Below, piece by piece: positions 1 to 64,000 of a stretch of 64,000 nucleotides of DNA. A model generated the notes under the pieces. It made no database searches. It saw only the letters and a list, made by a program, of their open reading frames with translations, and was not told the origin of the DNA. A program made the translations under genes and the position numbers. Positions within the stretch are counted from its first letter, which is position 1. Every line of letters starts with the position of its first letter. The DNA comes from Botryllus schlosseri (lineage: Eukaryota), in assembly GCA_051294905.1 (NCBI GenBank), contig CM119371.1, forward strand, positions 27,096,001 through 27,160,000, written 5' to 3'.

Positions 1-1728
1 GGATTTTAGGTTTTAGTGATTGTATGGACTCGTGTATGTTTGGCTGTTTTTCGTACTGATACTGTTTGAGTTGGTCGGGTAACGGATTTACTTGACAATG
101 TTTTCGTGGTTGACTCTTTGAATATCGTACGATGGTAAGATGTCAAGACGTAATACTATTTCCGTACACTCAATTACAACAAAACATAACCCGCATTCAA
201 ATAATCCGTAAGCTACAAGTGGATTTAAAACTTGATGCTGTTTTGTGGTTAACTCAAGTCAGTAGTCATGTTTGTGTTGATTTCGGGAATGCTCATGACG
301 AGTTGGTCGAGTTACCGAGTTGCTGACATTCAAATATCTATTACGCTGTAATATACGGATTTAATTGTGATAAATTATTTCTCAGTTATTGTTCAGACAT
401 TCAAATCTCGTATACTCAAAATATAATATGTCCAAGTCAAAACGTATATGCACCGATTAGTAAATACTTTGTCTTCAGAATAGTAACAACCTTTACAATC
501 GAATAAAAAAAGACCGAGCATACGAATACAACCAGGATGAATTAATTCAAATTCATGAGTTGCAGTGATATAATCAAGTAATTGAAAACTAGATTTTTAA
601 CAATTGGTAATGTTGTGAATAATTCTTTTGAGTATGGTAAGATGTAAAAATATCTCTTTGACAAACGGAAAGCCAGACCGTGAATAGAGTTGTGATGTTT
701 CATTACTTGTTTCAAATCAATGTGTGTATAATATCGAAACGGGACTGTGGGGGAAGTTGGTAGTCATGTTGTCAATCCTATTTCAATTCACACTATGTCA
801 AAGTCCAAATATTTCATTTTGGATTATCTGGATTTAGCTTTAGTACACCCCGCGAATGGATTCCGACACCGTACTATAACGTTTTTGATAATAAGGACTC
901 GAGGATTTTCAATCAACAATACTGGAATTTTTTGATAATGTTAGAGCTGGCAAATGATTAGTTGCGTGTTTTTGTTAAGAGTTTGATTTCGTGTTGATAA
1001 AGACAATAACTGTATAATACACATACTTGTGATTCTTGATTCTTGTAGAGTTATAATTGTATTGATTCTATAAGTGCGAAAACAGCGGCGCGGAATGTGC
1101 GAATAATTCGATGCGGCTGAAAGTCGGCGTCAGTAATATTCGGTTACGGTCGAATCAAAAGATTTCTCAAAATAATTAGAATTGTACCGAATTAACACAT
1201 TCAGATACGAATCAACTTGGTTTGTGCAGTAAGTTTCATTTCAAGTTGACAAATTGACACATTACTTGTATATTCACATGATTCTTATTATACAACTAAA
1301 GTCAACCACGTTCCGAAGTGTCAAAACATATAGCAAGCACCAGAAAGTGTCAAATTGTTGGTTTTCGAATCACCGTTTGCGACGGCTCTGTGACAAACTA
1401 ATTACCGAAATATTACCTTGTGAGCGATCGGTATGTCTTTAACACCAAGTCACTAAAATGGTTATGCCCGAGACATTATCTTGTCAGCGATCGCGGGGTT
1501 TTGCAAACTATTTCACACATTTTTGAAGTGTTAGTTTGTGAACGCGGTTATTTGTTGATCGCTTTTCGTGTCGCTGCTGAATACTGAATACTCCTGAATG
1601 TAATAGTGCTGACTGGATTAGTGTAATAATCGATAGTAGCACGCGGCTGGCCGTGAAACAATTCCACACACAGGTCATTCGAAATATAGGTCGCACTGCT
1701 TAATCCTCACAACAAGCCGCGTTTCCGT

Positions 1729-2206
1729 TTGTGCGGCACGATATACACATTAACAAAGATTCATTCACATGACTATTTACTTGATACATATTCAACACCG
1801 GTCGAGAGATGTATATACCCGAAAGTACGAATCACCGCCACACCCATAAGAACGCATGGCGAATCACCAACACAACCTATACGCGAAAGCACGACATGCG
1901 AAAGTACGATGTGCGAGAGATGTCAATACCCGAAAGGGCGATGTGCCACCACGAGTTTTCCATGCGATGTGCGAGAGATGCCAATACCCGAAAGGGCGAT
2001 GTGCCACCACGAGTTTTCCATGCGATGTGCGAGAGATGCCTATACCGAAAAGGGTTACCGTGTGAGAGGCTCCATAAGACACAATGGCACCGTGCGAGAG
2101 ATAGGGGGGGTCAAAAGGGTCACCGTGCCAACACGAGTTTCGAGGCACCGTGCGAGCGGGCCCATAAGAACCCCATAGCCGCGTGCGACCGATCTACTAT
2201 ACTACT
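1729..2206. mobile_element. Possible right terminus of a Polinton/Maverick-like element (left extent unknown)
   Basis: Repeat-rich GC-richer block ending ...CTACTATACTACT at 2206 (reverse complement AGTAGT..., a Polinton-type terminus). No second end or recognisable Polinton ORF in the window. Confidence 0.3.
1907..2045. repeat. 58-bp tandem repeat (~2.4 copies), followed by degenerate CCGTGCGAG motifs to ~2160
   Basis: CGATGTGCGAGAGATG starts at 1907, 1965 and 2023 (period 58). Confidence 0.9.
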
Positions 2207-2388
2207 GCTGCATTTCCGCTGCTGAGCTAAAATGTTGATGTCTTTTTTTCCGCAGAAATAGAAAATAATATAAATGATATCTCACGTATTTGCATAAACA
2301 CAAATCCGGAAATAGAAGTTAACTATATTCATTATTTCAGCACTACTTCGCCGACTTAGAACTTGAATTCTTGCCTTTGTTTTCGCAG

Positions 2389-5300
2389 ATATACATAACG
2401 AGCAATTGACCCCGCATTTGGACGACCACAGAACCTGGAATAGAAGTGAGACATTAATTTAATATCACCGCTGCTCTGCTAACTTGAACAACATCTTTCC
2501 AGCTGTCTCGGACCCATTGAAACTATTTCGCCGTCGTCTTGCTGTGATTTTCGAGGATGCACAACAGATATTTCTCGACTCCCTCGAGTCCATTAAACGT
2601 GAGTCTGTGATCGTGACTAGGACTGGGCAAAATAATATGGGTGATACGATTCTGAATCGAGTATTATGATTCAAATCGATCCGAGTTAACATGTTTCAAT
2701 CATCATGACGTCATAACAGTATGGAACATGTGGGAAGATCAGATATATCACTTTTATGACAGCACTGGTATTTTTACGACCGTAGTTTGAGCAAAAGAGA
2801 TTTCAGTGCTCGATTCAGATTCGAACACTCGAATCGGAGTGTTCAGCCCTACGTGTGATCAATGTTGTTTATTCGCAGATTTCGGTTGCCCAATTCCCGA
2901 ATTTGCACTGTGTGAGCTGTCCCGTACCGTCATTTTACATTTGGAACATTGTCACTAGTTTAGCACTTCCAGCAATCTTCAAATATCTTCAAAAGAACTT
3001 GTTTTAAAACTCATGTTAGAAGAGTAGCAGGTGCTTCGGCTACTATTTGTAAGGTTCTTCAGAAAGATTAAAATAAGGCTCCTCTGGTTTTATCCGGAGC
3101 TCTGGACATATGTGGACTATTTCTGCTTCCCACATCCAGATAATTTTTTTAGCGACCCTTTCAACACGTAATTGAACTAAAACTCAACTCTTATGTATAC
3201 TCCAGGGTTGTAATGACTAGGCCCGATTCGACTCGAGTCACGATTATTTGGTAACTCGACTTGACTCGATTCATTTTTGCAAATGCGTAAGACGACTTGA
3301 GATGAACCAATTCATATCAGTCGATGTCATGTCAGACATTACTTTGTAACTTCTAAGAATAGTAAACTCACCAAATTAATGAAATGAATTGAAATTTCCG
3401 AACGTCACTACTTGCAACCCATATGTCACAATCTGGTTTATTACAGTCTTGGCGAATATGTCTGCTGACTTCGAGGCGATTCAAAGTGAGAATGAAGAGC
3501 TGTATTCGAGTGAGTCTGCAAGTCGACGATCGCTTGACTTTGAATGTAAGGGTTTAACCTAATTGATTCATCTGATAGGTATTGACGAGTTGAAGATGCG
3601 AATAAATTCACTGGAGAAGACCGGGGGTTAGAAGAACTTATTAGTCGAAGTCGGTATAATGCCACAATTTTGTTCGACAGATCTATGCCCCGTCAGATAC
3701 GAAGGTATCTGCTACTGGGTGGAACTTCGCAGACAAGCACATTGCGTGGAGTATCCCAGAATTTGTCGTGAACGCGGTGGAGAGCCCGCCTTTGTCCACA
3801 GCGAGAAGCACTACCGCATGATCGAGGGGCACATGAGAGCGCTTATCTTGACTTTGCCCAAAGACAATAACGATCAGAAGTACATCGACTTCTGGTTGGA
3901 CATGAGATACAGCAGACGGGCAAGTTATTAGCAGATGTGGTCGATGTACTTAGTAATGGTACTTAATTAGAAGTGGAAGTAATGCCGCAGATTTCTACTT
4001 CATTACACGCAGAAGTAACTATTTCAAGTTGAAGTAGAAAATGTAGCATCTGCAGGAAGCAGTTTTCAAAAGTAGATTTTGTCGAGATGTTGCACACACA
4101 CTTAGAGCAGAGATCATGTAGTTGGATTGATTAAAGCAGTGTTCCCAATCTTTTTCATCTCGTGTCTTCCTTGGCCGAAATTTAAGCCATAATTCCCCCA
4201 TTGGGAAAAATCCGCCCGATGATTAAAAGAGGTCAGTTTTACCGCACAAACACCTGTTGACTGAGAAAATAAGACGGGCGATACCGAGTGTTTGTTTCTA
4301 ACAGTGCTGTAATAGCACTTTGTAGACCTCCAAAAACTATGGTCTTGATCCCAATCAAACAAATTCTGGAAGGCTTAACTCAACAGACCCCCACATCACT
4401 TCCATTAGTGTTTTCGGTTTACCATGCATAAATAGCTAATATAACTGCTATGAAAAATCAGTATGCATAAATTTACTGGTCTCGCAATTTTTTTCTTAAG
4501 TTTGCGTATGCATTTGGAAAATAGAATTGGTACTTTTATATATAGCAGGGTTGACCAGACTCGAGTCTGACTCGAGTCATTATTTTTCTTATGACTCGAC
4601 TTAGATCGAGTCATTTTCTCAAAATACGGAAACGACTCGACTCGAAAAAATCTGTGTATTGACTCGACTTGGACTCGAGTCATTGTGTATGACTCGAACC
4701 AAGCCATATGACTCGAGACTATAAGACGGCCAAGACCGAGATTTCATTGTAATTTCGAAGAACAGTAAAGTGACCACCCTATTGGAATTTCGTCTATTGG
4801 TCCTGGTACTTGAAAATGCGACAAGAAAATGCTCAAAGTGAAGAAAATTAGTATATCATAAATCCAACTCATTCAATATCACCAAACAGAGTTATAAAAA
4901 GTGGGTTTAACAAGACTACAACTGGAAACTGAGCAGTCAACACAATGACTTGGACTCGGACTCGAGTCATGATACCATGACTCGGACTCGACCCTCTGCT
5001 CGGTGACTTGGACTCGGACTTGACTCAATGGCGAATTGAAAATGACTTGAGTTGCCTCGAGTCAAAACTATGAAAGTGAGATTGACTTGTGACTCGGAGC
5101 CTCGTGACCTGGTTACAGCCCTGATTTAGCAAACCGTAAAAGTTCTTCGCAGAAATATTTCCAATAACGACCGTGACGAATGTCTCCTAGGTAACGGCTT
5201 CGGTCAACAATCGGACAATCAAAGACTTATGCACGACCAATCCAATGCGACATAGGTTTTCTTATATTATATATAATCCGATGCGCCTCTTTTCCGTACT

Positions 5301-6746
5301 GAATTCATTTGACTTTCACTTCGCGTCACGAAATAGCCATACAGAAGAGAAGTTGTAGACATTGTTGATTTGGTGGAGAACGATGTAGTCTGTTGTTCCC
5401 TTGCCGCCGACCATTTGATTTCAATTTATCTATAATTATAGTCCATTCTCGGTCACGAGCGACAAGAGAAATTTTGCCGTTTTTCTCAATCGCGTTCGGG
5501 TGCGACGATAGTCGATAACAACTCTTTCTGTGCTCTGGCAAAATTGACTCCACTCTGTTTCTGTTCATGACCACTCACTCTACCCGGTTATCAAGAAAAC
5601 GAGAATTCCATCTGTTGCACACCTTTTATCAACAGCCTGCCGTTTAATTAAACAACCTGACAACTGATAGGCTGTCAGTGACAGCCGATAACGCGTTTTC
5701 GCACTCTGATGCTACAGATAACACACACTACTTAATTGACAACTCGGGATATCTCGGGTATAATCATCGAGCGCAGCCGCATCCGACTTCATGCGACCCG
5801 ATGATAAGTCGATATTCTCGACTCCACTAGCAGGTCAAAATTAGAAAACATATTTAGCTGGGCGATTTCTCCCAGCGAACAGGCTAATTTCAGTCAAAAA
5901 AGTTATAGCCTACATAGCTACTGACATGATAGCGTAATGGTGAAGCGTCCGAAAAGTTATAGCCTACATAGCTACCGACATGATAGCGTAATGGTGAAGC
6001 GTCCGGCTTCTTTGGTCGGTAGGTCATGGGTTCGATCCCCAGCCGTGTCAGATCAAAGATCTGATTAGTAACACGGGTATCCATGACATCCCTACCTGAC
6101 GCTCATGCACTACTGGGATAGCATGGAGGGACTAAGAAAGCCGTAAGGCTATATCTGCACCTGCCTTGTCCAGCGGCATATGCACATCATGCACTCGTGG
6201 TATGCATATGCACAGATCGTGTGTATGTATATCATTAGTCGGTGTATATGCCACAAAAACATCAAGGACAAAAATAAACTACGTCCTTGACACTTGCGTG
6301 TAAAATATTTCCTCAAAATTCCCGTCCACCTGACAAAGGTGTAGACATAAGAAGGTAAATATTTTTGCGTCAAACAGTCAAGTAGAGGTAAATGTAGTAT
6401 GATTGTATGAATGTTACCACTTGACTGACTACAGTGCTAGCAGAAGCAAAACCTGCTTGAGTACTCCGAAAAAGCAGAGATTATTCGTTACTGGCCACTT
6501 TTCGTTATCAGTCACTATCACTTTATTATCATTCTAACAAATCCTACACCACTACAGGTAAGAAAGGTTTTTATACCCGATGACACCGAAGCGGATTACG
6601 TGAAGTGGGGAGCTGAATTTCCTGATCGCAATTGCTGCTGTATGGCGATGATGACAACCGTTCGACGAACGGGTGTGGACCAGTTTATGTTCAACCCGCC
6701 GGTCGGTCACACCGCAGAAGGAGTGTTGTGTATGATGCGCCATTAA
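2389..6746 (+). CDS. C-type lectin-like gene, copy 1 (5'-incomplete). Exons 2389-2445, 2503-2598, 2879-2911, 3447-3509, 3579-3626, 3681-3919, 6558-6746
   Basis: Phase-compatible AG/GT exons join into one open frame: coiled-coil-like neck IDELKMRINSLEK, then DLCPVRYEGICYW..RICRERGGEPA..FWLDMRYSRR | VRKVFIPDD..VKWGAEFP..EGVLCMMRH*. The last intron is at the same position and phase as in copies 2 and 3. CTLD exons are more certain than the upstream micro-exons. Confidence 0.75.
4546..5123. mobile_element. Non-autonomous hAT-like element with GACTCG subterminal arrays (partial related copy from 3203)
   Basis: Ends CAGGGTTG.. and ..GGTTACAGCCCTG; dense GACTCGA/GACTTG repeats near both ends; TSD ambiguous. 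Confidence 0.6.
5898..6005. repeat. 54-bp direct tandem duplication covering a SINE 5' end and its flank
   Basis: 5898-5951 and 5952-6005 differ at one base. Confidence 0.9.
5975..6145 (+). mobile_element. tRNA-derived SINE (head and part of body)
   Basis: A-box-like TAGCGTAATGG and B-box GGTTCGATCC at tRNA spacing, without a complete cloverleaf. Confidence 0.6.
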
Positions 6747-7084
6747 TTTGGCAAATAAGGCAATTCCTATAATCATTTAATGGCGAAGTGAGATATTGAT
6801 ATTATACTCTGCGCTCTTCCACTGCAAAATAGGTCATTAGTGGGTAGATTGTACTTTTTATGGCAGTGAGCAGTTACCACGGATGATATACAGCACTTTC
6901 TGGTACATCATAGTGCATTCACTCGCATTCGAATGAATGAAATCGAGTCACACCAATACTTATGCAGTTATATACCCCAGTGGTTGATTGGATTCCATTC
7001 CTCTCAAGACGTGATCCATTGTACCACCTGAAGAAGGTGCGAACATTTTGTAAACGCAAACAGAGCACACTAGACGCCTTAGAT

Positions 7085-8158
7085 CAGTGTTTCCCAACCT
7101 TTTTCGTCTCGTGCCCCACTTGGCTGATATTTGAGCTAAAATTCCCCCTATGGAAAAGTTGCCTGTGACTAAAATAATGTGCTTTTTACCGCGCAACCAT
7201 TTTTTGACTGAGCAATTAATGGCCAAACATATTCAGATACGTCCAAACTATGGCGAATGGGGACCGCACTAAACTTTGGTAAAGTACAGTCAATTTTGAC
7301 CTGTTTTTGACCGGTCAGGTAGCCGCTGACGAAAAATAAATCACGAAGTCCGCTTGCTATGGACTTGAGTTGAATCGATGAATTTGGTACGGTATGTTTT
7401 AACGGTATGTTTGAACTCATATGTTGGCCAAAAAAGTTGAACAATTTTACTAGCGGCCTTGTGCTGAATTCGGCTTGACGTAACCAGGGACCAGCCACAT
7501 TCTTCGCAAATCTTCGTATATGACCATAAAGTAGAATATTCCGTAGCAGATTTATTTGACTTGAAATTTTTCTTAGCACTTCGCATGATTTATTGTCACA
7601 TTTCTTGCATTTAGTATTAGAATCCTTCCTGGAAATTATAAATACGCGTAATTTACAGAATTGAGTCCAACTGTGCTCGCAATTAGGAGATAACGTGTCG
7701 TACAACATGCGACTTCGCTTGTGCGCTCGAAGCGAGATCATCGGCGATGAAACATTTGCAAAAAATGACTGAGGAATGTTCACTGAAACCGTCGATATTG
7801 CTATATCTAAAACCCCAAACAATCCTGTCCTTGCCAAATGAGCCCATTGCTATACAGAGGCGACCCCCAATATATGCAAGTTATATATTTATTGATCGAA
7901 TTCATTCATTACCTTGAAAAATATTTCGTGCTTCGCGCGACCAGAGCATGACTGCACACTGTACAGTTGCAACCGGAGTTTTCATGTCATAATTGTTATC
8001 AATTTGAAAGCGCAGTTGTATAAGTCTTGTTTTTAATGTTACCTAATTCGGTTCGTTCCTATCGGAAAACTAAATAAAAGGTCATCAACATTCAAGTTGC
8101 CCGCGCATTGGTTCGTAAATGTCATGTTTCCCTTTGGTCGAAAAGGTTGGCAACCCTG
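7085..8158. mobile_element. Non-autonomous hAT element; interior related to ~27300-27864
   Basis: TIRs CAGTGTTTCCCAACCTTTT / AAAAGGTTGGCAACCCTG; imperfect 8-bp TSD CCTTAGAT/ACATAGAT. Confidence 0.7.
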
Positions 8159-9038
8159 ACATAGATAGAATTGGACATTATTTGCAAATTACGATTCAGT
8201 TGCATAGAGGAAGAAAGAAGCAATATGCATATTCGCCATACAGTCACAAATTGATGCGATTTTTGGAATTATACCATGATATTGTGACAGAGCAAATATA
8301 TCGTCTGGTTGTAGAATTGATGTAAATATAACCAAACGCTCCTTCCCACTTGACAAAATTAAAAATATTCGTAGTGTAACTTAGCTACTTGGCTCGAACA
8401 AAAGATCAAGAAAGACTGCAAGTCCTAGTGCCTGATTACTTGACTGAGTGCATGTAGACTAGACATATGCTATTTGACTACTTCCTAAATTTCGTTTATG
8501 ACCAATGTCTATTAGTAATGAGAGTAATCAGTACAGTGTGTAATGGGAAAATTAGTAAGATGCATCTCAGTAATAGTTGCTGTCTCAAACATAAGAGCAA
8601 CACTTCGATTGTTTTTTTCTACATTTTAATTATACAGGATGGGCTATACGTCGTGTTTTAATGATGCATACATATTAGGTTATCAGAGAGTCCATGCTAT
8701 AAAAACTGATAAAAGACGAAAAAAGGAATAGTATCTAGAAAGGCATGCATAGTGAATAATTCGAGCTGTGCCACAATGAAACAATTTTGCATGCCGTCGT
8801 TAATCATATGTTTGCATATATTTAGTAAACGCTTTCACATTACTTGCCAGAGTTAATTGAAGTCGGTTTTGTGGATCATAAATCGAAGAGCGAGGAGCTG
8901 TTGGTGCAGTGGACTTGCAGCTCTCCGAAGGGTTCGACGAAACCTCGATGAGAAATGAGGAACTAATCAGACAAGGTACAGCCATAGTGATAAGATCAGT
9001 TGTAGGCTATTCACAGCTACTATTCATACAGTCTATAT

Positions 9039-9573
9039 CAGGGGCGTGCAACTTCTTTAGTCGGCGGGCCTGGTATCGAAAAATTAAGTACTTGGCAGGC
9101 CGGTTTTTTGAATCGATACCTATACCAGGGATTAATCCTATTTATTGCGAACCTCAAGTTTAAGGTATAGAGACAGTGTTTTATGAATTAATACCCGTGA
9201 CTTGAGTAGCTGTTGAGGTCAATGAGACATCTGTGGCCGATCCAAGTTGTGGATGAGTTCTTGGAACTCAAGCAGCATGTTGGGCGGAAAAACTCTTAGT
9301 AGGTACAGACTGCACGTGAACATCAGTTAAATTGAATGCAGCTTTACATTGTTCATTGTGCATGATCAAAATTGTTTTTTCGCAAATGTATATGTAAACC
9401 TGAATATAACAAATAGTTTCATGGCCATACTCCTCAGGTCGGCAAACTTGGGTTCATTCCGTGACGCATAAAATTTGGCAGACTGTGGCTGTGGGCCAAA
9501 TTATTATGTAAGACCAGAATCTGTCGGCGGGCCGCTCAAAATCCAGTCGCGGGCCGTATGTTTCCTGCTTCTG
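9039..9573. mobile_element. hAT MITE of the GCGGGCC-motif family (related left end at ~31737)
   Basis: CAGGGGCGTGCAAC.. left end; GCGGGCCG subterminal motifs at right; imperfect TSD GTCTATAT/CTCTAAAT. Confidence 0.55.
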
Positions 9574-10852
9574 CTCTAAATGAAAATCTTATATATGCTA
9601 CCAAATGCTCAACAAAACATAAGATTCAACGGGAGAAGGCAGCCCTACATGGCAGGGAATTCTGCTTTCATATCAATTCTGGGTGATTGTTAGCCCGCCG
9701 CATTCATATATCCCAGTGTAGCGTGTGGATCAGATGAATGACACTTTCAGGTGGCGAATTGCGCTTTCGCACTTCTGCACTGACTGTGAATTAGGTCACA
9801 ATTACTATGAAGATATATCCCAGGAGTGTACACTCTTAGCGAAAAGAGTGGTTATACACACCCCAAAAGGTGGTACACGAAAACAGAACTTACGTAACCC
9901 TGCCGGTGTGAATGACCAGAATCCACCCCATTCCTTGCGGTGTATATCGGATATCTCACCCTAGCCATTAGAATTGATTGGGGCGGAATTTCAATATATA
10001 CACCCCACTTGAAATCCTGCATCTTCTTCCAAATGGCACGCTATTGCAAATAAACTTTCTTGATTGCATATATTCGATATCAATTGAACCATAATAACAT
10101 AAAATGGAAACATATTTCGTGAAATAACAAAAACAGAGATCCCAGCGACGGAGAAAAAAATTCACTGAAAATACTGCTCGAAGAACATTGCCCATGTAGT
10201 ATTGGGAAGTCGCCTCCTCCAGGTTTCCGAAAAACACTCTTGTACGGCGAAGGCTGAGTCACTATCTTCAGCAAGAACTTGTGGCATCATCCTGAAATCA
10301 AAATGCATATTCACAACCCAAATAACAGGCACATATGCTAACATGCATAACTTAATGAAAGACCACAAAAATAAAAGCCATTACAAAGTATATATATTTT
10401 CACAAAGTACTTACAAAAAATCAGATGTTACACTTGCTAAGGAATTGCAGCACAGACTGTGGTCCGATAGGGTGAACTTACCGCTATAGGAAACATGTTC
10501 ACACACGATCACTGTATGTGTGGACAATTAGGCATCGACAAGATGGAAATTGATGGATAGTTTTCATGCAAACCGCATGTAACAGGCAGACTTGGACAAC
10601 TAGAAAACGTTCCCTTTTTCCAAATTGGATTGGAATTATATTACAACTACAAGTTTTTTTTTCGAATTAGAGTAGAATTAAAATTTGAGCTACACAGTTG
10701 GAAATTAGATTAAAATTATAATTCTAGCTAACAGTTTTTTTTAAATTAGATTAGAATTAGAATTACTGAAATCGCCAAAAGTTGAATCAAACTCCGTTAT
10801 TATCAAATCATAGTTCATCTTATGAGCATGAGAATAGCAAATGTCTACTGTA

Positions 10853-11519
10853 CAGTAGGGGTGTTCAAAAATGACTTTTTCTTTCAAATCTACTGGCTAC
10901 TTGATAAAATTGTTAGGTAACCTAATTGAAGCCTGCACACCAAATTTGGTTTGATTCCAACAAGTAGCCGTATTGCTACAGGAGAAGAAAGTTTTTTATT
11001 TATTATATGAAAATGAACGAAAAAAGATTTAAAATTTTCTGTTCACCCCATTAAATTGTTAGGTTGTCTATAGCAACAATGCTCAACCGATTTGGCTCAA
11101 TTCCAACCAGTGGAAGCGGAGTTATGGCCGTCACAAAATTTTGGATTTGAATAAAATAGTATTTACGGTGAACGATTCTTTAATCATTTATGACTGTTGT
11201 GCCCACCGTAAATACTATTTTATTCAAATCCAAATTTTTCGAAATCAATAACTCCGCTTCGGCTGGTTTGATTTGAGGCAAATTTGGTGGGCATCGTTTC
11301 TATAGACAACCTTACAATTTCATGGGTGAACAGAAAATTTTGAATTATTTGACTAATTTTTAAATAATAAATAAAATAACTTTCTTCTCAAGTAGCAATG
11401 CGGCTACTGGTTGGAATTGAACCAAATTTGGTGTTTAGGCTTCAATTCCGTAATCTAACAATTTTACCAAGTAGCCAGAAGAATTTGAGAATAAAGATTC
11501 ATTTTTAACACCCCTACTG
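10853..11519. mobile_element. Palindromic Tc1/mariner-type MITE, nested in an (ATTAGA)n-rich element
   Basis: TA|CAGTAGGGGTGTT...AACACCCCTACTG|TA; the two halves are near reverse complements; ATTAGA arrays on both sides (10600-10780, 11585-11700). Confidence 0.85.
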
Positions 11520-12075
11520 TACAGCAAGCTTGGCTTGTTTCGCACTATACAGTTCTCCTGTAGCATTTCCAGGAAAACCAGACATTAGATTAGACTTAAA
11601 ATTAGACCATAGAAAGATTTCATACATTCGATTAGAATTGGAATTAGAGCATAGAAACATTTCACAAATTAGAATAGCTTCAATTAGGATAATTAGACAA
11701 CTAGAATACTAGCAACACCGCCTATATCAGAAATAACTGAATATATTTTTGAAGATTCTTGCTGTTAGTAGTGTCATATGCCATGCCCATTAGTAATTTT
11801 ATATTAGTCGCGAAGATTCATATCGCAATTTTCAAGGTAGAATCCTCTGAAAATCTGCGTACCATACTTGACTATTTTTCCAACATTTCGTATTCTACTT
11901 CCACTTGGCGTAGTTTTGACTTGTATTGGGAACTGTTGCATTTACTTGTAATCGAGTATAAATTGAAGTTGGTATTTCTACATCGACTTGAGTAGCAACG
12001 CTGGTAACTTTGACCATCTCTGCTTTGGTTTACCTCATAGATACGACTACGAAAGTTGACATCAGGTGTCATTAT

Positions 12076-14755
12076 TAGGGCGATTTTTTTGACATGTCAA
12101 AAAAAGTCAAAATTAGGTCAAAATTGTAGCGTTAGGTCAAAATTTGTCAAAATTGTTTACAAAATTTGTCAAAATTGTTTACAGAGTCAAACATTTTTTG
12201 ACCTCTGCATTTCGTTTGTATCGTAGATTTTGCGCTGTCGGTAAACTTATCATTTGATATTTTACAGCTTGTAGCCTACTTTATAGGCCTACCGTTGTAA
12301 ACGGACCATCGTCTGCTCATTGTGAATCATAAAGGGACAAATGAAACAAATATGGACATTAGGGTTATGACTAAAAAAAAAATTTTGCCTGTAGCAGGAA
12401 TTGATGAACATTTTGGTATAAATTAATAAAATTATAATCATTTTGTTCAAATCGAAAAAAATGTCCCGCACAAACTAACATCAATTTTCGACACTGGTCC
12501 AAATATGGAAAAAATTTAAAATTCAAAGATATTCTTTGCTACAAATTTGATCTTCAAATATATGTCCTTTTACATTTATTGTAAAGTTCATTCATCAATT
12601 TGACTTCCCTTTCTGTTATTATGTTAAAGCCAGGGACATCTACGACGGACATATCCGACTTCCAATGGGGTTTTGGGGCACTTTATCGCTGCAGGACATT
12701 CGACCGCAAAGATAGCAGCAAATAATCTTTGATATATTCTAGAGCCCGACCGATATTGGATTTTTGGGTCGATACCGATAAAACCAATATCTCACACCTT
12801 AGCCGATAACCCCAATACATTCAGCCGATATTCAAAAGAAGTTGGATGTATAGCCTACATAAGCAAATCTTCAGAGGGCATTTATTTGAATTGAACATCT
12901 TTACAGCTATTGTTACACTTGAACATGAAATGCACTAGAAAGGCTGCATCTGGACACCTGTAAAGTGTAAGCTATATGAAATATATCAATATTCTCAGTC
13001 TAGCGATCAAAGATTATAGTTTTCTGGCTTCCTTCCGCCATGTTGTGACGTCACACGCAAATTGCCGTTAATTTTTCAACTCCAATGGCCGATACCGATA
13101 ATTCTTTCAAAGTGTGATATCGTCTCGATATTATCGACGAACAGATAATCGGTCGGGCTCTAGTATATTCCATCTTTAGACATCTGGTTAGAATACCAGT
13201 CTTCCTGACACGCATTCGCGATAAATAAGCCTCTTTAGAGTTATTCTCTATCTGAGGAAGTGGAAGTACGCAACGCAACCCTTGAGCACCCTCTCGCATT
13301 GCGTAGAGATGGAAGTTTATGCCATTTGTCAGTGGTAATCTATACTATTTTATTTGAAAGAACGGCATGCTCTGCACATGCCATAGATAAACTTAAAATC
13401 ATCTATACATCCTCGGTTTTCTAATATTTTCATCTGAAATTCGTGCTTGGTGGACTGCACCTAGTTTTCGTAGTGTTTTACCACATCATCTCAATTTGTA
13501 GCTGAGAGTTGGATTTCTTCAAGACGTTGGACCGAAGAACTTTAATATATGCTTTAAGAATCGATAATATGATGTTGGCAAGGGATATGAAAACCCATGC
13601 TCATCATTGCATTTCGCAGTTTCGAAACAACGCCATTCTGCCGTCCAGGATCAACAGATGCTACGGTGTCACATATGATATATGAGTTTTTCAAATTTTC
13701 CTGTACATCATATTCTTCTAAGCATTTTTCTAGACCGCTGAAAATACCTAGAGTTGTTCTACTTTCGCCTTTTCGAACACCCAGTTTGATTTTTGCCAGA
13801 CAAATTGAAATTATACGATATATACAGTCTACATCTAAAATCGGAATTAATAATTATTTATTAATTATTTAATATTGACTGTAAACAAGAACACGATAGG
13901 AATAATTCAATCTGGGCGTTCAAAATGTGCCAAAATACTATTTTAAATCTTCGCAATTGGAATTGGGTCACTTAAATTCAAATCAGTAGATAAATAAATT
14001 ATATAGTCTGTATCTACAAAAGAAAGCCTATCCTCCATACAGTGAAAACTGGAAATTTTTTGTGCGGGAGGTTTTTGTTCAAACAGTCTTAACTTTTGTG
14101 AGTTTTGAAATCAGGACACAAAAGCTCATCATTTGTGACTACAGGCCACACAAAATTTTGAAATTTTTTTTCTACTCATAACCCTAATGGACATGGTTTT
14201 ATGGTCAACGTACCACAATATCCTAGCTGAAGCAAGAATGCTTGGACATTGCATGGTTCTTATATCAAGAAGCGCAAGCTTAAAAATTGTGATATAGACA
14301 ACATTGTCAGAATGAAGCAACACGGTTTGTCACCAGCAGTGTGCGCACAACTTGAGTGTTGTCAGCCAACAAATGCTGCTGTTGAACGTTCTTTCTCCGT
14401 TCTTGGCAAGCTACGTAGTAAGGACAGACACTTTCTACCCGAAAATGTAGGAAAGGATCTTTCGTTGTACTACAACAAATTTTAATTATTTCCACCAGAA
14501 TACGTAATGTAACTACTGGAATTCTTCATAGAGCCAAAAACGTTTTTTCAGGCCAATCTACTTTGTAAGGACAGACAGTTCCAACCAGAAATGAAGATAA
14601 GTAGTACAATTTTAACATTATATGCGAAAACAAATAATTTGCATACGTGAGGTCAAAATTTGGTCAAATTTCAGTTTTTTTAAGTCAAAAAAGGTCAAAA
14701 TTTAGATTTTTTAGGTCAAAATCTTCCATGTTTTAGGTCAAAAAAAATTGCCCTA
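12076..14755 (+). mobile_element. Degenerate hAT transposon with C-terminal dimerisation-domain remnant (14249-14485)
   Basis: TIR TAGGGC(G/A)ATTTTTTT; 8-bp TSD GTCATTAT/GTCATTAC; GGTCAAAA subterminal repeats; peptide CCQPTNAAVERSFSVLGKLRSKDR; empty site in unit B at ~16500. Confidence 0.88.
12740..13162. mobile_element. hAT MITE nested in the 12076-14755 element
   Basis: TIR TAGAGCCCGACCGAT at both ends; TSD ATATATTC/GTATATTC; CCGATA subterminal repeats. Confidence 0.85.
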
Positions 14756-15290
14756 GTCATTACCAAAGTTGTCATACCTGCTGGCTTGATAACGAGTCTT
14801 TCAGTTTTCGCAGCAAACTTCTAAACTCGGTTAGTTCCTATGATATAATCTTGCTCTTGCAGCATGCAGTCTTTAAGCAGCATCCTAAAATTAGAAGAAA
14901 ATCAGAGAAAGAGAGGCATGGACTTGATTTAAATTTGACTACTTGGTATTAATGCAAAACACGAAACGTTTTCTAGTTGGGCAATATTGACTTTCAGAAT
15001 GGATTCAAAGCGACCGCAGATACAGGTCTGATTAGAAAACCTTGACTTGCCTTATACATGGAAATTAGCAAATTAGCTGGATACTAATGATTACCTTGCA
15101 ATATGTGCTGTTTGATAACGATCCATCACTGTTTCGCAGCATACGGTTTTATGGTTCAATGCGACGTCGACTTGGTTGAAATGCCCTGACATGATCTTGT
15201 ATAGTAGCATCCTAAAATTGAAATTATAACCATGAGATATAAACGTTTAGTTGACAATTTGGATTGGATTCTAAACTCATCTGATATGTG

Positions 15291-15938
15291 CGCTGGGGGT
15301 TTTCAAAAATGGATTTTTTTCTCAAATCGTACTGGCTACTTGATAAAATTGTAAGGTTACCTAATTTAAGCCTGCACACCAAATTTGGTTCGATTCCAAC
15401 CAGTAGCTACAGGAGAAGAAAGTTTTTTATTTATTATATGAAAATAAATAAAAGAAGATTTGAAATTTTCTGTTCACCATATTAAATTGTTAGGTTTTCT
15501 ATAGAAACATTGCTCAACCGATTTGGCTCAATTCCAACTAGTGGAAGCGGAGTTATTGCCGTTGAAAAATATTGGATTTTAATATAATAGTATTTTTACG
15601 GTGACCGATTCTTTAATCAGTTATTACAGCTGTGCCCACCGTAAATACTATTTTATTCAAATCCAAATTTTTCGACATCAGTAACTCCGCTCCGGCTGGT
15701 TTGAATTGTGGCAAATTTGGTGGGCATCGTTTATAGACAACAATTTCATGGGTGAACAGAAAATTTTGACTCATTTTAATATAATAAATTAAAAAAACTT
15801 TGTTCTCCAGTAGCAATGCGGCTGCTGGTTGGAATCAAACCAAATTTAGTGTGCAAGCTTCAATAAGGTAACCTAACAATTTTATCAAGTAGCGAGTAGA
15901 ATTTGAGAATAAAAAGTCATTTTTGAACACCCCTACTG
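15291..15938. mobile_element. Second copy of the palindromic Tc1/mariner-type MITE
   Basis: Collinear with 10853-11519; degenerate left TIR, right end CACCCCTACTG. Confidence 0.85.
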
Positions 15939-16802
15939 CACCGCAAGCTTGGCTCGTTTCGCATTCTGCAGTTCTCCTGTAGCCTTTTCAGGAAACCCAG
16001 ACATTAGATTAGAATTAAAATAACCGTAGACCATAGAAAGATTTCATCAATTCGATTAGAATTAGAATTAGAGCATAGAAACATTTCACAAATCAGAATA
16101 GTTTCAATCAGTATAATTAGACAACTAGAATATCTAGTTGTCAAAGTCTAGCAACACCACCTGTACCAGGAATAACTGAATATATTTTTGAAGATTGTTC
16201 CTGTTAGTAGTGTCATATGCCATTAGTAATTTTATATTAGTCGCGAAGATTCATATTGCAATTTTCAAAGTACAAACTTCCGAAAAACTACTTACCATAC
16301 TTGACTATTTTTCCGACATTTCGTATTCTACTTCCACTTGACGTAGTTTTGACTTGTATTGGGAACTGTTGCATCTACTTGTAATCGAGTATAAATTGAC
16401 GGGGTATTTCTACATAGACTTGAGTAGCAACGCTAGTAACTTTGACCATCTCTGCTTTGGTTTACTTCATATATGCGACTACGAAAGTTGACATCAGGTG
16501 TCGTTAACAAAGTTGTCATACCCGCTGGCTTGATAACGAGTCTTTTAGTTGTCGCAGCACACTCCTAAACTCGGTTAGTTCCAGTGATATAATCTTGCTC
16601 TTGGAGCATGCAGTCTTTAAGCAGCATCCTAAAATTTAAAAAATAATCAGAGAAAGAGATGCATTGACTTGATTTAAATTTGACTACTTGGTATTAATCC
16701 AAAACACGAAACGTTTTCTAGTTGGGCAATATTGACTTTCAGAATGGATTCAAAGCGACCGCAGATATAGGTCTGATTAGGAAACCTTGACTTGCCTTAG
16801 CC

Positions 16803-17165
16803 CAGTGGTTCCCAACCTTTTTCGACCCATCGCCCCCTTTTCAAGGTCAACACCGATCATCGCCCCAAAAATTTTGTGTACCGAAAATTGGGCATACAAA
16901 CTGTAATCACCGGCGGGTTGACTAAAAAAAAAGGTCAAATTTTCGGCTCGATGGCTAATTTGACATACTTTTGTAACTAAATTTCCGTGGGTTGACTAAA
17001 AAAAAAGGCCAGCCGTTTTGACGCGTCATCGCCCCCCTATCGCCCCTTCCTATTTTCGCCCTCCGTCGCCCCCTTTGTCCATTTTCGCCCCCTTCGTCAT
17101 TTTCGCTCCCCTAGACCGCCAATTCGCCCCCTGGGGGGCGATATCGCCCACGTTGGGAACCACTG
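16803..17165. mobile_element. hAT MITE with TCGCCCCC subterminal repeats
   Basis: TIR CAGTGGTTCCCAAC; TSD CCTTAGCC/CTTTAGCC; absent from unit A (~15050). Confidence 0.9.
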
Positions 17166-18134
17166 CTTTAGCCTATACATGGAAATTTGCAAATTAGCTG
17201 AAAGATAATGATTACATTGGAATATAAGCTGTTTGATAACGATCCTTTACTGTTTCGCAGCATACGCTTCTAACGTTAAATGTGACATCGATTTGGTTGA
17301 AATTCCATGATATTAGCTTGTATAGCAGCATCCTAAAATTGAAAAAATAACCATGAGGCATGCGGTAAACGTTTAGTTGACAATTTGGATTGGATTCGAA
17401 AGGCCCACGACATCCGAAATGTGTACTGATGTTGTAGCCTTGACTTGCTTTATGCTTGTAAATAAGCGAGTTAAAGTACAATTTTGTAACTATCCTACGC
17501 ATAGTATATTACTCACCAACAACATATTTGATTTCACATTCACAGAGTAAGAGTCTGGTATTAATAGCAATCAGTCCTTGAATCTAACAAAAAGCAGATT
17601 TGTGCATATGCACAGATCGTGTGTATGTCATATCATGAGTCAAGAAGTGCATATATTATGATTTGTTTATATTGATCGAAAGGATAGTTTGATAAACTTT
17701 GGCAAGGCTATGTTTGCCTCTTCATATTGGTCAAAACATTGAAGACCCAGCTAATCCGTGCATTGTTGCACACCGAGTTGACCGCAGTAGTGCGCATTGC
17801 TACTCAAGCGATAGATGTCAATTTCTACTCAATGACAAGCATATAGAAGTGGCAATGTCAAATCCATGTCAAGCTGCTTCAAATTAAAATAAATATATGA
17901 ACAGAACTCAGAGAAGTAGTTTCAAAAGAAGTAGTCTGGTTGATGGGTCACATACTCTTAACAGATAGTCTGAGTTGGCCACTGCAAAATATGTTCAATG
18001 AGGTAAGCCTGTTCCTAGTCAAGTCTCTCATATTCATAGTGATAGCAATATAGCATCGTCATGTTTTCACCCATGTCATAATATCATTAACATTTACTGG
18101 CCCCAATTTACGGGGATCGAAAGCTTTCATTATA

Positions 18135-18713
18135 GAATGTAAACGTGGAATGGCAGCGACCGATTTTGCAGCTTCGTTCCGCTTCGCTGAAGCTTTACTA
18201 AGACTTATTTTACGGCAGCTACTGTAGGATTTCTTGCAATCCAAAAGTTGTCTTCCAGAGCTCAGAATTTACTGGACCTAGTCTTGATCGAAAGCCACTG
18301 TCGTACTGATTCCGAAAATGTAAATAAAAATATGATCAGGCACTGAACCGCTTAGAATTCGCCCTCCAAGTCTGAATTATCGGCATTGTCCGAACAATCG
18401 AAGAGCCGCAATGGGTCATTGTTATGGTCATTGTTTTGCGGTCATCCGATTGTTCTAAACAATGCAGATTTTAGATGTTGAGGGTGGATTTTCATCTCAG
18501 TACGGTGCTTCACCATATTTTGATTGATATTTTCGAAATCAGTGCGACAGTAGCTTTCGATCAAGACCGGATTCAGTAAATTCTGAGCTCTGGAAGACAA
18601 CTTTTGGACTGCCAGAAATTCTACAGTAGCTGCAGTAAAATAAGTCTGAGTAAAGCTTCAGCGAAGCGGAACGAAGCTGCAAAATCGGTCGCTGCCATTC
18701 CACGTTTACATTC
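18135..18713. repeat. Imperfect inverted repeat, ~185-bp arms (18135-18319, 18529-18713), ~210-bp spacer
   Basis: Arms are reverse complements with scattered mismatches; mirrored ORFs at 18059-18244(-) and 18604-18879(+). Confidence 0.88.
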
Positions 18714-20769
18714 CATACTTTCATCAAATGTCCATTGCTCACCTCAGATACCATTGCTTCATATGCTTCAGCCCTTTGCTGTTTGTATGTTACACTTGTT
18801 TTCTCATGAGGAGAAATCAATAATTTCATTCTTCAAGAGCCCCAAATTTGCGATCTTTGCCCATGCAAGTCTGAAGTAGAATAGATAATATGTTTACCTT
18901 CCTACCATAACATAACATAATATATAATGTGTATATAGCTCAGTGATAATGACAGGGTGATAGGCCTATAAACATAGCTCTGCATAGTCAGTGGTAGGCT
19001 ACCCTTTACACTTAAACAGGTCGTGATGTGCTTTGGTAATCAATATAACGACAATCGAGTCGATTTTTTTTTCAATGCACTTACGAACGATGTCGCTCAA
19101 ACCCAAATTACCGTAGTTTATAATCATAGCTAATGCTGGACCTGTCAACAGTATCTCCATTAGAGACATTGAGCTACTGTATCTTGGAACTTGGTATCGG
19201 TACTGGTGATACAACAATTTATGTGAATTCAATGTATCGTCACTACCGGTACGTTTAAAATTCCAACTTGCTACATATAATTCTGTTCAGTACAGCTGCG
19301 ACACTGAGTAACAGGAATCGGATCTGTACTGGAAACGCAACGGAACAAATGTTCTTTACTACAATAGTACAGATACGAAATGTAGCTCACCATCCAGATA
19401 TTTTCAATCTCGAAAGAGGCTTTCTTCACAGATTCACGACGACTAATGCGGTCAGTCGATAGCCAGTCTGGTCTCTTAAGCGCGGAAATACGGCATATAA
19501 CGAAACATTTTACATAGCTGTAGCCAAACATAGCAGCAGCTGTTCTGGTGACGACGGTTTGTATATTCCATTATGATGTGACAATTGACTCACTGATGTA
19601 ATAACTATATTGAAGTTAAGGATCTCCGGCATATTTGTATGTATACTATAATTGATTTATCGGAAATATGGATTTGATAGCTGTGAAGCTGCAGATTGCA
19701 TCATAATAAGCTTCAAAAAGTCTTGCAGTACTAGATTTATGTTCATAGATCGAACCATTGATACGATCCGAAAGCTGTATGCGAATTGTCGGTTAGGCTT
19801 AGTGTGCAATTCATAAAGCTACCAAATAGTGAATAACACATCAATATAGATATGAAAATAACCAGGAAACTTTGCCCAATTTAGTCCCTCTTTCGCCCAA
19901 TTCAATGATTGTTCCGTGACGTAACCTGGTGTTCCATTCTAATTTGAATTCTTGCTACGCCCATATTGCGTACTGCTCATATAAGTTTGTGGCTGAAATT
20001 TAACTCCTTCTAGTATTCCCAGCTCTAAATACCCTTAACCTGCATTATATTGTGGTTATACACTAATGCTGTGCGGAATAGGCCCGATATATTTTGTACA
20101 TATAGGCTACGTACAATGTACAATTGTGCATTTGACGTGACATGAAAGAAATTATAAACCGGTATCGTGACAACTTCATAATGTGTCGTATTTTTGCCAC
20201 ACACTTGAGATATACATCGGTCACACTATAGTAGACAGGGTGAAATTTCAGCCAAAGTACGAGTACCGCAGTGCACGATAAATGTGCATTACAATATGAT
20301 ATTGCGGACTTAGCTATTATTAATTCATGTCAATGTAGCACACGAACTTATACAACGAATGCTTATTTGTCACTGAAGCTGAAACTATATGCGTAGGCGA
20401 ATTTACTTGATCAAACCGGGTTAAATCCATAAAAACTGAACAATGGAACATTGCCGAAGCCTACCCAAGAAGCCTTAAAGACATGGACAACAATAAAGTG
20501 GGCGAAAACACGCATTTTCGGTGGATAATTCAACCCCAAAGAGAATATGTCCTACACGACCTACAGTTAGACACAGCAGAGAAGTTCTCAAGTGCCCACT
20601 GCCCATACAATGATCAGTACAGTGATTCGACTGAATTTTTAACAAGAATGCCGACTTGCCGCACCCCTGCCTGCTTAACCAGGCTTCTGACCGACACAGA
20701 CTTAAAACTTCAACAGTCAAGTTTTGTGGAAGCGGCTAGCGCGGATTGAATCCCAAACTTCATATTTGT

Positions 20770-21187
20770 CTGACAAAAGGTGTAATCTTTAACAATTCAC
20801 CCCAAATGCCAATGCTTGGGGTGTATATCTTATGGTATATGTGTGTAGGGGTGTGTTCGGCTCATTTCCACCAATAGCTTAGGTGTAAATGACAAATTTA
20901 GTACCCAATAGGTGTGATGACCCAAAACACACCCTACGCTAGGGTGTGAATTGCGAAAACACACCATTTTCGTTTACAGTGTAGTGGGTACTATTGGTGT
21001 ACCATCCCCCGAAATCCCGAACTACATCCCTGAAATATCTCTAGTATTTGTGTGAGTGACTCAATTTCATCCATTGGGATGGGTGCGAAAGCACAATTTG
21101 GGTATCTGAAAGTGCCGCTTATCTGATATGCTCCCAAAGCTATGGTGGAAATCATTACTTCTATTTCCAATCAATGGATTTACAGTG
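20770..21187. mobile_element. Two adjacent CACTG-type (EnSpm/CMC-like) element ends
   Basis: ..TTTACAGTG|TA ends at 20981 and 21187; GGTGT subterminal repeats; a left-type end CACTGTAAA is at 32542. Confidence 0.45.
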
Positions 21188-21223
21188 TAAGAAGTTTCGT
21201 AATTCACTTACATGTTATTTTAG

Positions 21224-22126
21224 CGGTTTCTAAGCTCCTAAGGCTCGCGCAGAGGATCGCAGATGTCTTTAATTTGAATAAGGACTTCTGTTGAGTTTCA
21301 GTGAATTGAAATAACAACCAATATCGCATACTTTTTAGCACCTTCGGAAGCGATCTCTAAACTGCATCAAGCGCTACAGTACAATGCGGAAGGAAAAGTT
21401 GCAGGATACCGATGGGACAGTGAGTGCAGATGGACTTCATAATTTTTCAAGACTATAGCGGCAAACACTCGGGTCATTTTCACATAGATTCTACAACCAT
21501 TTCCGATAACTGGAAGATCCTGGATGTTCTTCCTATAAGCAGATGTAAGACTTTTTCGCATTCTTGAAGTAAACGAAGTTAGATTATTTACGATGTCTTC
21601 AAGTTATTTCGAACGCGCAGAAAAGAGTAACAGCTCTCAGGGCGAGGGCGGAATTTTGTCGTGTAACGTACCAGGAAAAGTGCTTCTGGATTGAATTCCG
21701 ACACGGGGTTGGGATGACATGTGGAGAAGCCCGTCATATCTGCGCATCGAGCGAGGGCCGGTTGGCTTACGTCTATTCGCCGGAGCATCTTGAGATTTTG
21801 CAATTTTACTTGAGGCCATTGATCCTACGATTGAATCAACTCGAGAATCCAGGTGTCTATAGCTGGATAGGATTTCGTTACAGTTCGGAGGTCTCTTGCA
21901 CGTTTGGCTTGTCTTCTCTCATTTTTTATCAGTTTTCTCGGCTTTTCAGATTCGCACTGTATATGCTGACGGCAGTCCTGCGCCTTACGCGATCTGGGAA
22001 CCTGTGGAGCACAACCAGTGCGCGGTAGTCCGGACGACAATGCGATTGCGTGATGAAGGTCAAGGGTTTTATACTCGCGGCCATATGGAGACCACCGAGA
22101 TTGTTATTTGTGAGGTCGTTCAGTGA
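21224..22126 (+). pseudogene. C-type lectin-like gene, copy 2 (5' exons not found, possibly pseudogene). Exons 21224-21277, 21339-21419, 21488-21544, 21604-21890, 21950-22126
   Basis: Exon-by-exon homology with copy 3; CTLD EFCRVTYQEKCFW..ARHICASSEGRLA..WIGFRYSSE | ..NQC..VICE. The donor homologous to copy 3 intron 4 reads AT at 21278. Homology is strong; pseudogene status is uncertain. Confidence 0.7.
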
Positions 22127-22806
22127 TTGGAATTTAGTATACTCTATGAATTCAATTCATCAGTTCCTTTGACGAATGAATCGATGTTGTGAATCACGAT
22201 TGTACCACAATTTGAGTTTTATTTTCAAGAAAGCAGGAAGTGCCTGAGAGTTACATATTGCCGACAGGCATCCGCGGGCGCCAAGATTCCAATCCTAGAT
22301 TCCAATCCTTTGAGTTAATTTTCACGCTTCTGTTCGATGATTTCGCTTCCGTCCCGTAATTATTAATGGTTCCCAATAGACTGTATATAGCAAGATTATA
22401 TGAGAATTTAACCAGTTTTTTTCACGTGAAAATGAAACGCTGCAGAATTGTAGAATATGATATCCAATAAATAGTATTCAAAGTTTAGTGACCATGATCA
22501 CTTACATGGTGCCATAGTTGTAAACCGTTATTTACCTTGGGAACCCTGATGCTAATTTATAAGACCACAAAAATCACACCACAAAAATCCACCACATTAC
22601 GTTTGTAGCATAAATTACTCGTTTTATACATCACAAATACTCAATATTGTTGTAGAGGCAATAGCCTTCGTGTTTGGAGCTGGCAATAAGAAGGCTAGAA
22701 TTTTGAGGGAGTTGAAATGAACAGAACAACCGATATTAAAAATAACAGTCAATTAGCGCAATGTGATACAACGATTGAGTGTAATCTTTCCAATATGGTG
22801 TCCACC

Positions 22807-22879
22807 GCCTAGATAGCGCAGTAGGCAGCGCGTGAGTCTCATAATCTCAAGGTCGTGAGTTCGATCCTCACACGGGGCA
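22807..22879 (+). tRNA. tRNA-Met(CAT), elongator type; acceptor stem has two mismatches (possible pseudogene)
   Basis: GCCTAGATAGCGCAGTAGGCAGCGCGTGAGTCTCATAATCTCAAGGTCGTGAGTTCGATCCTCACACGGGGCA: 73 nt, CAT anticodon, intact D and T arms, closely resembling animal elongator tRNA-Met. Confidence 0.9.
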
Positions 22880-23962
22880 TGTTCCTATTATGTGATTTGC
22901 ATAAGGTCTGGCGACCAAAATATACATCTTTTGCTTTACTGAAAGGAGCAGATTTTCCCACCCCGTATTCCAGCATTCTTTACGAAAACACAACCTCATA
23001 GATTGCAACTGCACGCACTCAGAAAATCATTGTTTTCTATTGCCGAACTACTTACGTCTGGATAATTTCCATGCTATCATTAATGAGCATGATCCATTCG
23101 CCTGATCTCGTAGTCTTCTGTATTTCATATGGGTTCGATTGTCAGTAAGAGGATATATGTAGGTCATTTTTCATTAGAATAGCGCACCATCATAATATCC
23201 GAAATGCATTTCTTTCGATGTGTGAAGCTTGTGTCACGAGTGTCGTGGAGTTGCTCTCCAAAAAGTTTCGAAATCATTTATTTAAAGATTTAAGGCCACT
23301 TTTCGGCTAACAAAGACACTTCATACGCAGTCACTGTTGTTCCGTTGTTAAGAGGGCTATGTGAGCCAGCAGGAACATTATTTGACACTGTTGCGAAAAA
23401 TATAATATAGATTGTCATCAGGAATGACAAATCCAGCCCACTGGGCGTAAATTTCTGTTCACGATCTCGCACTATCCAATGCCTCAGTCATCGTAGCGCT
23501 GACGAAAGCGAGAATTATAATATTCGCAAGCGCAATAAACATTCAATAGTGATTCAACGATATATTGTACCATGCTTGGTTAATCTTAATTTTGTGTTGT
23601 TGCGTTCTCACTATTAACGTGATGCAGAAATTGATAGGAAGTTGCAAGCAAGGCATTCCTGATATGGATTTTTCTGTATTTCAGTAATTTATTGTAGCGC
23701 AATAGATTAGATAACTTTCTTGGCTTGGCGATGGTGTGTCATCGCTAACCCAATTGTAAAAAATTACAATTAAAGTAATAAAAGACTAGTCAAGAATTGA
23801 ATTGAATTGAATTGAATTGAATTTGAATAATATGTGTCTTCATGTAGCATAATACAAGCCCTACACTTCACTTCAATTTTGCCAGCTCCTTCACGCCGAA
23901 TAGTACGAATGAACTTATTACAAAGGTATTTGCAATGTAACTCAAAGTCAACAGCTCTAGAG

Positions 23963-24938
23963 CAGTGACTCTCAGCCGGGGATCCACGAAGCAATTTCAG
24001 GGGGTCCGTGAGACCTCTAAATTTGCTAAATGATCGATAACCTATTTTTTAAATTGGGGAAAGCATGAAGCAGTTTTCCTCCCCAACTGCTAAAAACTCA
24101 TTATTCACATCATCAGAATAACTTTCTGAGATGAAATATCCTACTGTGAAAATTCATTTTAATTGTCAAATAGCCAATAACCTACAGATACAAACATATT
24201 GCTGTTTAGAGACGTTTTGTTGAAGTTTGCGGAAAAAATAAAAATATGGAGATCTTAAGATCCATCAGGGTGACTTCGTAACGTTTGAGAAACCTTTTCG
24301 ATTTGAAGTTGTCAGTGTCATCAAACTAGTGAACATTCGTTTGAAATAGAAACTCCTGGAGTATGAAGTAGTGTCCCCAATTATTTCCGAATGAAGGGAT
24401 TAAAACCTCGCCAAGAAATCCATTTTATCCTGTGATATACATAACCACTAATTTAGAATAACTTCAAGATGAGATGCTAGATAAAAATGACAAGGCTGGA
24501 CGTGATATGTTAATTAAAAATATGTTTTTTTTCATGATGACACCATAAACGTTGCGATTACACCAAAAGTGTCGTCGGAAGCGTTACGTGTTAATATTAG
24601 ATGAGCCTCCATCTATCTTTGTGGACATGGATTTTCGGCACTCGTTCATATCAAATTGAAGACGCAGATTTTCAAGACCACGTACTTAAAGTAATACAGC
24701 TGCAAAATTAGCTTTGAAATAAGAAAAAGTCTACCCTATTTCTACATATATAGTATGATGCTATTTTCAAGAAAAGTCATTTCTTTGCTGTTATCACAAG
24801 CCTACAGTTCATATCTTCACAAAACAGATGACGGTCGCACCATAATTGAGTCAAATTTCAACTAAAACTTGAGGGGGTTCGCGGGGTCCGTAACGGTCAA
24901 AAAGGGGTTTAGGAAGCCAAAAAGGTTGACAACCACTG
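23963..24938 (+). mobile_element. Internally deleted hAT (Buster/Charlie-like) element
   Basis: Ends CAGTGACTCTCA / TTGACAACCACTG; TSD CTCTAGAG/CTATAGAG; remnant PKVSSEALRV..*ASIYLCGHGFSALVHIK at ~24563-24660 matches the Buster-type C-terminal motif. Confidence 0.8.
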
Positions 24939-25256
24939 CTATAGAGGATCCAACAAGTTAACTATGATAAAAGTATAAGATCATATATGGCGAGATGCCA
25001 ACCATCAAAGTGTGTTAGATATTTAAACCTGCTTGCTACCCGTGGGTTGTTTCATTTCCGTAATTATAACTTGCGAATCACACGTCGTGCAATTAGACGA
25101 ATGTGTATTCGTCCGAGTCCCGTGTTATTAGATGTGTAGACGCAGGCAACATCGAAGAGGCTGCTCATTTTGTAAAAGTGTGTCGTGATAGTCGTTGCGT
25201 CGGTTTGGTTTTGGTGGTTGTACAGTGGTGCATTAAGTTGTCTTCGTAGTATAATC

Positions 25257-28200
25257 ATGGTTTGTGTTGCGTTAATCATATTTTTACTTGTGACCTCGGT
25301 ATCGGTTCCAAGTGTATTCTGTCAAGAAGTTACTGGTAATAGTTAAAGATCGATTTTAGTTGAGACCGCTGTGTAAAAATCATCAATGTCTCCAAGGTAC
25401 GAATGATGAGACACCACCGGCAGAAACAGTTGAAGCGGAAACAGTCGAGCCACAGGTTACATCAGGTTTTGAGAAGATGCTCCCGCACTATAGAGGCGGA
25501 TCGATTTGATATCTGTGTTGTGTTTTCTCAGACGAAGGAGAAGACGCTGATGCGATGGAATCGTTTGACATGAGGAAAATACTAATTCAAGGTATTGATA
25601 ATTTGAGCTGTAGGCTATTCATAATTACGGTAGCCTAGGCCTACTCTAATGCACAGATTGCCCACTCTGTAAATGAACATCTTTGAATATTTTACATATT
25701 CCAACTAAAGCCGGATGGCCCCCGACTCATTTCTCGAAATTATGTTATAATATATAAAAAAAAATGATCCAGGTAATTTATTGAGAACTGGCAAGGCCAA
25801 CCAAATTTCGATTAGCCTGACTGCGAAAGTTGGGATGTTGATGACAAAAATAGCAGTTCCCACGCATTTGCGTAGCCAGGGGCCAACCGTATTTGCCTAG
25901 ATCAAGGGTGGGCAAACTTTTGAGCTCGCGGGCCGCATTCAACATCTGAATCCATTCGCGGGCCGCACTATGTAAAATTGGGATTAAATACCAAAAAGCA
26001 ATATTGATGGTATTTGATTACATAGTGAGGACATGGAGATAATATATATGCTTTCTTAAAACAAACCAAATATTGCTATGATGATATCGTACACGCGCCA
26101 GAAACAATGGCGAGATTTCATAGGCTGGTCGATTAGTCCAATTTGTCAAAATTATAGTGATGAAAGTCTGTTGTCCCGGTTCTCAGAACAGGATTCAAAT
26201 TTAAATCTGTGAGCAGTAATCTGTTCATAGATTTACTAATTCCACTTTTGGCTCAGTTCCAGGACACACAATGCTGACGGCATCGTAACCATCTTAGCTG
26301 CAAACGCGCTTCTACTATATGTGTAGATAAAATATAAATACTCTAATTCTACGCATACAGAGAACGAATCTATTTAAGACACGCGCAAATCGTTTTTATA
26401 GGCACATCACTGAAATAATTAAAACTGGAGTGGCCAATCTGAAATCACTGTCGTGATCCGAATTACGTCTATCTCGTTTAGGATTTCTGTGATGTTTAGC
26501 AGTTGAAACCTTTCAAACTGCGTGGGCTTTGAGATCGGGCTGTCGCGCCAGAAATGAAACATGAAAAATAATATAGGAAGTATTTACCTTAGAAAAGTGG
26601 TTCTCGAACTTTTTAAGACATGTTCCCGCTTATGATTGTGAAAGATTTCGCGCCCCCTTATCGTCATATCACAAAACGCAATCAGAATGCTATAGCATTA
26701 GTTTGGTGGCATGGAGGTTAATACTCTTGATGAGAGATTTTTCAATTTGAAATTCATACTAAATACAGAGCAATAATGAATTGGAAGTAATCGCGCAGAG
26801 CGCGAAAAAAATTTTCAGCCGAGTTCAGCTTCGCGATCTCCTTCAGATGCTTTGACGACCTCAAGGGGCACGCGTCTCCCAGGTTGAAAACCACTGCCTT
26901 AGAAATATCACGATGAAATATACTAAGAAAAAGTTTAGTCAAGTCCCTGCATTAATTCGATTTAATTAAATAGTATATTCATATTGAAATGAACCCGAAT
27001 ATTTTCGGCGGACACTCGTCAGGGGTAATCGTCAGCAACTAGTAGAGAATTGGAAAGAACATTGTATATCAACAATCGTATCACAAAATATGACGTCACC
27101 AGCATGAAATTTCGAATGAGAGAGCGATTTAGTACGCATTTTATCAATAATTTTAATAATAAGTTTCTTTAGACTCTCGCGGGCCGCACAGATCGGTGTT
27201 GCGGGCCGCATGCGGCCCGCGGGCCGTAGTTTGCCCACCCCTGGCCTAGATCTTTGTATATGACCATGACCTTAGAGTGGAATATTTCGCGGCTGATTCG
27301 TTTGACTTGATATTTTTCTTAGCACCTCGCGCGATATATTGTCACCCAAATTGTTGCTTTCAGCATTGGTGCCCTCACAGATATTTGAGAATATAAAATA
27401 CCCCCAATTTACAGAATTTAGTCAAACTATATTCGCAATTATGAGAGAACGTTTGGTCCAGCATGCAACTTTGCGTCTGCCATGGAACCGTTGCTCAAAA
27501 TGATGAACGCATGGTCACTGAAATCATCGATATTTATATGTCCAAGCACCGAATAATCCTGTCATTGCCGAATGAGCCCAGATATATATACAGAGGCGAC
27601 CCGCAAGATATGCAAGTATTATTATTATAGTCCGAATTCACTATGAAAAAATTTCGCGATCCGCGCGACTAGGCCGTCACTGCACCCCGAGTTTTCATGA
27701 CATACTTGTTGTCGATTTTGATGCTTAGTAATATAAGTCTTGTAGTGACCGTTACCTATAATTGGGTTCGCTCCTATCGGACGACTAAAAAAGGTCATCA
27801 ACATTCAAGAGGCCCGCCCGTAAATATCATGTGCCCCGTGGCCCGAAAAAGTTGACCACCCCTGCACTGAAGCGGTATGGTTCAATGGGATCACTGACTG
27901 CTGTTCATGGTACAAATTTATGCTTTCACACCAAGTCCAGTTAGCGATTATGAGCCCAATGTATTCGTGAAGACGTATATAACGGTAATGCGGAGGGTTC
28001 TGTGTACGGGAACCATCATCTGGGGCAGTATGACGCACCTCTCCCGTTAGGACTTAATGAAGTTTAGCAATTCACTTTTTATTCTAGATTTCACTAAGCT
28101 CCTCAGGAAGTTGACGCGGGAGCTTAATACCAGTATGTGATTTTGTTGAGCTTCAACTGATTGGAAGTAACAACTAATATGACTAACTTTTAGCGTCGCC

Positions 28201-28988
28201 GGAAGAAGCCACGAAACTGCTACAAGCTTTGCTGTGGAATCACTATGACGAGGAAGGGAACGTAGTGAGAAGCCTATCTGCCAGTGAGTAGATTTAGGCT
28301 TCCATATTTTCTATTGCAGTGCGTTAAACAACCGGTTCTCGTTCACATAGATGATACAGGAATTGCCGATAACCTGAAGGTACTGGATCAACATCCAGGA
28401 AACACATGTATGACTTTAACTCATTCTAGATAGTAATGAACTTTGAATATGTGCGATATATTCCTAGTTATCGTGTCCGTGCAGAGGAGTGTAACAACTC
28501 ACGAACCGCGTGAAGAATTTTGTCGCGTGAATTATGAAGAAAAATGCTTTTGGCTTGAATTTGACTACGGGGTCGGGATGACATGCAGGCAAGCGCGACA
28601 TATCTGCGCATCTAAAGGTGGCCGTTTGGCGTACATATACTCTCCGGAGCATTTAAAAATTTTGCAAAGTTACGTGAAGACGTTGGCCGTAGAGAAAAAT
28701 GAACTCCCGTATACAGCTATCTTCAGTTGGATTGGATTTCGTTACAGTTCGGAGGTCTGTTATGCATTATCCTCGAACCTTGACTATTTGATCGATTACT
28801 TTCGACTTTTTCAGAATCAGATTGTATTTCCTGACGGTAGCCCGGCGCCCTACCCGATCTGGCAACCGGTGGAGCAAAACCAGTGCGTGGCAGTCCTAAC
28901 GACGATGTTCTGGAGTGATGACAGTGAAGGGTTTTATAATCGTGCTCGCACGGATACTGCCGAGAGTGTGATCTGCGAGGTCGTGTGA
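25257..28988 (+). CDS. Secreted C-type lectin-like protein, copy 3 (complete). Exons 25257-25335, 25397-25465, 25532-25591, 28088-28132, 28194-28283, 28351-28407, 28468-28754, 28815-28988
   Basis: Signal peptide MVCVALIIFLLVTSVSVPSVFC; acidic linker; six phase-1 GT-AG introns and one phase-0 intron (six are 60-67 bp, one ~2.5 kb); open frame ends in a CTLD (..KCFW..ARHICASKGGRLA..WIGFRY..NQC..VICEVV*). Confidence 0.88.
25903..27243. mobile_element. hAT MITE in lectin copy 3 intron 3
   Basis: TIRs CAAGGGTGGGCAAACT / AGTTTGCCCACCCCTG; perfect TSD GCCTAGAT; GCGGGCCGC motifs. Confidence 0.9.
26595..26896. mobile_element. hAT MITE nested in 25903-27243
   Basis: Ends AAGTGGTTCTCGAAC / GGTTGAAAACCACTG; perfect TSD CCTTAGAA. 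Confidence 0.85.
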
Positions 28989-30787
28989 TCGGAATATTCA
29001 ATAAGCCAACTATTTAATTTCAACTCGTTTGTTCCCTTTGCGAATAAACAGATGTAAAGCGAATTCGGATTTGTGGTGGATTTTTAATTGTTGTTGGGCT
29101 GTTGCTCTTGTATGCTACTGCGTTCAACCTCGTAGCATGTCAATTTCCTGAATGAAGGTCCCTTCTGCGGGAAGCCCAACCTAACTATGAAAAATCGGGA
29201 AGGCGGACTGATTCAAGTCTTAAAGCCGTTAGCGTAGGCGAGTCGTGCAAATATTGTGTGCTAGCTATGTTCACCATATTATCGTTGTAAAAAATATACT
29301 GAGCAATTACTGTAACCATAGACGCTGAGTTACGGGGTGGTGGCCACTGCATACAAAATGCTTAAACGCCCGCCTTCTGCTCCGTACTTGCGCGTAGATT
29401 CGTCCACACGATGAAGCTTGTTCGATCCATGTATTGTGGGCGAATGTACTTCACAGTAATAAATGGATGCTAACATGGTAAATTTGAAATATATTCAAAT
29501 CCCTCTCTTTTTATTCAAACCCCTCCGTTTTTCCTTCTGGCCACACCATGAAAAAAATCAAAGCGCCGATGACTGTAACCCTACCCCGATCACTCGCTCT
29601 TTATACCTGGAAGCATGTTACAGCAAGACCGACGATAAGTCCGATTGCATAACGAATTCTCCAAGAGACTCGCTGGCACACAATGCCACCAGCGATCCAC
29701 ACAACTATCTTGGACAAGCACATATGCGTGCACTAAAACACACCGCTATCCATTATATAGCTTCGAAAAATCTTCTGAATAATCACTACACAATAATCTA
29801 CAACAGTACTTTTCAACCATTTCGAGCTCCCTTCGCACTTTAAAAACATATTACATTCGCACCAGCCATCCAGGCTTTATTACATGACGAAAATGAAGTA
29901 AGTTATCACCTTTTGTATTCGAGGAGTTTCTTGGAGGTACAGAGCGTCATTATTTACGTTCAGCGTAGCGTATTATTGATTAATCAAGTACTATAATCAC
30001 TACAGTAATAAAATCATTGATATCGCACTCGCGTTGTTCTGAAGGTGTTCGCTGCTTTTTCTTGGGCTATTGTGCATTGATTTTCTGCGAAGCGAGGGCG
30101 AACCCAAGAACAATATTCACTCGCAACGATATCACTTTTCCACTAAATTGACATGCTACGTCATCGCGATGTGCATGCTTCCGCATTTAGAACGCAAAAA
30201 AGAGTGAGACTGTACTTGAATCGAGGCATCAATGTTGCGACTAGCTCTTAGGGCGGTAATGGCAAATTGACTGAAATAATGCCAAATTATCTGTAATATT
30301 TCAAATATCATTTTAAATACAGAGGAATAAGTTTCAACAATCCAAGTAAGCTTAAAGTGGTCTGCAGAAGGAATATGGGAAAACACACATCTTGGTGGAT
30401 TTAATTTTGCTCTGCACAAGGTGCTCAAGATGAATCGGTAGAGTTCGCAATATTACAAAGTTTGTAGTACAAACAAAGGCGGTACGAATACGGTACGAAG
30501 ACGAACTAGACATTTTTTTCTGTGGATCAACAAGCTTAGTGATATCACCAATTAATTATATAGGCCAATGCCTTGAGGATATAGACTCGTTCTGAAATCA
30601 GCAGTCCGAGAATTGGAAAGCTTGTCTAAGCCTATGGTATAGTTCACATTGCAAACAGGCTATTGTAAAGGTCAGTAGATAAACTGCCCAGTGACTTAAT
30701 AATGCGACGTAAAGCAGGATAAAGATTTATCGGACGTTAGACATCAATGTGCTTACTCTAATTTTATTTTTAACAGCCTCCAATACT

Positions 30788-31068
30788 TGGATAGCGTAGT
30801 GGTATAATCCACAGCTGCAACACCAATGGGTTGCGGGTTCGAGTCTGACCGAGGTCGTCTCCAAAAATCTTCGGGCGACTCCAAAAATCCTACCTAAGTG
30901 TTGGAGACTTATCTATGCTCCTCCCTGCCATCTCATCCGTGTAAGCGATGTCTAGAAGTCGCCCGTGCTACAAATCGGCAGCTACGGAATAAAATTGAAG
31001 AAATTTGGCCTGGTGTAAATAACCATAGGAGTCGACAAACACCATGAATTCCTCAAAAACAAACAAAC
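30788..31068 (+). mobile_element. tRNA-derived SINE
   Basis: TAGCGTAGTGG A-box and GGTTCGAGTC B-box; (AAAC)n-like tail at ~31055-31068. Confidence 0.55.
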
Positions 31069-33186
31069 TAGGTTGGGTACGCGACTACACGTGTAAACAA
31101 CACTTGTTACAGATCTAATGTGTTAATTGTTATGGTTGAAGAAAGACGCAAGTGCCAACGTCATAATCGCAAGATTCTGGTGCCAACCAGCGTGAGCATT
31201 GAACACGTGCCAAATTCCAATACTTTGTATTGAAATATGCTAAATGTCAACACTGGCATCGGCTGCTATTACCTACAAGGTCCGTACACGGCGGATGTTT
31301 GCGAACTACTTATACCAATTCCACTACTGACGTATTCCTCTCGCGCGGAAAAATTCTCTCCAACTTTGCCGTACAAACGCATCGGAAGCGTTCCTCACTT
31401 GTGAACTGGAAAACACTGCTATCAACAAGTATTTAGAATAGCGTCCAAACGACAAAAGTCACGGACTCACTGTACTCAGTATGCTATTAAGTTTATTTGA
31501 ATTGTTCCACGTCAGAAAAAGTGAGAAATATGGACAATCTTCATTCGCACTCATCCGAGATTTTCATTCGCACAACGCTAGTCATTCGCACCGAAAGTTC
31601 TTTTTCACTCGCACAAGTGCGAACCGTCACACAGCTTGAAAAGCAGTGATCTACAGTACTAATGACGGTCAAACTAAACCATTTGTCAATAGTATTTGAT
31701 TTTGAGTAGTTTATGGTAAATATACAGGGTTTATACCAGGGGCGGGCAACTTCTCCGAGTCGGCGAGCCGGCTATAGGAAAATTAAGTACGTGGCGGGCC
31801 GGATTGCTGAATCGATACATTATTCGCCCATTTATCCACGTATACAAGGAATAAATCGTATTTAATGAATGTATTTTAACGACAGCAATGCAAATTCAAA
31901 GCCATTTCTCGCCAATAATGACGAAGACAATGTGGATTTTAGAACAGCACTCTCATACAGCAGGGGTGGCCAATCTTTTGCCAGTCACGGCCGCATTTCG
32001 ACTACTCATGTAGCCTACGGCCGCATTCCAGGGAATAGTCGTAATGAGCTAGCAGGACGCCAAATACTCATGTTGAAGCGTCTATCTCCATTTCCGGCTC
32101 ACTCCGTACTAATCTATTAAATAATGTAGGCTGTTCATAGTCGCGCCAAGCGCGAAAATATTTTCAGATTCATTCATGAATTTCGTCATGAAAATTAGTA
32201 GTTCTACGTATCATTTCTCATCCCATGTGATCAAATTCACCGGTAGAGTTGGTGGAGGGTCGGTCAGGGCAGGCCAATTATTATTAGTCACTTTGTTGCA
32301 TGCTGCTCTTCGCATGTCTTGACCTCCCGTCAGGATTGTCGGTATAGTGAGGAGAACACGATTCCGAGTTGGTATTTCTATATGTGGCGCATCTGCTCGC
32401 AACTGTACTGTGGGGCTCTGATTGCAAAGTGCGCAACTATATTAAAATCAAAAAATAAAGTCGCATTGCGCGAAGAAACTTTCAAGAATAATTAAAATCT
32501 TTCAAGAAATCGGGAGTCAATTCGTCGACGGCCGCCACCTACACTGTAAATTTTGAAGTGTTGCTCAACCCGGAAAATTGAACACGAAACGTGATCAAAA
32601 AATTGAACGCCTAGAAGTGTTGCGAAGTGTTCAAATTTAAGGTGTTTACCTAAAAAGTGTTCAGTCTCAAAGTGGCTGGTTGACTAGTCACCGGAACGCA
32701 GGGCTCAAAGTAAAATCAGATTTTATTGATTCATGAATAAATGACGCTTATAATACCCAACCTGGGTGATTAAATACGTGCAAACATTGAAATTTCCAAT
32801 AGCTGCTGTGACAGGGTTCGGTTCCCTATGGGTTCGGTTTTCCATTATTATAATGGGGCTGTTCCACTTCATTTTGAACACGCGGTGGCGACAAAGGTAA
32901 CTCGACCCTAATCTGTTTTGTTGCTCTATGCTTTACTATGGGAATGGACTAAACACGGACCCAATTTCGTCTTTTGGCGTGCAACGAGGATGGTGTTGGT
33001 ATCCATATCAATATAAATCATTCATATGGATATCAAATAGCTGTTAGCCGACGAAAATGATGCGTTGGCTACAAATATAACTCGACCCAAATGTGTTATT
33101 GTGTTCATGCTGGACTACAGGATGCTTACGGATTATACTTGTATATGGAAGTTAAGTTATCACTGCGAAGTGCATTTTTGAGGAGG

Positions 33187-35289
33187 ATGGCGGATTATAA
33201 AACGATAACGCAATATTCGAAGGACTATTCAACGATGACTGTAGCTGAGTTGCAAGTAGAACTTGGGAAAAGACATGCTAAAGTCAGTGGGAAAAAATCC
33301 GATCTTCTGCAGAGGTATCGTATGATATGTTGAGTTACCCCACCGTACTACCAATTATATCTGCATTACAGGCTCCGAGCATATGACTTGAATTTGCGCG
33401 CATCAGCAGTACCAGTTCTTGTCCCTCCGAATGTTTCAGTATTATGGCCAGGGGAAGGATTTTCAGAGTTGAACTCGGAATCTGTAAAAGCGATTCCCAG
33501 TATACCACATCCTTTGATTGAGGGATACTTTACTTATCGCCTGGTGCTGGATAGAAAGAAAAGTGCAGACACTAAAGCATTGAATAAAGGGTGGTTAATG
33601 TATGAAGCTGGCAAACTTAGAACATGCAGTGTATTGAAGAAGGGAGAGTTTTATTATTTTTCTGGAATTGTAGCAGCTTCTATGAAGAAAAAGGTTTGTG
33701 ATTTCAATTGAAGTTAGGTCAATCTTGACTTTGTTGATCACTAATTAAAAAGCTGTATATGCGACTGGGAGAGCATAAGGGAAAGTTTCACTTGCTATGC
33801 AGTGTTCACTCTAGTTGAGAAGACGTTTTCAGCAAAAGAAATGCCTTTTATTATCTTATCTAGTTACAAACAGATTTGTGTATATATGTAACCTGTAATG
33901 CATCAGTCTTGCAGTCTAGAACAGTTGTGCGTGTATTTGAAAATTTTCAATAATTCATAAAAATATTTTTTAGGTGTTATACTATGTTAAACTGAAATTA
34001 AAATCTTCGGGTGAAACCCTCAATACAACATGCGAGTGCCCTGCTGGAGGTGGTGATCACGGAACATGCAAACATATTGCCTGCCTTCTGTTCACACTCA
34101 GTGAAAGTCAGAGTTATGGCCATCTTAAAGTTGGGAAAAGCTGCACTGATGTTCTGCAGACGTTCCATCACCCAACCAAATCTTATTCGGGTATGCCATA
34201 TTTCTTGATTTCATGATGAATGGCACAACCATGGTTGATATTTTCGGTAAATTCCCACACTCTAATTTCTAATTTCAGGATCACCATTGAAATCAAAAGA
34301 CCTTCGCACCGCTGCTAGTACGTCTGATGATGAAGACCCCAGACCGTTGAAATACCGGAAGACTGGCGGTTTCGATTATGACTCTTATGTGAGAAACTCG
34401 GTGTTTAAATTCTGCTATAACGAAGCCAAGGACATACCACTAAGGAAGCTGTATACGAAGGCCAACTTGGCAGTAGCTACTATGGAGCACGACTACTGCC
34501 AATATTCATGTTTCACAGAGTATTGGGTGGACAGAGGATGTGAGGTAAGTAGATTTTGTCTAGGGGAGAGAGTGAGGTCAAAGCTTGTCTTTTTGTTGAC
34601 ATTGTTCAACTGTTTAGATCACGTCTGAAAAGTGCAAAGCGTTAGAAAGAAAAACTAAAGAACAATCTAAGTGTGTGCTATGGCACTTGGAACGCAAGTG
34701 GCGGGTGACGGCAAGCCATTTCGGATCAATCTACCGTGCTCAGAGCAAGAACAGATGGGATTCTATTTGCAGCGCAATGTTTATAAGTAGGGAATTAAAT
34801 GTACCGTCAGTGGTACATGGTAAAACATATGAACCAATGGCCTTGAAACTATTTCAAAAGAAAACTGGATTGACTGTTGTGAAGTCGGGGCTTCATGTTC
34901 ACCCCAGCTTTCCCTACCTTGGTGCAACCCCTGATGGTCTAGTAGGGTCTGAATTTACAGTAGAAGTCAAATGCCCATATACTGGACGAGGAGAATCCCC
35001 TAAACCTGGACCTAATTTCCGTTTCGTGGTGTATGGCGAGGGTGGTGGAATTCAAATCAATAAAAACCATCCATATTACTGTCAAATTCAGGGTCAAATG
35101 GCTCTTAGCGCACGTAAAGGATGCTATTTTCTGGTGTATTGTCCTTGTGATGGAGATGCGGAAATACTCATTATCCTAGCTCTATTTGATGAGGAGTTCT
35201 GGCTCAGTGAATTGTTACCAAAACTGCAATGGTTTTATTATTTCTGTTATCGCCCTTTTGTTGCCAAAAATGCACCAGAATTGAACTGA
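33187..35289 (+). CDS. ISL2EU accessory protein: SAP + SWIM zinc finger + YqaJ/lambda-exonuclease-like PD-(D/E)XK nuclease. Exons 33187-33314, 33372-33693, 33974-34190, 34279-34544, 34618-35289
   Basis: MTVAELQVELGKRHAKVSGKKSDLLQRL (SAP); CECPAG..CKHIAC (SWIM); TKEQS..W..ERKWRVTASHFG, LGATPDGLV, EVKCPY, YYCQIQGQM (YqaJ); all four GT-AG introns phase-compatible. Confidence 0.9.
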
Positions 35290-35542
35290 ACGAATGTTCG
35301 AATATACCTATACGTTTTCTAGGTTCTCCATCATTGATTGTTGACAAATATACAGTAAACCAGTTCTGTTCCATTGTATTTTGTTATTGAATTTTCATCA
35401 ATTCAAAGCACGACAAGACTGCGATACAATGGAAAAAGACAGGAAGGTTTCGACATGACTTTGAAGCAGCCTTTGAAATTGGACAGTTGGACACCCATCC
35501 GGGCTTAGGCGATGTGAAGAGGGGGCATGCACAAACAGTTGG

Positions 35543-35677
35543 GTGTGGTACTTAAATGCTTTTGATTCCGAGATGAAGAAGTCATTGAAAATTTTTGGGC
35601 AGTGAAGGCAATGGAACTGATAAATGAACTTATTGTAGTTTACGCATATCTTATATGTTTAGGCCACCGAATCTTTT
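35543..35677 (-). mobile_element. Degenerate LINE ORF2 3' fragment inside the ISL2EU spacer
   Basis: Minus-strand YQFHCLHCPKIFNDFFISESKAFKYHT versus YQFHCGRCPEYFNDFFTSESKAHKYNT at ~61247-61330; DNA similarity continues to ~61390. Confidence 0.85.
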
Positions 35678-35755
35678 GAACGGTTAACCTGGTGGTGACC
35701 TCTTGATTTGTGGTGTTTTGAAATGATGTAAATGTTATTGAACTGATACTAGTGT

Positions 35756-37273
35756 CTAAGCATATTGGTCGACAATGCTGTTGCGAAAATTGCATATCAT
35801 GAAACACACGAAAATGATCTTATGAGTGTCAGGTATCCTTGATATATCAAGTTCCTTCTTGAGAATTTTGAACGTTTTAGCGAGGCCAATAATACGTTCA
35901 ATATGGATACGCTTTGATGCCACTCGTCTGTCCTGAATCACTTCTTTCGGATCAAGTTGACTCCTTGATTTCATGAGGTGATGCGTATTGACAAACACTC
36001 CCTTCGTAGCAAACAAGTCTTGCACCATTATGCCGCGGTCAGCCATTATGCTATCCCCAGGGTGAAGCATATCAGGGTTTGATAACAATTCAGACCTCTC
36101 CATAATCTGACGGTCTGTTGCTCTGCCTCCATATGTATCGGATACATAGGATACGAGTCCGGATGGTGAGCAGCCAATGATAGTCTTTAAGGTATTACGA
36201 TTTTTATAAGAAGAAAATGTTGCACTTTGCGCCAAAAGATCAGTTGGTTTTTGTATAGGAATTTCAGTTGCATCCAGGATAACTCTAGTTGTAGGAAACT
36301 TTTTCTTGAAGTCAAGTGGCATTGTTTGCTTCACTGTCTCACAACTAGGCCAAACTTCCAAGTCTTTTAATTGGTAATACAAAAAATCCAGCCATGTTTT
36401 AAATATTCTTCCCGCAGTCTGCTTTGATATTCCAAACATAATGGACAGTTCAAAATCCTCTTTAGCTTGCCTCAGCTTCATCAAGGCTAAAAACAGTTGT
36501 TCCTCTGGATTTAATGTCCAACAGCTGTAATTCAATTCGTAGGCGGACGGGCCAAGAGTGTTAAAAAAGAATTTGAAGTGGCTGTAATTGTCGAAAGAAG
36601 TATAATATTTCATGGCTTCATCGTTCGAATGATACATCTGGAGCGGATTTAATGTTGGTTGCGTATTGCTATGAGCTATGTATTGTTCAGGAATGGCAGA
36701 ATTGCTAGATTCGTAGCTCTTCTCAGTATTGTTAGGAGTTACCGTTATCGGTACTGCCGATTCAACAGTCTCCTCACGTTGTATATCGTGCACATGCAGG
36801 AAAACAGTACCCGTGACAGGTGGATCTTTTGTAACAGATTTAGGTGTCGACGGCTCTTTGTAATATTTTATTAGGCGTCTTCTGCAAGGTCTTGCTTTCT
36901 TGAAATCAAAGACTGACGGGACTGCATCTTTATTAAGCCTCATCAGATTACCTGTAATTCAAATAGATAATTATTATATATATAGTAGGAACTCCGGTCA
37001 GCAAATGTAAATTACATATGTTTGACAGGAATAATAACGCTTATGTAGCGAACTGATCGAAGTTCCCTTACCTGTAGCTGGTGATATGTGATAATCCTGT
37101 TGGGTGAAATGAGCCCTGCAAACAACTGCCCCAGGACCAGGGGTCCAAAGCTTTTGTTTGTTAACAGGATCTATCCTTTTAATAGCAATAATCCATTTTT
37201 CACGAACTGATGAATCTTTTGGGATTAAATGACCGCCACGTCTCACACAATGAGGCACACAACAACACGGCAT
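35756..37273 (-). CDS. THAP + HTH + DDE_Tnp_4-type transposase, ~465 aa. Exons 37273-37072 and 36951-35756
   Basis: THAP CCVPHC..W..VCRAHF..AVPSVF split by a 120-bp phase-1 intron; catalytic motifs ILDATE, MADRG, RIHIERIIG; no stops. Confidence 0.93.
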
Positions 37274-38039
37274 AATATGACTTTCGAGCACTATAACGTA
37301 CAGTTTAAGCTGCTAGACTAAATGTTTTGGGTCGAGTTACCTTTGTAGCCATCGCATCATTTTCGTCGGCTAAAAGCTATTTGATATCCATATGAATGAT
37401 TTATATTGATATGGATACCAACACCATCCTCGTTGCACGCCAAAAGACGAAATTGGGTCCGTGTTTAGTCCATTCCCATAGTAAAGCATAGAGCAACAAA
37501 ACAGATTAGGGTCGAGTTACCTTTGTCGCCACCGCGTGTTCAAAATGAAGTGGAACAGCCCCATTGACATACGGTAGGCTTTACATATAACTTTGATTCC
37601 AGGATTTTATAGCTGCTTCGAATTGAGTCGAGAAAATATACCAGACAAAGGACACATTGATTGTCTTTAGTACAAAAACTTTGTGACATCTTATCGAAGG
37701 TGTTGAATACTTTTCCTTCATTGCAGTAATTGTAACTGTACTCAATCTTTCAAAATCCTTCATTCCTGATTAAATTTAACTAACAAAATTAATTGGAATT
37801 AGCACGACATGGGAAATGATCTCCATTTGATGTTCCAAGTATAGTTCAGTAAGCAGTAGTTTAAATACAAGTTACACCAGATCTTTACATTCAACAACAC
37901 CTCTGTTCAATGTACACAGATCAAGCCTCTCTTCAGCTCATATAGCATATATAGATAGTTTTTGAGAAAATTGGGACTGCAAAATCCAGCACATTACATA
38001 ATCAATGGTGATATATGAAATGAATAAATAGACTTACAT

Positions 38040-38332
38040 CTACTCCTTATCGCTTCGACATCTTCCTGTCGTTTCATTGTATCGCATTTTTTGTGGTGTA
38101 TTGAACTGATAAAATTGCTAATAAACCAATGATGATGACATTAATGACTGATCTGAATGAAGTTTGTCGCCATTCGCCACACGACATTTCAATCTCCCAG
38201 AAAATAGGTAAATCCAATCCAAATCCTAATCCGTTCAGAAAAAAAATGTCTAATCCAAATCCAATCCAAATCCGACAAAATTTCACAAATCCTGTTTTTT
38301 CAAAACCTAATCCTAATCCATGCTCATCTCTG
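38040..38332. mobile_element. End of a hAT-like element with (ATCCAA/ATCCTA)n subterminal repeats (mirror 59454-59746)
   Basis: Hexamer array ending ..CATGCTCATCTCTG; explains the NPNP ORFs. Confidence 0.55.
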
Positions 38333-39784
38333 GTAGTTGCATGTCATCGGATTATAGTTGCCAGTCGCGATTTGTTTCCAGCTCATTATTATTGCTCTGT
38401 GTATAGTCCATATTTCCCATCTGAGAGGTATCTCAACACTGAAAGCTTTCATGCTATCAAACTATGCGTTGGGATAGCAAACATTCCAGATGCTTCTTTA
38501 GATATATCTCATTATGACGATAAGGAAGGATTGTTCACTATCATCAAAAGGGGCGCGTATAAAGAAGTTTGAGAACCACTGCATGCCTTAGAGGATATCT
38601 CATAGTATCTGCAGTACAAGCATATCTTACAGTACTGTTTTAATTTCATCGTTCAGACAATGCACATTGTACAGTTCTGCGATAATATATTGTCAAATCG
38701 TTTAACGAACAGAATTAGCATGGCTCGCGCTTCGTTCCATGGGCATGTAAATCATACACAACACCCCTCTCGCTACATGACCGGTCGGTGGATTGAACAG
38801 TTATTAATGAATATCGGACCCTTGTCCGGTAGTCGTAATCGCAATGCAGTAGCAATCAGTAAGATCGGGATAACCAACTGACAACTTCACGTACCCAGCG
38901 TCCGTGTCATCATCGTTCACGAGATGATCAGGTAGTAAGTATGCACGCTATCAAAGTAGCATTCCCTCTTGCAGAATAATCAAGTGGTTTTTCTACTTTC
39001 ATCACTAAATTAAAGTGCCAGTTTTCGGACTAGCTCCACTTCTACGTAAAAAAGATGTTGATAAGGTAAAATACTTCTTCCATTGACTCTTTGGTCATTG
39101 GTGAATCAGGATTCATAACGATAGCGGTAGGAAATGCGTGATTGAAATTGTTCAACCCGTCAACCCTCACATTTCTCATTCAAGATTTTGAAAAGTGCAT
39201 GTAATACACAATTTGGACATGCAGAAAGAAATAACATTTGTCCATTCGCGATTCTAATAATACACAACAAAGCCTTTATTTGAATAGACCCATTAATGAA
39301 GTAAATGTGCGAGTTTCTCAGGCCTAGCATAATACAATTGTTATTGTATGGTAGACGATGTTCTTATCCCTTACCAGAGTTTGTCTATCTAGGCAACTAT
39401 TTATTACTGCCTAGAGCAAAACTCAGCATTTTACACTCGGCGGGACAAATTCCGCCCGCGAGAGAGAGAGAGAGAGAGAGGGGAATTTATGGTTCATTGT
39501 ATTATTATTATCATTATAATAATCACACAACAACGACAGTGGCGCTTATCGCCTGTTTAGGCCTTGTGCGCCACGACAATGCTTTTGTATACTCATGACG
39601 ACTTTCATGCTCGCGCACATCCACTCTTCCATTCGCTCTCGCTTTCGTGCGCCCTCTTGCTGGTCTATGCTGCCGACTTCGGAGCTCGGCTCACTCTTTT
39701 TCTGGGCTTTTTCAAGGCGCTGCGTTAACAGCGGGATCGGCGATGAGGAGCCCAGATAAACCTCCGACACATAGAAACATGGCA

Positions 39785-39845
39785 GAGCCGAGACTCGAAC
39801 CACCAACCATTGGTGTCGTGACTGCAGTGTAACTGCGCCACTCAC
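39785..39845 (-). mobile_element. tRNA-derived SINE head (mirror 57941-58001, +)
   Basis: GTGGCGCAGT..ACACCAATGGTTGGTGGTTCGAGTCT; resembles the 30788 head. Confidence 0.45.
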
Positions 39846-40329
39846 TTCCCTATGGTTCATTGTAAAAAAGATAATAACAGATCACTTCCGATACACAACT
39901 AAACTACACATGACTGAAAAGATATTGACGGTTGACACTACGCAAATAATGATCAAAACGAAACAATCGTGATTTAGCTTGGACAAGGTACATGTATTGA
40001 ATGTGCATATGTGCACTTGCAGTCACATAATGTAGGCCTCGCCTGTATACATTATGATTGCTGGATGAAGCGCCATCGAAGTGATGTGGTGATCATCCTG
40101 TTTACTGCAGCTGCATGGAGTAATTGGATATATATTTTTTTAGCGCGCTGAATAATGAATTTTCATAATGAAGTTGTAGGAGCACACGACAAGTCAAATT
40201 AGTTGAGGAAATAGGAAAGATATCTATAATCAAAAAACAAAACTTGTTGGCCGGCACTAGTTCTTATTAGGAATACTCTTTGCTGTTATAGGATTCAATA
40301 AGATAGCTACGATACTAGGTTTAATATAC

Positions 40330-41720
40330 GTAGGGTGGTCGAACACAGACATCTGGAGTATAGACACATCTCATGGTATATTCGATCACTTACCAAAAAC
40401 GGTCGACTGGGTTTGGCACCAAATATATCAGCTACAGCCAAACAACTCGTTACAACGAAATCGGTAGCCAGAGAATCGATTCATATTTGTGTTCTAATCG
40501 AATTAGCGACTGTGGACACTTAGGTTGAGATGTGAGAGTGACATATTGCAGGGCTGGATAAGATTGGTGGTGGGGATTTCGTCCGCGTCACAATGACTAT
40601 CTGGATATCAGAATGCGATCCTCGGGAGCCCCGAAAGAATTTATAATGCAATGCTGTTTGAACCCGCTGAATTTGGCTCCTGACGTCAAGGTTCCGGTTA
40701 TATATAGCCAAGTAACAAGTGGAGAGTTGCGCCAATTACAAACTGTGGTAATGACAGTAAATGCAGTCGGAGACTACGTTCCTCCAATGGTATCAAAGGA
40801 AAAAGACCCAATGGTCGCTTGGCATGCCTACTTCAACCATTGTGCGCTACAGCGACATAGCAAAGTTCTATCAGTGATTGATTAATTTTATGACGCAAAA
40901 GAGAATGTTTCGAGCAAAACAATATTGATTCATGATGGCCATGGTCCACAAAGATGTGCCGAAGCTCTTACATATGCTGCGAATAGCAATGTGGAAATTG
41001 TCAGTCTCCGCCGCATACCGAAGTCGTTACAGTCACCTGTTAAAAACATTTTTTGGGCCTACTACAAGATGACTGCTCGAAGGCGTCTGCGAAATAATCC
41101 CGGAGTGGGTATTTCATGACTTGATGTACCTGAGCTATTCTGCAAGTCTTATATAAAAGTGGCTACTATCATACATGCGGTACAGTCTAAAAATCAGAGA
41201 CCTCGGCTATTCATAGAGTGAAGCACAAATGAGTTTACATTGCTGCCAGCCAGCACGGGAAAACTTATCAACTTGAACATAGTTGGTTTACGAACGGTGA
41301 AAGTAAAACAGGCAATATGCTTCAAGAAATGTTTCCTCTACGCAGCTCGCGTGAGCAAATGCGAACTGATCAGACGACGTCGATGTCATGAATAACTAAA
41401 TTTGAAAAATTTTCTCATCCAACATCACCAATTTTCATATATATTGTAAAAAATACAACACGAAAGGAGACGTGAGACACAGGTGAGGCACAAGCGGGTC
41501 GTGCCTCACCTGTGGCAATGTAATTATGCTCACAAATAGTTCATAATTCATATTAACTGGTGTCGATGAAATGCTATTGTCACACCGATTCCGAAAATCT
41601 GAATATTACCAAGATCAGAGCACTATAACCCCCTCAGAATCGCCTAGCACTGTGAAATTCTGCTTTATTGCTTGCAATGACAGCTCAGAGAAACAATGGC
41701 CAGGTGAGGCATAAAAGAAT
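40330..41720 (+). pseudogene. Decayed pogo/Tigger-like (DDE_1) transposon (mirror ~56066-57456)
   Basis: Fragments TVVMTVNAVGDYVPPMV and IHDGHG..ALTYAANSNVEIVSL..LQ resemble DDE_1 motifs; stops and frameshifts; boundaries approximate. Confidence 0.7.
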
Positions 41721-42741
41721 CTGCTTCAATCAGTACTCACTAACAATGGGACAATCACAGCACAGTGGAGCACGACATTGATGAGAGTGTTGTCTGGATG
41801 ATGGAGTTGCGACGGCCAGTATAGGCTACCCGCTACGTAATGCGGATAAAATACGGTTCCTAACTGATGTGTGTTTTCCATGCATAACTACCTCTAATTG
41901 TGGTATTATTTATGGCCTCTTTGTGGCATTTATGATACGTTTCGACTGAAACGGTTGATTGGTCATTTACACCAGACCGATATCCTACACTACACTATCA
42001 TTCCATATCTACCGACCTGCTAGCACGGCACACTTCTTGGCTTATGTAAGACAGTGTCAGTCCGCGCGTCACCACCCATAAACCTCACCGAACGGTATTA
42101 GAGGATTCCCGAACCACCAAATGCGGTCTACTATCCTAATGACCGATGTAACGTTGTTAGATCTTCATCTTCAGCTTATGTGAGGTCTAAAAGGTTGGGA
42201 ACCACTGCGCTGGTGTGTCGTACCTTAGGAAATATAGAAGTTCTGGATTGATCTCATGGATCATGTTAAGCCAGTTGCCATAACCTGAAATGCTTTTACG
42301 CAGGTCCAGAAAGACCCAGCACACCTTGCCTTTTTACCTTGATTTTTTTTAATTTGTATTGGGTATGTGGGCCAAGTCACCCAATTACCACAAAATGTGA
42401 ACGTGGTCATTTGGTTATTTTATAAATCATGTGACTTGAATTGATGCGATGCTAGCGTGACCCTACTGAATACTTCTGATGTTGCCGGGATCGTGACTCT
42501 CGCGCCCACCTCTCCTTTCAAAGGGGGTAAAGTGCAACAAAAGTAACATAAAACACTCAAATTACACCCTAATTATGAGGATGGGAGGGAATGAGCCGGC
42601 TTAATACCGTTTGGAAGCTTTTAGTAAAGATGTGTAACTTGCTGGTGCGGCACTAGTAGCGCCATAGTTGCTGCGCGGTCCATTTCTGCCCGGGCGATTA
42701 CGCCTTGACCATCGCATGATTGTCAAAACCCCCATTGATAA

Positions 42742-43214
42742 CACTGGTCAACAAAATGAAAATTTTTTCTTTAGACAAAACATCTGAGAGCCGTTTCTGG
42801 GGTTTTTGAGACGGCTGATTACGAATATCACATTAGTTTTGTCAGATTGGCTCTCTGTCAGAAGATATTTATACTCATAAAAAAGCCCGAAATTATTGTA
42901 TTTACCCTTAAGTATTTAACTTGATAGGAAAAAACTCGTAGTTTTTTCTAATTTTATACTGCGCCTAAATAGCTATATGACTTTGAACAACCATCATGTC
43001 ATTCTCAGTCATTCTATCAATATTAACATGACATGATGCGAAATATTTGTTTGTCAAAAAATAAAATGGGGGATTAGGGGAAAAATAGCCCCATGGGTTA
43101 TCTCCACAACGGGAGCCAACTTGAAAAAACTAAGGTCATATTCGGAATCAGTGCCCTTCAGAACCTCCAAAAGCGCTCTTACTTTTTCTGTCTAAAAATA
43201 AGTGTTGACCAGTA
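42742..43214. mobile_element. Chapaev3/Transib-like MITE (mirror 54543-55015)
   Basis: TIRs CACTGGTCAACA / TGTTGACCAGTA; 3-bp TAA on both flanks. Confidence 0.65.
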
Positions 43215-43810
43215 TAATTGATATTTGTCCGGTCCCGAGATGGGCGTGGCCGAATAGGATTATACCTACAGCGTGAGCCCGCGTTAAAATTGCGGTATAC
43301 AAAGGTAGATATTACGTACAGTGAAGTAATGTGAATTTGGAAACGCGTACAAATCACGAACGACCTTTTCTGTCAAATTGGTGTGAAACCGGAAACTGAC
43401 AGTTACCAATTACAATCACACTGACGAAAAAGTATGCCATAGCTCTTGATTATGGTCTTCCAATTATCATAACTATACATTTTTGCTCGGTTAACACAGT
43501 AAATCATACAAACACGTATGTCGCTTTCGTTTTGACTCCTTGTCGTGAAACAGCCGGTGCACGACGACAATAGCGAACTGAAGTGTCCGCATTTGACAAC
43601 ATTATGATCTTCCTAATCGATTAATTTTTCTTAAAACGTAAAATGACTTGAAGAACGTAGTGATGAATACCCAGATTTCAAGGAGGAAAACATAGAGACT
43701 TAGGTGTTGCTCGAGAAACCCAGATCAGGGTGAAAAAAGACAGGAGTGGCGTCCCATCTATCCGGGCATGCTTACCCTGCCTACAATGATTGACGCATCT
43801 CTAAATAATA

Positions 43811-44738
43811 TGGATGGTGAGAACCTCATAAAGGTCCAGGGTCGTGTCAACGAGAACCTTTTTGAAAGGTATATTCTATGTGAACGCGAACGTGAACGTC
43901 ATGACGTCACGTGACGTGATATTACTAATTCCAACCCTACATTTCAGTGAAGTGATAGCCTATATTTAAATATTGTGTACACGGTACTTAGCGACGATTC
44001 GGGCCACATAATGCCGCAATGCTGAAGTAAATATTGAAGTTTTGAACGTCACCAAATGTATCTGGGGTAATCAAATGATATTAAAATCCCATAAAATCAA
44101 CATCTTCCTTCGCTTTGCCAGCAATTTCGACCAGAAATTGTAAGGGAATTTGAGCCTACTCCTTAACGGTCTAGGCCACACCGGACGTTGTATTCGGCGT
44201 CTGAATATTGCTACGATGACATTGAGCAGAGTGTAAAACGGGTTTCTGTTGCTACCGATATTACCCCGAAATTAAGATTGACCCCGTACGCCGGCCAGAT
44301 TTTTTACATCAGACAGCGATATTAATTTTATTGATTGGTTGAATAAGCATAATTCGCTGACTACCTCCATGCAGTACAAAACTCTTGATGTTGTGTGATT
44401 GCGGGTCAAGCTCGCAGCAGAGAGTAACTAAATATTAAAAAACGGCAAGCTGGATATTTCAAGCAAACATTTGTAACAAAGCAAGTAATATTTTTGACAT
44501 TGACAAGGTGCATGTTCGTTAAGTCTTGATTTTCAGGCTGCCAGCGCCATGCAGAGAGTAGCCCGCATTTGAAATGAGATGAATTTCAACCAAAGATGTT
44601 ATTATGAAGCGAAAATTGTAATATATGAAAATGTTCCACAGTGCAGAACCTCCGAAGGCTCTTTTGTGAACGTGAAACTCTAAATTTCTGAGGTTCACAC
44701 ACAGAACGCGAACGTGAACCTCACGTTCACACCATCTA
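43811..44738. mobile_element. Non-autonomous DNA element with GAACGTG subterminal repeats (mirror ~53019-53946)
   Basis: Ends GATGGTGAGAAC / GTTCACACCATC; GAACGCGAACGTGAAC arrays near both ends. Confidence 0.5.
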
Positions 44739-45254
44739 TTGCGACGCGGGAATCGGATATTTCGGCGACAAGCATTTCGCGGCTAGTCGGTTTTCACGTC
44801 GGTCTTTACGTCTAATCGATTGATTGTTGTTTAATTTGATTGGTTAATTTAATTGTCGCGGCGTCCGTTCTCGGTTTTCTTCATGTCTCACGGTTCCTGT
44901 TTCATTTCTCGCCATTTAACTATATTCTGAACAAGCTATTCCGTATTGTATGTTCTGGACTGCTTGTATTTGAAACAGAAGAGACTTGAGATACACAACG
45001 CTTGCTAGTACCCATTGCCAGATTTAGTGTGCAGCAGACAGGATCCCGACACCTGATAAAGCGCCACTCATTGATTTCAGTGCCGCGTCGGAACAATTCA
45101 CAAGAAGCCTATTTAAGCCGATATATTCGATACGCTCTTCGATTCAGGCACCGCATGTGCAGTCTACATTCAAGACTCTTCTGCCCTACGAAGATCGATC
45201 GACCCTGCTCGTCACTAAATCTGTTAATACTTAAGGAGTTTCGTTACGTTTGAG

Positions 45255-48200
45255 ATGTCGTTTGTTAAATCTCCAACGGATTCTCACAAGTCTCCAACCT
45301 TGGCACCCACTTGGAAGCCACTAGCTAAGATGACGGTCGACGATTTACGATCCGAGTTACAAGTTCTTGGCGAAGCTACCAGTGGAAGCAAAGCTGTATT
45401 GACAGAGCGATTAAGAAAAATCCGCGATTCCAACAAACCCTCGCAAAAGAAAGAGTCGACGCCCTCTCCATTGAGCACCACTGAAAATCCATCTGAACTG
45501 GTCATGCTTTTTCAGATGATGAAGCATCAGCAAGATCTCGATCGTCAGCAGCAGCAATTAGATCGTGAAGCTGATCGCCAGCAGCAGCAATTAGATCGTG
45601 AAGCTGATCGCCGGCAGCAGCAATTAGATCGTGAAGATGCCGACCGCAAGTTTCAGTTGCAGCTTGAAGAGCTCAAGCAGAGACAGGTGCTGGAGCGTGA
45701 GGAAAGCGAAAGACGGTTTCAACTGCAACTGGAAGAAATTCGACAGAAGTCATCAAAAGACCAACTCAACTCGGGCCACCCATCGGCAAGTAACGGCGAT
45801 CCATGTCTACCTGAGGTCATTATAAGAAAATTCAGACGTATGCATGCCGAAGTTGTCGAGTCTTTGCAAGCGCTGGAAAATAAATATCGGAACCCCACCT
45901 CTTTCGAAGAGATCAACGTCTTCATACGATCAGTAGATATAGCAATGACCGATCTCAAGACCTTCGTTGATGCCAAAATCGACCAGCTTAACGAGGGTGA
46001 TTTAAAGACCGAAATCGTTGATGGCATGAGAAGCTCGAAAGAAATTTATCTGGCACACCTCCCTCTTGCCAAATCGAAATCTGCATCACTTAAAGCTGCC
46101 GAGGATGCCGAGAAAGCCGCCGGATCGCTCCCCAGTGGAATAGTGCCGCCTACATTCAACGGCGACATTTTGACATTTCCCTCATTTTGGGAGTCATTCG
46201 AGCCGCTGGTTCACGAAAATCCAAAGGTCAGTCGGTTTTACAAAATTACTTATTTAAAGGCGGCTCTCAAAGGATCGTCATCCGGCCTTCTTAATGGGTT
46301 CCCTTCGACGGCCGTGAGTTATGAGCCTGCCGTGGACGCTGTCCTTAAAAGGTACGGGAAGAAACAAGCCATAGTGAGAAATCACATCAAAGACTTGCTG
46401 CAAGGTGAGAAGGTCGAATTTAAGATCGATAAAGTCAGGAGGCTACTCGATGCCGCCACTGCAAAAAGGGCGATATTAACGCAGTATGACGTCTCTTGGG
46501 ACCAACTGTTTACACAGGTACTCGAGTCTCAGCTGCCGGGTACGTTGCGCGAACGTTGGATCAGGAAAATTAGTCCTATGATCGATGACGATGAAGTTCC
46601 TGATTCCGATCTCTTGTTCGAATTTCTGACAACCGAGTTGGCGACGATGGAGTCCTTGCAGTCGCAGAGTGGGCGTCGCCCTACTGACGCACGTGACAAG
46701 CCGCAACATAAAGATAAACTGAGTAGTTGCGTTGCCGGTGAAGTTGAAAAATCGTTTTCTGCGCAATCCCTGGTAACGCAGTCCATAACGCCATGCTGTA
46801 GCTACTGCTCGAGTGCTCATATGTTAAAATACTGTGACGAGTTTTTGAATTTGACTCCCCCCCCCCCCCAGCGAATGGCTGACTTGGTCATGAATAAGCC
46901 TGGAAAAGTATGTTTCAGATGCTTATCTCCGAAAGGGCATGAAGGTCATCCGAAGACATTCCACCAATGTAAGGAGCGTTGTTCCGTCGCGGGCTGTGGG
47001 AAACCCCATCACGAATTGCTACACGTTTCTGGGGAACCATTGGGTGACGTCAAGTGTATGGTCTCAACCATTGACAAACCTCTTTCCACCCCTGTTTTGC
47101 GAGATGCGGACATCGACACATTACTGCCTACTGCGTTAGGAAGCATCAACCACAATGGCGAAAGGAAACAGGTTAGAATCGCATTCGACTCTTTTTCCCA
47201 GAAGAGCTTTGTAACCCGTGGACTAGCAGATTCGTTGAAGCTAACGCCAACTAAAAGCGATTGCGTGGACATTAGTGGATTTGGAGGTAATTCTGCTTCA
47301 AGTGTTGTGGACGTTGTAAAATTCACGCTAGAGTCCACTGATGGCTTCGAAAACGTTAGCGTTGAGGCTTACGTTCAAGAAGGCGTGATTTGTGCGCCTT
47401 TAAGAAATGTAGATCTGTGCGCTAGTCAAATTTCTCACTTAGAGGGTCTGAACCTTGCCGACCCCCTTCCAAGGAATAATGGGACCATTGATATTCATCT
47501 CGGAGGGCGATACTATTTTTCGCTGATGCAGGGAGAGGTGATTAGTCCTGATGTTCCGGAAATGGGGCCTTATGCGATCAAAACTATATTTGGCTGGGTG
47601 CTGGCTGGTCCTTGCGTTAAACTGGAACAAGATAGGAGTAACACGTCTAGTTGTCTACTTCTCACAACTACACCAAATGACGATTCATTGAAGTCAGATC
47701 CATGGCAGTCGTTGAACGACAAGTTGGAAAGATTTTGGGATCAAGATAGCATCGGTATTTGTGACAAGAAGACTATTCCTACTGCAGAGGAACGGGATGC
47801 CATGGAACAGTTCGATAGGTCGGTTCAGTTTGACGGCTCTAAATACGTTGTTTCCTTGCCATTCAGACGTGACGTGCCGGATTTGAAATCCAATTACCGC
47901 GAGGCCTATTCAAGATTGCTTTCAGCAGAGAAGACGCTGCGCAGGAATCCTGAGAAGTCGCGAAACTACGACGCCGCAATCATGGAATATGAGAAAAACG
48001 GGTTCTCGAGAAAATTAACTCAGGACGAGTTCGAAGAGATTGGTAAGCTCCCTCATTACTTTGTCCCGCACCACCCGGTATTCAAAGAATCCAGTACCTC
48101 CACTAAGCTTCGCATAGTATTCGACGCGAGTGCTCGAGATTGCCAAGGTTTGTCACTGAACGACTGTCTACTCAAGGGGCCGAACTTACTACCTGATATT

Positions 48201-49335
48201 GCGTCAGTGTTGCGTCAGTGCGTCAGTGCGTCAGGATTGCGCTCAGCGGGGATATCAAAAAGATGTTTTGCCAAACAGGTGTTGTTCCAGACCATCAAAG
48301 GTACCAATTATATCTTTGGCGTAATTGTGACTCTACTCGACCACCCGATGTTTATGTTATGACCCGGGTTATGTTCGGCATTACCTCCAGTCCGTTTCTT
48401 GCAATTCAGACCATTCTGCATCACTCTCGTTTGCAGGAAAAGGATGCAGAAATTTCGAACATAATTGAGAAAAACATGTACGTAGACGATGTTCATCTTG
48501 GCGGTGATAACGTTGACGAAGTGCTCGCATTGCAACGCCGATTAGTTGATTTCTTTCGGGCAGGTGGATGGACGTTGGTCAAATTTGGATCGAATAGCCG
48601 TGAGTTGATCGAACAAATTCCGAAGCACGCACGATTGCCAAACTGCGAGCTGGATTTAGACGATGCTAAGTGTGGCGAAGCCTCTTCGTTAGGGCTGAAA
48701 TGGCATGCTCTTGATGATCTGATGTATTGTAATGTGACTCCAAAACTCTGCGAACAAGACAAATTGGTTACTAAAAGAACCATGCTGAGCAAAGTCAGTC
48801 AAATTTATGATGTTTTCGGGTATTTTGCAGCCTTTGTAGTTCGCGTCAAGATTCTTCTCCAGGATTTATGGAGAAAGAAATTGGATTGGAACGATGAAGT
48901 CGATGAAGTCACAGCCACCAAGTACCGTCAATGGACAGAGGAACTGGCCTCGCTTGAATCTATAAAGATACCAAGGTATCTATTCGTTGGGCTTCTTGGT
49001 TTGAAGAACATTCAACTCCACGGATTCGCCGATGCATCTGAAGCCGCTTACGGCGCCGTCCTATACCTCAGAGCCATGGACGAGGAAGGTACAGTAGTGA
49101 TTCGTTACCTGATGTCGAAAACGAGAGTCGCTCCTTTGAAAGCGATGTCCGTTGCGCGACTAGAACTAATGTCGGCACATTGTCTCGCTAAACTAGTTCG
49201 GTATTGCTTAGACGCTTGGTCCTCGGTTCTAACTGTCGACAACATTTATTTGTGGTTAGACTCGCAGATTGCTCTCGCCTGGCTCGCCAAGCCGAGTACA
49301 TACTGGAAAACCTTCGTGAGAAATCGAGTGCAGGA
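45255..49335 (+). pseudogene. BEL/Pao gag-pol with N-terminal SAP-like motif; frameshift at ~48210-48235; truncated at the fold-back junction
   Basis: ORF 45255-48362 and ORF 48218+ overlap at a TGCGTCAG micro-tandem. Confidence 0.9.
45538..45645 (+). repeat. 33-bp in-frame tandem repeat x3 in gag (DRQQQQLDREA)
   Basis: GATCG(T/C)C(A/G)GCAGCAGCAATTAGATCGTGAAG repeated; mirrored at ~52112-52219. Confidence 0.9.
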
Positions 49336-52300
49336 AGTGATGCAGAATGGTCTGAATTGCAAGAAACGGACTGGAGGTAATGCCGAACATAACCCGGGTC
49401 ATAACATAAACATCGGGTGGTCGAGTAGAGTCACAATTACGCCAAAGATATAATTGGTACCTTTGATGGTCTGGAACAACACCTGTTTGGCAAAACATCT
49501 TTTTGATATCCCCGCTGAGCGCAATCCTGACGCACTGACGCACTGACGCAACACTGACGCAATATCAGGTAGTAAGTTCGGCCCCTTGAGTAGACAGTCG
49601 TTCAGTGACAAACCTTGGCAATCTCGAGCACTCGCGTCGAATACTATGCGAAGCTTAGTGGAGGTACTGGATTCTTTGAATACCGGGTGGTGCGGGACAA
49701 AGTAATGAGGGAGCTTACCAATCTCTTCGAACTCGTCCTGAGTTAATTTTCTCGAGAACCCGTTTTTCTCATATTCCATGATTGCGGCGTCGTAGTTTCG
49801 CGACTTCTCAGGATTCCTGCGCAGCGTCTTCTCTGCTGAAAGCAATCTTGAATAGGCCTCGCGGTAATTGGATTTCAAATCCGGCACGTCACGTCTGAAT
49901 GGCAAGGAAACAACGTATTTAGAGCCGTCAAACTGAACCGACCTATCGAACTGTTCCATGGCATCCCGTTCCTCTGCAGTAGGAATAGTCTTCTTGTCAC
50001 AAATACCGATGCTATCTTGATCCCAAAATCTTTCCAACTTGTCGTTCAACGACTGCCATGGATCTGACTTCAATGAATCGTCATTTGGTGTAGTTGTGAG
50101 AAGTAGACAACTAGACGTGTTACTCCTATCTTGTTCCAGTTTAACGCAAGGACCAGCCAGCACCCAGCCAAATATAGTTTTGATCGCATAAGGCCCCATT
50201 TCCGGAACATCAGGACTAATCACCTCTCCCTGCATCAGCGAAAAATAGTATCGCCCTCCGAGATGAATATCAATGGTCCCATTATTCCTTGGAAGGGGGT
50301 CGGCAAGGTTCAGACCCTCTAAGTGAGAAATTTGACTAGCGCACAGATCTACATTTCTTAAAGGCGCACAAATCACGCCTTCTTGAACGTAAGCCTCAAC
50401 GCTAACGTTTTCGAAGCCATCAGTGGACTCTAGCGTGAATTTTACAACGTCCACAACACTTGAAGCAGAATTACCTCCAAATCCACTAATGTCCACGCAA
50501 TCGCTTTTAGTTGGCGTTAGCTTCAACGAATCTGCTAGTCCACGGGTTACAAAGCTCTTCTGGGAAAAAGAGTCGAATGCGATTCTAACCTGTTTCCTTT
50601 CGCCATTGTGGTTGATGCTTCCTAACGCAGTAGGCAGTAATGTGTCGATGTCCGCATCTCGCAATACAGGGGTGGAAAGAGGTTTGTCAATGGTTGAGAC
50701 CATACACTTGACGTCACCCAATGGTTCCCCAGAAACGTGTAGCAATTCGTGATGGGGTTTCCCACAGCCCGCGACGGAACAACGCTCCTTACATTGGTGG
50801 AATGTCTTCGGATGACCTTCATGCCCTTTCGGAGATAAGCATCTGAAACATACTTTTCCAGGCTTATTCATGACCAAGTCAGCCATTCGCTGGGGGGGGG
50901 AGTCAAATTCAAAAACTCGTCACAGTATTTTAACATATGAGCACTCGAGCAGTAGCTACAGCATGGCGTTATGGACTGCGTTACCAGGGATTGCGCAGAA
51001 AACGATTTTTCAACTTCACCGGCAACGCAACTACTCAGTTTATCTTTATGTTGCGGCTTGTCACGTGCGTCAGTAGGGCGACGCCCACTCTGCGACTGCA
51101 AGGACTCCATCGTCGCCAACTCGGTTGTCAGAAATTCGAACAAGAGATCGGAATCAGGAACTTCATCGTCATCGATCATAGGACTAATTTTCCTGATCCA
51201 ACGTTCGCGCAACGTACCCGGCAGCTGAGACTCGAGTACCTGTGTAAACAGTTGGTCCCAAGAGACGTCATACTGCGTTAATATCGCCCTTTTTGCAGTG
51301 GCGGCATCGAGTAGCCTCCTGACTTTATCGATCTTAAATTCGACCTTCTCACCTTGCAGCAAGTCTTTGATGTGATTTCTCACTATGGCTTGTTTCTTCC
51401 CGTACCTTTTAAGGACAGCGTCCACGGCAGGCTCATAACTCACGGCCGTCGAAGGGAACCCATTAAGAAGGCCGGATGACGATCCTTTGAGAGCCGCCTT
51501 TAAATAAGTAATTTTGTAAAACCGACTGACCTTTGGATTTTCGTGAACCAGCGGCTCGAATGACTCCCAAAATGAGGGAAATGTCAAAATGTCGCCGTTG
51601 AATGTAGGCGGCACTATTCCACTGGGGAGCGATCCGGCGGCTTTCTCGGCATCCTCGGCAGCTTTAAGTGATGCAGATTTCGATTTGGCAAGAGGGAGGT
51701 GTGCCAGATAAATTTCTTTCGAGCTTCTCATGCCATCAACGATTTCGGTCTTTAAATCACCCTCGTTAAGCTGGTCGATTTTGGCATCAACGAAGGTCTT
51801 GAGATCGGTCATTGCTATATCTACTGATCGTATGAAGACGTTGATCTCTTCGAAAGAGGTGGGGTTCCGATATTTATTTTCCAGCGCTTGCAAAGACTCG
51901 ACAACTTCGGCATGCATACGTCTGAATTTTCTTATAATGACCTCAGGTAGACATGGATCGCCGTTACTTGCCGATGGGTGGCCCGAGTTGAGTTGGTCTT
52001 TTGATGACTTCTGTCGAATTTCTTCCAGTTGCAGTTGAAACCGTCTTTCGCTTTCCTCACGCTCCAGCACCTGTCTCTGCTTGAGCTCTTCAAGCTGCAA
52101 CTGAAACTTGCGGTCGGCATCTTCACGATCTAATTGCTGCTGCCGGCGATCAGCTTCACGATCTAATTGCTGCTGCTGGCGATCAGCTTCACGATCTAAT
52201 TGCTGCTGCTGACGATCGAGATCTTGCTGATGCTTCATCATCTGAAAAAGCATGACCAGTTCAGATGGATTTTCAGTGGTGCTCAATGGAGAGGGCGTCG

Positions 52301-52502
52301 ACTCTTTCTTTTGCGAGGGTTTGTTGGAATCGCGGATTTTTCTTAATCGCTCTGTCAATACAGCTTTGCTTCCACTGGTAGCTTCGCCAAGAACTTGTAA
52401 CTCGGATCGTAAATCGTCGACCGTCATCTTAGCTAGTGGCTTCCAAGTGGGTGCCAAGGTTGGAGACTTGTGAGAATCCGTTGGAGATTTAACAAACGAC
52501 AT
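49336..52502 (-). pseudogene. Inverted duplicate of BEL/Pao gag-protease-partial RT (element copy extends to ~53020)
   Basis: Near-identical translation to the left copy; extra frameshift at the G9 run 50892-50900; ends before YVDD. Confidence 0.92.
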
Positions 52503-55500
52503 CTCAAACGTAACGAAACTCCTTAAGTATTAACAGATTTAGTGACGAGCAGGGTCGATCGATCTTCGTAGGGCAGAAGAGTCTTGAATGTAGACTGCAC
52601 ATGCGGTGCCTGAATCGAAGAGCGTATCGAATATATCGGCTTAAATAGGCTTCTTGTGAATTGTTCCGACGCGGCACTGAAATCAATGAGTGGCGCTTTA
52701 TCAGGTGTCGGGATCCTGTCTGCTGCACACTAAATCTGGCAATGGGTACTAGCAAGCGTTGTGTATCTCAAGTCTCTTCTGTTTCAAATACAAGCAGTCC
52801 AGAACATACAATACGGAATAGCTTGTTCAGAATATAGTTAAATGGCGAGAAATGAAACAGGAACCGTGAGACATGAAGAAAACCGAGAACGGACGCCGCG
52901 ACAATTAAATTAACCAATCAAATTAAACAACAATCAATCGATTAGACGTAAAGACCGACGTGAAAACCGACTAGCCGCGAAATGCTTGTCGCCGAAATAT
53001 CCGATTCTCGCGTCGCAATAGATGGTGTGAACGTGAGGTTCACGTTCGCGTTCTGTGTGTGAACCTCAGAAATTTAGAGTTTCACGTTCACAAAAGAGCC
53101 TTCGGAGGTTCTGCACTGTGGAACATTTTCATATATTACAATTTTCGCTTCATAATAACATCTTTGGTTGAAATTCATCTCATTTCAAATGCGGGCTACT
53201 CTCTGCATGGCGCTGGCAGCCTGAAAATCAAGACTTAACGAACATGCACCTTGTCAATGTCAAAAATATTACTTGCTTTGTTACAAATGTTTGCTTGAAA
53301 TATCCAGCTTGCCGTTTTTTAATATTTAGTTACTCTCTGCTGCGAGCTTGACCCGCAATCACACAACATCAAGAGTTTTGTACTGCATGGAGGTAGTCAG
53401 CGAATTATGCTTATTCAACCAATCAATAAAATTAATATCGCTGTCTGATGTAAAAAATCTGGCCGGCGTACGGGGTCAATCTTAATTTCGGGGTAATATC
53501 GGTAGCAACAGAAACCCGTTTTACACTCTGCTCAATGTCATCGTAGCAATATTCAGACGCCGAATACAACGTCCGGTGTGGCCTAGACCGTTAAGGAGTA
53601 GGCTCAAATTCCCTTACAATTTCTGGTCGAAATTGCTGGCAAAGCGAAGGAAGATGTTGATTTTATGGGATTTTAATATCATTTGATTACCCCAGATACA
53701 TTTGGTGACGTTCAAAACTTCAATATTTACTTCAGCATTGCGGCATTATGTGGCCCGAATCGTCGCTAAGTACCGTGTACACAATATTTAAATATAGGCT
53801 ATCACTTCACTGAAATGTAGGGTTGGAATTAGTAATATCACGTCACGTGACGTCATGACGTTCACGTTCGCGTTCACATAGAATATACCTTTCAAAAAGG
53901 TTCTCGTTGACACGACCCTGGACCTTTATGAGGTTCTCACCATCCATATTATTTAGAGATGCGTCAATCATTGTAGGCAGGGTAAGCATGCCCGGATAGA
54001 TGGGACGCCACTCCTGTCTTTTTTCACCCTGATCTGGGTTTCTCGAGCAACACCTAAGTCTCTATGTTTTCCTCCTTGAAATCTGGGTATTCATCACTAC
54101 GTTCTTCAAGTCATTTTACGTTTTAAGAAAAATTAATCGATTAGGAAGATCATAATGTTGTCAAATGCGGACACTTCAGTTCGCTATTGTCGTCGTGCAC
54201 CGGCTGTTTCACGACAAGGAGTCAAAACGAAAGCGACATACGTGTTTGTATGATTTACTGTGTTAACCGAGCAAAAATGTATAGTTATGATAATTGGAAG
54301 ACCATAATCAAGAGCTATGGCATACTTTTTCGTCAGTGTGATTGTAATTGGTAACTGTCAGTTTCCGGTTTCACACCAATTTGACAGAAAAGGTCGTTCG
54401 TGATTTGTACGCGTTTCCAAATTCACATTACTTCACTGTACGTAATATCTACCTTTGTATACCGCAATTTTAACGCGGGCTCACGCTGTAGGTATAATCC
54501 TATTCGGCCACGCCCATCTCGGGACCGGACAAATATCAATTATACTGGTCAACACTTATTTTTAGACAGAAAAAGTAAGAGCGCTTTTGGAGGTTCTGAA
54601 GGGCACTGATTCCGAATATGACCTTAGTTTTTTCAAGTTGGCTCCCGTTGTGGAGATAACCCATGGGGCTATTTTTCCCCTAATCCCCCATTTTATTTTT
54701 TGACAAACAAATATTTCGCATCATGTCATGTTAATATTGATAGAATGACTGAGAATGACATGATGGTTGTTCAAAGTCATATAGCTATTTAGGCGCAGTA
54801 TAAAATTAGAAAAAACTACGAGTTTTTTCCTATCAAGTTAAATACTTAAGGGTAAATACAATAATTTCGGGCTTTTTTATGAGTATAAATATCTTCTGAC
54901 AGAGAGCCAATCTGACAAAACTAATGTGATATTCGTAATCAGCCGTCTCAAAAACCCCAGAAACGGCTCTCAGATGTTTTGTCTAAAGAAAAAATTTTCA
55001 TTTTGTTGACCAGTGTTATCAATGGGGGTTTTGACAATCATGCGATGGTCAAGGCGTAATCGCCCGGGCAGAAATGGACCGCGCAGCAACTATGGCGCTA
55101 CTAGTGCCGCACCAGCAAGTTACACATCTTTACTAAAAGCTTCCAAACGGTATTAAGCCGGCTCATTCCCTCCCATCCTCATAATTAGGGTGTAATTTGA
55201 GTGTTTTATGTTACTTTTGTTGCACTTTACCCCCTTTGAAAGGAGAGGTGGGCGCGAGAGTCACGATCCCGGCAACATCAGAAGTATTCAGTAGGGTCAC
55301 GCTAGCATCGCATCAATTCAAGTCACATGATTTATAAAATAACCAAATGACCACGTTCACATTTTGTGGTAATTGGGTGACTTGGCCCACATACCCAATA
55401 CAAATTAAAAAAAATCAAGGTAAAAAGGCAAGGTGTGCTGGGTCTTTCTGGACCTGCGTAAAAGCATTTCAGGTTATGGCAACTGGCTTAACATGATCCA

Positions 55501-58500
55501 TGAGATCAATCCAGAACTTCTATATTTCCTAAGGTACGACACACCAGCGCAGTGGTTCCCAACCTTTTAGACCTCACATAAGCTGAAGATGAAGATCTAA
55601 CAACGTTACATCGGTCATTAGGATAGTAGACCGCATTTGGTGGTTCGGGAATCCTCTAATACCGTTCGGTGAGGTTTATGGGTGGTGACGCGCGGACTGA
55701 CACTGTCTTACATAAGCCAAGAAGTGTGCCGTGCTAGCAGGTCGGTAGATATGGAATGATAGTGTAGTGTAGGATATCGGTCTGGTGTAAATGACCAATC
55801 AACCGTTTCAGTCGAAACGTATCATAAATGCCACAAACAGCAACAACAACAACGCAGGCTATGTAAGAGGCCATAAATAATACCACAATTAGAGGTAGTT
55901 ATGCATGGAAAACACACATCAGTTAGGAACCGTATTTTATCCGCATTACGTAGCGGGTAGCCTATACTGGCCGTCGCAACTCCATCATCCAGACAACACT
56001 CTCATCAATGTCGTGCTCCACTGTGCTGTGATTGTCCCATTGTTAGTGAGTACTGATTGAAGCAGATTCTTTTATGCCTCACCTGGCCATTGTTTCTCTG
56101 AGCTGTCATTGCAAGCAATAAAGCAGAATTTCACAGTGCTAGGCGATTCTGAGGGGGTTATAGTGCTCTGATCTTGGTAATATTCAGATTTTCGGAATCG
56201 GTGTGACAATAGCATTTCATCGACACCAGTTAATATGAATTATGAACTATTTGTGAGCATAATTACATTGCCACAGGTGAGGCACGACCCGCTTGTGCCT
56301 CACCTGTGTCTCACGTCTCCTTTCGTGTTGTATTTTTTACAATATATATGAAAATTGGTGATGTTGGATGAGAAAATTTTTCAAATTTAGTTATTCATGA
56401 CATCGACGTCGTCTGATCAGTTCGCATTTGCTCACGCGAGCTGCGTAGAGGAAACATTTCTTGAAGCATATTGCCTGTTTTACTTTCACCGTTCGTAAAC
56501 CAACTATGTTCAAGTTGATAAGTTTTCCCGTGTTGGCTGGCAGCAATGTAAACTCATTTGTGCTTCACTCTATGAATAGCCGAGGTCTCTGATTTTTAGA
56601 CTGTACCGCATGTATGATAGTAGCCACTTTTATATAAGACTTGCAGAATAGCTCAGGTACATCAAGTCATGAAATACCCACTCCGGGATTATTTCGCAGA
56701 CGCCTTCGAGCAGTCATCTTGTAGTAGGCCCAAAAAATGTTTTTAACAGGTGACTGTAACGACTTCGGTATGCGGCGGAGACTGACAATTTCCACATTGC
56801 TATTCGCAGCATATGTAAGAGCTTCGGCACATCTTTGTGGACCATGGCCATCATGAATCAATATTGTTTTGCTCGAAACATTCTCTTTTGCGTCATAAAA
56901 TTAATCAATCACTGATAGAACTTTGCTATGTCGCTGTAGCGCACAATGGTTGAAGTAGGCATGCCAAGCGACCATTGGGTCTTTTTCCTTTGATACCATT
57001 GGAGGAACGTAGTCTCCGACTGCATTTACTGTCATTACCACAGTTTGTAATTGGCGCAACTCTCCACTTGTTACTTGGCTATATATAACCGGAACCTTGA
57101 CGTCAGGAGCCAAATTCAGCGGGTTCAAACAGCATTGCATTATAAATTCTTTCGGGGCTCCCGAGGATCGCATTCTGATATCCAGATAGTCATTGTGACG
57201 CGGACGAAATCCCCACCACCAATCTTATCCAGCCCTGCAATATGTCACTCTCACATCTCAACCTAAGTGTCCACAGTCGCTAATTCGATTAGAACACAAA
57301 TATGAATCGATTCTCTGGCTACCGATTTCGTTGTAACGAGTTGTTTGGCTGTAGCTGATATATTTGGTGCCAAACCCAGTCGACCGTTTTTGGTAAGTGA
57401 TCGAATATACCATGAGATGTGTCTATACTCCAGATGTCTGTGTTCGACCACCCTACGTATATTAAACCTAGTATCGTAGCTATCTTATTGAATCCTATAA
57501 CAGCAAAGAGTATTCCTAATAAGAACTAGTGCCGGCCAACAAGTTTTGTTTTTTGATTATAGATATCTTTCCTATTTCCTCAACTAATTTGACTTGTCGT
57601 GTGCTCCTACAACTTCATTATGAAAATTCATTATTCAGCGCGCTAAAAAAATATATATCCAATTACTCCATGCAGCTGCAGTAAACAGGATGATCACCAC
57701 ATCACTTCGATGGCGCTTCATCCAGCAATCATAATGTATACAGGCGAGGCCTACATTATGTGACTGCAAGTGCACATATGCACATTCAATACATGTACCT
57801 TGTCCAAGCTAAATCACGATTGTTTCGTTTTGATCATTATTTGCGTAGTGTCAACCGTCAATATCTTTTCAGTCATGTGTAGTTTAGTTGTGTATCGGAA
57901 GTGATCTGTTATTATCTTTTTTACAATGAACCATAGGGAAGTGAGTGGCGCAGTTACACTGCAGTCACGACACCAATGGTTGGTGGTTCGAGTCTCGGCT
58001 CTGCCATGTTTCTATGTGTCGGAGGTTTATCTGGGCTCCTCATCGCCGATCCCGCTGTTAACGCAGCGCCTTGAAAAAGCCCAGAAAAAGAGTGAGCCGA
58101 GCTCCGAAGTCGGCAGCATAGACCAGCAAGAGGGCGCACGAAAGCGAGAGCGAATGGAAGAGTGGATGTGCGCGAGCATGAAAGTCGTCATGAGTATACA
58201 AAAGCATTGTCGTGGCGCACAAGGCCTAAACAGGCGATAAGCGCCACTGTCGTTGTTGTGTGATTATTATAATGATAATAATAATACAATGAACCATAAA
58301 TTCCCCTCTCTCTCTCTCTCTCTCTCGCGGGCGGAATTTGTCCCGCCGAGTGTAAAATGCTGAGTTTTGCTCTAGGCAGTAATAAATAGTTGCCTAGATA
58401 GACAAACTCTGGTAAGGGATAAGAACATCGTCTACCATACAATAACAATTGTATTATGCTAGGCCTGAGAAACTCGCACATTTACTTCATTAATGGGTCT

Positions 58501-59746
58501 ATTCAAATAAAGGCTTTGTTGTGTATTATTAGAATCGCGAATGGACAAATGTTATTTCTTTCTGCATGTCCAAATTGTGTATTACATGCACTTTTCAAAA
58601 TCTTGAATGAGAAATGTGAGGGTTGACGGGTTGAACAATTTCAATCACGCATTTCCTACCGCTATCGTTATGAATCCTGATTCACCAATGACCAAAGAGT
58701 CAATGGAAGAAGTATTTTACCTTATCAACATCTTTTTTACGTAGAAGTGGAGCTAGTCCGAAAACTGGCACTTTAATTTAGTGATGAAAGTAGAAAAACC
58801 ACTTGATTATTCTGCAAGAGGGAATGCTACTTTGATAGCGTGCATCCTTACTACCTGATCATCTCGTGAACGATGATGACACGGACGCTGGGTACGTGAA
58901 GTTGTCAGTTGGTTATCCCGATCTTACTGATTGCTACTGCATTGCGATTACGACTACCGGACAAGGGTCCGATATTCATTAATAACTGTTCAATCCACCG
59001 ACCGGTCATGTAGCGAGAGGGGTGTTGTGTATGATTTACATGCCCATGGAACGAAGCGCGAGCCATGCTAATTCTGTTCGTTAAACGATTTGACAATATA
59101 TTATCGCAGAACTGTACAATGTGCATTGTCTGAACGATGAAATTAAAACAGTACTGTAAGATATGCTTGTACTGCAGATACTATGAGATATCCTCTAAGG
59201 CATGCAGTGGTTCTCAAACTTCTTTATACGCGCCCCTTTTGATGATAGTGAACAATCCTTCCTTATCGTCATAATGAGATATATCTAAAGAAGCATCTGG
59301 AATGTTTGCTATCCCAACGCATAGTTTGATAGCATGAAAGCTTTCAGTGTTGAGATACCTCTCAGATGGGAAATATGGACTATACACAGAGCAATAATAA
59401 TGAGCTGGAAACAAATCGCGACTGGCAACTATAATCCGATGACATGCAACTACCAGAGATGAGCATGGATTAGGATTAGGTTTTGAAAAAACAGGATTTG
59501 TGAAATTTTGTCGGATTTGGATTGGATTTGGATTAGACATTTTTTTTCTGAACGGATTAGGATTTGGATTGGATTTACCTATTTTCTGGGAGATTGAAAT
59601 GTCGTGTGGCGAATGGCGACAAACTTCATTCAGATAAGTCATTAATGTCATCATCATTGGTTTATTAGCAATTTTATCAGTTCAATACACCACAAAAAAT
59701 GCGATACAATGAAACGACAGGAAGATGTCGAAGCGATAAGGAGTAG
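49336..59746. repeat. Right arm of giant inverted repeat (10,411 bp)
   Basis: The 25-bp length difference is explained by 29 extra bp at 55837-55865 and a C13-versus-G9 homopolymer; at least 5 substitutions seen. Confidence 0.97.
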
Positions 59747-59779
59747 TCTATGGAATCTGACACCCACCTTGGCCTAGGC

Positions 59780-60934
59780 CAGAGGTCTCAAACTCAAATG
59801 TCCTAGCGGGCCAGTTTTCCAGTTCTGACGACGCCGCGGGCCGCAGCATATATATGGGGTATTATATGTCTTTCCAAGTAGGCCTTATTTGGCGGGATGG
59901 AATTGTCCTATTGAAAGTGAGCCGATCCAGCAGGCTGACAATAAACACACATCATCAAAATGTGATTCACTCTAGCATCAATTTAGGCCTGGCAGGAAAA
60001 ATCATCACAATTATAACTATTTGAACAGAATTCTTATATTAATTATAAAATATAGACACAAGATGAGCGGACAAACGTATGATGTCATCATTAAAGTTAT
60101 CGCCTTTTGATATTTCGAATTTAACAGAGTGATAATAGAGACTGATCTGATATCACAACATTTTTGGGTTGGGCAGTGTAATTACAATCCTGGATTCGGG
60201 TATACTCCTGATATAAGTAGGCTATTAATCTCATGGTCAAATATCTTCGAAAATAGGAGCGGAAAAATATATAAATGTAGCATCAATACATTAATGAATG
60301 CGTCCTAGTAATATAAATGTCGGAACGCCGAACGACCCATCGTTGGAGTGTACGACTACGGTACTCGGTACCTTGAAGTGGCCTTCAAAACATGGTTCAT
60401 GCAGCGACTAAGCGACCTAAGATGTAACTAATAGATTGCCACTGGTTGCCATGATGACTACTTGCTTAGTTAGCGAAATACCAAACTGCGGCCTTCCGAT
60501 TTATTTATTCCCATGACACGTGATTAGTTTGTTGCGTTCATGGTTCTAACAAATTCACGGCATTCCGAGTCCACTCTCGAGTCATTTTCATTTTTCCATC
60601 GAGTCAGCCCGAGTTCGAGTAATTTTAAGAAAGGTCGCGTCCAGATCCAACTCATAAATTTCAGTCACGAATCGTCCAAGGGTCAGGTTTTATCATCATG
60701 AAGTGAAAATGTGGCGAACTAGTGAATGTTCCACTGCATGGTAACGTTTGCAATTGATGCGATAGTGAAGTTTGATGAATAGTTTCTGGCCTTCAGAGCA
60801 ATTTTAGAGGGAATTTACACTTTATAACCTGAAAAGATATATGTGACACTATAGATTGTCAAATTAAGAAAAATCAAAAATGTCGTCGCGGGCCGCACAA
60901 AATGCTCTGGCGCGCCGCGAGTTTGAGACCTCTG
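59780..60934. mobile_element. hAT MITE
   Basis: TIR CAGAGGTCTCAAACTC at both ends; perfect TSD GCCTAGGC. Confidence 0.92.
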
Positions 60935-61049
60935 GCCTAGGCGATGTAAAGAGGAGGCATGCACACTGAATGAAAGTAAAGAAGATAGTATAGAAAAAAG
61001 AAAGCGACAATAAAGAGGGCAGCATGTCATGGGAAGCGAGATCGATAGG

Positions 61050-64000
61050 TCAGTCGTGGTCCGGTAATCTTGAGGATGGACTGTATTTATTTAGTAGTAA
61101 TTGCTTGTATTTCGACTTGAATGTGGACATGCTCGTCGACTGTCGGATGGCCGGCAGGATACTGTACAACACATCAGGTCCGGCATATTTGATAGAGCGA
61201 TGATCTTTTCGGTCGATCATATGATATTTGGACGACGTGGACGCGCGTGTGTTGTACTTGTGCGCTTTTGATTCCGAGGTAAAGAAGTCATTGAAATATT
61301 CGGGGCAACGACCGCAGTGGAACTGATACATAAACTTGGCGATTTCTAGTTTCCGCATATCTTCTATGTTTAGGACGCCGAATCTCTTCAGCAGCGACTT
61401 GTTGGATGGGCAGCAATGTTCCCTCTAAGCTGCGCACCTGCGCAAATGCGCAGTGCTGAAACGGTCTCCGCGCACAGAAAATCTACGCTGCGCACAAAAA
61501 ATCAGAAGTGATGTTTTTTTTTCATAGTTGTTGCGCACTGTTGTCCAATGGACCACGCAGGCGCGCAGATTCGTGAAAATTAAGATGGAACATTGCCAGG
61601 GCCAAATAGTGTTATCACTGAAGTCTGAAACCGAGGTACAAGTGCGCCCCGCAAAGGTAACTATTGCGCTCCGTGAAGAAATGAGAGTTCACAATCACCT
61701 GCGCCTCACGGAAGATATTTTTTAGTATGGCCTCGTACACGTGAGCGATACTGATATCATTTCAATAGTGCATTATTTTCTGGGAATGGCGAAATAACAT
61801 GGTTTAACAAAGTTATAAATAACAATGGGCTAGCTCGAAGTTAATCTGCGAGAAACTAACGAATGATAGTCTTCTCCGCGTGGCATGAACATTGCGTAAG
61901 ATTTACTCAGGACCGTAACTTTCGCACCCCAAACACCCCAATTGGAGGGGCCAAGCTCGAAGGGGGTCCAAAATTATTTCGAGAATAAACATAAATCATG
62001 GTGTATTTTTTGAAATTTTATTATTGTAAGATATTCGATTATTGGGTACCCTTTCCCAACAAAAATTAGGCATGATTTATAGAAATGGGCAGTTGGGCGT
62101 CGGTTGTTACCACATCATGACGCGCCAAGACATATGAAGCTAAAGGCTATGTAACATGCGAATCCAAGAAGTGCGCCAGAACGATCAGCAGCGAGAAAAC
62201 CTTGGGCGAAAAAGACTGCCCCGGTGCTGACCGAAAACTTCGATATATACAACTATATGTGTAATTGTTCATGTCCATGGGTGCCTAAATGGCTGGCGCC
62301 GAATGTTCCTGTCCTGGCGATCCGAGTCCCACAACAAGACAAATGCCATATCGAGGGAACATTATTTTCCAGTTAAGAAATGCCAATTTGAAATCGTGTA
62401 CGTCTTTTACTTTAGTCCCTTTTTGGCGATTTCAATATCTTTTGACATAGCAGATAGGGGGTCACGAAATAGCATCATGTAACGAAGTCATTATATCAAC
62501 GGGTACGCCCGAAGATGTTTTATTATTATTTAGAGGGCCTATCTATTCCAACACACCTCACTGGATCAGCTCTACCGGTAAATCTGATTATGTGAGCAGG
62601 GAGGGGATAAAAATTGATAGCAATATATATGCAATTTCCGATCATATTGGCCGATGCAATCATGAATTATAGAAATTTTTTCGCGCTTAGCGCGTTTAGG
62701 GACGCTACTACTAAATGGCCACTCAATGTACAAGATAAGTACTGGAAGAATCCTAGAGCCGTAGGGGGGTCTGGGGGGCGAAGCCCCCCAGTAGTTAGTT
62801 TTATCACCCTATTGGAGGGTGGTTGCGCACTGTTGTCCGAGGGCCTGCGCAGTGAGTTGGCGTGTTTGCGCAGACTCTTGAAAAATTAGAGGGAACATTG
62901 ATGGGCAGCCAGGCCCCTTTGGGGCCCTAGCTATGATTAGGAGTACTTTATGTTGTAGTTTTTGCAGTGGCTTGAGTGCAGTTTTACTGGCAGCCCCCCA
63001 ACAGAGGATACCATAGTGTAACTTCGATTGGATTAAGGATTTAAAGAGTATCAGAAGAACCCATGCTGGCATGAAGCGCCTAAGGCTGTAGAACAGGCCG
63101 CACTTCAGTGATAATTTAGTTTCTAGGGACTGAATATGACTCTTCCAGGACACGTTCGAGTCCAGAAAACCTCCGAGATATTTGGCATTATCTGTGTTGG
63201 AAACGGGCTGACCAGCGATATTACCGGTTAGCTTATTTTTTTAATTTACTGTCAGCAATTGCGATTTCGAGGCGTTTATGGAAAGGTTGTTCTGGGCCGT
63301 CCACTAATGGACTTTGGGCATTTGGTCACCAGTCAGGGCATCCAGCTCTGCCGTCGAAGATGCTGAAGAGAGGAGGTGAATATCATCAGCGAACAGTGTG
63401 GTGTTCAATGAGGAGGTTTCAAAAATGTCGTTGACATATAAGGTGAAAAGGACCGGTCCAAGTACTGAGCCTTGGGGCACATAACAGGTCACCAGGTGAG
63501 GAGAAGACAAGGTGTCTGAGATCACAACCATTTGTTGGCGTCCAGTGAGGTAACTTTTCATGAGCTCAAGTTGTGGGCCCCGAAGTCCGTAACGCGCCAA
63601 TTTCGAAATGAGAATTTTATGATCTACGCAGTCAAACGCTTTTTTTAGATCGAGAAAAATGCTACATCCCACATTTCGCTTCTCTGAGATAACATAATAC
63701 TGTTCGGCCACTGTTAGGAGGGCATATGCGGTTTGGTGTTTGTTTCGGAAGCCAAATTGTTGAGGGGAAATGACAGACATTTTGGCGAGGAATGAGGACA
63801 GGCGGGAGAGGAGCAACTTTTCGAAATCAACCCCGATGCATGGGAGAACGGATATCGGACGGTAGTTGGTGACATTAGTTCTATCCCCAGCTTTGTGTAC
63901 AGGGACTACTCTGGCTTTTTTAGATAGCTTGGGTAGACTCCATTTTCTATCATGAAGTTGAAAAAATGGGCCATATATTGACCGATATGCATGCTTATCA
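61050..64000 (-). pseudogene. CR1/L2-group non-LTR retrotransposon ORF2 (RT and C-terminus), disrupted, runs off the window end
   Basis: NYRPISVLP, QFGFR, FLDLKKAFDCVDH, PQGSVLGP, FADD, KYLG motifs; in-frame stops at ~63304 and ~63241; split by a hAT insertion. Confidence 0.92.
61414..62900. mobile_element. Non-autonomous hAT element inserted into the LINE
   Basis: TIR CAATGTTCCCTCTAA; perfect TSD ATGGGCAG; TGCGCA subterminal repeats; excision rejoins ..GPGCPS|NKSLLKRFG.. Confidence 0.92.

Follow-up and report, generated by a model that had tools for sequence, protein, structure and literature searches.

Within a 64,000-nucleotide stretch of the Botryllus schlosseri genome (the window), two halves of a BEL/Pao retrotransposon lie as inverted copies of one another. 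The question raised by this locus is whether it silences its own family through a hairpin RNA, as an earlier note on this DNA had suggested by analogy with the maize Mu killer, or whether it is a by-product of chromosome rearrangement. We think it probable that the locus is a young and probably rare chromosomal inverted duplication with a short spacer and an adjacent deletion, most likely silent, near-neutral, and not controlling the family.

Comparison of the window with itself identified inverted repeat arms at 38040-48425 and 49336-59746, each about 10.4 kb long, flanking a 910-bp spacer. The arms are 99.6% identical across 10,415 columns, far above chance.

38040..48425, + strand: left arm, 10,386 bp; the outer 6.7 kb is mixed repeats and low-copy DNA, the inner part is the 5' part of a BEL/Pao element.
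48426..49335, + strand: spacer, 910 bp, single-copy; native continuation of the left BEL/Pao element.
49336..59746, - strand: right arm, 10,411 bp; reverse complement of the left arm.

The spacer occurs once in the window, unduplicated between the inverted copies. We recovered the inverted BEL/Pao halves that had been described at 44737-48425 (+, 3,689 bp) and 49336-53020 (-, 3,685 bp), with the spacer between them. However, the proposed limits of the inverted unit (44737-53020) cover its inner third only, since each arm is 6.7 kb longer, out to 38040 and 59746. The BEL/Pao share of each arm is only 3.7 kb. With two thirds of each arm being non-BEL, the element seems to have been caught up in a chromosomal rearrangement and not singled out. 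Low-copy arm DNA was represented by one contig per run among the read-derived contigs of the runs analysed (4 of 24 listed), over which depth is not a measure of copy number, and the low-copy parts of the left arm showed 0-1 differences from the contigs of sample S1.

The element itself and the repeat beside it are arranged as follows.

43810..44736, no strand assigned: high-copy non-autonomous DNA-transposon-like repeat adjoining the BEL element; start approximate; mirrored at about 53021-53947.
44737..45214, + strand: putative 5' LTR of the left copy; ends predicted, with the 5' end at 44737-44740.
45255..48362, + strand: gag (SAP, DUF1759), aspartic protease, and N-terminal part of the reverse transcriptase (RT); frame break near 48200-48235.
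48197..49335, + strand: second frame, with the remaining RT and the Peptidase_A17/RNase H region; ends at the joint, before integrase.
49336..52502, - strand: right gag-protease-RT copy; extra frameshift near 50900; ends before the RT catalytic motif.
52543..53020, - strand: inward-pointing mirror image of the putative LTR; 99.8% over 478 bp.

The adjoining repeat was recognized by its very high depth and by loose contig ends at 44736, with the similarity of its ends judged by eye. In each run, 311-347 contigs show it stopping at 44736, which points to the start of the putative LTR. Over the read-derived contigs, depth at 44919-45005, in the putative LTR, exceeds the internal depth about 2-5-fold, and it is also high in bin 45000-45399. 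A CA at 45213-45214 is followed by a site complementary to 45019-45029. We dropped a candidate tRNA-type primer site near 45027-45044 because the high depth extends past it and the self-complementary site after 45214 fits better.

The domain order of gag, protease, RT, and RNase H, with DUF1759 and Peptidase_A17, is as expected of BEL/Pao. Relatives P0001-P0009, at 51-57% identity in RT/RNase H, share the order DUF1759 gag, aspartic protease, RT, and Peptidase_A17, and the SAP domain sits at the gag N terminus as in P0002 and P0005. Four full-length relatives align only up to the end of RNase H, at residue 1350 of 1986 in P0005, where the integrase domains lie at 1558-1930. The full-length relatives have an integrase after RNase H, two direct LTRs, and a target-site duplication, whereas none of these was found at this copy. 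This agrees with the earlier observation that both halves lack integrase and a 3' LTR; the putative LTR has two occurrences within the window, one per arm. Unlike its relatives, the element is a truncated and dead BEL/Pao derivative, with an RT frameshift, no integrase, and no 3' LTR. Other family copies in the read-derived contigs are 0.8-1.1% from the window sequence (majority contigs) and have a 3' continuation. A metagenome scan for relatives gave 43 candidate stretches, 0 of them confirmed.

The two halves had been taken for independently truncated copies pointing head-to-head. Both LTRs do point inward, but the layout is convergent with the LTRs outside (tail-to-tail in gene terms). The RT catalytic motif (at 48479) and the Peptidase_A17/RNase H region are in the spacer. 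Because the pol frame continues from the left arm through the spacer, unbroken to 49335, and stops before integrase, this is one element split by rearrangement and not two insertions. The position of the symmetry centre inside the element would also suit two separate BEL insertions, or integration of a snap-back cDNA formed during reverse transcription. Yet the 5' insertion site, the 6.7 kb of non-BEL flank, and the RT frame break near 48200-48235 are common to both arms, and a snap-back cDNA would end at LTR ends. The duplicated flank refutes both accounts, to which we assign almost no probability.

We then defined three boundaries.

38039..38040, no strand assigned: new outer joint; truncated repeats on both sides; no exact microhomology, an offset shared 7-mer.
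49335..49336, no strand assigned: new inner joint (fold-back point); 1 bp of microhomology, with X5 record 23 taken as the native continuation.
59746..59747, no strand assigned: native (ancestral) outer boundary; the arm-end repeat carries on into the right flank.

The X5 family contig (record 23) follows the window to 49336 and then has 1,218 different letters. A shared 5-mer near the inner joint was set aside as chance (null 0.40); the 7-mer at 38039/38040 has a null rate of 0.024. Loose ends occur behind 38039 in 4, 6, and 4 contigs in X1, X4, and X5, and before 38040 in 7 X1 contigs, the consensus of which is the reverse complement of the sequence from 59747 onward. From these loose ends we infer that 38039/38040 is a new healing joint. 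No contig or read across 49335/49336 or 38039/38040 was present among the listed contigs (15 of 259 joints and 24 rows of pieces, with 57,786 more beyond the listing), an absence that neither supports nor refutes the joints, as short junction contigs would rank below these. The central joint is known from the window sequence alone, and the arms are supported by read-derived contigs.

Transposons close to both arms raise a further account, a mobile giant foldback element or alternative transposition by a neighboring DNA transposon as for the maize Ac killers. Beyond the right arm, a hAT-like element begins after 33 bp; on the left, an ISL2EU-like element stops 474 bp short of the arm. However, the hAT-like element is flanked by an 8-bp duplication of its own and adjoins the native boundary, and no transposon terminus coincides with either new joint. 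Against a mobile foldback element, the arm DNA is low-copy and the outer ends cut through repeats. The traits of giant foldbacks (high copy number, terminal repeats that mark the outer ends, and a target-site duplication) were not found at this locus. We regard this account as very unlikely.

The inverted duplication that we favor would have arisen in a few steps. The BEL/Pao element would have inserted at the end of the high-copy repeat and then gained the RT frameshift that both arms carry. A later break where its RNase H region stops may have left an end that was joined to the same DNA, reversed, 910 bp further back. Joining could have gone through hairpin capping and replication or through fusion of unevenly resected sister ends, between which 1 bp of microhomology cannot discriminate. 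One arm would have been cut about 10.4-11.3 kb from the centre, its free end healing to a different truncated repeat at 38039/38040, and the integrase, the 3' LTR, and a further stretch (at least about 2.4 kb) would have been lost. If transcribed, the product could form a hairpin, although a silent, selectively near-neutral by-product is the likeliest outcome.

That the arms reach 6.7 kb past the element and are near-identical, and that the loose ends give one native and one new outer boundary, argues for a real rearrangement. A fold-back duplication is expected to lose the DNA distal to its spacer and to gain a second joint where the other end heals, and here the integrase and 3' LTR are missing and a second joint is predicted at 38039/38040. 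The spacer falls within the 766-70,466 bp of human fold-back duplications, 13 of 21 junctions of which carry 2-8 bp of microhomology, according to the accessible text of PMC3907307. As far as that text and that of a yeast model (PMC10622511) go, the shared features are inverted arms, an unduplicated spacer of sub-kilobase to kilobase size, loss of distal DNA, and a second healing joint. In contrast to the human cases, the arms here are interstitial, 10 kb long, and in an animal with about 5% allele divergence. Inverted microhomology of at least 2 bp, a mark of intrastrand priming, was not seen at the inner joint, where 1 bp was found. Priming is thus not demonstrated, and end joining of sister ends fits equally. 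Fold-back priming typically involves 2-8 bp, more than the single base pair here.

The arms differ at seven sites in total: five by substitution, one by a 29-bp indel (55838-55866), and one by a slight difference in the length of a C run near 50900. Both arm variants were present in the read-derived contigs of one DNA sample at two of these sites, 38940 and the 29-bp indel, with the right-arm states (at the 38940 equivalent and the indel) found in X4 contigs. At 41253 and the C run only the left state was matched, and the other three differences fell outside the listed rows. Substitutions amount to 5 in 10,382 bases, or 0.048% (95% CI, 0.016-0.11%). This is about 1% of the allele divergence in S2 (5.0%) and about 1/20 of the distance to the majority contigs of the family. 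The allele appears young and absent from the second sample. Both arm variants in one sample and a 5%-diverged allele in another favor a real, young inverted duplication with an adjacent deletion.

These variants also bear on an assembly artefact, in which two near-identical haplotypes or dispersed duplicates would have been joined in reverse via a fold-back chimeric read and the inner joint would be absent in cells. The missing inner joint among the listed contigs fits this account. So does S1 arm depth, which resembles two copies in all, as one per homologue would also give; S1 spacer-versus-arm depth is uninformative, as a predicted drop of about one part in eight would not stand out from the scatter. 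In Oxford Nanopore genomic libraries, fold-back reads make up about 0.55-0.6%, and in some of them the segments lie kilobases apart (PMC12870357). However, HiFi data are virtually free of such reads (PMC12870357), which would weigh against an artefact if that platform was used here. One fold-back molecule would give a single allele set in the arms, and two real sets are present at two of seven sites. This rules against a single-molecule fold-back read and is still compatible with a join of two real copies. By a crude coalescent estimate, homologues so alike yet non-identical would turn up in about 1-2% of cases at an allele divergence of 5%. Moreover, the outer flanks differ and the new joint is about 10.4-11.3 kb from the centre, both of which a single rearrangement accounts for, and the window contains no N. 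Taken together, we judge an artefact to be unlikely.

A different account makes the locus a functional killer. On this account, transcription driven by the left LTR would cross the spacer and enter the antisense arm, with convergent double-stranded RNA from the right LTR, and Dicer or piRNA small RNAs would silence the family in trans. There is no canonical AATAAA on the + strand between 45885 and 53425, and the next one follows the stem.

53425..53430, + strand: first canonical AATAAA after the stem; possible end of a left-LTR read-through transcript.

A transcript from the left LTR could therefore traverse the whole stem, with no new signal from the joint to 53425, and might fold into a hairpin of about 3.5 kb. 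Transcription from the right LTR, in contrast, would reach an AATAAA at 49245, about 90 nt past the joint. In a long-RNA library from a different sample (X23, 6 in 100 read), depth was zero in 9 of 11 bins over 45000-49375 and 0.66 and 0.09 in the others. Under the same limits, it was zero in six low-copy arm bins (38600, 39000, 40200, 40600, 41000, and 41400). That sample may or may not carry the allele, and the library is blind to small RNAs and germline-restricted transcripts; the depths point weakly to a transcriptionally silent locus. Pfam found no host gene able to read through the arms among 85 further frames (at least 75 aa) in the window. Six of the 85 had matches: two lectins, three DNA-transposon parts, and one LINE RT. 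The nearest gene-like ORFs, two C-type lectins, end about 9 kb before the left arm. Rfam gave two tRNA-like matches only, both far from the locus.

The likeness to Mu killer held for the geometry: an inverted partial element, 5' ends outside, and intact-looking relatives about 1% diverged whose 3' continuation exists. The functional traits of a killer locus are hypothetical here: X23 depth over the element is near zero, no read-through gene was found, and two thirds of each arm is non-BEL. Killer-locus geometry is present, and killer function is a candidate role that we hold to be distinctly improbable. In the accessible text on Mu killer (PMC3440606) and the Ac killers p1-ww-id1/id4 (bioRxiv 10.1101/2020.01.07.897926), the shared layout is an inverted 5' duplication with 5' ends outside pointing inward, the 3' part lost, and relatives as possible targets. 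One Ac killer is driven by the element's own promoter. Those loci are plant DNA transposons, whereas this one is an animal LTR retrotransposon with 6.7 kb of unrelated flank in each arm and no read-through gene found. Nor was it made by alternative transposition, unlike the Ac killers. Its transcription, small RNAs, and trans-silencing are hypothetical, and the long-hairpin model for Mu killer is itself disputed in that part of PMC3440606. An antisense nested insertion of the Arabidopsis LTR element EVD has been proposed, as a hypothesis, to act likewise (PMC11624286, accessible portion). It shares inverted LTR-element sequence and a potential hairpin or convergent double-stranded RNA, the role being hypothetical in both, but EVD arose by self-insertion via transposition in a plant mutant line and this locus by chromosomal repair. 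Two further points speak against a killer. Family depth relative to inferred single-copy depth is about equal in S1 and S2 (a weak indication), and palindromic transcripts in Caenorhabditis elegans are ADAR-edited, giving siRNAs mainly once editing is lost (PMC7084138).

Listings from full-text searches of open-access papers showed no animal case of a killer-type inverted partial duplication silencing an LTR retrotransposon. This locus might be such a counterpart, its own LTR driving a 3.5-kb hairpin that, in the germline of carriers, silences a low-copy family as a whole, although we see only a slim chance of it. If true, carriers and non-carriers would be directly comparable, because the allele appears young and is not shared by the second sample, and de novo transposon silencing would have been caught outside piRNA-cluster trapping. 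If the family is silenced, the maize route to de novo silencing, an inverted partial duplication, would also work on animal LTR retrotransposons. As it stands, the locus exemplifies a known class of rearrangement cleanly and in datable form, its killer-locus geometry being incidental, and it offers a ready-made test case.

When the window was compared with itself, a single inverted repeat dominated: 38040-48425 pairs with 59746-49336 at 99.6% identity over 10,415 columns. Five substitutions separate the arms in a global alignment, at left-arm positions 38150, 38940, 41253, 44749, and 47096. The arms also differ by a 29-bp indel and by a small length difference in a homopolymer (a C-run), and a single 910-bp spacer (48426-49335) lies between them. 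The earlier note had described a BEL/Pao inverted repeat at 44737-53020. This repeat is present but forms the inner part of a longer palindrome (38040-59746): BEL/Pao sequence accounts for 3689 bp per arm, and the remaining 6.7 kb, toward the outside, consists of other repeats and low-copy DNA.

Using Pfam, we detected SAP, DUF1759, aspartic protease, and Peptidase_A17 in the element. Its best relatives were BEL/Pao polyproteins with 51-57% identity in RT/RNase H (best 120 of 786 matches among 4516 candidates). Against P0005, a full-length relative of 1986 residues, the left copy aligned in two frames (residues 39-971 and 979-1350) and the right copy in three (39-520, 520-971, and 979-1041). 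The integrase domains of P0005 (residues 1558-1930) had no match anywhere in the 64-kb window, in agreement with the earlier claim that both copies lack integrase. The left copy reads on natively into the spacer, since the P0005 match continues to residue 1350 and the only RT catalytic motif in the window lies inside the spacer. From the P0005 matches of both copies, an RT frameshift near 48200-48235 predates the duplication. What had been taken for two truncated copies is thus one element folded back; separate insertions were rejected on the P0005 match pattern and the spacer continuing the left copy. The putative LTR was placed as follows.

About 44737-45214, + strand: putative LTR, its ends inferred from three signs (contigs with loose ends at 44736, elevated depth, and a self-complementary site that follows a CA)

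It occurs once per arm and points inward in both. The element 5′ region showed no tRNA primer site of the TGG type. An 11-nt perfect inverted pair (45019-45029 and 45213-45223; 24 nt at 79%) is mirrored in the right arm. Its second member coincides with the LTR end as inferred and lies 30 nt upstream of the gag ATG, a position that is not independent because the LTR end was partly drawn from this pair. A SAP domain at the gag N terminus (45321-45420) is common to the relatives P0002, P0005, P0014, and P0020, and the element appears to belong to a SAP-bearing BEL/Pao lineage.

The surroundings contained the following features.

32852-37565: DNA transposon, THAP and DDE_Tnp_4 transposase on the - strand, SAP/SWIM/YqaJ gene on the + strand, 240-bp terminal inverted repeats (98%)
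59780-60934: non-autonomous hAT-like element starting 33 bp beyond the right arm, flanked by a perfect 8-bp target-site duplication
21573-22028 and 28440-28988, + strand: two tandem C-type lectin-like coding regions, 69% alike at the DNA level
10848-11524, 15288-15941, and 18131-18717: three older self-palindromic repeats, 0.6-0.7 kb, arm identity 75-82%
5977-6050 and 22807-22879: tRNA-like sequences (Lys and Met), possibly SINE heads

We take the layout of the 32852-37565 transposon to be ISL2EU-like, and the class of 59780-60934 is presumed from its end motifs. Two of the three self-palindromic repeats sit inside a 1.2-kb direct repeat, and an AATAAA near 29043 follows the second lectin-like region. 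The stretch 40540-41200, read by eye, is presumably a decayed pogo-like transposase remnant; it had no Pfam match.

To separate new from native joints, we used contigs from DNA runs X1 and X4 (sample S1) and X5 (sample S2). Seven X1 contigs ended before 38040 with onward letters equal to the reverse complement of 59747 onward; this marks the outer boundary on the right as native. Behind 38039, contigs continued with different letters in X1 (4), X4 (6), and X5 (4), so the left boundary is new and joins two truncated repeats. X5 record 23 tracked the element to 49336 and then continued into 1218 other letters. The family therefore has a 3′ part, and microhomology at the inner joint is 1 bp. Because the right boundary is native, the left boundary and inner joint are new, and the family's 3′ part is missing, the structure is an inverted duplication next to a deletion. 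The lost DNA includes at least integrase and the 3′ LTR, which judging from P0005 would be about 2.4 kb or more. A 7-mer common to both outer-joint partners (38028-38046) is offset 7 nt from the joint (null rate 0.024, with two joints tested), possibly a trace of microhomology-guided repair. Neither new joint is at a transposon terminus; the hAT-like element keeps its 8-bp duplication on both sides.

Our best reading, which we consider probable, is that a dead BEL/Pao copy was caught up in a young inverted duplication of the fold-back type, accompanied by a deletion. In human fold-back duplications, according to PMC3907307, the spacer measures 766-70,466 bp, and 13 of 21 junctions show inverted microhomology of 2-8 bp. 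The 910-bp spacer fits this range, but the 1-bp inner-joint microhomology does not resemble those junctions. For yeast, PMC10622511 outlines a fold-back pathway that starts with hairpin capping and proceeds through replication and breakage to healing. Since the microhomology misfits fold-back, fusion of unevenly resected sister ends would be an equal candidate for the repair route. The arms have diverged from each other about 1% as much as the alleles have; compared with the distance that separates the element from the family's majority contigs (0.8-1.1%), the figure is about 1/20. The duplication appears young in relative terms, although arm-to-arm conversion could lower its apparent age.

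The palindrome might instead be an assembly artefact. Four of the 24 runs listed were aligned over 37400-49375: X1, X4, X5, and X23, the last consisting of raw reads of bulk RNA. S1 may itself have been the individual assembled and hence is not independent evidence of occurrence elsewhere. S1 contigs showed 0-1 differences from low-copy arm DNA over 0.8-1.8-kb pieces. Position 38940 carried the left-arm base in X1 and the right-arm base in X4 and S2; the 29-bp insertion was absent from X1 record 3 and present in X4 record 11. At 41253 and the C-run, the left state alone matched among the contigs listed, which did not extend to the remaining three sites. With both states in read-derived contigs at 2 of 7 differing sites, the arm variants are two real ones, which argues against an artefact. 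Over four pieces, the S2 allele showed 200 differences from the window (5.0%). In X5, 38366-43840 showed very high structural and sequence polymorphism (a 5% allele, the other haplotype aligning patchily). A second S2 contig aligned in one patch alone, at 40307; homologues here can therefore be too divergent to align. By a crude coalescent estimate, two homologues differing by 0.048% are expected about 1-2% of the time, so two arms on one haplotype account for the data more simply. On the artefact side, none of the joints or pieces listed crossed 49335/49336 or 38039/38040 (15 of 259 joints, with 57,786 pieces and 3133 loose ends outside those listed), and fold-back fractions of 0.55-0.6% are given for ONT genomic reads in PMC12870357, with HiFi almost free of them. 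We consider an artefact unlikely and infer physical continuity over both new joints.

The same structure could act as a killer locus. Muk and the Ac killers of maize are summarized as sharing an inverted partial duplication, a nearby or own promoter giving dsRNA and 21-24-nt siRNAs, and heritable trans silencing (10.1101/2020.01.07.897926); PMC3440606, in its account of Muk, questions the long-hairpin model. The inverted partial duplication is present here, shaped like Mu killer, although shape does not assign the class. The + strand has AATAAA at 45879, within gag, and then not again until 53425, which would allow a transcript from the left LTR to run through the whole stem; on the - strand, it occurs at 49245, about 90 nt beyond the inner joint. 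The BEL/Pao family is low-copy with a 3′ continuation. Element depth exceeded arm depth about 3.8-3.9-fold in S1 and 7.4-fold in S2 (contig depth carries a warning that it does not equal copy number), so other family copies exist as possible silencing targets. However, X23 RNA depth was zero in 9 of 11 element bins over 45000-49375, the remaining two having 0.66 and 0.09, and was likewise zero in six bins of low-copy arm DNA; the X23 reads landed on high-copy repeats, and 99% continued into other sequence. These 12.9 million records are about 6 in 100 of the run. This result weakens the killer reading without refuting it, because the allele may be absent from that sample and the library is blind to small RNAs. 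Also against it, Pfam over frames of at least 75 aa found no host genes in or beside the arms, and hairpin transcripts from palindromic repeats in wild-type C. elegans are described as edited and kept out of RNAi (PMC7084138). An Arabidopsis LTR-element analogue is put forward in PMC11624286 as a proposal, without test. We regard killer function as highly unlikely. Full-text searches of open-access literature, at the level of listings, found no animal LTR-retrotransposon killer locus.
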